Both the position numbers and the translations under genes were made by a program. Positions 1 through 60,000 of a DNA stretch of 60,000 nt are shown here, piece after piece. Source of the DNA: Amphiscolops sp. MND2022 (Eukaryota); assembly GCA_964187785.1 (NCBI GenBank), contig OZ076409.1, positions 59,708,001-59,768,000 on the forward strand, in the 5' to 3' direction. A model generated the notes under the pieces. The model saw nothing but the letters and a program-made list of their open reading frames with translations. It had not been told where the DNA came from and made no database searches. Position 1 is the first letter of the stretch. Each line of letters begins with the position of its first letter.

Positions 1-30
1 GAATAATCAATGTCGATCAATGTCCCTCAA

Positions 31-347
31 TCATTTGAACAAATCCATGGATCCCATTTTCTTGCGGGGTTTTCTGACATACTCTGACCCCAAGTTTATT
101 GTGTCAGCCCTTCGGGGCATAGTTCGGCTTTGAGGACTTGAACCTGACCCAGAAGCGGTCAAGTATGACGTCATCGATTTGGCTCCTGATAAGTTGAGAC
201 TCTGTGAAAGGTTATCGTCTGATACGTGTCGGTGGGCTTTGAACCGGGACAAGGAATTTTCCAGAAATGCGCTCAGTTTCCGGGGCCCTGAGGAAGCTAT
301 GTTTAAACTGGAGGCATGGCTTACTAGAAGTAGGTCGGGATTCTCCA
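31..347 (-). CDS. Terminal coding exon of the RhoGEF gene (low-complexity tail)
   Basis: Acceptor CAG at 348-350; phase 1 matches the upstream exon; open to TGA at 31-33. Confidence 0.75.
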
Positions 348-3300
348 CTGAAATAAAAGGTCAAGGTTACAATTGAAAGCGACTATCGTCAGAAGAAAGT
401 TACCGGTCAAAAGTTACCAGGTCAAAGTTCAAAAGGTTCACAAAGATGTTGCTACATCATTTGATGTCAATACAAGAAACGTATTAGTCGTCTATTAACG
501 GTGGTTCGGTCAAAGTTGATAGTCAAAACATTATTTTACAGAGTTTTTCAATTTCAAATTTTGACAGATTCTGCCATTTAGTTTTTGAACTGCAAGATGC
601 AAAGTGGTGAAACAAATAAAATATCTGATCAGATTAGATCGAACTTTAATAAAAATGTTGTGCAGGGAAAAACTCGCTTCGAGTTTCTTCAAACATTACG
701 AGATTTTGTTTTTACAAATTTGTACTGACACTCCAGTGGACTTAAGTCCTTGGCAGGACAACTCAAGGATTCCAAGTTGTTGACTAGATAACTGAAAGAC
801 TGAACCAGGACTGCTAAGAACTTGTGAATTTTTCGAAAACTGGGGAAATTTTGAAGTACTGGCAAGGATTTCCCCAGTTTTCGAAAAATTCACAAGTTCT
901 TAGCAGTCCTGGTTCAGTCAGTCGTTAGCAGTCCTTGAGAAATTTCGATGAAAAAATTCAAGTTGCACATAGGGCGTGGCCATGTTTAATTTGAGTAGGA
1001 GAGGCTAGTTGTGTACTTCATATCACTTTTTAATACAATATGTATTTTGTATCAATTTTGCCCCATGAGAACTGGGGTATGATCAGAATAACTGTTCCAG
1101 TACATTTCCCATAGTTGAGACTCAGTCTCGGCTCAATTGTACCGGAAATAATGATGGAAAATAGGCTTTTCCCGGGCAGGGGAATGAACTCTACAAAATA
1201 TTGACTTTTAATTCTTAGCAATCAGATCTAATATTGATTATCTGATGGACTTCGAAAGACATCCAACATGGTTTTTGTGCTTGTTCATTTGATGCCTTTA
1301 TTTCGATCATTTGTTAAAAGAAAATATCTGGACGGAGGCGAAATTTTCTTGTAGACGCTGGGGAACAGCCGCTCAAAGATCCAAAATACCCTAAAGACAA
1401 CGAGCGGGTCTCAAAACCGTCTTGAACAATTATAGACAACATCCCTCGTTACTTGAAGGTTAAGGAATAATAGGAATAAGGAATATTTTTTTGCCTTTCT
1501 TCGCCAATTAAATCTTCAGTTGAGTTTTTGCTTGATATGAGATGTCGCTTAATATGACATGCCGCCACAATGTGTAGAAAAGGTCACAATGATGTTTTAA
1601 ATCGGTTTTCTCAACACCGGATAGTGACTTCGATTTTTAATCTCAAGAATAGTTAGAGACATAGCCACAACCTATACCAAGCGACAACTTATATCAAGCG
1701 ACATACCCAGATTTAATTGATGAAGAATGTTCGCTAAGAAAAAAATTTTCCCTAAGCCTTCAAGTGACGAAAGAATGTGCCCAATGCTAAATTCATTTAA
1801 TATGACGAAAACTTCAAAAAAATGTGTATGTTTTGTATGTTGATATTACTGTTAGCACTAATCGCTCGGGTAACGATCTACAAGAGCTGTTGGAAGTACC
1901 CTAGATTGCTCAGTACCTGTGGGGCTCTGGATGTCTATACTGGAGGGTGCTGGGCTGGGACTGTTGTTGTCATTATCCTCGGAGGGTGACACAATGAGTT
2001 TGGGGCGGGGCGAGATATCACTGAGGTTGGTGCTTGCTGCTCTGGACATCTTCGGTTTTATAGAGGGCAGCTCAGTGGTCCAACTCTTTTTGTGTCTCTT
2101 CAGAGTGTTGGTCAGCCTTTGAGAGAGACTCGCTTCACTGCCCGTACTTATCTTCTGATTTCCTGCAAATCGTGGAGGAATGTTTCTAACAGAATTCAAA
2201 GCCGTTTTTTCAAAAACCATTGATCTGCTGTAAGAATTTTTCAAGTTGCATGGACATTTTTGAATTTTTTAAAAGTATGCACCTGAAGTTTTGCGAGTTT
2301 TCAGTTGATGTGTCTGGCAAGAAAAACTGCCCGGCTATGACGTTGGAAAACGTCGGAGTTCTTCGAAAAAGAGCGGACAATAGCAGTGACTAGCTTTTTC
2401 AGTTTTACTTCTGCGGCCTCGTACAGAAACGCACTTTTATCATTGCGGAGCAGACGTACAGCACGTCTATATGATGCTTTCTGCTTTTTGTACCTCAGTA
2501 GTCCACATGAGTCGGTCAAACTTTGTTGAGAAAATCAATTTCCAAACCAGCTCTGAGTATTTAACTTACTTAAAATGGTGAGGTTAGCTGAGCAGGAAGA
2601 GGCGAAGTTGTCCGACTCAGCCTTGCATTTGTAATGGCCAGTGTCACTCAACACGCACTCAGAGATAGATAGCTTATGTTCCCCGGTGACAAAGTTGCTC
2701 TCAAAACAGAGACGCCCATCTTCTCGTTTAGTCAGATCGTTCACTGAAATTAAATTGAAACTATTTTAAATGTTCTCGAATAGGCGTCTTCATCAAATCG
2801 GATGAGTTTGCAGCTTATGAAGTCTATTGGTTACACAATTGGAAGCGTTTTTAGAAATAAGTGAAATTCATATCTGAAAAAACTGAATGAAATCCTATTG
2901 CTCGAAACAATAAACACATTTTCGGTTGTTTTTTTCATTCATTAAGAAGATGAAGCGTTGTTTTAAAAGGATAACTTCAGCTGTTTTCTTGCAACTAAAG
3001 AGATCAAAGGGTTTGACCTCATTTGCTTATTTTACTTTTTTACTGGAAGCGCTACATATGAACGACCAGAGGGTGATCCTTCAATTTTTTTGGGCACTGT
3101 GAGATTTTTCGAAATTTTACATGAACAGCGTGTTAACATACTTGGAAGTATTTGCGCTGTTTGAGCCTCAGGCGCCAACTTTAACTTTAGATATTCCCGT
3201 TTTGTTCTTCATAACGTCTTTACAACCTTGGTTTGTTTTAAGTTCAACAATAAGTCTTCAGTTTTAGACCCAGTAGAGCATACAAAGCGGTTGAAAAACT

Positions 3301-6300
3301 CTAAAAAACAAGACCCCCCAAACTGCTCTACAACTAAATAAATTTGAGGCTCAAGAATAGCCAATGCACTATAAAATCGCAAAGAAGTTCGAAGCAAGGA
3401 AAGCTTTGATTCATTTGGTCAAAGAGTACCCCTTGCTTTGATAGCTGATTTCGGGTTGAGAAAAGTAGTTTTGCGAGCTGAAAGTCGTTTCGCCATCATA
3501 GAACTCTACCGGAAAAAATTTGAAAATTGGATTTTTTATGATTCCTGTTGGGCGAAAAGTGGTTTCCTAGTCTCAGGCGTATGTTTTGAGGTGATTTTTG
3601 GCACTGAGAAAATAGTAAAAGCTTGAAACTATGTCCTTTGCAAATTTAGGAAAATTGAGCGATTCGAGTTTGTTATATTATTGCACATAGTTCAACCCGA
3701 AAGGTCAAAATTTGGAACTAGTTTTGACAAGCTTGGGGTCAATTTGAGGAACTTTTCTAACATGAATCTACAGGTGTCTCTTCAAAATTAGGCCTACTGG
3801 ACATCGAGTTTAGATGTTGTTGAATGTTTACACCCATCTAACCCACGAAGTAGCTCGAAACATCTTCCTTTGGAAGGTGTACTCAATATCTACACACCTT
3901 CCAAGATTTTGCTTGGAGGTTTTGAATAATAAAGATTGGGTAAATGAGGTCGAAATTTACGTTTTCATGTAAAGTTTTTGAAAGGTGGGCAAATAAACTT
4001 GTCTGATATCTTTTTAAAAAACACTACCCGTAGCTACACGTTTCAATCATGAGTCTATGGTTTTTTTGATTGAAGTGAATTTTTGGAAAGGTCCAAAATG
4101 TTGTTGAAAATTAAGAAAGTTCGGAAATTTTGACACCTTTGTTGTAAACTAGATGAACTCCCACTTTTTCCACAAATATATTGCAAAGCTCGTTCTTTTT
4201 CGTTGTTGAGTTTCTTTGTGTTGGAACTTAGAACGAAATCGTTCGGAAAGTGTGCAGAAATTGCATCAAAAACGACAAAACTTCTATTTTTTTGACAGTT
4301 CAGGGTCAATTTGAGGCATTTCTTTTTTACAAATTGAACTAATCTCGTGACGAAAGCTCACCGATGCAACAAAGTTGCCCGTGCTTTAGGCGTTTCAACA
4401 TTCTAGTCCACAAAGTCTACAAATATTTTGACAAAAAAAGTGAAAATCATCTATATCGATGTCAATTCCGGACAGTTTTCGATTGAAAAACTGCATTTAT
4501 CTTACTGGACAACACATCTTTCCTTGTGGACCCTTTCTGACGTTCCAATACACAAGTTCCGTCAACAAGTTGGGAAAAAATCATAAAAATTTTGAGAGTT
4601 GGAAATTTTGAGAATTTTGTCTTTTTCAGTGGCAATTCGAGACATTTTGTAACGTCATCCTATGATCAACGAAATTTTGGCTGATTTTTGAAAAATTCGT
4701 TCAAAACTGACGTGGCACTGGAACATGGTTTTGGCAAAGTACCTGTCAGCAGAAATCATGAAAAAACAGCAAAAGAGGTGCCCGCGAAGAGAGAGCGAAA
4801 AAGAACGTGTGTCCAAGCACGAATTGGTCGAAAAGACAACAAAAGTGCCTATATCCACGGTGTTTGCCTGCTGAATCACGGCTTTGCAGGACTGATCCGG
4901 AAAGCAGCATGACGGCTTAATTGCAGTACCCATGCCCGGGGGTTGTGCCCAGCTCGATCGCTGGTGCCATGCCGCCCGGAAGCTCACCCACTTCGCCAAA
5001 ACTGGACTTTGTTGTAGTAATTAACCTATTTGCTTGATTAAATATTAGCTCGAGGGCTGCTCCTATGATGTGCTTTTACAGAATTTCCACTGGTGAAATT
5101 TAGTTCTAAACTACCTTGTTGTTTTTATGAGCTATTTACGCGGTGGTTGTGAGAAGAAAGCACAATTCCTGTGATTTTTAGCAGTTACAGACTGGTATCA
5201 GGCCAGAGAGCGTCCCTAGAGACGGTTCCCCTCCTAGGGACCGGCTATCCTTAGGAGGAAAAAGTGAGCTGATATCATGGTGGTTTGTCCCGGACCTTAT
5301 CCATGGTACCAGTTTCTCCACTCCAATGTCACGATACAATCAGTCAGCGCTTGCCGTTACGTTTTCAATCAAAACATTGCAATTATTGCTTCATTATAGA
5401 CTACTGTACAACCGAACGTTTGCTTGTTGACATTTTGAAACATTTCAATACACGAAGTCTGTAGAAACTTAAACAAAAAATGCGTAAAAACTTTGAAATT
5501 TAGTAATTGTTTGGGTTTTTTGTAATTTTCGGTGTCAATTTGAGACAATTTCTCTTAAAAAACCTCAATTAACTCTTCAGAAAGGAAAGGTCTACTGGAC
5601 AACACACTCTTTCCTTGTTGACCCTTTCCAACATTCCATTACACAGAGTCCGTCGAAAATTTGGAAAAAAAGCGCATAAAACCTTTGAAAATCGGACATT
5701 CTCGGGATTTTTGTCATTTTCGGTGTCAATTTGAAATTTTTCATTCAGAAAACAGCTATTATCTGCTAGAAAATCTTACTGGACAACGAATTAGTGCTAT
5801 GTTGACCATTTCCACCAATCTAATCCACGAAGTCTATCGAAAATTTGACAAAAATTGCAGAAAAAAACGTTAAAAATCAAGAAAGTTTTGGTTTTTGTCA
5901 TTTTTGGGTCTTTTTCTTTCCAAAAAACCGCATTTATCTCTTCATAAACGACTACTGGACAACAAATTCTTGCCTTGTTGAACCTTTTCAACATTCTAAT
6001 CCACGACATCTATCGAAAAAATGACAAAACTTGCAATAAAACGTTAAAAAATTGGAAATTTTTGCAGTTTTTACCATTTTTGGGGTCTTTTTTGGGTCAT
6101 TCTGGGGTCCCTGGGGTCCACTAAAAAACTCCAGAAATCTCCACAAATACAAATCGCACGAAACTAAATTTATGTGAGTTGAATTCTATGTGTAACAACA
6201 CCCTTAAAGTTAAATATAAATTTGGTGCTTGGCAAATTTTGTTAAAAATAACCGTTTGATTTACATATTTTTTTACCCTTTCACATATGAAATATGGGCG

Positions 6301-9300
6301 GAAAATAATGAAATGATGTTTTTACTGTTGTCATAGAATATACATGAAGTCATTCGTCCAGTTCTTGGAGTCATACATAGCAGTCTTTGCCAAAGATGTT
6401 GACAAGTGATGACGGTCGAAGTGATCAAAATAGATCTATAATATTGCAAAGTTATACAGATAATTAGCGTAGTGGTTAGAGTGTTGGTTGTCTATACAAG
6501 ACATCCAGTGTTCGATTCAAGGCACAGGCCATCTTTTCAACACTTTTTTGTCTCAAGCACTTTTTACCTGATGTGGTTCTAGTGAGAACATCCTCGTCCT
6601 TGAGCCAGCAGACAGAGGTGACCTTTCTGTTGACCTTTACATCCAGTTCCACAAACTGACCTTCAAGCACTTCCTGGTCTTTGAGCACCTTGTCAAATTG
6701 CGTCATAACTACAATGAAAAACTATTTTAGTGGTTTGCTTTTTCGTAGAACTGTGAGTTTTTTCCATTCCTAGAAAAGGACACCTATGGACGATATAATG
6801 ATACGATATACCACTGGCCCTATTTAAAAATCAAAACTTCGGTTACATTGTCAATAATCTTCAAATACATTCTTAGTTCGAGGCGACAATGGGTCCTTTT
6901 TCAATTTAAGTTTGTTCAAGTCATTTTCCAAAAATTAAAGAAAAGCTCCTGATGAACGTCACGTTTTAACCTTTTGAAAAGGTACTTCCACTGAAAACTT
7001 TAACTTCTCTAATCTTTAATCTTCCAAAACTAGCAGTTTTAGGTTTCAGCTTACAAGAATCTCTTGTCAAAGGGTATTTTTTGAACGTAAGGTTAGAATA
7101 TGACACCCAATGAAACCAACCAGACTCGTCTGCAATTTGTTCATGCTTAGTGAGAGCTTCTCTTGGCACACAAGCGACCTCGCCCATCTTGCAACCTGTC
7201 AACGCCTTGACCCACACGTTTTCCAAGGAGGTCACTGAAGTCTTTTTCAGGGTGCCCTGGATAAAAACAGTTCAAACAAAGATTGTAATATCATCAATGA
7301 ATAATTCAAGCATTCCTAAGAAGCGCAGTGGTACTGATAAATTATCATTCTACCCATCTTAATTCAATCAGGTTGAGAGCACTTCCAAAGGCAAAGAAAG
7401 TGCAGGTTCGAACGAATAAATTCAAAGCTACAACGTTGTCAACAAGCTTATGTCAAGGAATACGCTCAAAACTATCACAAAAAGCTCCATTGTTGAAGAT
7501 AATTTTATTTTGCCAATTCCCATTTGAGGCGCTTTCCCAAAAGCGCTAAATTTTTGTGCATATGCTACGAAACTCATTTTTGCCGTTGATTTCTGCAGAT
7601 AGAGTTCTATGTTTTGACTATACTTTCAAAATAAGGTAGAATTAGTTAGTGACAGGTTTATTTTCCACTACCCGTGTCTGCATTTTAAGAGAGGGGTTGT
7701 TTGGGACCCTACCTGGGGCTCAGATGTCTTAACGGCCAGTGATGTGTTTGAACTAGAGGGTGATTGGGGTTTGATGACCTCGACATTATCTCCGGGTTTG
7801 AATCCAGGGCCGCAAGGGTGTACGACTCCAAACACCGAACCAGTGGCAGCAAAATCAACCTGGAGAAAAAAAGACGTTATCAACATTTATATTATAACTT
7901 GGTAAAATATGGCTTAGTTTTGCATGCGTGCATATAAAGCTTGAGTGAGTTTAGATGGAGCTCTGTAGATGTTTTGAGTATTTTTTTCGATGGTCAATCT
8001 TTTAAATGATTCAAAATTTCGTCTTCTTTTTGATATCTCACAAATTTTGACTGTCGGAATGGCATGCAGTGTTAATACTTGGGTGTCACTTTTGGTTATG
8101 TTAGAATCAGGAATGGCAGATTTCATGGCGAGGTTCAAGGAAAACATTCAAACTCACGGACATTGAAATTTCCAACATTAATCTCGTTTTGCATTTCACA
8201 ACTGTTTTGCAATCTACATTTACTTTTTTAACCGCACAATTTGGAAAAAGTTTTTCACATTTGATTACCTCTATCAAAATTTAAGGATTTCTTAGGGTAA
8301 ATATCTGAATGGAAGCTGACAACAATAAATGTGTCATTTTAAATGTTTCATAAATGTGTAAAAGTAGAATTTTTATTGGAAAATCAATGAAATAGCTTCC
8401 AATTTTCTTATTGTCCTCTACACGCAAACGTCACGGATTTACACGCTGTGAATTTCTGTCATTCCTTGTTAGAGTGCAGTGATGTAGAGCAGTAAAGCTG
8501 CAAGAGAAAAGTTTCATGATTCAAGTAAGTTTGAAGTGAAAGTTAGTTTTAATTCCACAAGAAAGCGACACAAAAGGAAGCTGTTAAAATGCGTGTGTGA
8601 TGTCATTAGAATAACAGAAAGCATGAAAGTGCAGTGAGGCTTCTGCAATCTTTTTTCTTTGCGAAAATTTTAAATTTTAACAAAAAAGTCTAAACCCTTG
8701 ACACGGTCAGTAGTTTAAAACTCCTCCATTGCATTATTACATTTGATATACATGAATAACGCAAATAAGATTTCGTACTTCCTTTTGTGAAAAGACGTTG
8801 CGGTCTATGGTTACTTTCTATGTACTCAAAAATAGGAGCAGATTTGAAAGAAACTATAAAGAAAAGTTATCTCGAATTGTAATTGAAAAAAAATGATTCT
8901 CATGTTTTTCCCAAATTTGGAAGATGACGTAAACTTTCGATCAAGAATTTGTCCAAATCATTTGTCACAAATAATAATCTGGGACTTTTATCACATTTTG
9001 TGTATACAATACGTTGTTAATGAACGTTTTTAGGCTTCACAAAGAACGTTTCACGCCGTGTGAATGGTTGGATTAGAGAACGAAAGTTTCACACTTATTT
9101 GAGTGAGAAAATTTTTTTTACCAAATTTTGTTTCTTTCTTCTGAAATTTCACAAGCAAACTTGGTAGAAGAGCTTGAAAACTGCGACCTTTACCACACAG
9201 GCGGCAATGAACAAGTATAAGTACAAGCTTCACTTTTTTGTTCAATTTTAAGTTCAGTTGCTTTTTAAAACTTCAAATGTCAAAAATTCTTAAGAGCTTC

Positions 9301-12300
9301 AGGAAAAATTCGTGTCTGGCAATTTTACTTATACCTTCCTGAATTGCAGCTCATGGATAAGAAACTATCAGCGGGATTTCAAAAATGCTTTCTCTTCCCA
9401 CTTCGACCGGTTTTATTGACTAGTCTTAACTCTTAATTACCGTTCCATGGATTTTTATTCAAGGACCATCAATGTTTTATGGATTCCCATTCGTAGCCTA
9501 TGGCATGGCAAACCATGAATCATGGATGAAATTCCATGGCCAAAAAACCTGGAATAGCATCGATTTGGAACTTGGTTCGGGTTTTCAACTCAAAGTAGCT
9601 ATTGGTTCGATTGTTGAATAAACAATGGTACAACGTTTTTCCAGCATGGTTTCGTCAAAAAGGATAACAAGACCGGGATATGTTCAGTCAGCACTCCGCG
9701 TAAGGTTCAATAAGGGTAAAGTTTTTCCAATTTAGGACATTCACACAGGGCCAAAAAATAACAAGCCGAGAACGGCCAAAGTCGGCGCCATATCTAAGGC
9801 TCAAAATTTGAAAGGGGGACCCTTCGGGCTTTGTGAAACTCCAGCTGGTTGCAAAAAATTTGAAAAAAATTGAAGGGGGGACCCTTTGGAGACATGAAAA
9901 AATTTCCCAAAAAAATTTTTTCAAAGAGATTTTTGAACAGTGTCACAGTGCCGAAAAATGTAAAAGGGGGGACCCTTTGCGATTTTTTGACATCCATTGT
10001 GTTGCAAAATATCGAAACAAATGAAGGGTGGTGCAATCCAAAAAACTTCAAAAAAAGTGCTGAAAAAAAGTGGGGCCAAGGTGTGTTTTGCAGGTTGTGG
10101 ACGTCTGTTTTGTTTTTTCTTTTCGTTTTGGACGCGCTTCTGAGGTTAGAGTTGTTGAGGTTTGAAGTTGTTGAAGTTTGAGGTTGTTGAACAAATGAAC
10201 AAAAAAGTGGACCTTTCGTGTCTAAAAAAAAACTACCCACTGTAATAGTCGGGCACATTTTCTACTAAAATGCGCCGACTAAAAAGGGGTCGTCTTTGGG
10301 TTCTCTTTGATTCTTCTTGGCTGCAAAATATCGAAGCATTCGAATGAACAAAGAACAAGAAAACGAGGCTAAAAAACTCAAAAAGCGAATTCTTTTTTTT
10401 TATCAATTTCAGCTTTTACAACGTGGTATCAATCATTCAAAGAAACCAGTTTTATACGGAGTCACAAGAATAGGCCGAAATTGATGAACGCTTACTGCTT
10501 CCAAAAGAATCGAAATCCATATGACAAATCCCAATTTTTTTAAAATTGTTTCCGGATAGTGTTGTTGAACATAAACTTGGACAGCAGCTGTCAATATGGG
10601 AGATGGAATTTTCGTTGTTAGAAACTTCGTCGCCAGTGATTGCATGTTACTGCAAATTACAACAATTTCAACGCAATTCATTATTAAATGCGTCCTTTTA
10701 TTCTCGACTACGTAATTTACTGACAACTGTTAATGTCGTTAATTTTTTTAGTCGGCGCTTTTCTTTAGAAAAGAGTCGACTATAGTCATGGCTTTTCGTC
10801 AGTGTTTTTTTTAAGACCACCTGAACTGACCAAAACAGTTTTACCAAAAGTTCTACAAAATTTTCAGAAGACGCCAAAATGTACCTGTTGGCCCAAGGAA
10901 CTGAACCAAAAAGGTTTCCCGCGTAACATACCATACCATACGAGACCAAAGGGTCCATTTTTTCGGCACTGTGCGACTTTTTTTCAAAAAAACTTTTTTC
11001 ACCACGAAAGGCCCCCTTCAATTTTTTGGAGTTTTGCAACAGAATGGATGTTAAAAAATCCCAAAGGGTCCCCCTTTCAGTTTTTTTCGGCATTGTGAGA
11101 CTTTTCAAAAAAATTTTTTTCATAAAAGTAGTCCCAATTCACCAATACTTGGAAATTTTGAAGTCCTTTTGCTATTTTTGAGCCTTGGATATGGCGCCGA
11201 CTTGGGCCGTTCCCGGCTTGTTTAAACTTTTTGCGAGTATTCATTTACACGTCCGAGACCATAAATTCTGAGAATCAATCTCTTGTCCATGTATCGCCAC
11301 TCTCATTTGACTGAAAAACAACCAACAACCATATGATTTACTACAACATGGACTCCAATGCATTGGATCTCCCAGTGTAAAAACTCTTGCAAGTCTTGAT
11401 AAGCTTGGATATTCCTGGATTTCTTGGTAAGAATCTTGCCAAGATTCTTACCAAAAAATCAACGAATTTGCAAGATCATGCAAGATCGTGCCAAGAAATG
11501 CAAGAGATGAACTGACAAAAGTGAATGAAAACAAACAAAAACCGACGCCAACTGCAGCTTGATCAGCGTACCTCTTATGGCGCAGCTTTCCGAGCTACCA
11601 ACTAAGCTATCCTGTTCTGAAATTCACTACTTTGTATTGTCCTATATCCAATACTTCAAATAATGATAGTGTAGCTGGTAGTGCGAACAATAGGAAAGTA
11701 CTTGTAAACAAAATTGCTGTTTGTTTTACAAGCTATTCATTCTCTTGACACTCTTGATAAGACTCTTACCAAGAATATTATCAAGAATTTCAAGAGGGTT
11801 GTGTGAAGCAAGAATAAACAAGATCAAGGCTTTCAAGAGGAAACGGGAATATGTAAGAAGATTCAAGATCTTGGCAAGAGTTTCAAGAGTTTTTTACATT
11901 GGGCTTCTATATGTAACCGTGTCTGCCCAGATTTTATTTTTCACAGGCAACTTTTACAATCTCAAAAGAGATACAAGTCAAACAATTTTGGCATTGTAAA
12001 TTCATTTTTGAAACTAATTACAAATATCGCTAGTAAACAATTGGAACAATCGTGCGAAAAACTTGAGGGCACATAACAACTTGATGAAAATCGAACCACT
12101 TGTAGACAAATTGCGTTATTTTTCATGGAGTTCGAAAAACACGTCCTTGCAAAGTACCGTGCAATTAAAGACACGAAACGAAGAAGAGCTATGTATAAGA
12201 TACCACAAAAACTGCAAACTTGGTTTGAAAGAATTCCCAAACTCAGATGACAAAAAATGCAACTTTGAGAGGCGTTCGTGAAGCTGTTTCTGTGATTATA

Positions 12301-15300
12301 CCAGTGTTTTTGTGATTATACCCAGGAAATTGAACTATAGTAGTTGTTTTTTTTACATACGAAGCCAGACGAGGCTAAAGTGTCCCCCCTTTGTGAGACT
12401 GTGAGACTTTTTTCGAAAAATTTTTAATGTCTCCAAAGGCTCCCCTTTCAATTTTGATATTTCGCAACAGAATGGATGTTGAAAAATTCCAAAGGGTTTC
12501 CCTCTTAGCGCGCCAGTTCGGTGTCCCTTTGAGGTTTTCGGGTACTGGGGAAGAGAATACTTGAAACTTTGAAGACATTTAGCTATTTTCAAACCTTAAG
12601 TGTGGCGCCGACTTTTGCCATTTCCGGTTTGTTCATCAATATTTTGACATGGCCTGACTAGTTTCTGTATATAGAAAAAGTAACCCAATAAGAGCTTGTT
12701 AGTTGGATGCCAGCCAGAGCCCAATCAAACAGCAATAGCATCGAACATATTAGGCAGACGACTGAATTGCTATCCCGGGTTTCCCTCCCATACAAAAACA
12801 GGTCAATCATACTCTGCCATCATACTCAGTATGATTCCAGGCTGATCATACTCTAGACCATAAAGGTTCATGGTTCCAGCCTGACCATATTCCGGGCCAT
12901 ATATGGTTCAGTCTCTGATCAGTCTGGAACCATAAACCTTTATGGCCCAGAGTATAATCAGCCTGGAGCCGTAAAATAAAATTAGGATAATGTAGTCAAT
13001 TAACGCATACACTGATGAAATTACAAGATATTCCTCAACCAAAGGTCCAATACAACCACCAAATTGAAAACAAGGCAGCAATCATCAATTTTTGGCAGCT
13101 TTTGTCGAATTATTGGTAATTTTTCTCGAAATAATCGAAAACCACACTGCAAAGTAGGTACTGCTATCACAAAAGAGTTAGTTTTTAACTAAGGAGTGGC
13201 TGAGAACGAATTGAGTGACTATAGATTGTCTTTAACCCTGCTAAGAGTTTAACGGAGTTCTGAGCTGCAATGTATTGTTCGCAGATACAAAAGGTCGAAT
13301 GTGGCTCTATTGCCCTCAGCCTATAAAGCTGGCTGTTCTCTCAATATTTGAAAATTTTTGTTAGGGTTGCATGTCACGTCAACCCGCGTTTGGAACAAAA
13401 ATTTATGATTCCAGGCTGATCATCCTCTGGACCATATATGATTCCAGGCCGATCATACTCTGGACCATATATGATTCCAGGCCGATCATGGCAAGATCAT
13501 AGTAAGGAAATTTGTATGATTTGTATGCTGCCATAATATGATCAGATTATGATCGGCCTGATCGGGAAACCCGGGATTACACTTTAGAATGGTCCACTAT
13601 GCCAATAATTTTGCCCTAGCCAATCATATTCAAGTCATTAACAACGTCACTGGTAATAGTTACGTCAACTGGTACAACTCGGTCGCGACACGAGTGCCGC
13701 CACAGATATCGTTCTCCAATCATTCTTAAGCTCGGTGATCGTCTTCGCTGCTAAATTTAACATTGCTCGTTTCAAAAGTCGCCTCTTTTAATATTAAAAT
13801 GTTAAGAGTGAAGCAAAGTGATACTGATAAAATTACGACATCGGACATTATTTTTTGCACAATTTCAATTTGTGATTTTGCTCTTGGGATCTGAAATACA
13901 AGTTTTTTAAACAGCCTTGTAAAAATTTCAAAGATCAATAGTGTTAAGTCTGAATTATGAATAACCTATAAAGACTATGAACGATTTATATACAGCATAA
14001 TGGCCTAGAACACCATTTTCTTCAGTTTTTGTTGCTCATAACAAAACTGACAAAATGTTCCTAAAAGTCTTTAATTTTTTAGTCGGCGCTTTTAATAATA
14101 AAAAAGCCCGACTATTACAGTTTACAGTCACTCGTATTTTTTAAAGACAGACTCGAAGCGACGAAATTTTTGTTCAGTTTGTTCAACTAAACGAATACCT
14201 GGGAAACGCATCTAAGCTATCGCAAAGGATCCCCCCTTTCAATTTTTACCCTTTAAACGTAACATACAAAACCAGATGAGACTAAAGTGTCCCCTTGCAA
14301 TATTTTCGGCGCTGAGATTTTTTTTCGAAAAAAGTTTTTGTCTTCAAGGGGGTCCCCCCTTCGATTTTATTAAAGTCCGCACTTGTAATATCCGGAGTAA
14401 AGCGCTATATCCGAACTTTTGACGTTATATCCGAACTATTTTGCGTTTTCGTAAGGTGGAGGCGGAGGTCCGAAAACAGGAGCTTTTCATGAAAACGTCC
14501 TAAGCATATTTCAAATCTGCGCTTTTTGAGCCTCAGATATGGCGCCGACTTTAGACGATCCCGTCTTGTTTTCTGATAAAACTATCCAGGTCATTGGGAA
14601 TCGAATCAAAACCTAGTATACAATGATAAGCTTTCATCATAATTGTCGCCAAAGATACACTGTTCACCTTTGTTCTGCTCTCGTGTATATCAATAGAACA
14701 TATCATCTCAAGGGTTTCACCTGAATTTAAAAAGTTTTCCACAATGGAGTGCCCGAACATAGTAAGAGTCTTGTGATGTTGCAATTTCTATCAATAAATC
14801 CACGTTTTGAAGAAAAAAACAGGTAATCTATTTTGGTAGTTTCATTCCTATAGGTAGTTTCATTCTTTTGCAACATTGTTTTCGCTGTATTACAAATTAT
14901 TTCACTATATTCTTACAAACTAGAAGAGAATAAGGATTTGACGAAGAAATTTTAGAACAGTTGAAGACGTTTTCGGGATAATTACGACAATTTCCATAAA
15001 CAAGGCCATCATTTCGAAAAAGAACAGAATTTATCGAACTATCTCACAACATATTCTATCCAAATTAATTCCAAGTATTTACATGATGTTTATGATTCAT
15101 CTCGGGGACTCTTACTTTTTTTCCAAGCATTGGTGTGCAATAGCACATTAGTTCATTTCACGTTGATTAACAGCCAGTCTAATCGATGGAAAACTTCCAC
15201 AAACGCGGTATACCCATCGACTGAAAAACTTTCAGTTAAACTACTTGTAAGCAGTGACTACTTTTGACCAGGGGTGTGAAATATTGTATTTGAATAATTT

Positions 15301-18300
15301 TTTTCTCAAAAAAATAATATATTGTTTGATTCAATTTCAGCAATAAATATACTGTATTTATTGTCCTGCAATATTTTAGAAAAACAATAGATTGTGAAAT
15401 ATTTTATTGGGCAGAGAAACAATCATTTACAAGGCAAACATCCCAATGTTGTTTATTTGTATAAAGAAAGACTACTTTCTCGAAATTAGCGAACAGCTTA
15501 GTGAACTTCTCCCTCGATAGTCTTCACTTCTAGTCCGTTTAAAATGAATGATAAATGAAATTTTATTTGTATTTTGCAATATTTTTTTGCGCAATATATT
15601 GTAGAGCTCTGACAAATATTTGCCTTATTTCAATAAATATATTGTATTTTTGCTCCAACTAAATAAATATATTAATTGTATTCAATTGCAATACATTGCA
15701 ATACAATATAAATTTTTACACCTCTGCTTTTGACCAGATGTGCTTCCGAGGCTAATCGTCTGTCTAAGATATATCGTAGTATACTATCCATGTGATGTTT
15801 TGTTCGAGTAAACAACTTGTTTTTAAAACTTGGTGTAGCAATTATGAGAGCAATGATATCGAAAATTTGGCTCACTTAGGTTCCTGGTCCAGTTTTCTGT
15901 ACAGACTGTCGAAGCCGGAGGCGATATGCACTGGAATGGGTTCTGAGAGTCGGGTCCGCCTTTTCGCTTTTGTTCTCATTTCTAAACAAAAAACCACAAA
16001 AATATCTCCATCAAACATTCTTTGATTTGAATGATTAGTTCAAGACTATTTCGTTCCAAAAAAGGTTTAAATTTCATTCAAAAACTTAAAGTCTGTGAAC
16101 GAAAATCTCTGGTTTTGTTGGTGACCAAATTGAAGTTGCTTTCCGTTGCGGTTTTTCAAATAAAATTCAAAAAATTGATGAATAAGCAAGTAAATACAGA
16201 AACTTAAGCAAAATATATACTTCTGACGCTGATTTGACATGGGAACTTATACGAGAAAATAAAAAGAAATTTCAGGAAATACTTTTTTTCTGAAATTTGC
16301 GTTTTTTACTTTGCGGATCAATTTTCTCATTGATGCTAACGTAGTGAGCATGTATCTATAGTGCGTGTAAAAAAATTGGAAACAGCAAATCAACAAATGT
16401 AACCTTGAATTTCTTCGTTATCTTTGGCTTGCAGAGTGAGAATCTCTTTCACCCAAGCTTCTTTTTTGTAGAACGATTTAGCCTGGAAATAAACAAAACT
16501 TTGTCTCATGAGTCAAGAGGCCGAAGAAAGGTTATAGGTTGGGTTTTGAGGTGCTTGCCTGGATGATTGAGAAGTTCGTGGTGACTTCTCGTCTGCCCAT
16601 GTACAACTCGAATCTGCGTTTATCGTCTGTATCTTTGAAGTTGATACCAACTCCAGCAACCTGAAAGAAACGCTATCAATTCCCCACTGGAATCCCAGAC
16701 ATTTTTTGCGAGTCTCTTACAGAAATCCAAAATAGCCAGTTTCTGCATGAATCTTGCAAGTGCCCTACAACCCAGACAAAGCTTGTCAGTTTCTTACAGA
16801 TCAAATAATTCTTGCAATACCGCATGTTTGTTGTAAAGCTCTTGGAAGGATCTTGGAAGAAAATAGATTTTGCAGAGATCATGGTAGGATCTTAAGAACG
16901 GTAGCTATTGAATTACCATCATTCTTAACAAGAGTTCCACATCTTTGAATCCTGGGTATCTGAAAGGAAATTTGAAAAATTCTTGCTCTCAAAAGGTTTT
17001 GACTCTCACAAAGTTTCTGTTCCAGCTTTAATATACATTTTGGAATGAACATTGACAGGATTTTACAAAGTTTGAGAAATTGCATTTTCTCCATTTATCT
17101 TCTAGTCTGATTTTTCTTTCATAAAATGTTGAATTTTTCTGGGAGTACAATTTTTTCAAATTCAAAAATTGTGAATCGGAAGAACTGAATTTCGTTTTTT
17201 TTTTCTCTGTGGCAGGATATAATTTTTTGAATTACAGAAAAAAGTTAATCAAGTAATCCATACTTGCATATGTTTTTTGTAGCAGTACACAGGGGACGAC
17301 TGCGGCTTTTCTTGTTTCTTTTTCGTGAACAGAATCATGTGTCTGAACAGAAACAGGGTCCTCTCTTTTCCTTGGGTGCGTGGCTTGCTCTCCCACACTG
17401 TGACGTCATCAATCATGATCAAGGCTCCCACTTTTTCCAGACCGAACTGGAATAAACAACAAACAATGGTTCAGAGTTGAAGTGACGAAAATGACTGACA
17501 CAACTGACTCAAAAAACTCAATGTTTGAATCTAACAAGACGCCCGCTGAGCAGCGAGATATTTTCCGCCCCGAACTGTTCTACAACTACATAAATTTGAG
17601 GCTCAAGAATAACTAATGCACTATAAAAACGCTAAGAAGTTCGAAGAAAAGAAAGCTTCGATTCATCTTTGCCCAATTTTGAAGGAAACACGTTTATTTT
17701 AGTATTTCTGCAATAATTGGCCAGTTTTCGTATTTTCGGCACTATGCGACTTAGCGAGTGAAATTTTTCATTTTTTTCGGAAACAATTTTCGAAAAATAA
17801 TATATTTTTTGCAATTTTTAGTTTTTGAGGATTTCTGTGAAGGAAATAAGTTTCCCGAGTCTTAGGGGTGACCTCTTTGTTACGTTTAATCATGTGGAAC
17901 TGATGAGGTTTCTTATTGACTGTTGAAAATCAATCTCTTGCTGAAATTTCCATTTGGTCGAAGCGTACCCCCTTGATTTTATAGCTGATTTCGGCATTAA
18001 AAAAGGTAGTTTGTGAGCTGAAACTTGTTCCGCCTTCATAGGATTTTACCGAAAAAAAATCAAAAATAAAGCGTTCTGAAAATCCTGTTGGGAAAAAAGT
18101 GGTTTCCGAGTATCAGGAGTATTTATTGGGATTATTTTTGGCACTGAGAAAATGGTATAAGCTTGAGACTGGGTAGTCATTTGCAAGTTTAAGAAACTTG
18201 AGCTTTCCCAGGTTGATATATTTTTGCACATAGTTCCACCAAAAAAGTCAAAAAAAGGAAATATTTCCGACAACTTCGGGATCAATTTAAGGAACTTTTC

Positions 18301-21300
18301 TAACATGAATCTACAGATGTCTCTTCACAAATAGCCCTACTGGACACCGAGTTTATTTGTTTTTTAATGCTTACACCCTTCTAACCCACGATATAGCTTG
18401 AAAAATTTTCCTTTGGGAGGTGTTCTCTATATGTAGTGTTTTTGCTTGAAGCTTATTCAAAAATTAAATACTTCACAAATATGGTCGAAGTGTTTTCAAG
18501 TATAGTTTTCAAGTATGGTTTTCAAGTATAGTTTTTGAAAGTTGAGCGAATAAACTTGTCTGATATTTTTTTGAAACACTACCGGTAGCTAAACGTTTCA
18601 ATCCTGATCCCAAGAGTTTTCTGATTGAAGTAAGATTTCGGAAAGTGTCTAAAATTGGGACTATGTTGTCGAAAATTGAGGAAAATTGGAACTTTTGACA
18701 CTTTTGTTGTAAATTCGACTAACTTCATTCTACGTTTTCCCCAAATTGCGTTGTAAATACCCTTTTGTTTCAACGCTCGGGTCAATGGAAGTTCTATTCT
18801 ACAAAAAAGTTCATGGTTTGAACAAAAAATAAGAATACTTTGTCAAAAAACGTGCCTTTTTGTTGTTGAATGGACTTTGGGGTGCTTTGAGACCAATTCC
18901 AACCAAAAATTGCAAATATATCTTCAAAATAGCCTACTGGATACCAAGATTAGTCCTTGTTGACATTGTTGAATTCTTAAAAACTTTTTTAAGCAGCTCA
19001 ATAATTGTACAAAAACTGCCTAAATTTGTAAAAACATGAAAATTCTCTTTTTGCACCATTTGGGTCTTTCTGAGGAAACTCTCTGGCACAACAGATGGAA
19101 ATTTCTCTTTAAAAAGGGTGCTGTGGATCTAACTTTATCAACTAGAGGTCTGCGAAGCTTTTATTTTACATTTTTCCAATCTCAACAAAGTTCACTGAAA
19201 CTCGGAAATCAGCAAAACTCTGACTTTTCGACTTTTTGCGGACAGTTTTAGCCATTTTTCAACCGAAGTCTGCAATTATTTCTCTAAAGGCCGACTGAAT
19301 TAAGCGTTCATTCTTTGTTGAACGTTTGCCATCGTTCTGAATCCAAAACGCTTCAAAATGTAGACATAGGCTGCTTAAAAACGAGGATGTTGAAAGCAAA
19401 AAAGTGTTGGTGTTTTTGAAGCAAAACGCTGCAACGTTCTCTTCAAAAAATGTATTGCATAACTCGTTCTTTCGTTGTTAATCGTTTGGAACTATTAACG
19501 AAGACTTTCGGGAATTGTACGGAAATTGCATCAAAAACGACAAAAACTTCGAATTTTTCATCTATTTCAAGGTCAATTTTAAGCATTTTTGATTCAGAAA
19601 TTGATCTTATCTGTTGTCGAAAGCTTACAGAGACCACATTTTTTTCATTGATTAGGGGTTTTAACATTCTAGTTCACAAAGTCTGTCGATAGTGTGGCAA
19701 TACTTGAACACAGATGATGAAAATAGAAAAATTTTGAGATTTTTCCTTTTTCGATGTCAACTCCAGACATTTTTCATTTGAAAAACTGCATTTATTGTTC
19801 CACTAAGCATACAGGACAACATTTGTTCCTTGTTGACCCTTTCTAACATTCCAATCTCCGGAGTTTGTTGAAAATTTTAAAGAAAAACTGCATAAAACTT
19901 TGAAAATTGTAAAAGAGATTTTTGTCAATTTCGGTGTCAAACTGAGACATTTTCAATCGAAAAACTGAAAGTATCTCATCCTTAAAGACTACAGGATAAC
20001 AAACTGCTCCCTTGATGAACGTTTTCAACATTCCAATCTACGGAGACTGCCGAAATTGTGACAGAAATTGCGCAGAAACATTGAAAATTGGAAAATTTTG
20101 GTTTTGTCGTTATTGGTGCCAACTTGAGACTTTTTTCATCTAGAAAACTGCATTAAAATCTTCGGAAAAGCCTTTTGGACCAATACTGTTCCTTGCTTAC
20201 GCTTCTCAACATTCTAATCTACGAAGTCTGTCAAAAATTGGACAAAAATTGCATAAAAATTACGAAAAAAAAGAAAGTTTTGGGTTTTTTGTTATTTTCG
20301 GTGTCATTTTGAGACCTTTTTCATTTAGAAAGTAGCAATTGTCTCTTCGGAAAAGCCCACTGGACAACTCATTTTGACCGTTTTCAACATTCTAATCAAC
20401 GAAGTTTATCCAAAATTCAACAAAAATTGCATAAAACGTTAAAAGTCGGGAACTTTTGGAATTTTGGTCATTCATTGGGTCAATTTTCTTTCACAAAACC
20501 GCATTTATCTCTTGATAGAAAACGATTGGACAACAACATCGTGCCTTGTTTAACGTTTTCAACATTTTAGTTCACGATGTCTATCAAAAAATTGACAATA
20601 AATGCATGAAAACGGTAAAAATTGAGAAATTTTGGATTTTTTTTCTGTGCCAATTTGAGATCTTTTTCATTTTGAAAACTGCAATAAATTGTTCAGAAAA
20701 GCCTAATGGACTAATACTTTTTCCTTGTTGACGCTTTTCAACATTCAAATCTACGAAGTCTGTCGAAAATTTGACAAAAAATGCATTAAAAAATTCGAAA
20801 AATGGAAACTTTTGCTTTTTTGTTGTTTTCGGTATCAATTTGAGACCTTTTTCATTTGGAAAAAAGCAATTATCTTTTCTGAAAAGCCTACTGAACAGCA
20901 AATGCGTGCCATGTTGAGCGTTCTCAGCACTATAATTAACGAAGTATGTCAAAAATTTGACGAAAATTGCTTAAAATTGTTAAAATTCGGGAAATTTTGG
21001 AATTTTTGTAATTTTTGGGGTCATATTTCTGTTACAAAACCGCATTTATCTCTTCATAGAAAACTATTGGAGAATGGATTCGTGCCTTGTTGAACGTTTT
21101 CAACATTCTAATTCGCGGTGTCTATCAAAAAATTACAAAAATTGCATAAAAACTTTAAAAATTGAGAAATTTGCGAATTTTTGTCATTTTCGGGGTCATT
21201 TTGTCATTAAGGGGTCATTTTCGTCATTTTTAAAAAAACTCCAAAAATCTCTACAAATACGTATCGCCGGAAGCTAAATTTATGTGAGTTGAATTCTATG

Positions 21301-24300
21301 GGTAACACCCTTTAAGTTAAATGTAAATAAAATCGTGGCAAATTTTGTAAAAAAAACACGTTTGATTTAAATATTTTCCTTTCCCATATATGAAATATGG
21401 GCGGAAAATAATAATTTTTCAGCTTGTGTCGAAATATCGAAAAGTAAACGTGGATGTCAGATTTTTGATTGAGATTCCGAAGAGATAAATAAAAAGATCG
21501 AAATTTTTAAGGGTTAAACTCTATAAATCCTTAGAAGTGTTCTGGTGCCCTTTTTTGCGTCACAGGTTCTATCTAATTCTGAGGATGATACCCAAGTACT
21601 TTTCAACCAATTAGAGAACCGTTATTTAGTATTCGTTTTGGCTGTCAAATGTTCAAGGACATACAAGCTCTTAGATCAAAAGCTGACATTGTTAGTGACT
21701 GAAACGAACTTAAAACAAAACGGGAACGTCGGAAATTGGCGGTCATTTTTTAGACTGTTTGTATGTCTTTCAAAAACTTCTCGCGGGAGGAACGAAAAAC
21801 TAATTGATGACAGAGAACTGTATAATTAAATATCAGCCATAACTATATTGTATGGTTTGGCCCACTTCCTTCTCTTCGAAACAAGCCGCTAGGCTGATAG
21901 TGGCACGTCGCTCTGCTTCGCTGCTGCATTTAGCGCACTAGAAGTTATCGTAATTGGAACGACGTCTTGTAGCCCGCACATTCATCAAATCCATTTTTTT
22001 CTGTTTCGAACTTCAGCCAATGAGAAGACTTCAGAAAATTTTTTAGCGCGATAGTGTATAAGGTTTTGGTGCTTTGAATGTTCGACATGATGATAATCTA
22101 CTGTGATGAACGGAGGAAATTGTTTTCAGGAAGAAATCAGTTTCAACTTACTGGACAATCGACTATGCTGTCAATTTGCATCAGGTTATTAGCTTTGGCG
22201 GGTACTTCAATCATGACACTGAGAGCTTTCTCAACCGCACTGGTGTCCCGTTTCAACTTGCTCGAATATTTCAAGATCTCCTTCAAGATCAGATGGTACT
22301 TAGTGATCCTTTGCACGGGTTTGATCAGATATGTGCCCATATCCATCTTCACATTCTGCTTTCTCAAGAATTCCTGAAACAGTTGCGAACAAAGTGCAAA
22401 AAAGTCGCAATAAGCTCAAAGTCTGACATCTGGAGCAACTTGGAACAACAATTGATGATCTGGGCAAGTTATCTAAAATTTTGCCAACATAATCAAGATG
22501 CCAGACGCTTGCAGGATTTGTTCATGGTGGAATCTCAAATTCTGTTTCACGTTTTGCTGTATTATACAGCTTTTTATGTTTGTTAGATGAAGAAATAGAA
22601 GGTATTACGAGAACAAACTGTTTACCAAGTAAAACTGCTTGTATGAAGGTTTTTGAAAAAAATACAGGAATGAGTTTCGTCTAGTTTAAGCGTGAATAAT
22701 GTAGAAAACATTGAATAAATGCTTCAATTTTGTTCTGTAGACGATTTTGATTTTAACTTTCCCTAATGTTACACAATTTTCAGATCTTGAGGTTTTTTCT
22801 CACGAATTACCGGCTGGAGCAAAAAAATCAAAGTTTACAAAACCTGGTTAAAATTTTTAAAAGCAGAAGCTTTGATCAACCTTTGGAAAATAAAATCAAT
22901 TTTACTAACATCGAAGAAGTGTTTGATTGAGGGTGTGGATAAAAACCTCTGAGCTGTTTCTTTGTGTTGACAATACTCCACGTACATTTCAAATGAGTCT
23001 TGCTGAAAAAAAAAGAAATCCAAAATTTCAAAAAAGCGAGGTAACTCATCGCGTGTCTTCATAATTGAACAGCAAGTATAAAGTTTTGTTGAAACATTGA
23101 AAACCTACCCAAGTCAAGAAACAATTTCCCACTTCTTCCGGTTGGGCTTCTTTGTACTTCTTCAGTTCTGGTAGAAAGTTCCTGGAAAAAAGTCTGATTG
23201 GTAGTCACTATTGCAACAGTTAACAGCAGTTTTGTAAAAAGTTTTAACCAAACAAATTGACGAAAATTTTCTTTAAAAACATTTTAGCTGAAGTTTCACC
23301 TTGATGAACAAAAACTGGAAGTATTTACTTGTGAAGATATTATATGACCACTGTAACCCTTGCATACGCCTTGATAATAAATGGAAAGCACCGTTCTGTT
23401 TTCTCAGAATAATTTAGTGAGAAAATTCGATGCTAAAAACTGTTTACTAACAAATGATTAAAATTGAATATCTTTTCGATGTTGACAAACAACTTCTCTT
23501 TGGAGCCTCTTTCTCTCAATTGAATGGGGGCTAAGTAGGAATTGATCGCTGGAATGCACTTCTCAACCACAAATTTCAAATCATCCACATAGGCTTCTTC
23601 AGTGCAGAGCAGCTCTTGAACTGCAAGCCTGAAATACAAACTTTTTCGAAATCTTGAAATCAGCAGAAGTAGGTTTACTTACCTAGTTCTGCAAGGTGAA
23701 CGCCCATTAAGTTTTTTTAAGTCGTGCTTTTTTAAGCCGGTGCCCTTTTTGAATATTATTTCCAAATAGTGAGCAATGGTGCCATAAATATCCGACAGGG
23801 GGACCAGGGCTTTTATTTTAACTGGAAGAATAAAAAACCATAGGGAACTTTGGTAATTAAAATTTTTGGTGTTACCGATTTGTAAATCAGGTAAAAGAGT
23901 GAATTAAACAAAAAAAGGATCATGTAGCCACTTTGGCTACTCTTTACATCTTATACTAAAAGACTGTAAAAACAAGGACATATACATTCCGCGATCTGAC
24001 TAAAAAACTAGTCCTTGTAATGATCGAGCACATTTCTTACATGATGCGCCGACTAAATAGCATACATGGAACTAATGAAAAGTATTTAAAGAAAGACGTT
24101 ACTTGAGTTTGCTCTCAGCGGTTTCATCGGCAGCAGGCGTGAGGTTACTACTCGAATTGGCGGTTGCCCTCTTGACCATAGGTTGACCTCCCGAGGTCAC
24201 GCCCCCTGCCCCCACGTTCGAGTGCTGTTTCTTCAGGGTGAACTGGGCAGCCTCCGAACTCTCGGAGTCGAAGTTCCAAGATCCAGGTCTTTTTAGTTCC

Positions 24301-27300
24301 AGGGTATCGAGCAGTTTTTCAAGAAAACTCGAGGGAACCCAACCCTGGAATATGATGTATTATACTTTAGATGAATGAAACTATAAGTATTTGAATGAAT
24401 TTTGTAGGTTTTGGGCAGCTTTCAAGTGCGGAATGAAGATAACAGTAGGACCAATAACGTCAAAAATCGTTTCAGTTTGTAAATTAAGTGAGATTATAAG
24501 CTAAGCTAATTAGCTCACTCTATAGAGTCGAAAGAAAGGAAAATGGAATTTTCAGGCAAATGTTGGTTCGGAAGTACTTACATGCCATGCTTAACATTGC
24601 TGTATTTTATCGAGTAATCTGATTGCGTTTCGAGTTTGAGTAGACTATGAAGGCTCAAAAACTTCTAGAGCTTGATAGCTATTGAGATAACTGAACACGG
24701 CAAAATGGCATTAACCATTAACCATTAATAAGCTCCTAACTAATTTGAGTTGAGCAATAAAAGAGATTGAAGTTACTCAAACTATAGAATTGAAAAGTAG
24801 GAAAATTCAGTCCGAACAGGAAAACTGCTACCGTTTCGGCAACCATTCTTTTAATATATTCTTCAAACATCTGATATGACAATAATAGTCTTGACGTTGA
24901 ATACTTTCATGATTCGATATACTATATGCTGAATAATTAGTAACTACATTATCTGTTTTTTTTACAATTATTTATCAACAAAGTTATTAATAATTCTTGC
25001 AGTAATTGCTGCTTGACTTGGCATTAAAAATAAAGCCGTTAAAATGAAGTCTGTGCTTACAATTCGGACTGGGCTTGTTTTGGATGCTTTAGTCCGGACC
25101 ATCCATTTGTTGGCATTGGAGTTGTCCAACACTTCCACGAATTGACCTTCGCTCAGCCAGATACTGTCGTCTGTAGAGCAGTCGATGACGTCACCTTTGA
25201 CACCAGATGACACCGTGGCCCCCAATTGGGAGTGGTTGACACCTGAAGAGGTCAGACCAGAAGCCGGCTGGTAGTTTGCAATGGCGCGGTATAACTCGTA
25301 GAACTAGAGAAAAAATGAAGTTTCAGTAGGGATGGTCTATCAAAAAGTTAAACCTTAAAAAATATTAAGGTCAATGATTTTGATTTAATTAATTTACGAA
25401 CATCAAGATGCTGTCAAGGTTTGCGAAATAGAAAATATTATTACCAGATGCTATAACAAGCCGGGAACGACATAAGTCGGCGCCATATCTAAGGCTCAAA
25501 AATAGCAAAAGGACCTCAAAGTATCAAGTATTCTTTTACAGCACCCGAAAAACCCAAACGTTGGACCTAATTGACTCGCCAGACCGAACTGATGCGCTAA
25601 AAGGGGTTCCTTTTGGATTTTGTAACATCCATTGTAGCAAAACATCAAAAAATTTGAAAGAAGGACCCTTTGGGGATTTTTTTTGAAAAAAGTCTTACAA
25701 TGCTGAAAAAATTGAAAGGGGGGTACACTTTGGGAGTTTTCAACATCCATTCTGTCGCAAAACTCCAAACAAATTGAAGGGTGCTCCTTTGGGTAATTTT
25801 TTTTCGAAAAAAAGTCTCACAATGCCAAAAAAACTGAAAAGGGGACTCTTTAGTCTCGCCCGGTATTGTATGTTGCCCGGAAAAAACTTTTTTGGTTCAA
25901 TTTCTGAAAAGGCGAAAAGCAACTTGACACCATAAAATTTGAACTTTGTAGAACTATTTTGGTCAGTTCGTGTGGATTGAAAAAAAGAGTCACTATTATA
26001 GTCGCGTTTCACTTCATGAAGCTCCGACTAAAACTATTACTCTTTTTAGTCGGCGCTTCATGAAGTGAAACGCGACTATTATAGTGGCTTTTCTTTTTTT
26101 TTCAATTCACACGAACTGACCAAAATAGTTCTTAAAAGTTCTACAAAATATTATTGCATCAAATTGCACTATTTGGTCTAGCGAACTGAACCAAAAAGGT
26201 TTTTCCTGTTTTCCCGCGTAACATACCATACTGGGCGAGACCAAAGGGTCCCCCTTTCAATTTTTTTCGGCACTGTGAGACTTTTTTTCCGAAAAAAATT
26301 TTCCCCAAAGGGTCCCCGTTCAATTTTTTTTGCTTTTTGCGACAGAATGGATGCAGAATGGATGTTGGAAAATCCCAAAGGGTCCCCCTTTCAGTTTTTT
26401 TTCGGCACTGTGTGATTTTTTCCGAAAATAAAAATTTTTCCCCACTTCAATTTTTTGATGTTTTGCGACAGAATGGATGTTGAAAAACCCCAAAGGGTCC
26501 CCCTTTCAGTTTTTCGGCATTGTGAGACTTTTTTTCGGAAATTTGTGTTTTCTCCAAAGGGTCCCCCCTTCAACTGCGTCAAAAATGTTGACAATTTCGG
26601 AAGTGTCCCCCTTTTAGCGCGCCAGGGGCTCGCGCTAGCGGGCCCCGGCGCACCACTCGGTTCATATATTTTTTTGCTTTTTCGATTTTCCAGTACTGTA
26701 AATTGACACTTGGAAGTCCTTTTGCTATTTTTGAGCCTTGGACATGGCGCCGACTTGGGCCGGTCCCGGCTTGTTACAGGTTAGAATGTCTATGGATTCG
26801 AAAAGAAATAAACACATGAACAATACGTCAATGAAGCAAATGATGCCCTGGTTGAAATTGCTTCAACTTTTCACAAGTTTTTGTAGGTTACCAAGCTAAG
26901 TTTTTATGATTTTATAAAATTCTCAAGGAAACTTCCGAAATCAGAAAAATATCACTGATTCAATTTAATTTTATCAAGCTACCTATGAAATGCATCCTAA
27001 ATTTGGCGGCAATTACAAGCAACGAAAATTTGTAGATTTCTTTTCAAAGCATTTCTAATTTTGAAAGCAGCTGAGACTTAATCAGTTTTACCTCGATATA
27101 AATACAAATAAACTTCAGTCACATTATAAATTTCAAAGTAGCGTATTCAGCGTTCCATTTGACTAACGGTGATTACATGAGGTACTTACTTGAGAAATTT
27201 AAGCGTGAAAACAAAGTGATTGCGACGATGAAAAATTGGAACCGTTTTTTGTTTCAATTGAAATTGTGGAAGCTGCGTTGTAGTCCAACAAAATTTTCCA

Positions 27301-30300
27301 AGCTGGCTCCCGAATTTTTTCATGTTTTGTAAAAAATTAGCCTGCCTGTTTTCATGCATCATGTAAAAAGTTCAGGCAATCTCGACTAGTGTGTCTCATT
27401 ACGACATAAGAAAAATTCAACAGGAGAATTTGTGAAAACGTTTTATTATTCAAAAAGCTTGCAAGCGGTAGATTGTTATATAGGATTCAATTTATCAATT
27501 GTTCACTCATATACCGTGGGAAATCCTTTAAAAAAAAGAAAGTCACTTTTGAGCTGGGAATAACTGATCATCCAATCACAATAAAGAACTTATTATCCAA
27601 TTGTAATAAAGATTAAATAAAAGACCTCTCCAGAAGTGCGATCATCAGTCTCACTGCTGGCTGAATCTGTCTGGTTGTTTCTTCTTTTTCTCACTGCCTG
27701 ACTCCAGTCGAAGTCCTCTGCACCCCCCGAAGATGACACCCCCTCTTCCCCGTAAGCCCCTCCCCCTCCACCTACGTCATCACTGAGCTGCACGTCTACA
27801 AAAGGAACGCAAAGCATCATCAATCAACAGGAACAGATTACAAATATACAGCTTCTACTCTAGACGGGCTCATTCACCGAAAAATGAAGTAATAAAATTC
27901 AAATAACGTTTATAGGCGTTCAAGGAGCGTGAGGTAAACCTCTCCATACAATCAAGATTCATGTCCTCACATTTTGAGTTTTCAAATTTTTTCAAGATCT
28001 GAGAAAGAGGAATGAAAAATTTGAACAGAATTGGTTTTGTACGTGGTATAGGTTAATAAAATGTTGATGAGTTCTCTTTTGCACAGAAATAAGCATGAAT
28101 GGTATCCTGAAGCCGCGAGATAGATAAGATTTTAGTTAGCATTAGGTAGGCTTTTGATGGTTTTGGGATGATTTTCGATGGAATTGCGGAATACAGAAAA
28201 TAAGAATTATTCTAGTTTGTATCTAGATCAATGTCTCGAAAAATTTCGAGCTGAATGCTGCAATTATGTGGTCTAACACTTATGAATCTTACTGTAGTTT
28301 TGTTGCTTTCATGTTTTTTTTCCGAGAAATCTTGTTACAAAACACCTTTTTTTCAGATCAATTTCAGAGAAAATGTAGAATCATTCTAGTATGTATCTTC
28401 ATCAATGCCTCGACCAATTTTAGCTATCGGAACGGCCCGTTTCAAAGTTTTTCAGGCATTGCACATGGATTTCCATCCATGATTCATCGATGATCCATAC
28501 ATTGCCATGGCGTGAATGATGGATGGCGGGCCATGGCGTGACAACCTGGGAAAATTGTCAAAAAGTCAGTCGACGAACTTTTGAACAAAAAAGATCGTTT
28601 TGCAATAATTTCTACGGGTACAGTTTAATTTTAAAAACTTTTGATTTTCAAAACTTTAACTTTACCTGGTATTGATGATTCAGTCGAGTCTTTGCTGAGC
28701 TTGGCGATACTCTGTTGCAAAGATGACATGAGGACATTAGGTGACCCTTCAGAGGTCAAATCCTCGGTGCTCTTCAGAATGTACGCGGGTACACAGCCAA
28801 GCTGAAAAAGACTTTGACGATAATGAAGAATTTAATTAAGTTCAATCGGCGTATGAATATTGTCGCTAAATTGAGGTCTGTTGAAAATCGATTACGCAAA
28901 ATCTTACAAATATGAGCTTGATACAAAAGGTCAAACGTTTTGCAGCTATACTGCAAATTACTATACAACTCAAATTTCCGAACTTTATAAAGTTCGGAAA
29001 TTTGAGTTGTATAACTTATACGACTGTCTGTCAAAAACGTTTTACAGCTATACTGCAAATTATTGAATAATTTGCAGTATAGCTGTAAAACGTTTTTGAC
29101 AGACTTTTGGCAGAATTCAGATTTTGTTTGAAAATTAAAGTGCTGAAATTGCTACCTATTACATATATGTAATAGGAGCAATTTCAGCACTTTAATTTTC
29201 AAACAAAATCTGAATTCTGCCAAAAGTCTGTCAATGAGTCGTAAGCTGTTAAAAATTGAAATTATTTCTTATTCACTTTTCTAGCAACCTTCTTTTTTAA
29301 ATGATCTAGGGCAGAAAATAGATTTGCTTAAGCTCATTTTCTGTTCTCATTAGATCATTTTGATTCAAACAAATGTTCTCTTCAAATACTTTCTTTCACA
29401 TGATATTCAAATTTTCGAAAAAAATGTAATACCCCGGAAACTCCCGTCAAGACAGGATCGAGCTGAGAATTGTTTTAAAATGAAAACTTCTTTAGTCAAA
29501 AGCTCTTCAGACTTGGCCTAATAACTTTGGCTGCGCTTCATGAAAAAAAGCTGATTTTTATAAGTTTTTCAACCCTGTCAAAGTGACCGTGTCGTGTCCT
29601 CCTGTTCAATCCGGGTCGTTCTTTTTTTAGACATGCCCATAGGGATTTAAAGCTACTTGTTGGTATATTTTTGGCACTGTGGCAATTTTATGTTTTCAGC
29701 CCAGACGGTGACCCCTTCGATCATTCGTGGCACTGTGAGTTTTTGGAGCTTCCATGGAAGCAGTCATTTAACATTTTTGAAAGTTAGAAAAAGTTGCGAG
29801 CCTATATAGATTATTTCTAATGTGAGATTGAGAAACATACAAAAACAGTTCCTTAAAACTTTGAAGTACTTTGAGCATTACGGATTTACGCGGTTCCAGG
29901 TTTGTTTCATTAAATGTATCAGCCATATTCTTTTTATTAGTCGGCGCTTCATGAAGTGAATCGCGACTATTATAGTGACTCTTTTTTTTCAATCCACACG
30001 AACTGACTAAAATAGTTCTTGAAAGTTCTACGAAATTTTATGGTCCCAAATTGAATCATACGTAACATACCGTACCGGGAGAGACTAAAGGGTCCCCTCT
30101 TTCAGTTTTTTTGGCATTGTGAGACTTTTTTTCGAGAAACAATTTCACCAAAGGGTCCCCCTTCAATTTTTTGATGTTTTGCATCAATGGATGTTAATAA
30201 ATGCGAAAGGGCGCGCCAGTTCGGTCATTTGGGTTTTTCGTGAGTTTGTTACTCTTTTTGTGAGTTTGATATTTGAGTTTTTTGAGTCTTTCATGTCTTT

Positions 30301-33300
30301 TTGCTATTTTTGAGCCTTAGATATGGCGCCGACTTATGCCGTTCCCGGCTTGTTTGGAAAATAGTGTCCCCACACCTTCCGTGGTAAAATCGTATTATTC
30401 ATGGACTTTGCGGTACGATTTCTACCAACTAAGAAGTATATTTTGACCACAATTTACCGCACTATTTTTTGTATGCGAGGACACTCTTTGGATTTTTTGG
30501 TACTTTCTTTGATAAAATCTTTCAGCGCCTAAATTATGCCATGCAAATATTCATTGGCTGGTTTCTTCAATACATTAGAAACTTCGAATGAGGTAAAAAC
30601 AAACCGGGAACGGCCCAGGTCAGCACTTTCACAGTGCCAAAAATACTTCAAGGGAAACGCATTAAACTTGAAAGCCACTTTTTCCCCCACTGGAGAAAAC
30701 AAAACCTCTCACAAAACTAAAAATTGAGGAAAAAATTGATTTTTATTCGGAAGTTTTTCATAGAAGTCTCCGGTAAGTTGCATAGTGCCGAAAACCCCGA
30801 GGAGTCCTCTATACTCACAAAACGTTTCGTTTTTAGTAGAACTCGAGAGGGGGTTTCGATAAAGAACAAATTGGAAAAAGTCGCATGTAAAAAAACGCCG
30901 GACTTTAAAAAAAGCAAAATTCGGATATAGCGTGCTGAGGAAACCTAATTTTAAGACAAAAAATAATCATTTAGAAAAACCTCACAATGCCGAAAATTGT
31001 AAAAGGGGGCTTTGGGTTTTTTGAATTATCAAAAAAAATTGAACGCGACCCTTTGGAGATAATCATTTTTTTTGAAAAATGAGAATCTGGAACAATCTCA
31101 TAGTGCCGAAAAATATACAGGGGGAAACTTTGGGCTTTTTAGACATCCACTATGTTGCAAATTTTTTTAAATGAAAGGTAGATTGTTCAGAGACATTTTA
31201 AAAAATGAAAAACAAATTGGTCTCACAAAGCCGAAATAACAAGCACAAAAAAATTGGTCACGTGCGAGACTCGAACACACGGCCTTCTGTTTAGCAGACC
31301 TCGAAACATTCTGATTAACCTCTGTGCTAAGTGGCAGTAGAAGTTACTAATTTAGTGAAGCAGGAGAAGCAACAGCTTATGAAACTTATAAAATCAGTCA
31401 GTTCGTTGGTCTTGAAAAATGAAAAGTCATTACTATAGTGTGCTCTTATTACGAAAACGCCGACTAAAAATTAATTAAAGAATAACGTTTTTCTCTCTTA
31501 TTCCAATCTAGAGAGGTTGTTTTAAGGTTGTTTCTAAGAGAGATTTTCAAAAAGTTTTTAATTCAACTAGATTATAGTAGCTTTCCGTCGTGTTCGTTTC
31601 TCTTTTTCTTTAAACCACAGCCGACGTGACCATTTGGGCGCCGAATGACAAATTAGTGCCGAATTCCAAAATCATTCTAAAGATCCTCGCGTTCCATTTG
31701 GGTCGTACTTTTCATATTGTTACATGCATATTATGATTTCAAGCTATTGGTAGGTTAATTTTCAGGACTGTGCGTGTTCTTTTGAATAACTCAGTTTTGA
31801 ACTTTCCCAAAAGAGTCCTCTAATTGTTTTTGATATTTTTAGTGAGATAAAAGTCCTCAAGCTCAAAGGGTCCCCTGCTGTTTTTTCAGCACTGTGATGA
31901 TTTGGAATATTCTTGTTTTTACGCTTGTTCTTGAATCACTTACTCGAAAAAAGCTAAAACTAAAAGTGTCCACAGAGTTCAACGTCCTTTGGATATAATG
32001 GAAACCTTTGAAGTTAAATTTTTAAAGATTATACACAGCCTTGGGAATGTTCCATTTTTTGATATTTGTACTACTAAAGCATTTGAAACATCCCAAAGAG
32101 TTTCTTTCTCTCTCGGTTTACTTTATACGTTTAAGTGGGTTACACAATCTATATGAGACCGAACCCTTTTGGGCGGCACTGTGAGGCTCATACAAATACG
32201 CATAAACGTATAAAAAAGGTCCATAATTTGATTTATTACTTACTTTCTGCTTCTTTGCAGTCTGTATATCCCGGGTTGACCTAACATGTAATGTAGTTCA
32301 TACAATGTTTCCATGTATGGAAACTAGTTGTCATAAATTAAAAAAACATTTTATGATCTGGCTATGACTGACATATTTTTAGTCGGCGCTTTTCGTAGAA
32401 AAACTGACACTTTTTACGAATACTTGCCTTGTTTATTACTCCGTTTCCAAAAAAAACATTTCAATCTAAATTGAGTCTGAACGTTAAAGACATAAACTGT
32501 TAAAAGTAGGTTACTTGGAAACTCGTGTTGCGAAATCGTCGTATGCGTTTTGAATGTTTATTAGTCGGCGCTTTCCGTAGAAAACGCAGACTATAGCAGT
32601 GACTTTTCTTTTTCGTTTTTTAAGACCAACGAAGTGACAGATTTTATAAGCTGGCTTCCACTAACTGCCACACTAATGTAGCTTCTTCTGCTTCTAATTT
32701 TTTGGAGGATTTTTTGAGGTCTGCCAAGCAGAAGGACGGGTTCGAGTCCCGCCTATGACCAAAAATTTTTTGGCAGGTTTTTTCGGCTTTGTGAGACTTT
32801 TTTTCACAAATTTTTTCAATGTCTCCAAATGGTCCCTCCTTCATTTTTTCTTTTTTGCCAATGAATGGATGTTCAAAAACTCCCAAAGGGTCCCCTATTA
32901 CCCTTTTTAGCACTATGCGACTTACCGGAGACCAAAAAAAATTCGAAAAAATTCAAAAAATCGGAACGTTTTTTTTCCAACTTTTTCCTCACGCGGGTAC
33001 TGTAGAAGAGAATACTTGACACTTTGAAGTCCTTTTGCTATTTTTGAGCCTTAGATACGGCGCCGACTTGGGCCGTTCCCGGCTTGTTCTAGATAATTAT
33101 GGTATGATTTCCATGTTTTCTATAAAAGAAAACAGTAGAACAGAATTTATTTAGTAGAACATAAGTGATACTCACGGCGAGTGTCTTTGAGTGCCTGACA
33201 ACCCATTTGTCGGTGGAGTCATCAATCAACAAAACACTCTCGCCTTTGGAGAGAGACAGGCCGTTGTCCTCGTCGTAATAGGAGGTGATCACCTGCCACG

Positions 33301-33337
33301 TGTTGGGCGCACTCACCTTGTCCAGGGCACCCAGTTC
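31..33337 (-). CDS. Obscurin/UNC-89-like (Trio-related) RhoGEF gene, spliced, 5'-incomplete: SH3-SH3-DH-PH-SH3-like-Ig
   Basis: Exons read with splice boundaries and matching phases: 33176-33337, 28666-28801, 27626-27795, 25061-25303, 24103-24344, 23452-23628, 23109-23181, 22910-23002, 22152-22373, 17264-17446, 16559-16660, 16404-16482, 15876-15981, then a phase gap, then 7713-7859, 7121-7256, 6568-6708, 2570-2743, 1917-2162, 31-347 (stop at 31-33). The second SH3 (LSEGQFVEVLD...WMVRTKASKTSPVRIGWVP) resembles the obscurin SH3. DH motifs QELLCTEEAYVDDL and LIKPVQRITKY are present. Confidence 0.85.
798..919. repeat. Perfect inverted repeat, 52-bp arms with 18-nt loop
   Basis: 798-849 is the exact reverse complement of 868-919. 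Confidence 0.9.
1917..2162 (-). CDS. Exon, Ser/Pro-rich linker
   Basis: Acceptor tttgcag and donor gtactg; phase 1-1; NQKISTGSEASLSQRL...DIQSPT. Confidence 0.75.
2570..2743 (-). CDS. Exon, C-terminal half of an I-set Ig domain
   Basis: HKLSISECVLSDTGHYKCKAES (D-x-G-x-Y-x-C motif); flanked by tttcag and gtaag. Confidence 0.9.
3307..6308 (-). mobile_element. Non-autonomous Helentron-like element, family B, copy 1, with internal ~180-bp tandem repeats
   Basis: Both ends are homologous to 17533-21411 (aatttgaggctcaagaat...; tatgtgagttgaattctatg...gggcggaaaataa). Confidence 0.7.
4648..5361. mobile_element. Probable solo LTR (~710 bp) inserted in family B copy 1
   Basis: GC-richer block that starts TGTAACG and ends CGTTAC(g). 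It interrupts the repeat consensus gagacattttcaatc, with a T-rich duplication on both sides. Confidence 0.55.
6463..6531 (+). repeat. Degenerate tRNA-derived relic
   Basis: A-box-like TAGCGTAGTGGTTAG and B-box-like GTTCGATTC, ending GCCA; stems do not pair. Confidence 0.45.
6568..6708 (-). CDS. Exon, N-terminal half of an I-set Ig domain
   Basis: FDKVLKDQEVLEGQFVELDVKV...VCWLKD; flanked by ttgtag and gtaaa; phase 1-1. Confidence 0.9.
7121..7859 (-). CDS. Two exons (7713-7859, 7121-7256) encoding a divergent SH3-like domain
   Basis: FKPGDNVEVI ... VWVKALTGCKMGEVACVPREAL; canonical splice sites; phase continues into the Ig exon. Confidence 0.7.
9760..10282 (-). mobile_element. Helentron-associated (HINE/DINE-1-like) element, family A
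   Basis: Subterminal inverted repeat agtcggcgc / gcgccgact, 3' stem-loop followed by cttgtt, T-rich flanks. Confidence 0.75.
10748..11222 (+). mobile_element. HINE-like element, family A
   Basis: ttagtcggcgcttttc...ggcgccgacttgggccgttcccggcttgtt. Confidence 0.8.
11371..11903. mobile_element. Non-autonomous EnSpm/CMC-type MITE
   Basis: Ends cccagtgtaaaaactcttg / caagagttttttacattggg; 2-bp TSD CT on both sides; caaga/tcttg subterminal repeats. Confidence 0.75.
12355..12633 (+). mobile_element. Truncated family A HINE-like copy
   Basis: Internal core plus 3' end ggcgccgacttttgccatttccggtttgtt. Confidence 0.65.
12774..13575. mobile_element. Non-autonomous EnSpm/CMC-type MITE with ~30-bp subterminal repeats
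   Basis: TIR cccgggtttccc / gggaaacccggg; 2-bp TSD AT; repeats of tatgattccaggcYgatcatactctggacca. Confidence 0.75.
14079..14570 (+). mobile_element. HINE-like element, family A
   Basis: ttagtcggcgct...ggcgccgactttagacgatcccgtcttgtt. Confidence 0.75.
15269..15726. mobile_element. hAT-type MITE
   Basis: Imperfect TIR caggggtgtgaaa / tttacacctctg; exact 8-bp TSD cttttgac at 15261-15268 and 15727-15734. Confidence 0.85.
15876..17446 (-). CDS. PH-domain exons (17264-17446, 16559-16660, 16404-16482) plus linker exon 15876-15981
   Basis: GALIMIDDVTVW..GKERTLFLFRHMILFTK..YCYKKHM / DKRRFEL / AKSFYKKEAWVKEI, typical of a DH-associated PH domain. Confidence 0.88.
17533..21411 (-). mobile_element. 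Helentron-like element, family B, copy 2 (~3.9 kb)
   Basis: Subterminal inverted repeat tattttccgccc / gggcggaaaata; stem-loop cgctg-ag-cagcg next to the aacaag terminus; ~180-bp tandem array at ~19700-21200. Confidence 0.75.
22152..23628 (-). CDS. RhoGEF (DH) domain exons 23452-23628, 23109-23181, 22910-23002, 22152-22373
   Basis: QELLCTEEAYVDDL; LFVNIEKIFNFNH; FLPELK..VGNCF; FEMYVEYC; YLIKPVQRITKYHLILKEILK. All joins are in phase. Confidence 0.93.
24103..25303 (-). CDS. Second (obscurin-type) SH3 domain, exons 25061-25303 and 24103-24344
   Basis: YRAIANY...LSEGQFVEVLDNSNANKWMVRTKASKTSPVRI|GWVPSSFLE. Confidence 0.88.
25455..26031 (-). mobile_element. HINE-like element, family A
   Basis: aacaagccgggaacgacataagtcggcgcc ... 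gctccgactaa. Confidence 0.8.
26046..26775 (+). mobile_element. HINE-like element, family A, with internal tandem duplications
   Basis: ttagtcggcgcttcatgaag ... ggcgccgacttgggccggtcccggcttgtt. Confidence 0.8.
27626..27795 (-). CDS. Exon, Gly/acidic linker
   Basis: Acceptor ttgtag; phase 1-0 fits both neighbours; GC-rich against intron background. Confidence 0.75.
28666..33337 (-). CDS. First SH3 domain, exons 33176-33337 and 28666-28801
   Basis: WQVITSY..GLSLSKGESVLLIDDSTDKWVVRHSKTLA|LGCVPAYIL. Confidence 0.85.
28962..29234. repeat. Cluster of three abutting long palindromes
   Basis: 28962-29013 (52 bp, no loop); 29026-29104 (39-bp arms, 1-nt loop); 29096-29234 (~70-bp arms, one indel). Confidence 0.9.
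29937..30354 (+). mobile_element. HINE-like element, family A
   Basis: Same termini as the other family A copies. Confidence 0.8.
30598..31467 (-). mobile_element. HINE-like element, family A variant with a tRNA-like fragment
   Basis: aacaaaccgggaacggcccagg ... acgccgactaa; tRNA-like T arm at ~31256-31300. Confidence 0.65.
32561..33088 (+). mobile_element. HINE-like element, family A variant with a tRNA-like 3' half
   Basis: Family A termini; 32718-32761 contains cgggTTCGAGTcccg and ends in acca. Confidence 0.8.
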
Positions 33338-34092
33338 CTGTTCGAAAGAAAAATATGACGTCATTCCATAAAAAGTATCAACACTTCATGACGGTGAAGA
33401 TTTTTTCATTCTCTGTTTCTGTTTTGATTGTTGTTCAAAAAATACTACAAATAACGATTTCATTTGAAACAAGTTGGCTCCTAAAAACCGGGATGTTTTT
33501 CGTACTGATTTCCTTAAACGACACACGCGAACACGGAGAAGCCAAATATTTTGTTCCATCGAAATAGTCACATTTTTCTTCGTTTCGGCAAAAAGGAATA
33601 AAAAGTTTCGTCTGAATAGACGTCCGTTATACCGTTGACAGTTGCAAAGTGTTCAGAAAAGAAACATATTCAATAGAAAACGAAGTTTTTTGTCACAAAC
33701 AGTTCTAGTTCCAACTAAAAGTTGTCCTCATTCCATGCAGGCTAACAGGAGTCAAAGCAAGGAGCCATTTATGGGCAATTTTTTGAACTTTTTGTGTCAT
33801 TGATCGAGTATTATGCGCGGTTTTGATTCAGTATTGGTTTAGTAAATGGCGAACAATCAAAATACAACATCGTCCGAAACGAAAAAGTCGTCACTTTTTC
33901 GAGAAAATCTTATACGGAATTTATGAAAAAATAGATCAGATGAAAATGGAGTGTTCATTTTTTAAAATAGCTGTTTCTCAGTAGAAAAAACATGATAATC
34001 AATACTGATGAAAAATAGGACCATGAGAGGAAACTTTCTGAATGAGGTAAAATTCTCAGTTACTCATTCAACGGTAAGTTGAAACTTTTCCA

Positions 34093-34255
34093 CGTAAAGC
34101 GACAATTCGTCCCAAGCGACGATTCGTCCCAAGCGACAATTCGTCCCAAATTCCAAAAGGCGACAATTCGTCCCAAGCGACAATTCGTCCCATTTTGAAA
34201 AGGCGACAATTCGTCCCAATTATTAAAAGCTGCAATTTGTCCCCAATTTAATTGC
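34093..34255 (+). repeat. Left arm of a host TIR element (17-bp aagcgacaattcgtccc repeats)
   Basis: About seven copies of gcgacaattcgtccca; inverted counterpart at 54897-54967. Confidence 0.7.
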
Positions 34256-34589
34256 CAATAAAGACCTTTGTAATGATGAATCCGGAAAGATTACAATTAG
34301 AGGCAGGTGCCAACAATTAATTTTAACATTCCACGACTAGTACGTTAAAATGCACCCGTACTGACAACCCATGGTAACCCACCGGTGGCCACCGCATTTC
34401 CCATCGCAGCCCCACCGGTGGCCACCATGGTGGCCGTAACCCATTTTGTGGTGGCCACCGGTGGATCACCGGTGGCCACCGGTGGGTAAAAATGGGTCTT
34501 TAGTGAAAAAACCCACACGAATAAATTTTGTGGTATCCTTTTAAAACTGTCAAAATCTAAAATAACTAAAACAAATCGGAAAAAGATTT

Positions 34590-35645
34590 CAAATTACTGG
34601 GAAAACCACTGGAATAAGATCAAAAATTACCAAAAAACGCTGGAATAAGATCTGAAATCGCTGAGAAAACTACTAAAATAGGATCTAAAATCACCATAAA
34701 AAACCAGTGGAATAAGATAAAATCACCATAAAAAACCACTGGAATAAGATCTAAAATTACCAAAAAAGCACTGTAACAAGTTCTAAAATCACTAAAAAAA
34801 CTACTGGTTTAAGTCTAAAATTACAAAAAAACACTGGAACAAGATCTAAAATTACCAAAAAATACTGGAATAAGATCTAAAATCACTGAAAAAACCACAG
34901 GAATAAGATCTAACATCACCGAAAAAACACCAGAATAACATCTAAAACTACTGAAAAAACCCTGGAATAAGATCTTAACTCACTGGATAACCACTGGAAA
35001 AAGATCTAAAAGTACCGAAAAAACACTGGAATGAGATCTAAAATCACTGAAAAACCACTGGTTTAGGTCTAAAATTACAGAAAAAAAAACGCTGGAATAA
35101 GATCTGAAATCGCTGAGAAAACTACTAAAATAGGATCTAAAATCACCATAAAAAACCAGTGGAATAAGATAAAATCACCTTAAAAAACCACTGGAATAAG
35201 ATCTAAAATTACCAAAAAATACTGGAATAAGATCTGAAATCGCTGGAAAAACCACTAAAATAGGATCTAAAATCAACATGAAAAACCAGTGGGATGAGAT
35301 ATAAAATACAAAATCATCACAAAAACCGACTGGAATAAAATCTGAAATTACCAAAAAACACTGGAATAAGATCTGAAATCGCTGAGAAAACTACTAAAAT
35401 AGATCTAAAATCACCATAAAAAACCAGTGGAATAAGATAAAATCACCATAAAAAACCACTGGAATAAGATCTAAAATTACCAAAAAATACTGGAATAAGA
35501 TCTGAAATCACAGGAAAAACCACTAAAATAGGATCTAAAAACACCATAAAAAACCAGTGGAATAAGATAAAAAATCACCATAAAAACCAGTGGAAGAAGA
35601 TACATAATCACCATAAAAAACCACTGGAATAAGAACTGAAATCGC
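34590..35645 (+). repeat. ~32-bp minisatellite, left arm
   Basis: Tandem variants of ccactggaataagatctaaaattaccaaaaaa. Confidence 0.9.
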
Positions 35646-35659
35646 TGAATTATTATAAA

Positions 35660-38600
35660 AGTGAAAACCGAGATCTGAAACAAGGCAGTTTTCAACATCT
35701 GCCAAAACGCAAATGAGGAAGCAACACTGGGGACACTGACGATCAGGAAGATCATTTAGAGAGTCCCACAAAACGAAAAGGAAGATAATTCATCAAAAAC
35801 ACTGTTGGATATCTACCGAGGTCCATCAGAAAATCAAATCAGGACCACGGAAATTTCCATTTTTTTAGTCTTGGTTGGCCAACTGAAATACAGACGACAC
35901 TAGCAGGGCTACCAATGAGCAGGTGCAATATAAAGCCCCATCCACGAAGGAAATTTCAGTTATGTCATCAAAATATATAGAGTTTAGAAGTTTGTCATGT
36001 TCCTTAAAAAACCGAAAACGGAGATCTGAAACAAGGCAGTTTTCAAAATCTGCCGAAACGCAGACGAGGAAACAACACCGGGAACACTGGCAATTAGGAT
36101 GACCATTTAGAGAGTCCCACAAAACGAAGTGAAAGATAATTCAACAAAAACACTGTTGGATGTCTACCGAGGTCCATCAGAAAAACCAATCAGGACCACG
36201 GAAATGTCCATTTTTTTAGTCTTGGTTGGCCAACTGAAATGCAGTCGACACTAGCAGGGCTACCAACGAGCAGGTGCAATATAAAGCCCCATCCACGAAG
36301 GAACATTCAGATAAGTCATCAAAATTTAGAGTTTAGAAGTTTGTCAAGTACCTTATAAAAGTGAAATCAGAGATCTGAAAACAACGCAGTTTTCAACATC
36401 TGCCAAAACGCAAACGAGGAAGCAACACTGGGGACACTGACAATCAGGAAGATCACTTAGAGAGTCCCACAAAACGAAAAGGAAGATAATTCATCAAAAA
36501 CACTGTTGGATATCTACCGAGGTCCATCAGAAAATCAAATCAGGACCACGGAAATTTCCATTTTTTTAGTCTTGGTTGGCCAACTGAAATACAGACGACA
36601 CTAGCAGGGCTACCAACGAGCAGGTGCAATATAAAGCCCCATCCACGAAGGAACATTCAGATAAGTCATCAAAATTTAGAGTTTAGAAGTTTGTCAAGTA
36701 CCTTATAAAAGTGAAATCAGAGATCTGAAAACAACGCAGTTTTCAACATCTGCCAAAACGCAAACGAGGAAGCAACACTGGGGACACTGACAATCAGGAA
36801 GATCACTTAAAGAGTCCCACAAAACGAAAAGGAAGATAATTCATCAAAAACACTGTTGGATATCTACCGAGGTCCATCAGAAAATCAAATCAGGACCACG
36901 GAAATTTCCATTTTTTTAGTCTTGGTTGGCCAACTGAAATACAGACGACACTAGCAGGGCTACCAACGAGCAGGTGCAATATAAAGCCCCATCCACGAAG
37001 GAACATTCAGATAAGTCATCAAAATTTAGAGTTTAGAAGTTTGTCAAGTACCTTATAAAAGTGAAATCAGAGATCTGAAAACAACGCAGTTTTCAACATC
37101 TGCCAAAACGCAAACGAGGAAGCAACACTGGGGACACTGACAATCAGGAAGATCACTTAAAGAGTCCCACAAAACGAAAAGGAAGATAATTCATCAAAAA
37201 CACTGTTGGATATCTACCGAGGTCCATCAGAAAATCAAATCAGGACCACGGAAATTTCCATTTTTTTAGTCTTGGTTGGCCAACTGAAATACAGACGACA
37301 CTAGCAGGGCTACCAACGAGCAGGTGCAATATAAAGCCCCATCCACGAAGGAACATTCAGTTATGTCATCAAAATATATAGAGTTTAGAAGTTTGTCATG
37401 TTCCTTAAAAAACCGAAAACGGAGATCTGAAACAAGGCAGTTTTCAAAAGCTGCCGAAACGCAAACGAGGAAGCAACACTGGGGACACTGACAATCAGGA
37501 AGATCACTTAAAGAGTCCCACAAAACGAAAAGGAAGATAATTCATCAAAAACACTGTTGGATATCTACCGAGGTCCATCAGAAAATCAAATCAGGACCAC
37601 GGAAATTTCCATTTTTTTAGTCTTGGTTGGCCAACTGAAATACAGACGACACTAGCAGGGCTACCAACGAGCAAGTGCAATATAAAGCCCCATCCACGAA
37701 GGAACATTCAGATAAGTCATCAAAATTTAGAGTTTAGAAGTTTGTCAAGTACCTTATAAAAGTGAAATCAGAGATCTGAAAACAACGCAGTTTTCAACAT
37801 CTGCCAAAACGCAAACGAGGAAGCAACACTGGGGACACTGACAATCAGGAAGATCACTTAAAGAGTCCCACAAAACGAAAAGGAAGATAATTCATCAAAA
37901 ACACTGTTGGATATCTACCGAGGTCCATCAGAAAATCAAATCAGGACCACGGAAATTTCCATTTTTTTAGTCTTGGTTGGCCAACTGAAATACAGACGAC
38001 ACTAGCAGGGCTACCAACGAGCAGGTGCAATATAAAGCCCCATCCACGAAGGAACATTCAGATAAGTCATCAAAATTTAGAGTTTAGAAGTTTGTCAAGT
38101 ACCTTATAAAAGTGAAATCAGAGATCTGAAAACAACGCAGTTTTCAACATCTGCCAAAACGCAAACGAGGAAGCAACACTGGGGACACTGACAATCAGGA
38201 AGATCACTTAAAGAGTCCCACAAAACGAAAAGGAAGATAATTCATCAAAAACACTGTTGGATATCTACCGAGGTCCATCAGAAAATCAAATCAGGACCAC
38301 GGAAATTTCCATTTTTTTAGTCTTGGTTGGCCAACTGAAATACAGACGACACTAGCAGGGCTACCAACGAGCAGGTGCAATATAAAGCCCCATCCACGAA
38401 GGAACATTCAGTTATGTCATCAAAATATATAGAGTTTAGAAGTTTGTCATGTTCCTTAAAAAACCGAAAACGGAGATCTGAAACAAGGCAGTTTTCAAAA
38501 GCTGCCGAAACGCAGACGAGGAAACAACACCGGGAACACTGGCAATTAGGATGACCATTTAGAGAGTCCCACAAAACGAAGTGAAAGATAATTCAACAAA

Positions 38601-41600
38601 AACACTGTTGGATGTCTACCGAGGTCCATCAGAAAAACCAATCAGGACCACGGAAATGTCCATTTTTTTAGTCTTGGTTGGCCAACTGAAATACAGACGA
38701 CACTAGCAGGGCTACCAACGAGCAGGTGCAATATAAAGCCCCATCCACGAAGGAACATTCAGTTATGTCATCAAAATATATAGAGTTTAGAAGTTTGTCA
38801 TGTTCCTTAAAAAACCGAAAACGGAGATCTGAAACAAGGCAGTTTTCAAAAGCTGCCGAAACGCAGACGAGGAAACAACACCGGGAACACTGGCAATTAG
38901 GATGACCATTTAGAGAGTCCCACAAAACGAAGTGAAAGATAACTCAACAAAAACACTGTTGGATGTCTACCGAGGTCCATCAGAAAAACCAATCAGGACC
39001 ACGGAAATGTCCATTTTTTTAGTCTTGGTTGGCCAACTGAAATACAGACGACACTAGCAGGGCTACAACGAGCAGGTGCAAGAAAAAACCCCATCCACGA
39101 AGGAACATTCAGATAAGTCATCAAAATTTAGAGTTTAGAAGTTTGTCAAGTACCTTATAAAAGTGAAATCAGAGATCTGAAAACAACGCAGTTTTCAACA
39201 TCTGCCAAAACGCAGACGAGGAAACAACACCGGGAACACTGGCAATTAGGATGACCATTTAGAGAGTCCCACAAAACGAAGTGAAAGATAATTCAACAAA
39301 AACACTGTTGGATGTCTACCGAGGTCCATCAGAAAAACCAATCAGGACCACGGAAATGTCCATTTTTTTAGTCTTGGTTGGCCAACTGAAATGCAGTCGA
39401 CACTAGCAGGGCTACCAACGAGCAGGTGCAATATAAAGCCCCATGCACGAAGGAACATTCAGATAAGTCATCAAAATTTAGAGTTTAGAAGTTTGTCAAG
39501 TACCTTATAAAAGTGAAATCAGAGATCTGAAAACAACGCAGTTTTCAACATCTGCCAAAACGCAAACGAGGAAGCAACACTGGGGACACTGACAATCAGG
39601 AAGATCACTTAGAGAGTCCCACAAAACGAAAAGGAAGATAATTCATCAAAAACACTGTTGGATATCTACCGAGGTCCATCAGAAAATCAAATCAGGACCA
39701 CGGAAATTTCCATTTTTTTAGTCTTGGTTGGCCAACTGAAATACAGACGACACTAGCAGGGCTACCAACAAGCAGGTGCAATATAAAGCCCCATCCACGA
39801 AGGAACATTCAGTTATGTCATCAAAATATAGAGTTTAGAAGTTTGTCATGTTCCTTAAAAAACCGAAAACGGAGATCTGAAACAAGGCAGTTTTCAAAAT
39901 CTGCCGAAACGCAGACGAGGAAACAACACTGGGGACACTGACAATCAGGAAGATCATTTGGAGAGTCCCACAAAACGAAAAGGAAGATAATTCATCAAAA
40001 ACACTGTTGGATATCTACCGAGGTCCATCAGAAAATCAAATCAGGACCACGGAAATTTCCATTTTTTTAGTCTTGGTTGGCCAACTGAAATGCAGTCGAC
40101 ACTAGCAGGGCTACCAACGAGCAGGTGCAAGAAAAAGCCCCATCCACGAAGGAACATTCAGATAAGTCATCAAAATATAGAGTTTAGAAGTTTGTCATGT
40201 TCCTTAAAAAACCGAAAACGGAGATCTGAAACAAGGCAGTTTTCAAAATCTGCCGAAACGCAGACGAGGAAGCAACACTGGGGACACTAACGATTAGGAA
40301 GATCATTTAGAGAGTCCCACAAACTGAAAAAAAGATAATTCATCGCAAACCACTGTTGGATATCTACCGAGGTCCATTAGAAAATCAGATCAGGACCACG
40401 GAAATTTCCATTTTTCTAGTCTTGGTTGGCCAACTGAAATACAGACGACACTAGCAGGGCTACCAACGAGCAGGTGCAATATAAAGCCCCATCCACGAAG
40501 GAACATTCAGTTATGTCATCAAAATATATAGAGTTTAGAAGTTTGTCATGTTCCTTAAAAAACCGAAAACGGAGATCTGAAACAAGGCAGTTTTCAAAAG
40601 CTGCCGAAACGCAGACGAGGAAACAACACCGGGAACACTGGCAATTAGGATGACCATTTAGAGAGTCCCACAAAACGAAGTGAAAGATAATTCAACAAAA
40701 ACACTGTTGGATGTCTACCGAGGTCCATCAGAAAAACCAATCAGGACCACGGAAATGTCCATTTTTTTAGTCTTGGTTGGCCAACTGAAATGCAGTCAAC
40801 ACTAGCAGGGCTACCAACGAGCAGGTGCAAGAAAAAGCCCCATCCACGAAGGAACATTCAGATAAGTCATCAAAATTTAGAGTTTAGAAGTTTGTCAAGT
40901 ACCTTATAAAAGTGAAATCAGAGATCTGAAAACAACGCAGTTTTCAACATCTGCCAAAACGGAAACGAGGAAGCAACACTGGGGACACTGACAATCGGGA
41001 AGATAATTTAGAGAGTCCCACAAAACGAAAAAGAAGATAATTCTTAGAGTCCCACAAAACGAAAAGGAAGATAATTCATCAAAAACACTGTTGGATATCT
41101 ACCGAGGTCCATCATAAAATCAAGTCAGGACCACGGAAATTTCCATTTTTTTAGTCTTGGTTGGCCAACTGAAATACAGACGACACTAGCAGGGCTACCA
41201 ACGAGCAGGTGCAATATAAAGCCCCATCCACGAAGGAACATTCAGATAAGTATCAAAATTTAGAGCTTAGAAGTTTGTCAAGTACCTTATAAAGTGAAAT
41301 CAGAGATCTGAAAACAAGGCAGTTTTCAAAATCTGCCGAAACGCAAACGAGGAAGCAACACTGGGGACACTAACGATTAGGAAGATCATTTACAGAGTCC
41401 CACAAACTGAAAAAAAAGATAATTCATCGCAAACCACTGTTGGATATCTACCGAGGTCCATCAGAAAATCAGATCAGGACCACGGAAATTTCCATTTTTC
41501 TAGTCTTGGTTGGCCAACTGAAATACAGACGACACTAGCAGGGCTACCAACGAGCAGGTGCAATATAAAGCCCCATCCACAAAGGAACATTCAGTTATGT

Positions 41601-43790
41601 CATCAAAATATATAGAGTTTAGAAGTTTGTCATGTTCCTTAAAAAACCGAAAACGGAGATCTGAAACAAGGCAGTTTTCAAAATCTGCCGAAACGCAGAC
41701 GAGGAAACAACACCGGGAACACTGGCAATTAGGATGACCATTTAGAGAGTCCCACAAAACGAAGTAAAAGATAATTCAACAAAAACACTGTTGGATGTCT
41801 ACCGAGGTCCATCAGAAAAACCAATCAGGACCACGGAAATGTCCATTTTTTTAAGTCTTGGTTGGCCAACTGAAATGCAGTCGACACTAGCAGGGCTACC
41901 AACGAGCAGGTGCAAGAAAAAGCCCCATCCACGAAGGAACTTTCAAATAAGTCATCAAAATTTAGAGTTTAGAAGTTTGTCAAGTACCTTATAAAGGTGA
42001 AATCAGAGATCTGAAAACAAGGCAGTTTTCAACATCTGCCAAAACGCAAACGAGGAAGCAACACTGGGAAACACTGACAATCAGGAAGATCATTTAGAGA
42101 GTCCCACAAAACGAAAAGGAAGATAATTCATCAAAAACACTGTTGGATATCTACCGAGGTCCATCAGAAAATCAAATCAGGACCACGGAAATTTCCATTT
42201 TTTTAGTCTTGGTTGGCCAACCTAAATACAGACGACACTAGCAGGGCTACCAACGAGCAGGTGCAATATAAAGCCCCATCCACGAAGGAACATTCAGTTA
42301 TGTCATCAAAATATAGAGTTTAGAAGTTTGTCATGTTCCTTAAAAAACCGAAAACGGAGATCTGAAACAAGGCAGTTTTCAAAATCTGCCGAAACGCAGA
42401 CGAGGAAACAACACTGGGGACACTAACGATTAGGAAGATCATTTAGAGAGTCCCACAAACTGAAAAAAAAAGATAATTCATCGCAAACCACTGTTGGATA
42501 TCTACCGAGGTCCATCAGAAAATCAGATCAGGACCACGGAAATTTCCATTTTTCTAGTCTTGGTTGGCCAACTGAAATACAGACCACACTAGCAGGGCTG
42601 CCAACGAGCAGGTGCAATATAAAGCCCCATCCACGAAGGAACTTTCAGTTATGTCATCAAAATATATAGAGTGTAGAAGTTTGTCATGTTCCTTAAAAAA
42701 CCGAAAACGGAGATCTGAAACAAGGCAGTTTTCAAAATCTGCCGAAACGCAGACGAGGAAACAACACCGGGAACACTGGCAATTAGGATGACCATTTAGA
42801 GAGTCCCACAAAACGAAGTGAAAGATAATTCAACAAAAACACTGTTGGATGTCTACCGAGGTCCATCAGAAAAACCAATCAGGACCACGGAAATGTCCAT
42901 TTTTTTAGTCTTGGTTGGCCAACTGAAATGCAGTCGACACTAGCAGGGCTACCAACAAGCAGGTGCAAGAAAAAGCCCCATCCACGAAAGAACATTCAGA
43001 TAAGTCGTCAAAATATAGAGTTTAGAAGTTTGTCAAGTACCTTATAAAGTGAAATCAGAGATCTGAAAACAAGGCAGTTTTCAACATCTGCCGAAACGCA
43101 AACGAGGAAGCAACACTGGGGACACTAACGATTAGGAAGATCATTTAGAGAGTCCCACAAACTGAGAAAAAAGATAATTCATCGCAAACCACTGTTGGAT
43201 ATCTACCGAGGTCCATCAGAAAATCAAATCAGGACCACGGAAATTTCCATTTTTTTAGTCTTGGTTGGCCAACTGAAATACAGACGACACTAGCAGGGCT
43301 ACCAACGAGCAGGTGCATTATAAAGCCCCATCCACGAAGGAACTTTCAGTTATGTCATCAAAATATATAGAGTTTAGAAGTTTGTCATGTTCCTTAAAAA
43401 ACCGAAAACGGAGATCTGAAACAAGGCAGTTTTCAAAATCTGCCGAAACGCAGACGAGGAAACGACGCCGGGAACACTGGCAAATAAGATGACCATTTAG
43501 AGTCCCACAAAACGAAGTGAAAGATAATTCATTGAAAAACACTGTTGGATGTCTTCCGAGGTAGATCAGAAAAACAAATTAGGAACACAGAAATGTCCAT
43601 TTTTTTAAATCTTGGTTGGCCAACTGAAATGCAGTCGACACTAGCAGGGCTACCAACGAGCAGGTGCATGAAAAAGCCCCACCCACGAAGGAAAACTCAG
43701 TTATGTCATCAAAATATAGAGTTAAGAATTTTGTCATGTTCCTTGAAAAACTGAAAACAGAGATCTGAAACAAGGCAGTTTTCAAAAAAA
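35660..43790 (+). repeat. ~350-bp tandem satellite, about 23 units
   Basis: The agatctgaaa...gcagttttcaa anchor recurs at 35671, 36022, 36371, 36721, 37071 ... 43761; units are highly similar, with variant blocks. Confidence 0.95.
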
Positions 43791-43799
43791 AACAATCAC

Positions 43800-44231
43800 A
43801 AACACGCCGGGAACGGCTCAAGTCGGCGCCTCGCGCAAGGCATAAAAGTTTCACCGGGGCTCCTGGTTATAGTGTTCAGACGTTACACTCGCATACGAAA
43901 ATTTGTATGAAATCGTTGGTATATCAAATATCTCAAATAGCCGAAAATATCAAAAGGGGCCCTCTAGGACTTGCAAAAACTGTTATATTACCTTGAAACA
44001 GTAGAACAACTGGAGGAGGGTACTTTGCGGCCAAAACAATTCGCAAAAATCTCATTGCCTAAAAAATAACTAAGGTTAGACGCTTCTGTTTTCGCAGGAG
44101 TTTGTGAAGAACTTAAAAAGACCATCTTCATGGTTTATATTCATGCCTTTGATAACAAATAATATCCATTACATTGTGTGGCCAGTTGAACAGTCACTGT
44201 AATAGTCGGGTATTTTTAGTCACCGACTAAA
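43800..44231 (-). mobile_element. HINE-like element (family A-related) at the end of the satellite
   Basis: aacacgccgggaacggctcaagtcggcgcc ... caccgactaa. Confidence 0.7.
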
Positions 44232-44784
44232 AACAATCAAATGGATTGAAGCAAGAATCAATTCAGTTTTCATTTCAGCATAATTTTTCAAAGAATGTTG
44301 GATACCCCATTACGGTGCACAGGCAAGCTATTTTGCTGCTTGTCGTGGAATCCGGGACGCGAGGAAATTGTTTGTTAACTGTTTGTTATTTGTTTGGGGA
44401 ATCCGGGACATATGACGTAGTTTGCCAATTTTGCACGGTTAAAGGTATGGTCGTGGAATCCGAGGTATTGAAAGCACAAAATTGTGCTTTGAGCGAATTT
44501 AGCTTGCCTATGCACTGTAATGCCGCTGGGATCCTCCAGAATATCAATTCTGGTTCTCGAAGAATCCGTTTCTATAGATTTGTCTGTTCGTTTGAAAAAC
44601 AACATTAGGAGGGCTATAACCGGAATCTCGCTGAAAAGCCCCTTCCTTCCGCGACGAAAAGTTCTAGAAATAACCGAAAAATCGTGTTTAATTTTCTGTC
44701 CAGTTCGATCTGAAACAAATCGGATATCTAGAGCAGCTGTATTCAGATGGAAACACATCGGAAGTAAATACAATAGGAAGAACT

Positions 44785-45055
44785 AACACAGAGGCGAAGC
44801 GATGCTTCGCAACACATGACGAAGAACTCGATTTACGATACAGCATATTCGTATATATTCAACACTTCAATTTGCTTCAATGTAGCTCTAGTGGCGCAGT
44901 GATTAACACCTACGCCGTGAAATCGAGAGGCCGCTGGTTCGAATCTCTCTGGGCTTTTGACTTTTTTCCGAAAGGCGCTCATTATGAAGTTGTCTATTAG
45001 AAACAGAATAAATTGGGTGGGCTGCAATGCACATTGACTTCGTCATGTGCAATAA
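44785..45055 (-). mobile_element. HINE-like element, family C, copy 1, carrying a tRNA-like cassette (44885-44955, + strand)
   Basis: Subterminal inverted repeat cacatgacgaag / cttcgtcatgtg; hairpin gcgaagc-gat-gcttcgc; A box TGGCGCAGTG and B box GGTTCGAATC. Confidence 0.7.
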
Positions 45056-45118
45056 TATGGATCAAGTTATCAGAGAAGATTACTAAAGAAACTAAACTGT
45101 TCCAAAACGGAGTCCATT

Positions 45119-48100
45119 TCATTTGTGATCCAGGAAGGGTGGTACGGACGCCAAGTATAGCTTGTTTCGAGACGTCATGAAAAACATTTTTTCGAAAGAT
45201 ATTGCTTCAATCATGTCTTCTTCCCCGGTAAACTCAACTTCGAAAAAGAATTGGCTTCTTGGACAATCAAGAATGGTGACGACGCCTTTTGCAGCCATTT
45301 TCTTGATTTGAGCGAACTTCCAGCCACTGGTATAGCTATCATCACCCATGATAATGAAAAAAACGATCTGACCGAAAATATTGTCACTTCCAATTTCTGC
45401 TCTTATGAAGCTGTTGGGACACGCAGGACATCTTCTGTAGCATACTGAATCAAAATACACACCGTCAACAAAAGAACGTGAAAGAATCTGAGCGCCGGGG
45501 TGAATTTCCAAACAATTTTCTATCTGGGCCAGAGGTAGAACATCCCTCGAGAAGTTTTTCTCGGACGATTTCCCAGTTTTCCACCATTGTTGAAGCAATT
45601 CAGCGGCTCTGTCATCCTCAAAAACAGCAGATGTGAGCTCTTGTGCTTCTATATAGCGGCGACAAATGACTGAACAGTGAGAATGCGTGCCAGAAAAACA
45701 TTGATTGAGCGTCCTATTGGCAGATTCGAAGGCCATGGCTGAGAATACAAATAAGGGACCATATGAGCGGCATTGATAGGAGAGATGTTTAAGGCAGTGC
45801 ACATTAATGGTTTCAGCAGTCTCAGACTGGAAAACATCCTTGACTCCACTGCAGAATTTCTCTAGCAGACTTTCAGCAACGACAATATCTTCTTCTGCAG
45901 AGGACTGCATAAGTATACGGATACCAAAAACCAAAAACAAAAGTTGGTGGTAAAGACTATCAGACAAGCGTTCTCGAAAAATGATGGGACTCACAAACAG
46001 CAAATAATTGAAGTATTCACTCGCTTTGAAATGACCCATTTGGGAAGGGTCACGAATGTTTCGACCATGTTCTATAACTTCCAATGGTGCATGTATCATC
46101 TGGACTTCTTTGCAAACTTCCATCTTAGATTGAGTGCAGAGAGATTTCCACAGTAATTTCAGTAATTCCTGAAGGTAATGTTAGCAAATGTACCTCAGTC
46201 AAAATTAATTGTTGATGTTAATACGTGATTGTTTTTTTCTATCAAAAACGAAAACAAGTAGGAACAAATTCAGCTGATGTGAATAAAAAATGATGTAAAA
46301 AGAGAAAATTCAAAATTTGCTAACACTACCTGGAAACAACCCAAAAAAACGCAGTGCATATAGTCTATTCCGGCACTGAGGGGAAGATCTTTAACTAATC
46401 CGTGAAACGCACTTCTACCTTTCACACCACAAACATTCGTTGTCGATGATGATGCATTCAACTCTGCGGCAAGATAAACATATTTATCGTTCAACTGCGG
46501 TGTCCTGATTTGGAATGATTGGTCGTTGGGATAATATGAATGAGTACGGTTGATAGTTTTCCCCTCTATTGTGCAATAGTTACAACCATAAAAGCCATTG
46601 TATTGAACCTAGAGTTTCAAGCTGACAGTTTTTTCCGTTATTGTAAATACTCGTTTGAACATTATTCTGAACTTCCACTTACCATTACAAAACATTGTAT
46701 GCATTTCGTTTCCAACTGAAGTTCGGCCATTAAAAAGAATAAACGTTTTTTATATGGTTTTCTGAAAATTTTTCCACGAGATGTAGCAATCGTTGCACAT
46801 GCAATGTAGTTATAACAAACCTTTACTATCATTTGCGGTATAGTATTTGCGGTATCCAATTTGCTACATCAGACTTAGCGCTTGGATCAACAAACACCTA
46901 TTTTTTCTTTTGTATGTTCAAAGTTCATGTTCAGCTCAAAACACTAGTTGTACCATGTTCAGCAAACTACATTTTGCGATAAGATCCGCAACGATGCCCA
47001 TCACCTCGAATCTGACTTCATATTGAGCGGAGAGGCACCTTCTTCCGGAGCTCCTGTGCTATTTGGGGCACAATTTCTTCCCATGGAGGTTTGGAGTTAC
47101 CAACGAACAAGGATGCCAAGGAAATGTTTTTTTGAGCCATTCTCAGCTTGGGGGGCAAATTAGCAACAGCCAACCAGAATGGCCACAGACTGGTATTGCT
47201 AGAGTTCACGATGCTCACGCCATCAGTGGAAAGGATCAACTGAACTTCCAGAACAGTGAAACATCGGTGGACTGGTTTAACTTTCTCGATGGGAAAGTCA
47301 TTTATCACTTTCGATTTCTCTTTGTGTTCGGAGTACGAAAACATTGTCTCTTAATTTCTCTCCACTATCTGTTTTAAGAAATCAGTAAAGCTCAAAACGC
47401 ATACTTCACCGCGGCTGAGTTGCTTAGCTTCCAGTGACATCTTCCTCTTATTTGTCTTCATCTTATAAATGAAAGAAAATTGCGGCGGTAATTAATTTTC
47501 CTCAGGAAGAAGACAGTCGACCAGTTCGTAAAGCTTCTGCATGCCAAAATCGCTCAAATGGAATTTCGAGCAGAATGAACGGAGCAAAAGGATGGCATTA
47601 TTGACTCCTATGTCAGCGCCTGCATATAGGGGTTGTCCCATGGTAGTGAGAGAACTTTCTTCGAATTTCGGATTTACATATTCTGAAGTGACACTGGATA
47701 CAATTCCTGAAAAATGAGGACTGTGGCAACTTCTTTCAGGGAGTGGCGACGAAATTTTCGTTTGCAGTGGAATCGAAGGGGATGAAGCTGAGTTGCTAGT
47801 CAATTCATGATTTGCTACATCAGAAGTATGAAATACTTGAGACTGGGAAAAACCAACAGGATCTTCCGAGGTAGTGCTTTCAGGGGATCTGTCGAAGAGT
47901 AATTCATCTGACTCATAGGCAACCTTGAAGGCTCGGAGTTTATCAGCCCAAAAAACTCGATCTGGCCTCTTCCGAGAAACGGCTTTGCTGTCACTTAAGG
48001 CTTTTTCCGACAGAAGGTGTTCAACAACACTGCATATTTCCTCATCAACAACTTCCTTTAAAACACTTTCCGAGTACAAAATGCGGCTGTTCTCCAAATA

Positions 48101-48808
48101 AGTCGATTGCTCACAGGTGGCACAAAGACAACTAAAACTTTCGAAGAAATCTTCAGAGTACTTCACTAATCTTTCGGTATTAGGATAAATAGATTTGATG
48201 GCTCTCAACTTGACTACTTTGGGATCACTACTGAAATCATACACAGCATTTGGATCGCAATCAGAGTTTACGAAGCGCACAGGGCCTAACATCAAAAACG
48301 ACACACCCGGTGAAGAAATTTTCTGGATAATGCTCAATTCGGTTATATTATCGGGAATCGTAGCCAGAAAGCCCACGGGTGACGAAGGGAACAAGTCTCC
48401 GGGCCGAATTCTATCTTCACCAACATAAAAGAGACAGTAACCTCCAAAGGCATCATGTTTTATTTCGTATAAACCATGAAGATCCTCGTAAACGGCAAGA
48501 CAAACCTAATAACAGTCTGCAAGCGACCTATCCCGTTGACATTGCTTGAGGAAGGCATCGATTGGTCTTAATCTCAAAACCGTCATTGCTTCTCGACCCC
48601 CGTATTCGACATTTGATCGTACAACTTGTCCATCACTGTGACTTAGCATTCGCCAGTCTAGATCTTTTGGCAACATCATATATCTTAAAGATAAACAAAC
48701 TGCAGAAAATCAAAAACTCAAGGGAAGATGGAAATTAGAAATTAAGAGACAGCAGAAATGCGACTTTGACAAGGGCTTTTTTGAGATACATGTAGGTTTC
48801 TTACTCAT
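45119..48808 (-). pseudogene. SET domain (Suv4-20/Set9-like) fused to EnSpm/CACTA transposase; spliced and disrupted
   Basis: Putative exons 48805-48808, 46954-48699, 46330-46608, 45119-46168. SET/post-SET motif LGPVRFVNSDCDPN...KYSEDFF..CLCATCE. Transposase motifs PLYAGA..LLPEEN, STDG..SLWP..NLPP, VADL, QYNGFYGCNYC, GVKG, DYMHCVFLG, FKASE, NVHCLKHL, GPL..SAMAFES. Stops at 48506-48508, 47492-47494 and 47351-47353, and a frameshift near 47020. Confidence 0.88.
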
Positions 48809-48952
48809 TGATTCAGATCAATATTCAAAATCAACTACAGAAATTGTATTGCAGAAAAAATTCGGGCCAATCAAAATTAAACTGCAGCAGTACAACGAAG
48901 AACGGCAAACAATTAGTTACGAGTAAATCAACAGGTGAGAGGGGAAGCTTAT

Positions 48953-50846
48953 TCAAAGAACCGTTTCCGAAAGCACGTTTTTGTCTATTTGAACAGAAGT
49001 TTCGTTCATTTCGTTCATCTGGGTGGAATCTCTGGAGTCAACACCGCTGCTGCTCCTTCGCGATGCCTTGTATTTCGCTTCGGGACCCATCTTATTAACG
49101 CTTAATTTGGCTTCTTCATAAGCCGTTATCCTATTGTCCCCATACTTTCCACGGAAGGCATCTAAACACCAAAAAACTTCCATTTCTCAACAATTTGAAT
49201 CGGCGCATCAAGTGACAGAAAAATTGACAAGGGACGATAATGTTAAACTTTTTTTACTTGCCTTTGCATAGTTCTTTTCTCCGGGGGCTAAAATCTGGCC
49301 GGCTGCTATTATTTTTCTTCTCCGGAGACATCATGCATTGGTTGATCTCTTCTGGGGAAAAAAGCGCCGACATTACAAGGCGCCCATACGCTTTAGGGGT
49401 TTTGGCTTTCAAGGCCAGCAAATTCTCACCGTCGTAATTTACGGCCGGCTTCCCTTCAGGAGTTTCTTCAATCGGTGCTGTGAGACCAAGTCTCTGGACA
49501 GCTTTAGTCTAAAACAAAGAGCAAAATGAGAAAGACAAAAGCGATTCAAGCTCCCATGCATCGAAGGCTCCAATTGCGATTTTTCACAGAAATTTCCAGA
49601 ACGTTTTCGAATGGAAAAAAGCAGTTTCGCGCGAAAACGATAAAACTTTTACAGACAGTCGGAAGACTTTTTACTAACCAAGTCGACTATGACTCGTTGA
49701 AACTTCGAGATTTCTGCGGCATTTTTATTGGTCAGAGTGTTCAATGACCGATTGAAAGTTTTAACACTTGAGTCCAGTTGGCTAACGACACTCGTGAGCT
49801 GCTGGACTGCCCCCGAAAGACCGTGATTATCAGGCTGACTGGGCTGAAAACAACAGTTGCAGTAGCTGAAATGTTCTCCGAATAGCAGTAGCAAATCCAA
49901 AAATTCTATCTAACTCGAACCAAAACTGCATAAGAAAAATCTCTAGCTTCATCCCAAATTCATTGATTAAAAACAACTCAAAGCCTGGGGTTCATTAAAA
50001 ACATGTAATTTTGCTGGCCATGACCGCAAGTTTTCTGAAACATATCGTTATCAATGTTGCTTTAAATTCAGTTTATTCGGAAAACAGCTGGTGAAACATT
50101 GATTTCGATTCAAACGGCTGCCTCATATATAGGCCGTTGGATGGAAAGTAGTCAATTGAACTTTTTTTAAAAACGAACTTTCATTGTGGAGAAATCAATC
50201 TTTTCCACATCCAGTGTGGTCAACACTTTTTTCTTAAGAGGAAGTGCAGCCGTTGGCGTAGTAGCCGGTCGTTTTTTCGGCACGGGGCAACTCGATCGGA
50301 CTTCTTGACAGGGCATGTTGTCCTGAAAGACAGGAGTTTACAGGGATAAAAGACACGAAAAAATTGAACAGTGACAAATTAGAAATTTATTAGAGCAATG
50401 ATACTCAGCGGAGGCCCCGATAAAAGCCTGCTTCAACGAAAATGAATAGAATTATTGTAAAATACTGAGATATAAATCAACAAAAACTCACCTCAGATGG
50501 AACTTCTACAACATCCACTGCTTCGACCATCTGGCTTGTCGAAGGAAAAGGAGTGCAGTGGAACGAAAATTCCAAATCGGGCTCCCCACTATGCTCCTTG
50601 CACGCCTGTGACAACAAGGTGAGACACTTCTCCACATGTTTTCTCCATGAACTTGAAAACGAAAACATCCCCCACTTTTGCAAGTGCCCGCTGCGCGAGG
50701 TTGCACTCGATCCCCGAAAATCCTGCTGCCACTACCATCAATTTTCCATCTTCAAAAAAGTAGACCAGCCAGTGAACATCTTTAAATGGTCATCTTCAAA
50801 ATCATCACAGCGAGTGCGGATTGGTCGTTGGATGATGGACGACATA
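48953..50846 (-). CDS. Transposon accessory gene: coiled coil plus C-terminal BEN domain (5' exons degenerate)
   Basis: Exons 49679-49843 (heptad repeat VQQLTSVVSQLDSSVKTFNRSL), 49262-49508 (TPKAYGRLVMSALFSPEEINQC..RPDFSPRRKELCK) and 48953-49161 (YEEAKLSVNKMG). Upstream exons near 50200-50322 and 50492-50846 contain stops or frameshifts. Confidence 0.65.
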
Positions 50847-51496
50847 ATTTTGATCTGTAGCAACAAAAAAAAACGTTTTGGAGATTTAATACTGAACGCG
50901 GTTGAAAAGCAACAATTGAATGCAAATTCTGAAGTTGAAAAAATTGATTACGTAATACCATTAACAAGCCGTGAAAAGAGCTCATGTGGGCGCCCCGCTC
51001 AAGGCACAAAAGTTCATATGGGGGCGTGGTTTTGGTCACTCGCTGAAAGTCCAGAAAAAAACAAATCTGTAGGGTCTCAGGAATTCGAATATTTCGATGA
51101 GAAAAATTCAGTTTTATTTTACCAAGGTAATAAGAAGGGGAGGCTAGAGTGAGGAAATATAAGCCAGAATGACAAAACTTCGGCAAGCGAGAAAACAACG
51201 AGCAACAGTGAGTGATTTCTCGGATTTGATTGATTCTTTCATGCGAGCGCCTCTTGGTAGTGGAATGGTTCCTGTCTCACATAACTCGCTTCAATACTAC
51301 AACTATTATTACTATATAAAGCTAGCAGATAAACTGTGATGCCAGAAGAAGCATTACTTTAAGTATCAGATTATAAAACACTGATTATGGATCCATGAAG
51401 ATGTTTTAGATGAACTCAAAACAAATCAATATTAAAGTTGGAAAAACATCAAAAATAACAAGAACAGAGTATATCATGTCACAGAAGCGAAGCTGA

Positions 51497-52104
51497 TCAA
51501 AAGAACCTCTCTAGGGAGGGATGGTGCTGTCGCCCTTTGCAATCCAGGGCAGAGTGAGCCCTCTTCGGTAGCTTTTTCTTCTTTAATGCCTTTTTAGTAT
51601 CAAACATCCTCATGGAACTTTGAAAATTCTGCCTAATTGAAGTAAGTTCTTGCTCATTGAAGAAGGATGACGTCTGCAGTATTTCTTCACATCTTCTCGC
51701 TGCCTCGATTGTCAGAAAGTTCACCTTGGTCAGAGATTCCTCGATTATAAAAATGAGGCGGAATCAAAAATCAAAACGTCAGAAAATCATCAAGGCCCAT
51801 TCAAATATATCCTCAAAAGCCAAAAACATAAGTAATAAAAACTGCGACAAGATATCGCGGAACCTCTGACCTTCACCCAACCCAGTTCGGCTGAAAGTAC
51901 GTTTATTGATTCGACCTCAGCGAAATATTGTGCGAACATTTGCTCAATGACCATCCTACCGATGGGCACACTGGGAAAAACTGGTGGTAGATTTGAGTGG
52001 GGTTTCCGTTTAAGAGAAAGTGTTAAGAAATCATTCTCGCCCCCTGGCACTGGTTCGTTGAGAACGTCCCTCGATTTCACTTGATGGCTTGGAATTTTTC
52101 CCAT
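51497..52104 (-). CDS. Transposon-borne two-exon gene, ~160 aa, unknown function
   Basis: Exon 51871-52104 (MGKIPSHQ...ELGWVK, donor gtcag) joins 51497-51739 (ESLTKVNF...LERFF*) in phase 0; basic C-terminal patch KKALKKKKLPKR. Confidence 0.55.
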
Positions 52105-52465
52105 TTTTGTCTGCAAAAGAAATTTCACTTAGAAAAATCACCCAAGCAGTTCGAAAACATTAACACCTACAAAATACCTAAAACGAGTTGCTAATCTTAC
52201 CTACCAGCGGCTTCAGGAAACGCGGTGCCGAAAAGCGTCCTCAATGCTACCCGGGTCATTGAGGCAACCCATTGAAGTTCCTGTCTCTCAAAAATCTTTT
52301 CAATACTACTACTATTAAGTAACCGAAGAAGCTAAGATTTTTTTTTCATTGTTCTCTCATAAATTACGTCATGGTGTGTAACCCAACCCTAATAGTACTT
52401 CAGAAATTCGATTTTTTCCGAAGTCTTTCAACCGGCTTTTTTTGAATTTGGAAGTAAAAAACATT

Positions 52466-52730
52466 GACACAGAGGCGAAGCGATGCTTCGCAACACATGA
52501 CGAAAAAAGCGATTTACTATACGGCATATGCGTATATATTCAACATTTCAACTGACTTCAATGTAGTTCCTATGGCGCAGTGGATAACACCTCTGCCGTG
52601 CAATCGGAATGCCGCAGGTTCGAATCTCACCGGGGCTTTTGGCTTTTGTCTAAAATTCACTCATAATGCAGATGACGATAGTGGAAAAAAACTAAGCTAG
52701 GTAGACTGCAATGCACATTGACTTCGTATG
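52466..52730 (-). mobile_element. HINE-like element, family C, copy 2, with tRNA-like cassette (52566-52636, + strand)
   Basis: Homologous to 44785-45055 and in the same orientation. Confidence 0.7.
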
Positions 52731-53229
52731 AGTTCGCATGAAATAAGAACGGTTCATCGTTTCAGAGCGTCACTTCTAATGTGCACAGTTGGGAATCTGT
52801 GCATTACGAAAACATTTGTGAGCGACCGATTTTTTTTCTTATTTATATTTTTTCTCCTTTACTTTTTTACTTAAATACTAAAGGGGTCGTACGCATCGGG
52901 GCCACGTTTTAGGATGGATGATTTTTTAAGGAAATTAATAAATGGTTTTCGAGATAGTTCTATTTTCCACCAATGAGCTGGTGGAGGGTTGTCAGTCCCA
53001 AGGCCAATGAGCTGGCCACCAATGAGCTGGTGGGAGTGTCCGCTTACCTTTCGGATGGCGTTAGACAGAGGTTCATTATAGTAATGTTCTGAATTATCAA
53101 TCAAATTGAAAAAAAAGGTTCATTATAGTAATGGTCTGAATTATCAATCAAATTGACAAAGGATCAAATTTTATCGAATGATGAAAATACAAGCTACAGT
53201 ATCACAAAATTGAGAAACAAATACGGTGA

Positions 53230-54487
53230 TCTAAAACCCATGAAAAACACCTGAAAAAAATCTAAAATTACTGAAAAAACCCGGACTAAGATCTAAAATC
53301 ACTGAAAAAACCACAGGAATAAGATCTAACATCACCGAAAAAACACCAGAATAACATCTAAAATTACTGAAAAAACCACTTGAATAAGATCTAAAATCAC
53401 TGAAAAACCACTGGTTTAGGTCTAAAATTACAGAAAAAAACGACTGGAATAAGGTCTAAAAGTACTGAAAAAGTCAGTGGTTTAAGTCTAAAATTACCAA
53501 AAAAGCACTGTAACAAGATCTAAAATCACAAAAAACTACTGGTTTAAGTCTAAAATTACAAAAAAAACACTGGAACAAGATCTAAAATCACTGAAAAAAC
53601 CATTGGTTTAAATCTAAAATTACAGAAAAAACGACTGGAATAAGGTCTAAAAGCACTGAAAAAGTCAGTGGTTTAAGTCTAAAATTACCAAAAAAGCACT
53701 GTAACAAGTTCTAAAATCACTAAAAAAACTACTGGTTTAAGTCTAAAATTACAAAAAAAACACTGGAACAAGATCTAAAATTACCAAAAAATACTGGAAT
53801 AAGATCTAAAATCACTGAAAAAACCACAGGAATAAGATCTAACATCACCGAAAAAACACCAGAATAACATCTAAAACTACTGAAAAAACCACTGGAATAA
53901 GATCTGAAATCGCTGAGAAAACTACTAAAATAGGATCTAAAATCATCATAAAAAACCAGTGGAATAAGATAAAATCACCATAAAAAACCACTGGAATAAG
54001 ATCTAAAATTACCAAAAAATACTGGAATAAGATCTGAAATCGCTGGAAAAACCACTAAAATAGGATCTAAAATCAACATGAAAAACCAGTGGGATGAGAT
54101 ATAAAATACAAAATCACCACAAAAACCGACTGGAATAAAATCTGAAATTACCAAAAAACACTGGAATAAGATCTGAAATTGCTGAGAAAACTACTTAAAT
54201 AGATCTAAAATCACCATAAAAAACCAGTGGAATAAGATAAAATCACCATAAAAAACCACTGGAATAAGATCTAAAATTACCAAAAAATACTGGAATAAGA
54301 TCTGAAATCGCTGGAAAAACCACTAAAATAGGATCTAAAAACACCATAAAAAACCAGTGGAATAAGATAAAAAATCACCATAAAAACCATTGGTTTAAAT
54401 CTAAAATTACAGAAAAAAGTCAAACTCTGAAATCACCCAAAAAAATCACTGGAATAAGATCTAAACTCACTGGATAACCACTGGAAA
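53230..54487 (+). repeat. ~32-bp minisatellite, right arm
   Basis: Same unit and same orientation as 34590-35645, with long near-identical blocks. Confidence 0.9.
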
Positions 54488-54896
54488 ATGTTTTTCGGAC
54501 ACGATCTGAATATGCAAACAGGGTTTACAGAAAATTCAGAACCGGTCCTGATAATTATCCCATTCTGTTTGGCTTTGATGCGTCTAAAGGTATTTCGTGT
54601 AGTAAATCCTGTTTCTAGAAATTTTAAACGAAATTTTCATTTTCGAAATTTTCGAATTTTCCACCGATGGTCCATCGGTGGACCACCGGTGGCCACCGAT
54701 GGGAAAGCCTCCATGTATCCTAATTTTCCCCCACCGGTGGCCACCGGTGGTCCACCGATGGCCACTGGTGGGTTACCATGGGTTGTCAGTACGGGCAACA
54801 TTTTCTAATTATTCTCACATGGTTGAATGAATTCATTTGTAGTTGGTTTGATTAATTTTTGCGTTTCAACCTTCAAAAGGTTGGTAATTAGCTGAT

Positions 54897-54967
54897 CAAT
54901 TAAACAATTTGGGACGAATTGTCGCTTTTTATAAATGGGACGAATTGGCGCCTTTTCAAAATGGGAC
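54897..54967 (-). repeat. Right arm of the host TIR element, interrupted by the retrotransposon
   Basis: tgggacgaattgtcgc repeats (reverse complement of the left arm) break off at ...aaatgggac|tgtcgcagg. Confidence 0.7.
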
Positions 54968-56115
54968 TGTCGCAGGCTGCCGCCTGTGATGGAAACAGCT
55001 ACCAAGTGATGGTGGATGAGAACGACCTGAGATATATGCCAGGAACACTGCCACTTTAGGCCGCGTATACCGCTGATCTGCTGGGAAACTTAGTGCATGA
55101 CTTATATTTTTTTTCACAAACAATTAGAATGTGAATTTATGCTATTACGGACCGAAGGTCCACTGGTCTTAGTATGACTTGTAGTACCAATTGCATTTTA
55201 GTATTCATTACATAGATATAGCATTCATTGTATTCTGTTTGTTGATTTTATACGCTGCGCATGTACACTTTATATATATATTCACGTCTTTATGCTTGTG
55301 TATTCTACATGTAAACCAGTAGTGCAGAATGTATTAATTATCGATGAAATGTAGCTGTAATAATCAAGATAACTGGCAAGGTAAAGGAAACGCGTTCGAA
55401 TTGTCCGCCGCGTTGGTCAATTCGAACGCGTAGTCCGCAACCTTAATTAGCCAATCACATGCGAGCTTTCTTATTCACTTACTTGCTGGCCTTTGCGGCG
55501 ACGCAAGTCATATTAGACTGCCGGTCCACTTATTGTCGGTGTATTTACTTTGATGATTATTAATCTTAACTAAGTGCAATACTATTGGTGCATATAAGTA
55601 TGAGCTCAGCACAAGTCTTGCTGTCATTAATATGAAAGGCGTACTGCCTCTTCCCCCCATTTTCCTTCCTCTTTATCTATTTTTAGATCTAATACACGTA
55701 GAGATGCTAATTTTAGAATTACAGGAACATGTGACGTAAACTTCCCAGGGCCTTTTGCCCGTACTTGTGTCTATATTTAGTTTGACAGCATTACGTCATA
55801 GTGACGTTAGTATGTAAGTTGCTAATTTTAGTAACATGACTATACATATTACTGCATGTCATGATGCAAGGACTATAAATACGGGGACCACTAGTCCCAA
55901 GGGATGAATCTTGACGATTAATGATGATTACAAACCTACAACTCACCGCTATCTATCACCATCAGTGTTCTAATCATTTTGAGACTACAAGTCAACCTTC
56001 GCTTTAGTAGACTGCTTTAGTGATATATCGTTCTGTTATTGTTTGAATACTCAGTTCAAGTTGGGATATTTGATACAAGCTCGAATATACTCTTACCTGA
56101 GCAAATATTTCTTCA

Positions 56116-57834
56116 ATGCCTTCTACTAGAAAGCAAAGAGCTAAGGAAAGACGCTCTAGGCAATTAGACATCATGTCTGATACAGAAAACTTAGACGTAA
56201 TGCTTGGATCATATCCAAGAAATGAATTAGGAAATGACTCTGATAGGAATGGTGAAATAGACCTAGGGTCAGATGGGACTAGAGGAGACCCACTGCAAAA
56301 TAGTGAGGATTTCAGGTCACTTTTAAACTCAAACAGTAACGAAAATAGTGAATCGACGGTTGAGACTATGAGGCTCGTTAATTCTGAGATTACAAAGAAA
56401 ATTGATGAACTGAGAAGAGAACTTAATTCTCAGCTGGTTGATGTCATTAATTCAGCAATCACTGAAAAGGTTTTACCTGATATTAGAAACTTGGTTTCCA
56501 ACCAAAATCCAGTGTTTCGGGAAGAAGTGGACCAGAGGTCCAGTGGACTTAACAGGACCACCGAAGCGAAATTCGTTAAAAACGCTTGGAAAGGTAACTC
56601 AAAGCTTAATATGGCAACCAGTAGTCGACAAGACTACTTTAGGAGAAATTCAGAGAATTCTCAGTCTAGTGACGATGGTCATGAAGAAGACATTATGACC
56701 AATAGTCACGACATGGTGACAGGAGCCAAACCTACCCCTCGTACGGTTCCTGAATTCCTTACTGGACGGCCCATGCATTCCCGCGAAGAAACACAAAATT
56801 CCCATTCCCCACGAATTCAAACCTTAGAAAATGTCCCTCCGGTTCAGGAGACAGACGTCAACGATGGTTCAGACCCCATTAGGCGTCTTGCAGATGTGCT
56901 GGTCGGAATGAACAACAAATCATCAACGCAGACACTGATGGTAAGACCTGTCAGCACTACTACATTGACGTTCGATGGCAAATCGGAGAAATTTGAACTC
57001 TTCGAAGATCTTTTCCATACTATGGTAAAGATGCAACCGGAAATGACCGAGACCATGAAAATCAACCATTTCCACTCTTTGTTGAGGAAGAATGCCCTAC
57101 AAACTTTCCGCAACATCAGCACCGCTAATAGGCAGACCTTGGAAGATGTACTTGCAGTCTTCAGACGCAAATACGTCAAACCAGAATCCCAAGCAACTGC
57201 CAAACACAAATGGCACAAACTCGTGTTTGACCCAAACACTATGAAACTGCCCGATTTCCTTGAAGAATTGAATCAGGGTGCAGAAAAAGCGTTCGGTGAG
57301 AACGCTCAAGCTATGATAGACAGCCTATTGTACGCCAAATTGCCTCCAAAACTCAAAAGATCCGTCAATATGGCAAGACTTGAAAATGCATCGTACGAGG
57401 AAATTGTCACTCATTTAGAACGTGAACTTGAGCTTAATGGACTTGAGGGAGGTGACGACATTCCAGTACCTACAATGTCCACTGCCCCTACAGCAACACG
57501 ACCGGGCACTGGCCTCCTTTCATCGGGCATTGATCCCAATATCACTTGCAACTATTGCAAAAAACCTGGCCACGTCAAAGACGACTGCAGGAAACTCAAA
57601 CGAAAGGAGGAACAAAGGCGCAACGACGGACAGGATACTAAAAAAGAATATCCTAAATGCCCGACTTGCGGCAAAACAAATCACCCGGCGGAACGGTGTT
57701 GGAAAGGCGCCGGAGCCCACCTCAAGCCCAAGAACCTCAAACTGGAGGACGCCAAACAAGACGAAGCGTCCCCTGGACAAAACGAGACCAAGGATAAACA
57801 ATCCACCTCAATATTAAAAAACTCAAAAAACTAG
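56116..57834 (+). CDS. gag: Gag polyprotein (572 aa) with two CCHC zinc knuckles
   Basis: Intact ORF; FDGKSEKFELFEDLF capsid-like region; CNYCKKPGHVKDDC and CPTCGKTNHPAERC. Confidence 0.92.
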   Translation: MPSTRKQRAKERRSRQLDIMSDTENLDVMLGSYPRNELGNDSDRNGEIDLGSDGTRGDPLQNSEDFRSLLNSNSNENSESTVETMRLVNSEITKKIDELRRELNSQLVDVINSAITEKVLPDIRNLVSNQNPVFREEVDQRSSGLNRTTEAKFVKNAWKGNSKLNMATSSRQDYFRRNSENSQSSDDGHEEDIMTNSHDMVTGAKPTPRTVPEFLTGRPMHSREETQNSHSPRIQTLENVPPVQETDVNDGSDPIRRLADVLVGMNNKSSTQTLMVRPVSTTTLTFDGKSEKFELFEDLFHTMVKMQPEMTETMKINHFHSLLRKNALQTFRNISTANRQTLEDVLAVFRRKYVKPESQATAKHKWHKLVFDPNTMKLPDFLEELNQGAEKAFGENAQAMIDSLLYAKLPPKLKRSVNMARLENASYEEIVTHLERELELNGLEGGDDIPVPTMSTAPTATRPGTGLLSSGIDPNITCNYCKKPGHVKDDCRKLKRKEEQRRNDGQDTKKEYPKCPTCGKTNHPAERCWKGAGAHLKPKNLKLEDAKQDEASPGQNETKDKQSTSILKNSKN

Positions 57835-60000
57835 TTTTGCCACGACTCCAATTTAATGGAAAGTTACGAATTAGACAGTATATAATCTCTGACCCTTCTA
57901 CCGTATTTTATATTGAATATTATTCTTCACTAAAGAAAACCTCATCGGCTGACTGGCAGCAACAAATGAGAAATACTCCTACTCAATTTTGCACTTCGGA
58001 CCACAGGTCCGACAGACTTACCTCGACTACGGACTATATTCGATCCCTTCCTCTAATACCTGACTATAACCCTTATTACATTGACCCCGACTACGGCATT
58101 GACCCCTACTGGGACGCTCAAATCTACAATCAACACGAGCTGCAATTTTACGCAAACTTTAACAAACCTCAAACTGAAATTGAACCCGACTGTCCCATGA
58201 CAGACAGGGCTCTAAACCATACCTTGACCATAGCTCTAGTAGACCCCTGGCAAGCAAACACCAATTCCTGTGTCCTACCAACACAGGAAGAACCAGACAC
58301 CAAATTCAATTCTTTTGGACCACAAGTCTCTCTGACGTCAGCCGTCGAGGCAAGATTTGTAAACACACTGGTTACCAGAAATGGCGAGCCAGATTATGTT
58401 CCGCTCACAACCAATCTCGGACTCAAATACAAAAGACGTATGCTCTATTTTCCCATGGATTTTGGCGAACTTACATTAGACGGCCTTGTAGACACGGGTG
58501 CCCTATCTAGTGCAATCCCCGAAGCTGATCTACGTAAAATCCGATTATTAGCCCCTCAGTCTATTGTCAAAGAGGGCCCAGCACCCAACTTCCAGATAAT
58601 GGTAGCTAATGGGCAGCTGGAAACTCCGAAGAGCACCGTCGAACTTAAATTTGAGGTCGGCGATATAGAATTTCACGAAATTTTCATTGTAATGGAGAAA
58701 CTAACAAGTCCGTTGATTGGCCTTTCATTCTTGCAACGAAACAACACCATACTGGACATGAGACAGGGAGTTCTAAATTTCCCATTTTTCTCCATGCAAT
58801 TGAAAACAGCGGATCATAAGTACACAAACGTCATGGAGCCTATCTGTACACAGGAGGACATCACAATACCACCAAATGATAGACACCTAGTCACGTTAAG
58901 TTCCCAGATGTACGATGATACCACCGTTACTGGCATATTACAACCGAGCAATGCCCTCACTGAAGATGGAGACATCGCCTTTTGCGCGGCACTGGTCACA
59001 TTGACCTCCGGTCAAGTTGAAATTCACCTGAATAACTTTACCGACCACCCTTATACTCTCAAGAGAGGTTCTCACGTCGCCAACTTCTCTGTCATGACCC
59101 CAGGACAGATGAAGTATGTCAAACCTATAGATCCGGTGACCACATGGCACCTTTTGCAGGACAATCCTGAAAATGCTGCATTTTACGTTAGCAGCTTGAT
59201 TAAATCTTCTAAGCCAGAAGATTTTCGGGAAAACTATTGGTTTCCCACTCCGGAAGACCCCGGGGATCCACAACAACATACGCCGATACAAAAGCGCATT
59301 CTCACCGAACTCCTGAATCTACAAGAGCTAGAGAAGCTCAATCCTCAGGATGACCCTGAGTCCAGACGACGATTCCTGGCCAACTTCGATTGGACAGATT
59401 CTATGCTGCAATCAGATGAGATTACACGCATTGAAAATTTGCTAGTCGAATTCCATGATATATTCGCTAGACATCGATTCGACATAGGCATGAACGAGGA
59501 ATTCAAGGTCAAATTAACCCCAAAAGACGATTCCCCGGCCTATAGTCAAAGTCTACCAACGCCTATTAACCTCAAGGAAGATATCCTCGTAGAACTGGCG
59601 CTATTACAACGATATGGGATCATAACAACTCTCCCATTTTCCAAATATGCTAGCCCGATCTTTGCCCAAAAGAAACCCAATGGCAAATTGAGATTGCTGG
59701 TCGACCTTCGCAAGATTAACAATCTCATTTCGGATGATTACATTAACAATAATCACCCCGTCAGTACACTGACCGATGCAGCCCAACATATGGCAGGCAA
59801 AAAACTATTTTGCAAACTAGATTGTTCGCAAGCATACCACTGCTTGCAGATGGCGGACCAACGGTCCATTGAAATGTTAGCGTTCAATTTTGCCAGCAGG
59901 ACATTTGCTTACCGCAGGTTGGCGCAAGGACTCAGCCGTGCTTTGTCAGCCTTTTCTAGCTTTATGCGCGAATATCTTGACAAAGTTATTAAGGCTGACC
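57831..60000 (+). CDS. pol: Pol polyprotein (aspartic protease, dUTPase-like segment, reverse transcriptase), runs off the window
   Basis: -1 frame relative to gag; LVDTGA protease motif at ~58485; RT motifs YASPIFAQKKPNGKLRLLVDLRKIN, KLDCSQAYH, YRRLAQGL. Confidence 0.92.

What the first reader, a model, noticed from the sequence alone, without database searches (positions are those of the whole stretch)
34355..54795. 20-kb multi-gene CMC transposon with a chromatin-related cassette (SET-transposase, BEN protein, orphan gene) and satellite cargo
Seen: intact TIRs and a 2-bp TSD enclose three co-oriented spliced genes, ~8 kb of satellite and paired minisatellite arms. Known: CACTA elements usually carry a transposase plus accessory DNA-binding genes, and plant VANDAL elements encode anti-silencing proteins that bind tandem motifs inside the element. 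Inference: this may be an animal self-regulating or anti-silencing transposon in which a BEN protein binds internal repeats and the SET domain modifies local chromatin. The perfect TIRs and TSD alongside a decayed transposase suggest this copy was moved in trans by an intact relative.
Basis: partly seen in the sequence, partly recalled or inferred. Interest (0 to 1): 0.85.

Follow-up and report, generated by a model that had tools for sequence, protein, structure and literature searches.

The report
Transposase fused to H4K20-type methyltransferase
This is a recently inserted, now decayed copy of a large animal cut-and-paste transposon family whose transposase is fused to a domain like the histone H4K20 methyltransferase SUV4-20 and which carries a BEN-fold DNA-binding gene; together these likely let the element act on the chromatin at its own ends.

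Summary
The element is real: 29-bp perfect TIRs and a 2-bp TSD (15 of 16 paired copies checked), 266 empty host sites, and three more full-length copies with the same cassette. It belongs to an old radiation of CMC/EnSpm-type transposons with a SUV4-20-type SET domain fused in frame to the transposase. All three genes are under purifying selection (SET dN/dS 0.16). BEN is supported by fold on a homolog. The 350-bp satellite is inherited across six subfamilies, not random cargo. A new ~70-bp non-coding block ending in a splice donor is 81-97% conserved across families whose SET domains share as little as ~30% identity; it is likely a shared leader exon. SET-transposase fusions also occur in other datasets.

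Corrections: the BEN gene here is also broken. The lesions are private, so decay after insertion fits better than mobilisation in trans. Nothing shows anti-silencing. Whether the SET is catalytic is open (Ser161, Tyr217 and the zinc site kept; His183, Trp174, Phe191 changed).

SET-bearing transposons are known (oomycete HarbingerS, MuDR, Helentron), and this scan already noted BEN-CMC pairs on other DNA. I found no description of this fusion. New variant; interest 0.72.

The parts
34353..34354 (.). Left copy of the 2-bp target-site duplication (CA)
   Evidence: empty site with one CA, 266 matches
34355..34383 (+). Terminal inverted repeat, 29 bp, 5'-CCC end (3' end of the element relative to its genes)
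   Evidence: 160 exact matches genome-wide
34379..34485 (.). Cluster of CCACCGGTGG palindromes; candidate BEN or transposase binding sites (binding inferred)
   Evidence: 4 copies; CCA-N0..8-TGG 11 per 200 bp vs shuffle mean 0.4
34578..35649 (.). 32-bp minisatellite arm; also kept in short non-autonomous copies
35653..43787 (.). 350-bp satellite, 23 copies, homologous in six subfamilies, with a conserved ~40-bp core
44781..45050 (-). Nested ~270-bp tRNA-Ala-like dispersed repeat (ordinary, about 2,000 matches genome-wide)
45119..46168 (-). Transposase exon 3 (H-x3-H motif, catalytic E, C-terminal domain)
46330..46608 (-). Transposase exon 2 (CxxC and DxxH motifs)
46954..48679 (-). Transposase exon 1: SUV4-20-type SET domain (about 48110-48679), acidic Ser-rich linker, first two catalytic D; broken here by stops at 48506-48508, 47492-47494, 47351-47353 and an 11-nt deletion near 47036
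48953..50845 (-). Five-exon BEN gene (exons 50845-50492, 50322-50179, 49843-49679, 49508-49262, 49161-48953): N-terminal beta-rich domain, coiled-coil-like stretch (by eye), C-terminal BEN. 395 aa in an intact sibling; broken here by 19- and 50-nt deletions in exon 1
51497..52104 (-). Two-exon orphan gene (52104-51871, 51724-51497), 153 aa, open in this copy; RRM-like strand/helix pattern by eye only
52196..52270 (-). Highly conserved ~70-bp non-coding block ending in the donor AG|GTAAG; likely leader exon or promoter of the transcription unit
52461..52745 (-). Second nested tRNA-Ala-like dispersed repeat
52955..53067 (-). Second conserved non-coding block with a GGTAAG donor-like site and CCA-N6-TGG palindromes; 19 matches genome-wide, 17 upstream of the orphan gene
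53228..54418 (.). 32-bp minisatellite arm, same orientation as the left arm
54661..54771 (.). Cluster of CCAYCGRTGG motifs inside the right end
54767..54795 (-). Terminal inverted repeat, 29 bp
54796..54797 (.). Right copy of the 2-bp TSD (CA)
34187..54967 (.). Host: a small inverted-repeat element (arms 34187-34248 and 54906-54967) split by the insertion
   Evidence: (pair I11)

Best explanation
This is a decayed copy of a CMC/EnSpm-type DNA transposon whose transposase carries an in-frame SUV4-20-type SET domain that likely methylates nucleosomes (probably H4K20, with altered product specificity) where the transposase binds, while a BEN protein likely binds the palindrome clusters inside the ends as TnpA does in En/Spm. 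SHOWN: cut-and-paste anatomy (TIR, 2-bp TSD, empty sites, DDE and CMC motifs); in-frame SET fusion in many subfamilies; SET and transposase diverging together; purifying selection on SET, BEN and orphan genes; BEN fold on a homolog; end-motif clusters kept in non-autonomous copies; inherited satellite; a conserved donor-ending block and acceptor-like sites before most start codons. INFERRED: one leader exon is spliced onto each of the three ORFs; BEN binds CCA-Nx-TGG clusters and helps pair ends or control the promoter; the SET acts on the element's own or target nucleosomes to favour transposition, expression or repair of the break; this copy inserted whole and decayed in place.
For: TSD in 15 of 16 pairs; empty sites. 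D, D, E, CxxC, DxxH and H-x3-H in 13 of 13 full-length transposases. SET profile hits SUV4-20 at E 2.5e-21, next SET family at 1.7e-8. Ser161, Asn182 and Tyr217 equivalents in 32 of 32 CMC SETs; zinc cysteines in 31-32 of 32; roles of Ser161 and Tyr217 from PMC3874154 passages. dN/dS: SET 0.16, SET core 0.07, BEN exons 0.03-0.07; orphan pN about 0.1 vs pS about 0.56, linker 0.55. SET vs transposase identity rho 0.68, n=13. The host has its own canonical Suv4-20 exon (L124), so these domains are not the host gene. BEN: top 5 of 48,161 chains are BEN domains, Z 5.5-6.3; Atlas top cluster BEN 41%. Insv binds CCAATTGG palindromes (PMC4281564). Short copies keep 8-16 motifs (12 of 12) and no genes. 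Leader block; acceptors 20 of 26 vs 26% background.
Against: No expression, binding or activity data. In CMC SETs His183 is Ser in 27 of 32, Trp174 is lost in 32 of 32, and Phe191 is Tyr in 28 of 32; the Phe-to-Tyr change greatly cut activity in Suv4-20h1 (PMC3874154). BEN was folded on a distant homolog (29% to the window's exon 4); Z is under 8, Foldseek gave no significant match, and Pfam and PDB profiles missed it. End motifs diverge with both BEN and transposase, so the binder cannot be assigned; 2 of 11 ends lack the motif excess, and the motif was chosen after looking. Some lineages had no BEN hit in the 6 kb examined. No subfamily-1 copy has all three genes open.
Confidence: 0.5

Rival explanations
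1. The SET domain is a weak or dead enzyme kept as a nucleosome/H4-tail reader that docks the transpososome on chromatin or steers target choice; the rest of the anatomy is as in the best explanation.
For: His183Ser, loss of Trp174 and Phe191Tyr in the focal clade; loss of activity for the Tyr switch in Suv4-20h1; the lysine channel and zinc site are what stay invariant; fusion to the transposase suits a targeting role.
Against: Asn182, Ser161 and Tyr217 are invariant in 62 of 62 rows; 5 of 32 CMC SETs and all 15 SETs labelled YR-like keep His183 (93). Recalled, not tested: the His contact to SAM is mainly through the main chain, and Tyr at the switch suits a monomethylase.
Confidence: 0.28
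2. VANDAL/TnpA-like anti-silencing system: BEN binds internal repeats and recruits the SET to open the element's chromatin.
For: TnpA binds clustered terminal motifs and activates its elements (10.64898/2026.08.24.746577, section 4); CCA-N6-TGG palindromes lie in a conserved block upstream of the genes; the satellite core is conserved.
Against: The SET sits on the transposase, not on BEN. SUV4-20 marks are described as repressive (listing). Characterised fly BEN-solo proteins repress or insulate (110). No chromatin data.
Confidence: 0.14
3. The SET methylates a non-histone protein (the transposase itself, BEN or the orphan) as a self-limiting switch.
For: Altered methyl pocket; Lys-rich C-terminal tail in the orphan.
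Against: No direct evidence; the H4-binding main-chain segment DLSV/DFSV is conserved (52, 56).
Confidence: 0.06
4. The SET, BEN and orphan genes are passively captured host fragments without function for the element.
For: Every subfamily-1 copy examined has at least one broken gene (94, 131).
Against: Strong purifying selection between subfamilies; co-divergence with the transposase down to about 25% identity; fixed gene order in many lineages.
Confidence: 0.02

Closest known systems
CMC (CACTA/EnSpm-Mirage-Chapaev) DNA transposons, animal 2-bp-TSD type (e.g. ENS1_Cis; PMC6004678 passages; motifs in PMC12730594 passages)
   Same: DDE transposase with C(2)C and H(3-4)H motifs, DUF1258/Transposase_21 hits, short TIR, 2-bp TSD, subterminal repeats, many non-autonomous copies.
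   Different: 5'-CCC rather than CAC ends; N-terminal SUV4-20-type SET fused in frame; BEN and third gene; inherited satellite; conserved donor-ending non-coding block.
En/Spm with TnpA (10.64898/2026.08.24.746577: abstract, section 4 and passages; single-promoter alternative splicing recalled)
   Same: A second DNA-binding gene, family-specific motif clusters at the ends, and likely one leader spliced to several ORFs.
   Different: The accessory protein has a BEN fold, not a transposase-derived TnpA; the transposase bears a SET domain; no regulatory activity shown.
SET-bearing transposons: HarbingerS and MuDR of Phytophthora (cited in PMC12730594; Repbase Reports not seen) and proto-Helentron-Pi (PMC4067079 passages)
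   Same: A SET gene carried by a DNA transposon.
   Different: Those are oomycete elements of other superfamilies; the Helentron SET is a separate Clr4-like ORF. Here the SET is SUV4-20-type, in an animal CMC element, and part of the transposase chain.
SETMAR/Metnase (recalled)
   Same: SET domain N-terminal to a DDE-type transposase.
   Different: SETMAR is a single domesticated host gene made from a mariner; here the fusion is on mobile, multi-copy elements and the SET is of the H4K20 class.
SUV4-20/KMT5B-C H4K20 methyltransferases (PMC3874154 passages)
   Same: Best PDB profile match; Ser161, Asn182, Tyr217 and post-SET zinc cysteines kept.
   Different: Trp174 to Met/Leu/Val, His183 to Ser and Phe191 to Tyr in most CMC copies.
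BEN-solo factors Insv, Bsg25A, BANP, BEND3/6, NACC1 (PMC4281564 passages; PDB hits)
   Same: Fold match over the whole domain; palindromic CCA..TGG candidate sites resemble Insv's CCAATTGG.
   Different: Transposon-borne; below Pfam detection; DNA binding untested.

Membership tests
CMC/EnSpm transposon | DDE triad | tested here: met
   D486, D569, E820 in 13 of 13 full-length proteins
CMC/EnSpm transposon | [quoted passage not shown] | tested here: met
   CxxC and H-x3-H in 13 of 13
CMC/EnSpm transposon | 2-5 bp TSD | tested here: met
   2-bp TSD of varied sequence in 15 of 16 pairs; empty sites
CMC/EnSpm transposon | 5'-CA..TG-3' termini 'in most cases' (PMC12730594) | tested here: not met
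   Ends are CCC..GGG in all subfamilies whose ends were read. The paper gives this as usual, not obligatory; that CCC ends are accepted in animal CMC elements is recalled.
CMC/EnSpm transposon | Transposase family profile | tested here: met
   DUF1258 above cut-off (E 1.6e-8), Transposase_21 below cut-off
SUV4-20-type SET domain | Closest solved SET family | tested here: met
   SUV420H1/H2 E about 1e-21, others 1e-8 or weaker
SUV4-20-type SET domain | Ser161 and Tyr217 lysine channel, post-SET zinc cysteines | tested here: met
   Ser and Tyr 32 of 32; cysteines 31-32 of 32
SUV4-20-type SET domain | Hydrophobic methyl pocket Phe191/Trp174 that demands H4K20me1 | tested here: not met
   Tyr in 28 of 32; Trp absent in 32 of 32
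SUV4-20-type SET domain | H4K20 methyltransferase activity | not testable with these tools
   needs an enzyme assay
BEN domain | BEN fold | tested here: met
   Model of homolog L056 (pLDDT 77): top five matches all BEN, Z 5.5-6.3, rmsd 3.3-4.3 over 84-96 residues; link to the window exon by phmmer and alignment. Z is under 8, so moderate strength.
BEN domain | Pfam PF10523 match | tested here: inconclusive
   No hit on single exons or on L056; Atlas look-alikes BEN 41% and 35%, DUF4806 42%
BEN domain | Sequence-specific DNA binding | not testable with these tools
   needs EMSA, SELEX or ChIP
VANDAL/TnpA-type anti-silencing system | Family-specific motif clusters in the element | tested here: met
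   CCACCGGTGG, CCATGCATGG and CCATGATTCATGG clusters in different subfamilies; excess in 9 of 11 ends
VANDAL/TnpA-type anti-silencing system | Trans-acting loss of silencing | not testable with these tools
   needs chromatin and expression data
RRM fold (orphan gene) | Profile or structure match | tested here: inconclusive
   No significant Pfam or PDB hit; pattern by eye only; not folded

The most novel reading that the evidence does not exclude
An ancient, multi-species lineage of animal transposons carries its own H4K20 writer on the transposase and a BEN reader of its end motifs, all spliced from one ultraconserved leader, and so writes its own chromatin state on its ends and built-in satellite. 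The same SUV4-20-type domain also rides on an unrelated, tyrosine-recombinase-like mobile family, giving one animal genome more than 150 mobile H4K20-type SET domains.
Probability: 0.3. Interest if true: 0.88.

Novelty: new variant of a known kind. Interest (0 to 1): 0.72.

Why it matters
Transposon-encoded chromatin enzymes are described mainly from plants, fungi and oomycetes. A selected, in-frame fusion of an H4K20-class SET domain to an animal transposase makes it testable whether a transposon writes or reads histone marks at its own integration sites. It gives a natural, still-mobile parallel to SETMAR, and a route by which SUV4-20-like and BEN genes multiply. The inherited satellite with a conserved core shows a transposon family seeding satellite arrays. 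The altered active site is of enzymological interest whichever way the assay falls.

Tried and rejected
No RNA holder was listed, so no reads were laid; this says nothing about expression. The single-sequence fold of the full transposase failed (pLDDT 32.5) and was not searched. The Atlas gave no usable hit for the SET-transposase. Foldseek had no significant match for BEN; Insv-BEN had the best TM-score, 0.50, at E 5. The word search for BEN relatives found none, and the PDB profile missed BEN (49). 'Nucleosome-length satellite period is special' was rejected: 153-186-bp periods are also common in 317 kb of control DNA (85). 'tRNA-like insulators flank the cassette' was rejected: the repeat has 1,982 matches genome-wide, and standard ARAGORN and Rfam found nothing. 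Leader block as a known RNA: no credible Rfam match; no exact match in metagenome contigs. My hand-drawn structure has 3 pairs with double changes (128) but RNAalifold picks another fold with none, so this is inconclusive. Tyrosine-recombinase identity of the other SET carriers was not confirmed by PDB, PHROGs or Pfam. RRM for the orphan was not confirmed. 'Moved in trans after decay' was rejected as unnecessary. PMC3093488 was not held. No complex was predicted.
Full report
1. Observation. The ends are a perfect 29-bp inverted repeat starting CCC, at 34355-34383 and 54767-54795, flanked by CA on both sides. Inside lie 32-bp minisatellite arms in the same orientation and a 350-bp satellite of 23 copies. 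The insertion splits a small inverted-repeat host element, whose empty site with one CA occurs 266 times at up to 2 mismatches. The TIR has 160 exact matches in the 1.07-Gb genome. I examined 16 convergent pairs, taken from the first 100 listed; 15 have a 2-bp TSD, of six different dinucleotides. Four pairs are long (14.6-20.4 kb), collinear and about 96% identical, and all carry the three genes and the satellite. The twelve short ones hold ends and arms but no gene sequence, and only one has a trace of satellite.

2. Genes. The transposase has three exons. The copy at C3:63.5 Mb is open for 1,021 codons; the window copy has three stops and an 11-nt deletion. D, D, E, CxxC, DxxH and H-x3-H are present in 13 of 13 full-length relatives, matching the CMC motifs stated in PMC12730594 (passages). 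The second gene has five exons. It is open in two siblings (395 and 396 codons) but stops at codon 36 here. The third gene has two exons and 153 codons and is open here. Against subfamily 2, dN/dS is 0.16 for the SET region, 0.07 for its core, 0.08-0.18 for the transposase and 0.03-0.07 for three BEN-gene exons, while the linker gives 0.55. For the orphan only the predicted minus-strand frame is stop-free in both subfamilies and has pN about 0.1 against pS about 0.56. All lesions are private, copies differ by 1.3-1.9%, and private changes are 62 nonsynonymous to 23 synonymous. This copy most likely inserted whole and then decayed.

3. The SET domain. It matches SUV4-20 best (E 1e-6 alone; 2.5e-21 as a 16-sequence profile against 1.7e-8 for the next family). 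Using the numbering of PMC3874154 (passages), 32 CMC-borne SETs keep Ser161, Asn182 and Tyr217 in 32 of 32 and the zinc cysteines in 31-32 of 32. His183 is Ser in 27, Phe191 is Tyr in 28 and Trp174 is lost in all. That paper reports a dramatic loss of activity for the Tyr switch in Suv4-20h1, which counts against a canonical dimethylase; a monomethylase or a reader remain open. The host has a separate canonical Suv4-20 exon with all these residues (L124). The deep nodes of the SET tree are weak, so I draw no donor or order of events from it.

4. Spread of the fusion. A SET query gave 150 scored matches from 356 candidates in this genome. Of 40 loci that I picked across the score range, 25 have the CMC transposase core downstream, 1 has the SET only, and 14 have no such core. 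BEN exon 4 was hit upstream in 12 of the 26, two more by phmmer, and three more by the N-terminal domain alone. Among the best 150 representatives from 1.84 billion proteins, 55 are 400 aa or longer, of which 35 match the transposase core. Of 40 long ones that I scanned, 21 show SET plus DUF1258 or Transposase_21. Sources include ENA, Logan and NCBI, without names. Of two that I tested, one matched this genome at 32% at best and one not at all at E 1e-120 (only the best candidates are scored). So the fusion probably exists in other species, whose identity I do not know. SET and transposase identities correlate (rho 0.68, n=13, permutation p 0.0005) and the two trees share their better-supported groups, which fits long co-inheritance.

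5. BEN. Single exons gave no Pfam hit. An intronless homolog (L056) aligns to window exon 4; its Atlas look-alikes are BEN and DUF4806 clusters (recognition value below the usual threshold). Its model (pLDDT 77) has BEN domains as the top five of 48,161 chains, Z 5.5-6.3, though Foldseek found nothing significant. Insv binds CCAATTGG palindromes (PMC4281564, passages). CCA-N0..8-TGG occurs 6-12 times per 200 bp in 9 of 11 ends against shuffle means of 0.2-0.6, with family-specific cores, and all 12 short copies keep 8-16 motif copies. The motif was chosen after looking, and the transposase could be the binder. TnpA works through such clusters (10.64898/2026.08.24.746577; abstract, section 4 and passages).

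6. Non-coding parts. The satellite unit is homologous in six subfamilies (71-88% over 106-333 bp), with a conserved core of about 40 bp that has 1,228 matches genome-wide, many as singletons or in arrays I did not examine. Other subfamilies carry unrelated arrays. A ~70-bp block at 52196-52270 ending in AG|GTAAG is 81-97% conserved across subfamilies, 95% even where the SET is about 32% identical. It gave 38 hits in 1.36 Mb of fetched DNA (3 weak, 2 duplicate loci), none in the 14 non-CMC SET loci, and 11 lie 232-261 bp inside a CCC terminus. An acceptor-like site lies within 45 nt before 20 of 26 start codons (16 of 22 without tandem duplicates; two spurious pattern matches dropped) against 26% of 5,090 control ATGs. 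I infer one leader spliced to each ORF, as recalled for En/Spm; no RNA was available to check. A second block at 52955-53067 has 19 matches, 17 of them upstream of the orphan gene.

7. Mechanism. I commit, at 0.5, to a transposase that brings an active SUV4-20-type domain of altered specificity to nucleosomes at its ends or target, helped by a BEN protein on the end motifs. The anatomy, conservation and selection are shown; binding, splicing and catalysis are inferred.

8. What is known. SET genes on transposons are reported for HarbingerS and MuDR of Phytophthora (cited in PMC12730594; the Repbase Reports were not seen) and for a Helentron (PMC4067079, passages); SETMAR is recalled. Ten paper searches showed no SUV4-20-type SET fused to a CMC transposase and no BEN-CMC pairing; most were seen as listings only, subscription journals and Repbase/Dfam are not covered, and no supplements were read. 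Unchecked notes of this scan report BEN-CMC pairs in several animals and a SET exon in a moss CACTA, so the BEN part is recurrent, while no note held the SET-transposase fusion.

9. Verdict. A real, well-supported new variant of a known kind. The surprise lies in the selected in-frame H4K20-type SET fusion, its breadth, and the conserved leader; the function is untested. Interest 0.72.

Noticed in passing
L060:5022-8480, L062, L065, L068, L069, L073, L076: The same SUV4-20-type SET sits in or just upstream of ORFs with zinc-finger-like and tyrosine-recombinase-like motifs (by eye; Crypton-like is a recalled lead). Profiles did not confirm the recombinase. Six of 55 long database hits match this type.
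   Followed up: partly
L037:6967-7563; also L041-L046: In several subfamilies the first gene is an SGNH/GDSL-hydrolase-like ORF (Pfam E 2e-5, below cut-off) in place of the orphan, often tandemly duplicated.
   Followed up: partly
window 52196-52270 and L047, L058, L059: In some subfamilies the donor of the conserved block is followed at once by GATTTTTTG(A/G), which resembles an Sm site (recalled); a spliced-leader-like role is not excluded.
   Followed up: no
L001, L006, L022, L030, L056, L137: The first gene or the BEN gene is tandemly duplicated within many copies, sometimes with its leader block.
   Followed up: partly
G000 C6:20.27 Mb (L021-L024): A 33.5-kb TIR-to-TIR copy with an AT TSD and about 50 satellite units; array length varies from 8 to 50 units among copies.
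   Followed up: partly
window 49261-49262: BEN-gene intron 4 has a GC donor in all six copies aligned.
   Followed up: yes
G000 C6:20.27 Mb, C3:16.3 Mb, C10:35.9 Mb, C9:43.4 Mb, C6:27.3 Mb: A tRNA-Glu(TTC)-like sequence lies upstream of the genes in several subfamilies under relaxed ARAGORN settings; not counted genome-wide.
   Followed up: no
L075:3743-4399: A multi-copy 219-aa SUV4-20-type SET ORF with Trp at the switch position and no transposase in the same frame.
   Followed up: no
window 798-919 and 29096-29234: Perfect 52-bp and 58-bp inverted repeats with short spacers outside the element; the first resembles sequence inside the 5' end of the C10:35.9 Mb subfamily.
   Followed up: no
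window 20022-20976: A 185-bp-period tandem array unrelated to the element.
   Followed up: no
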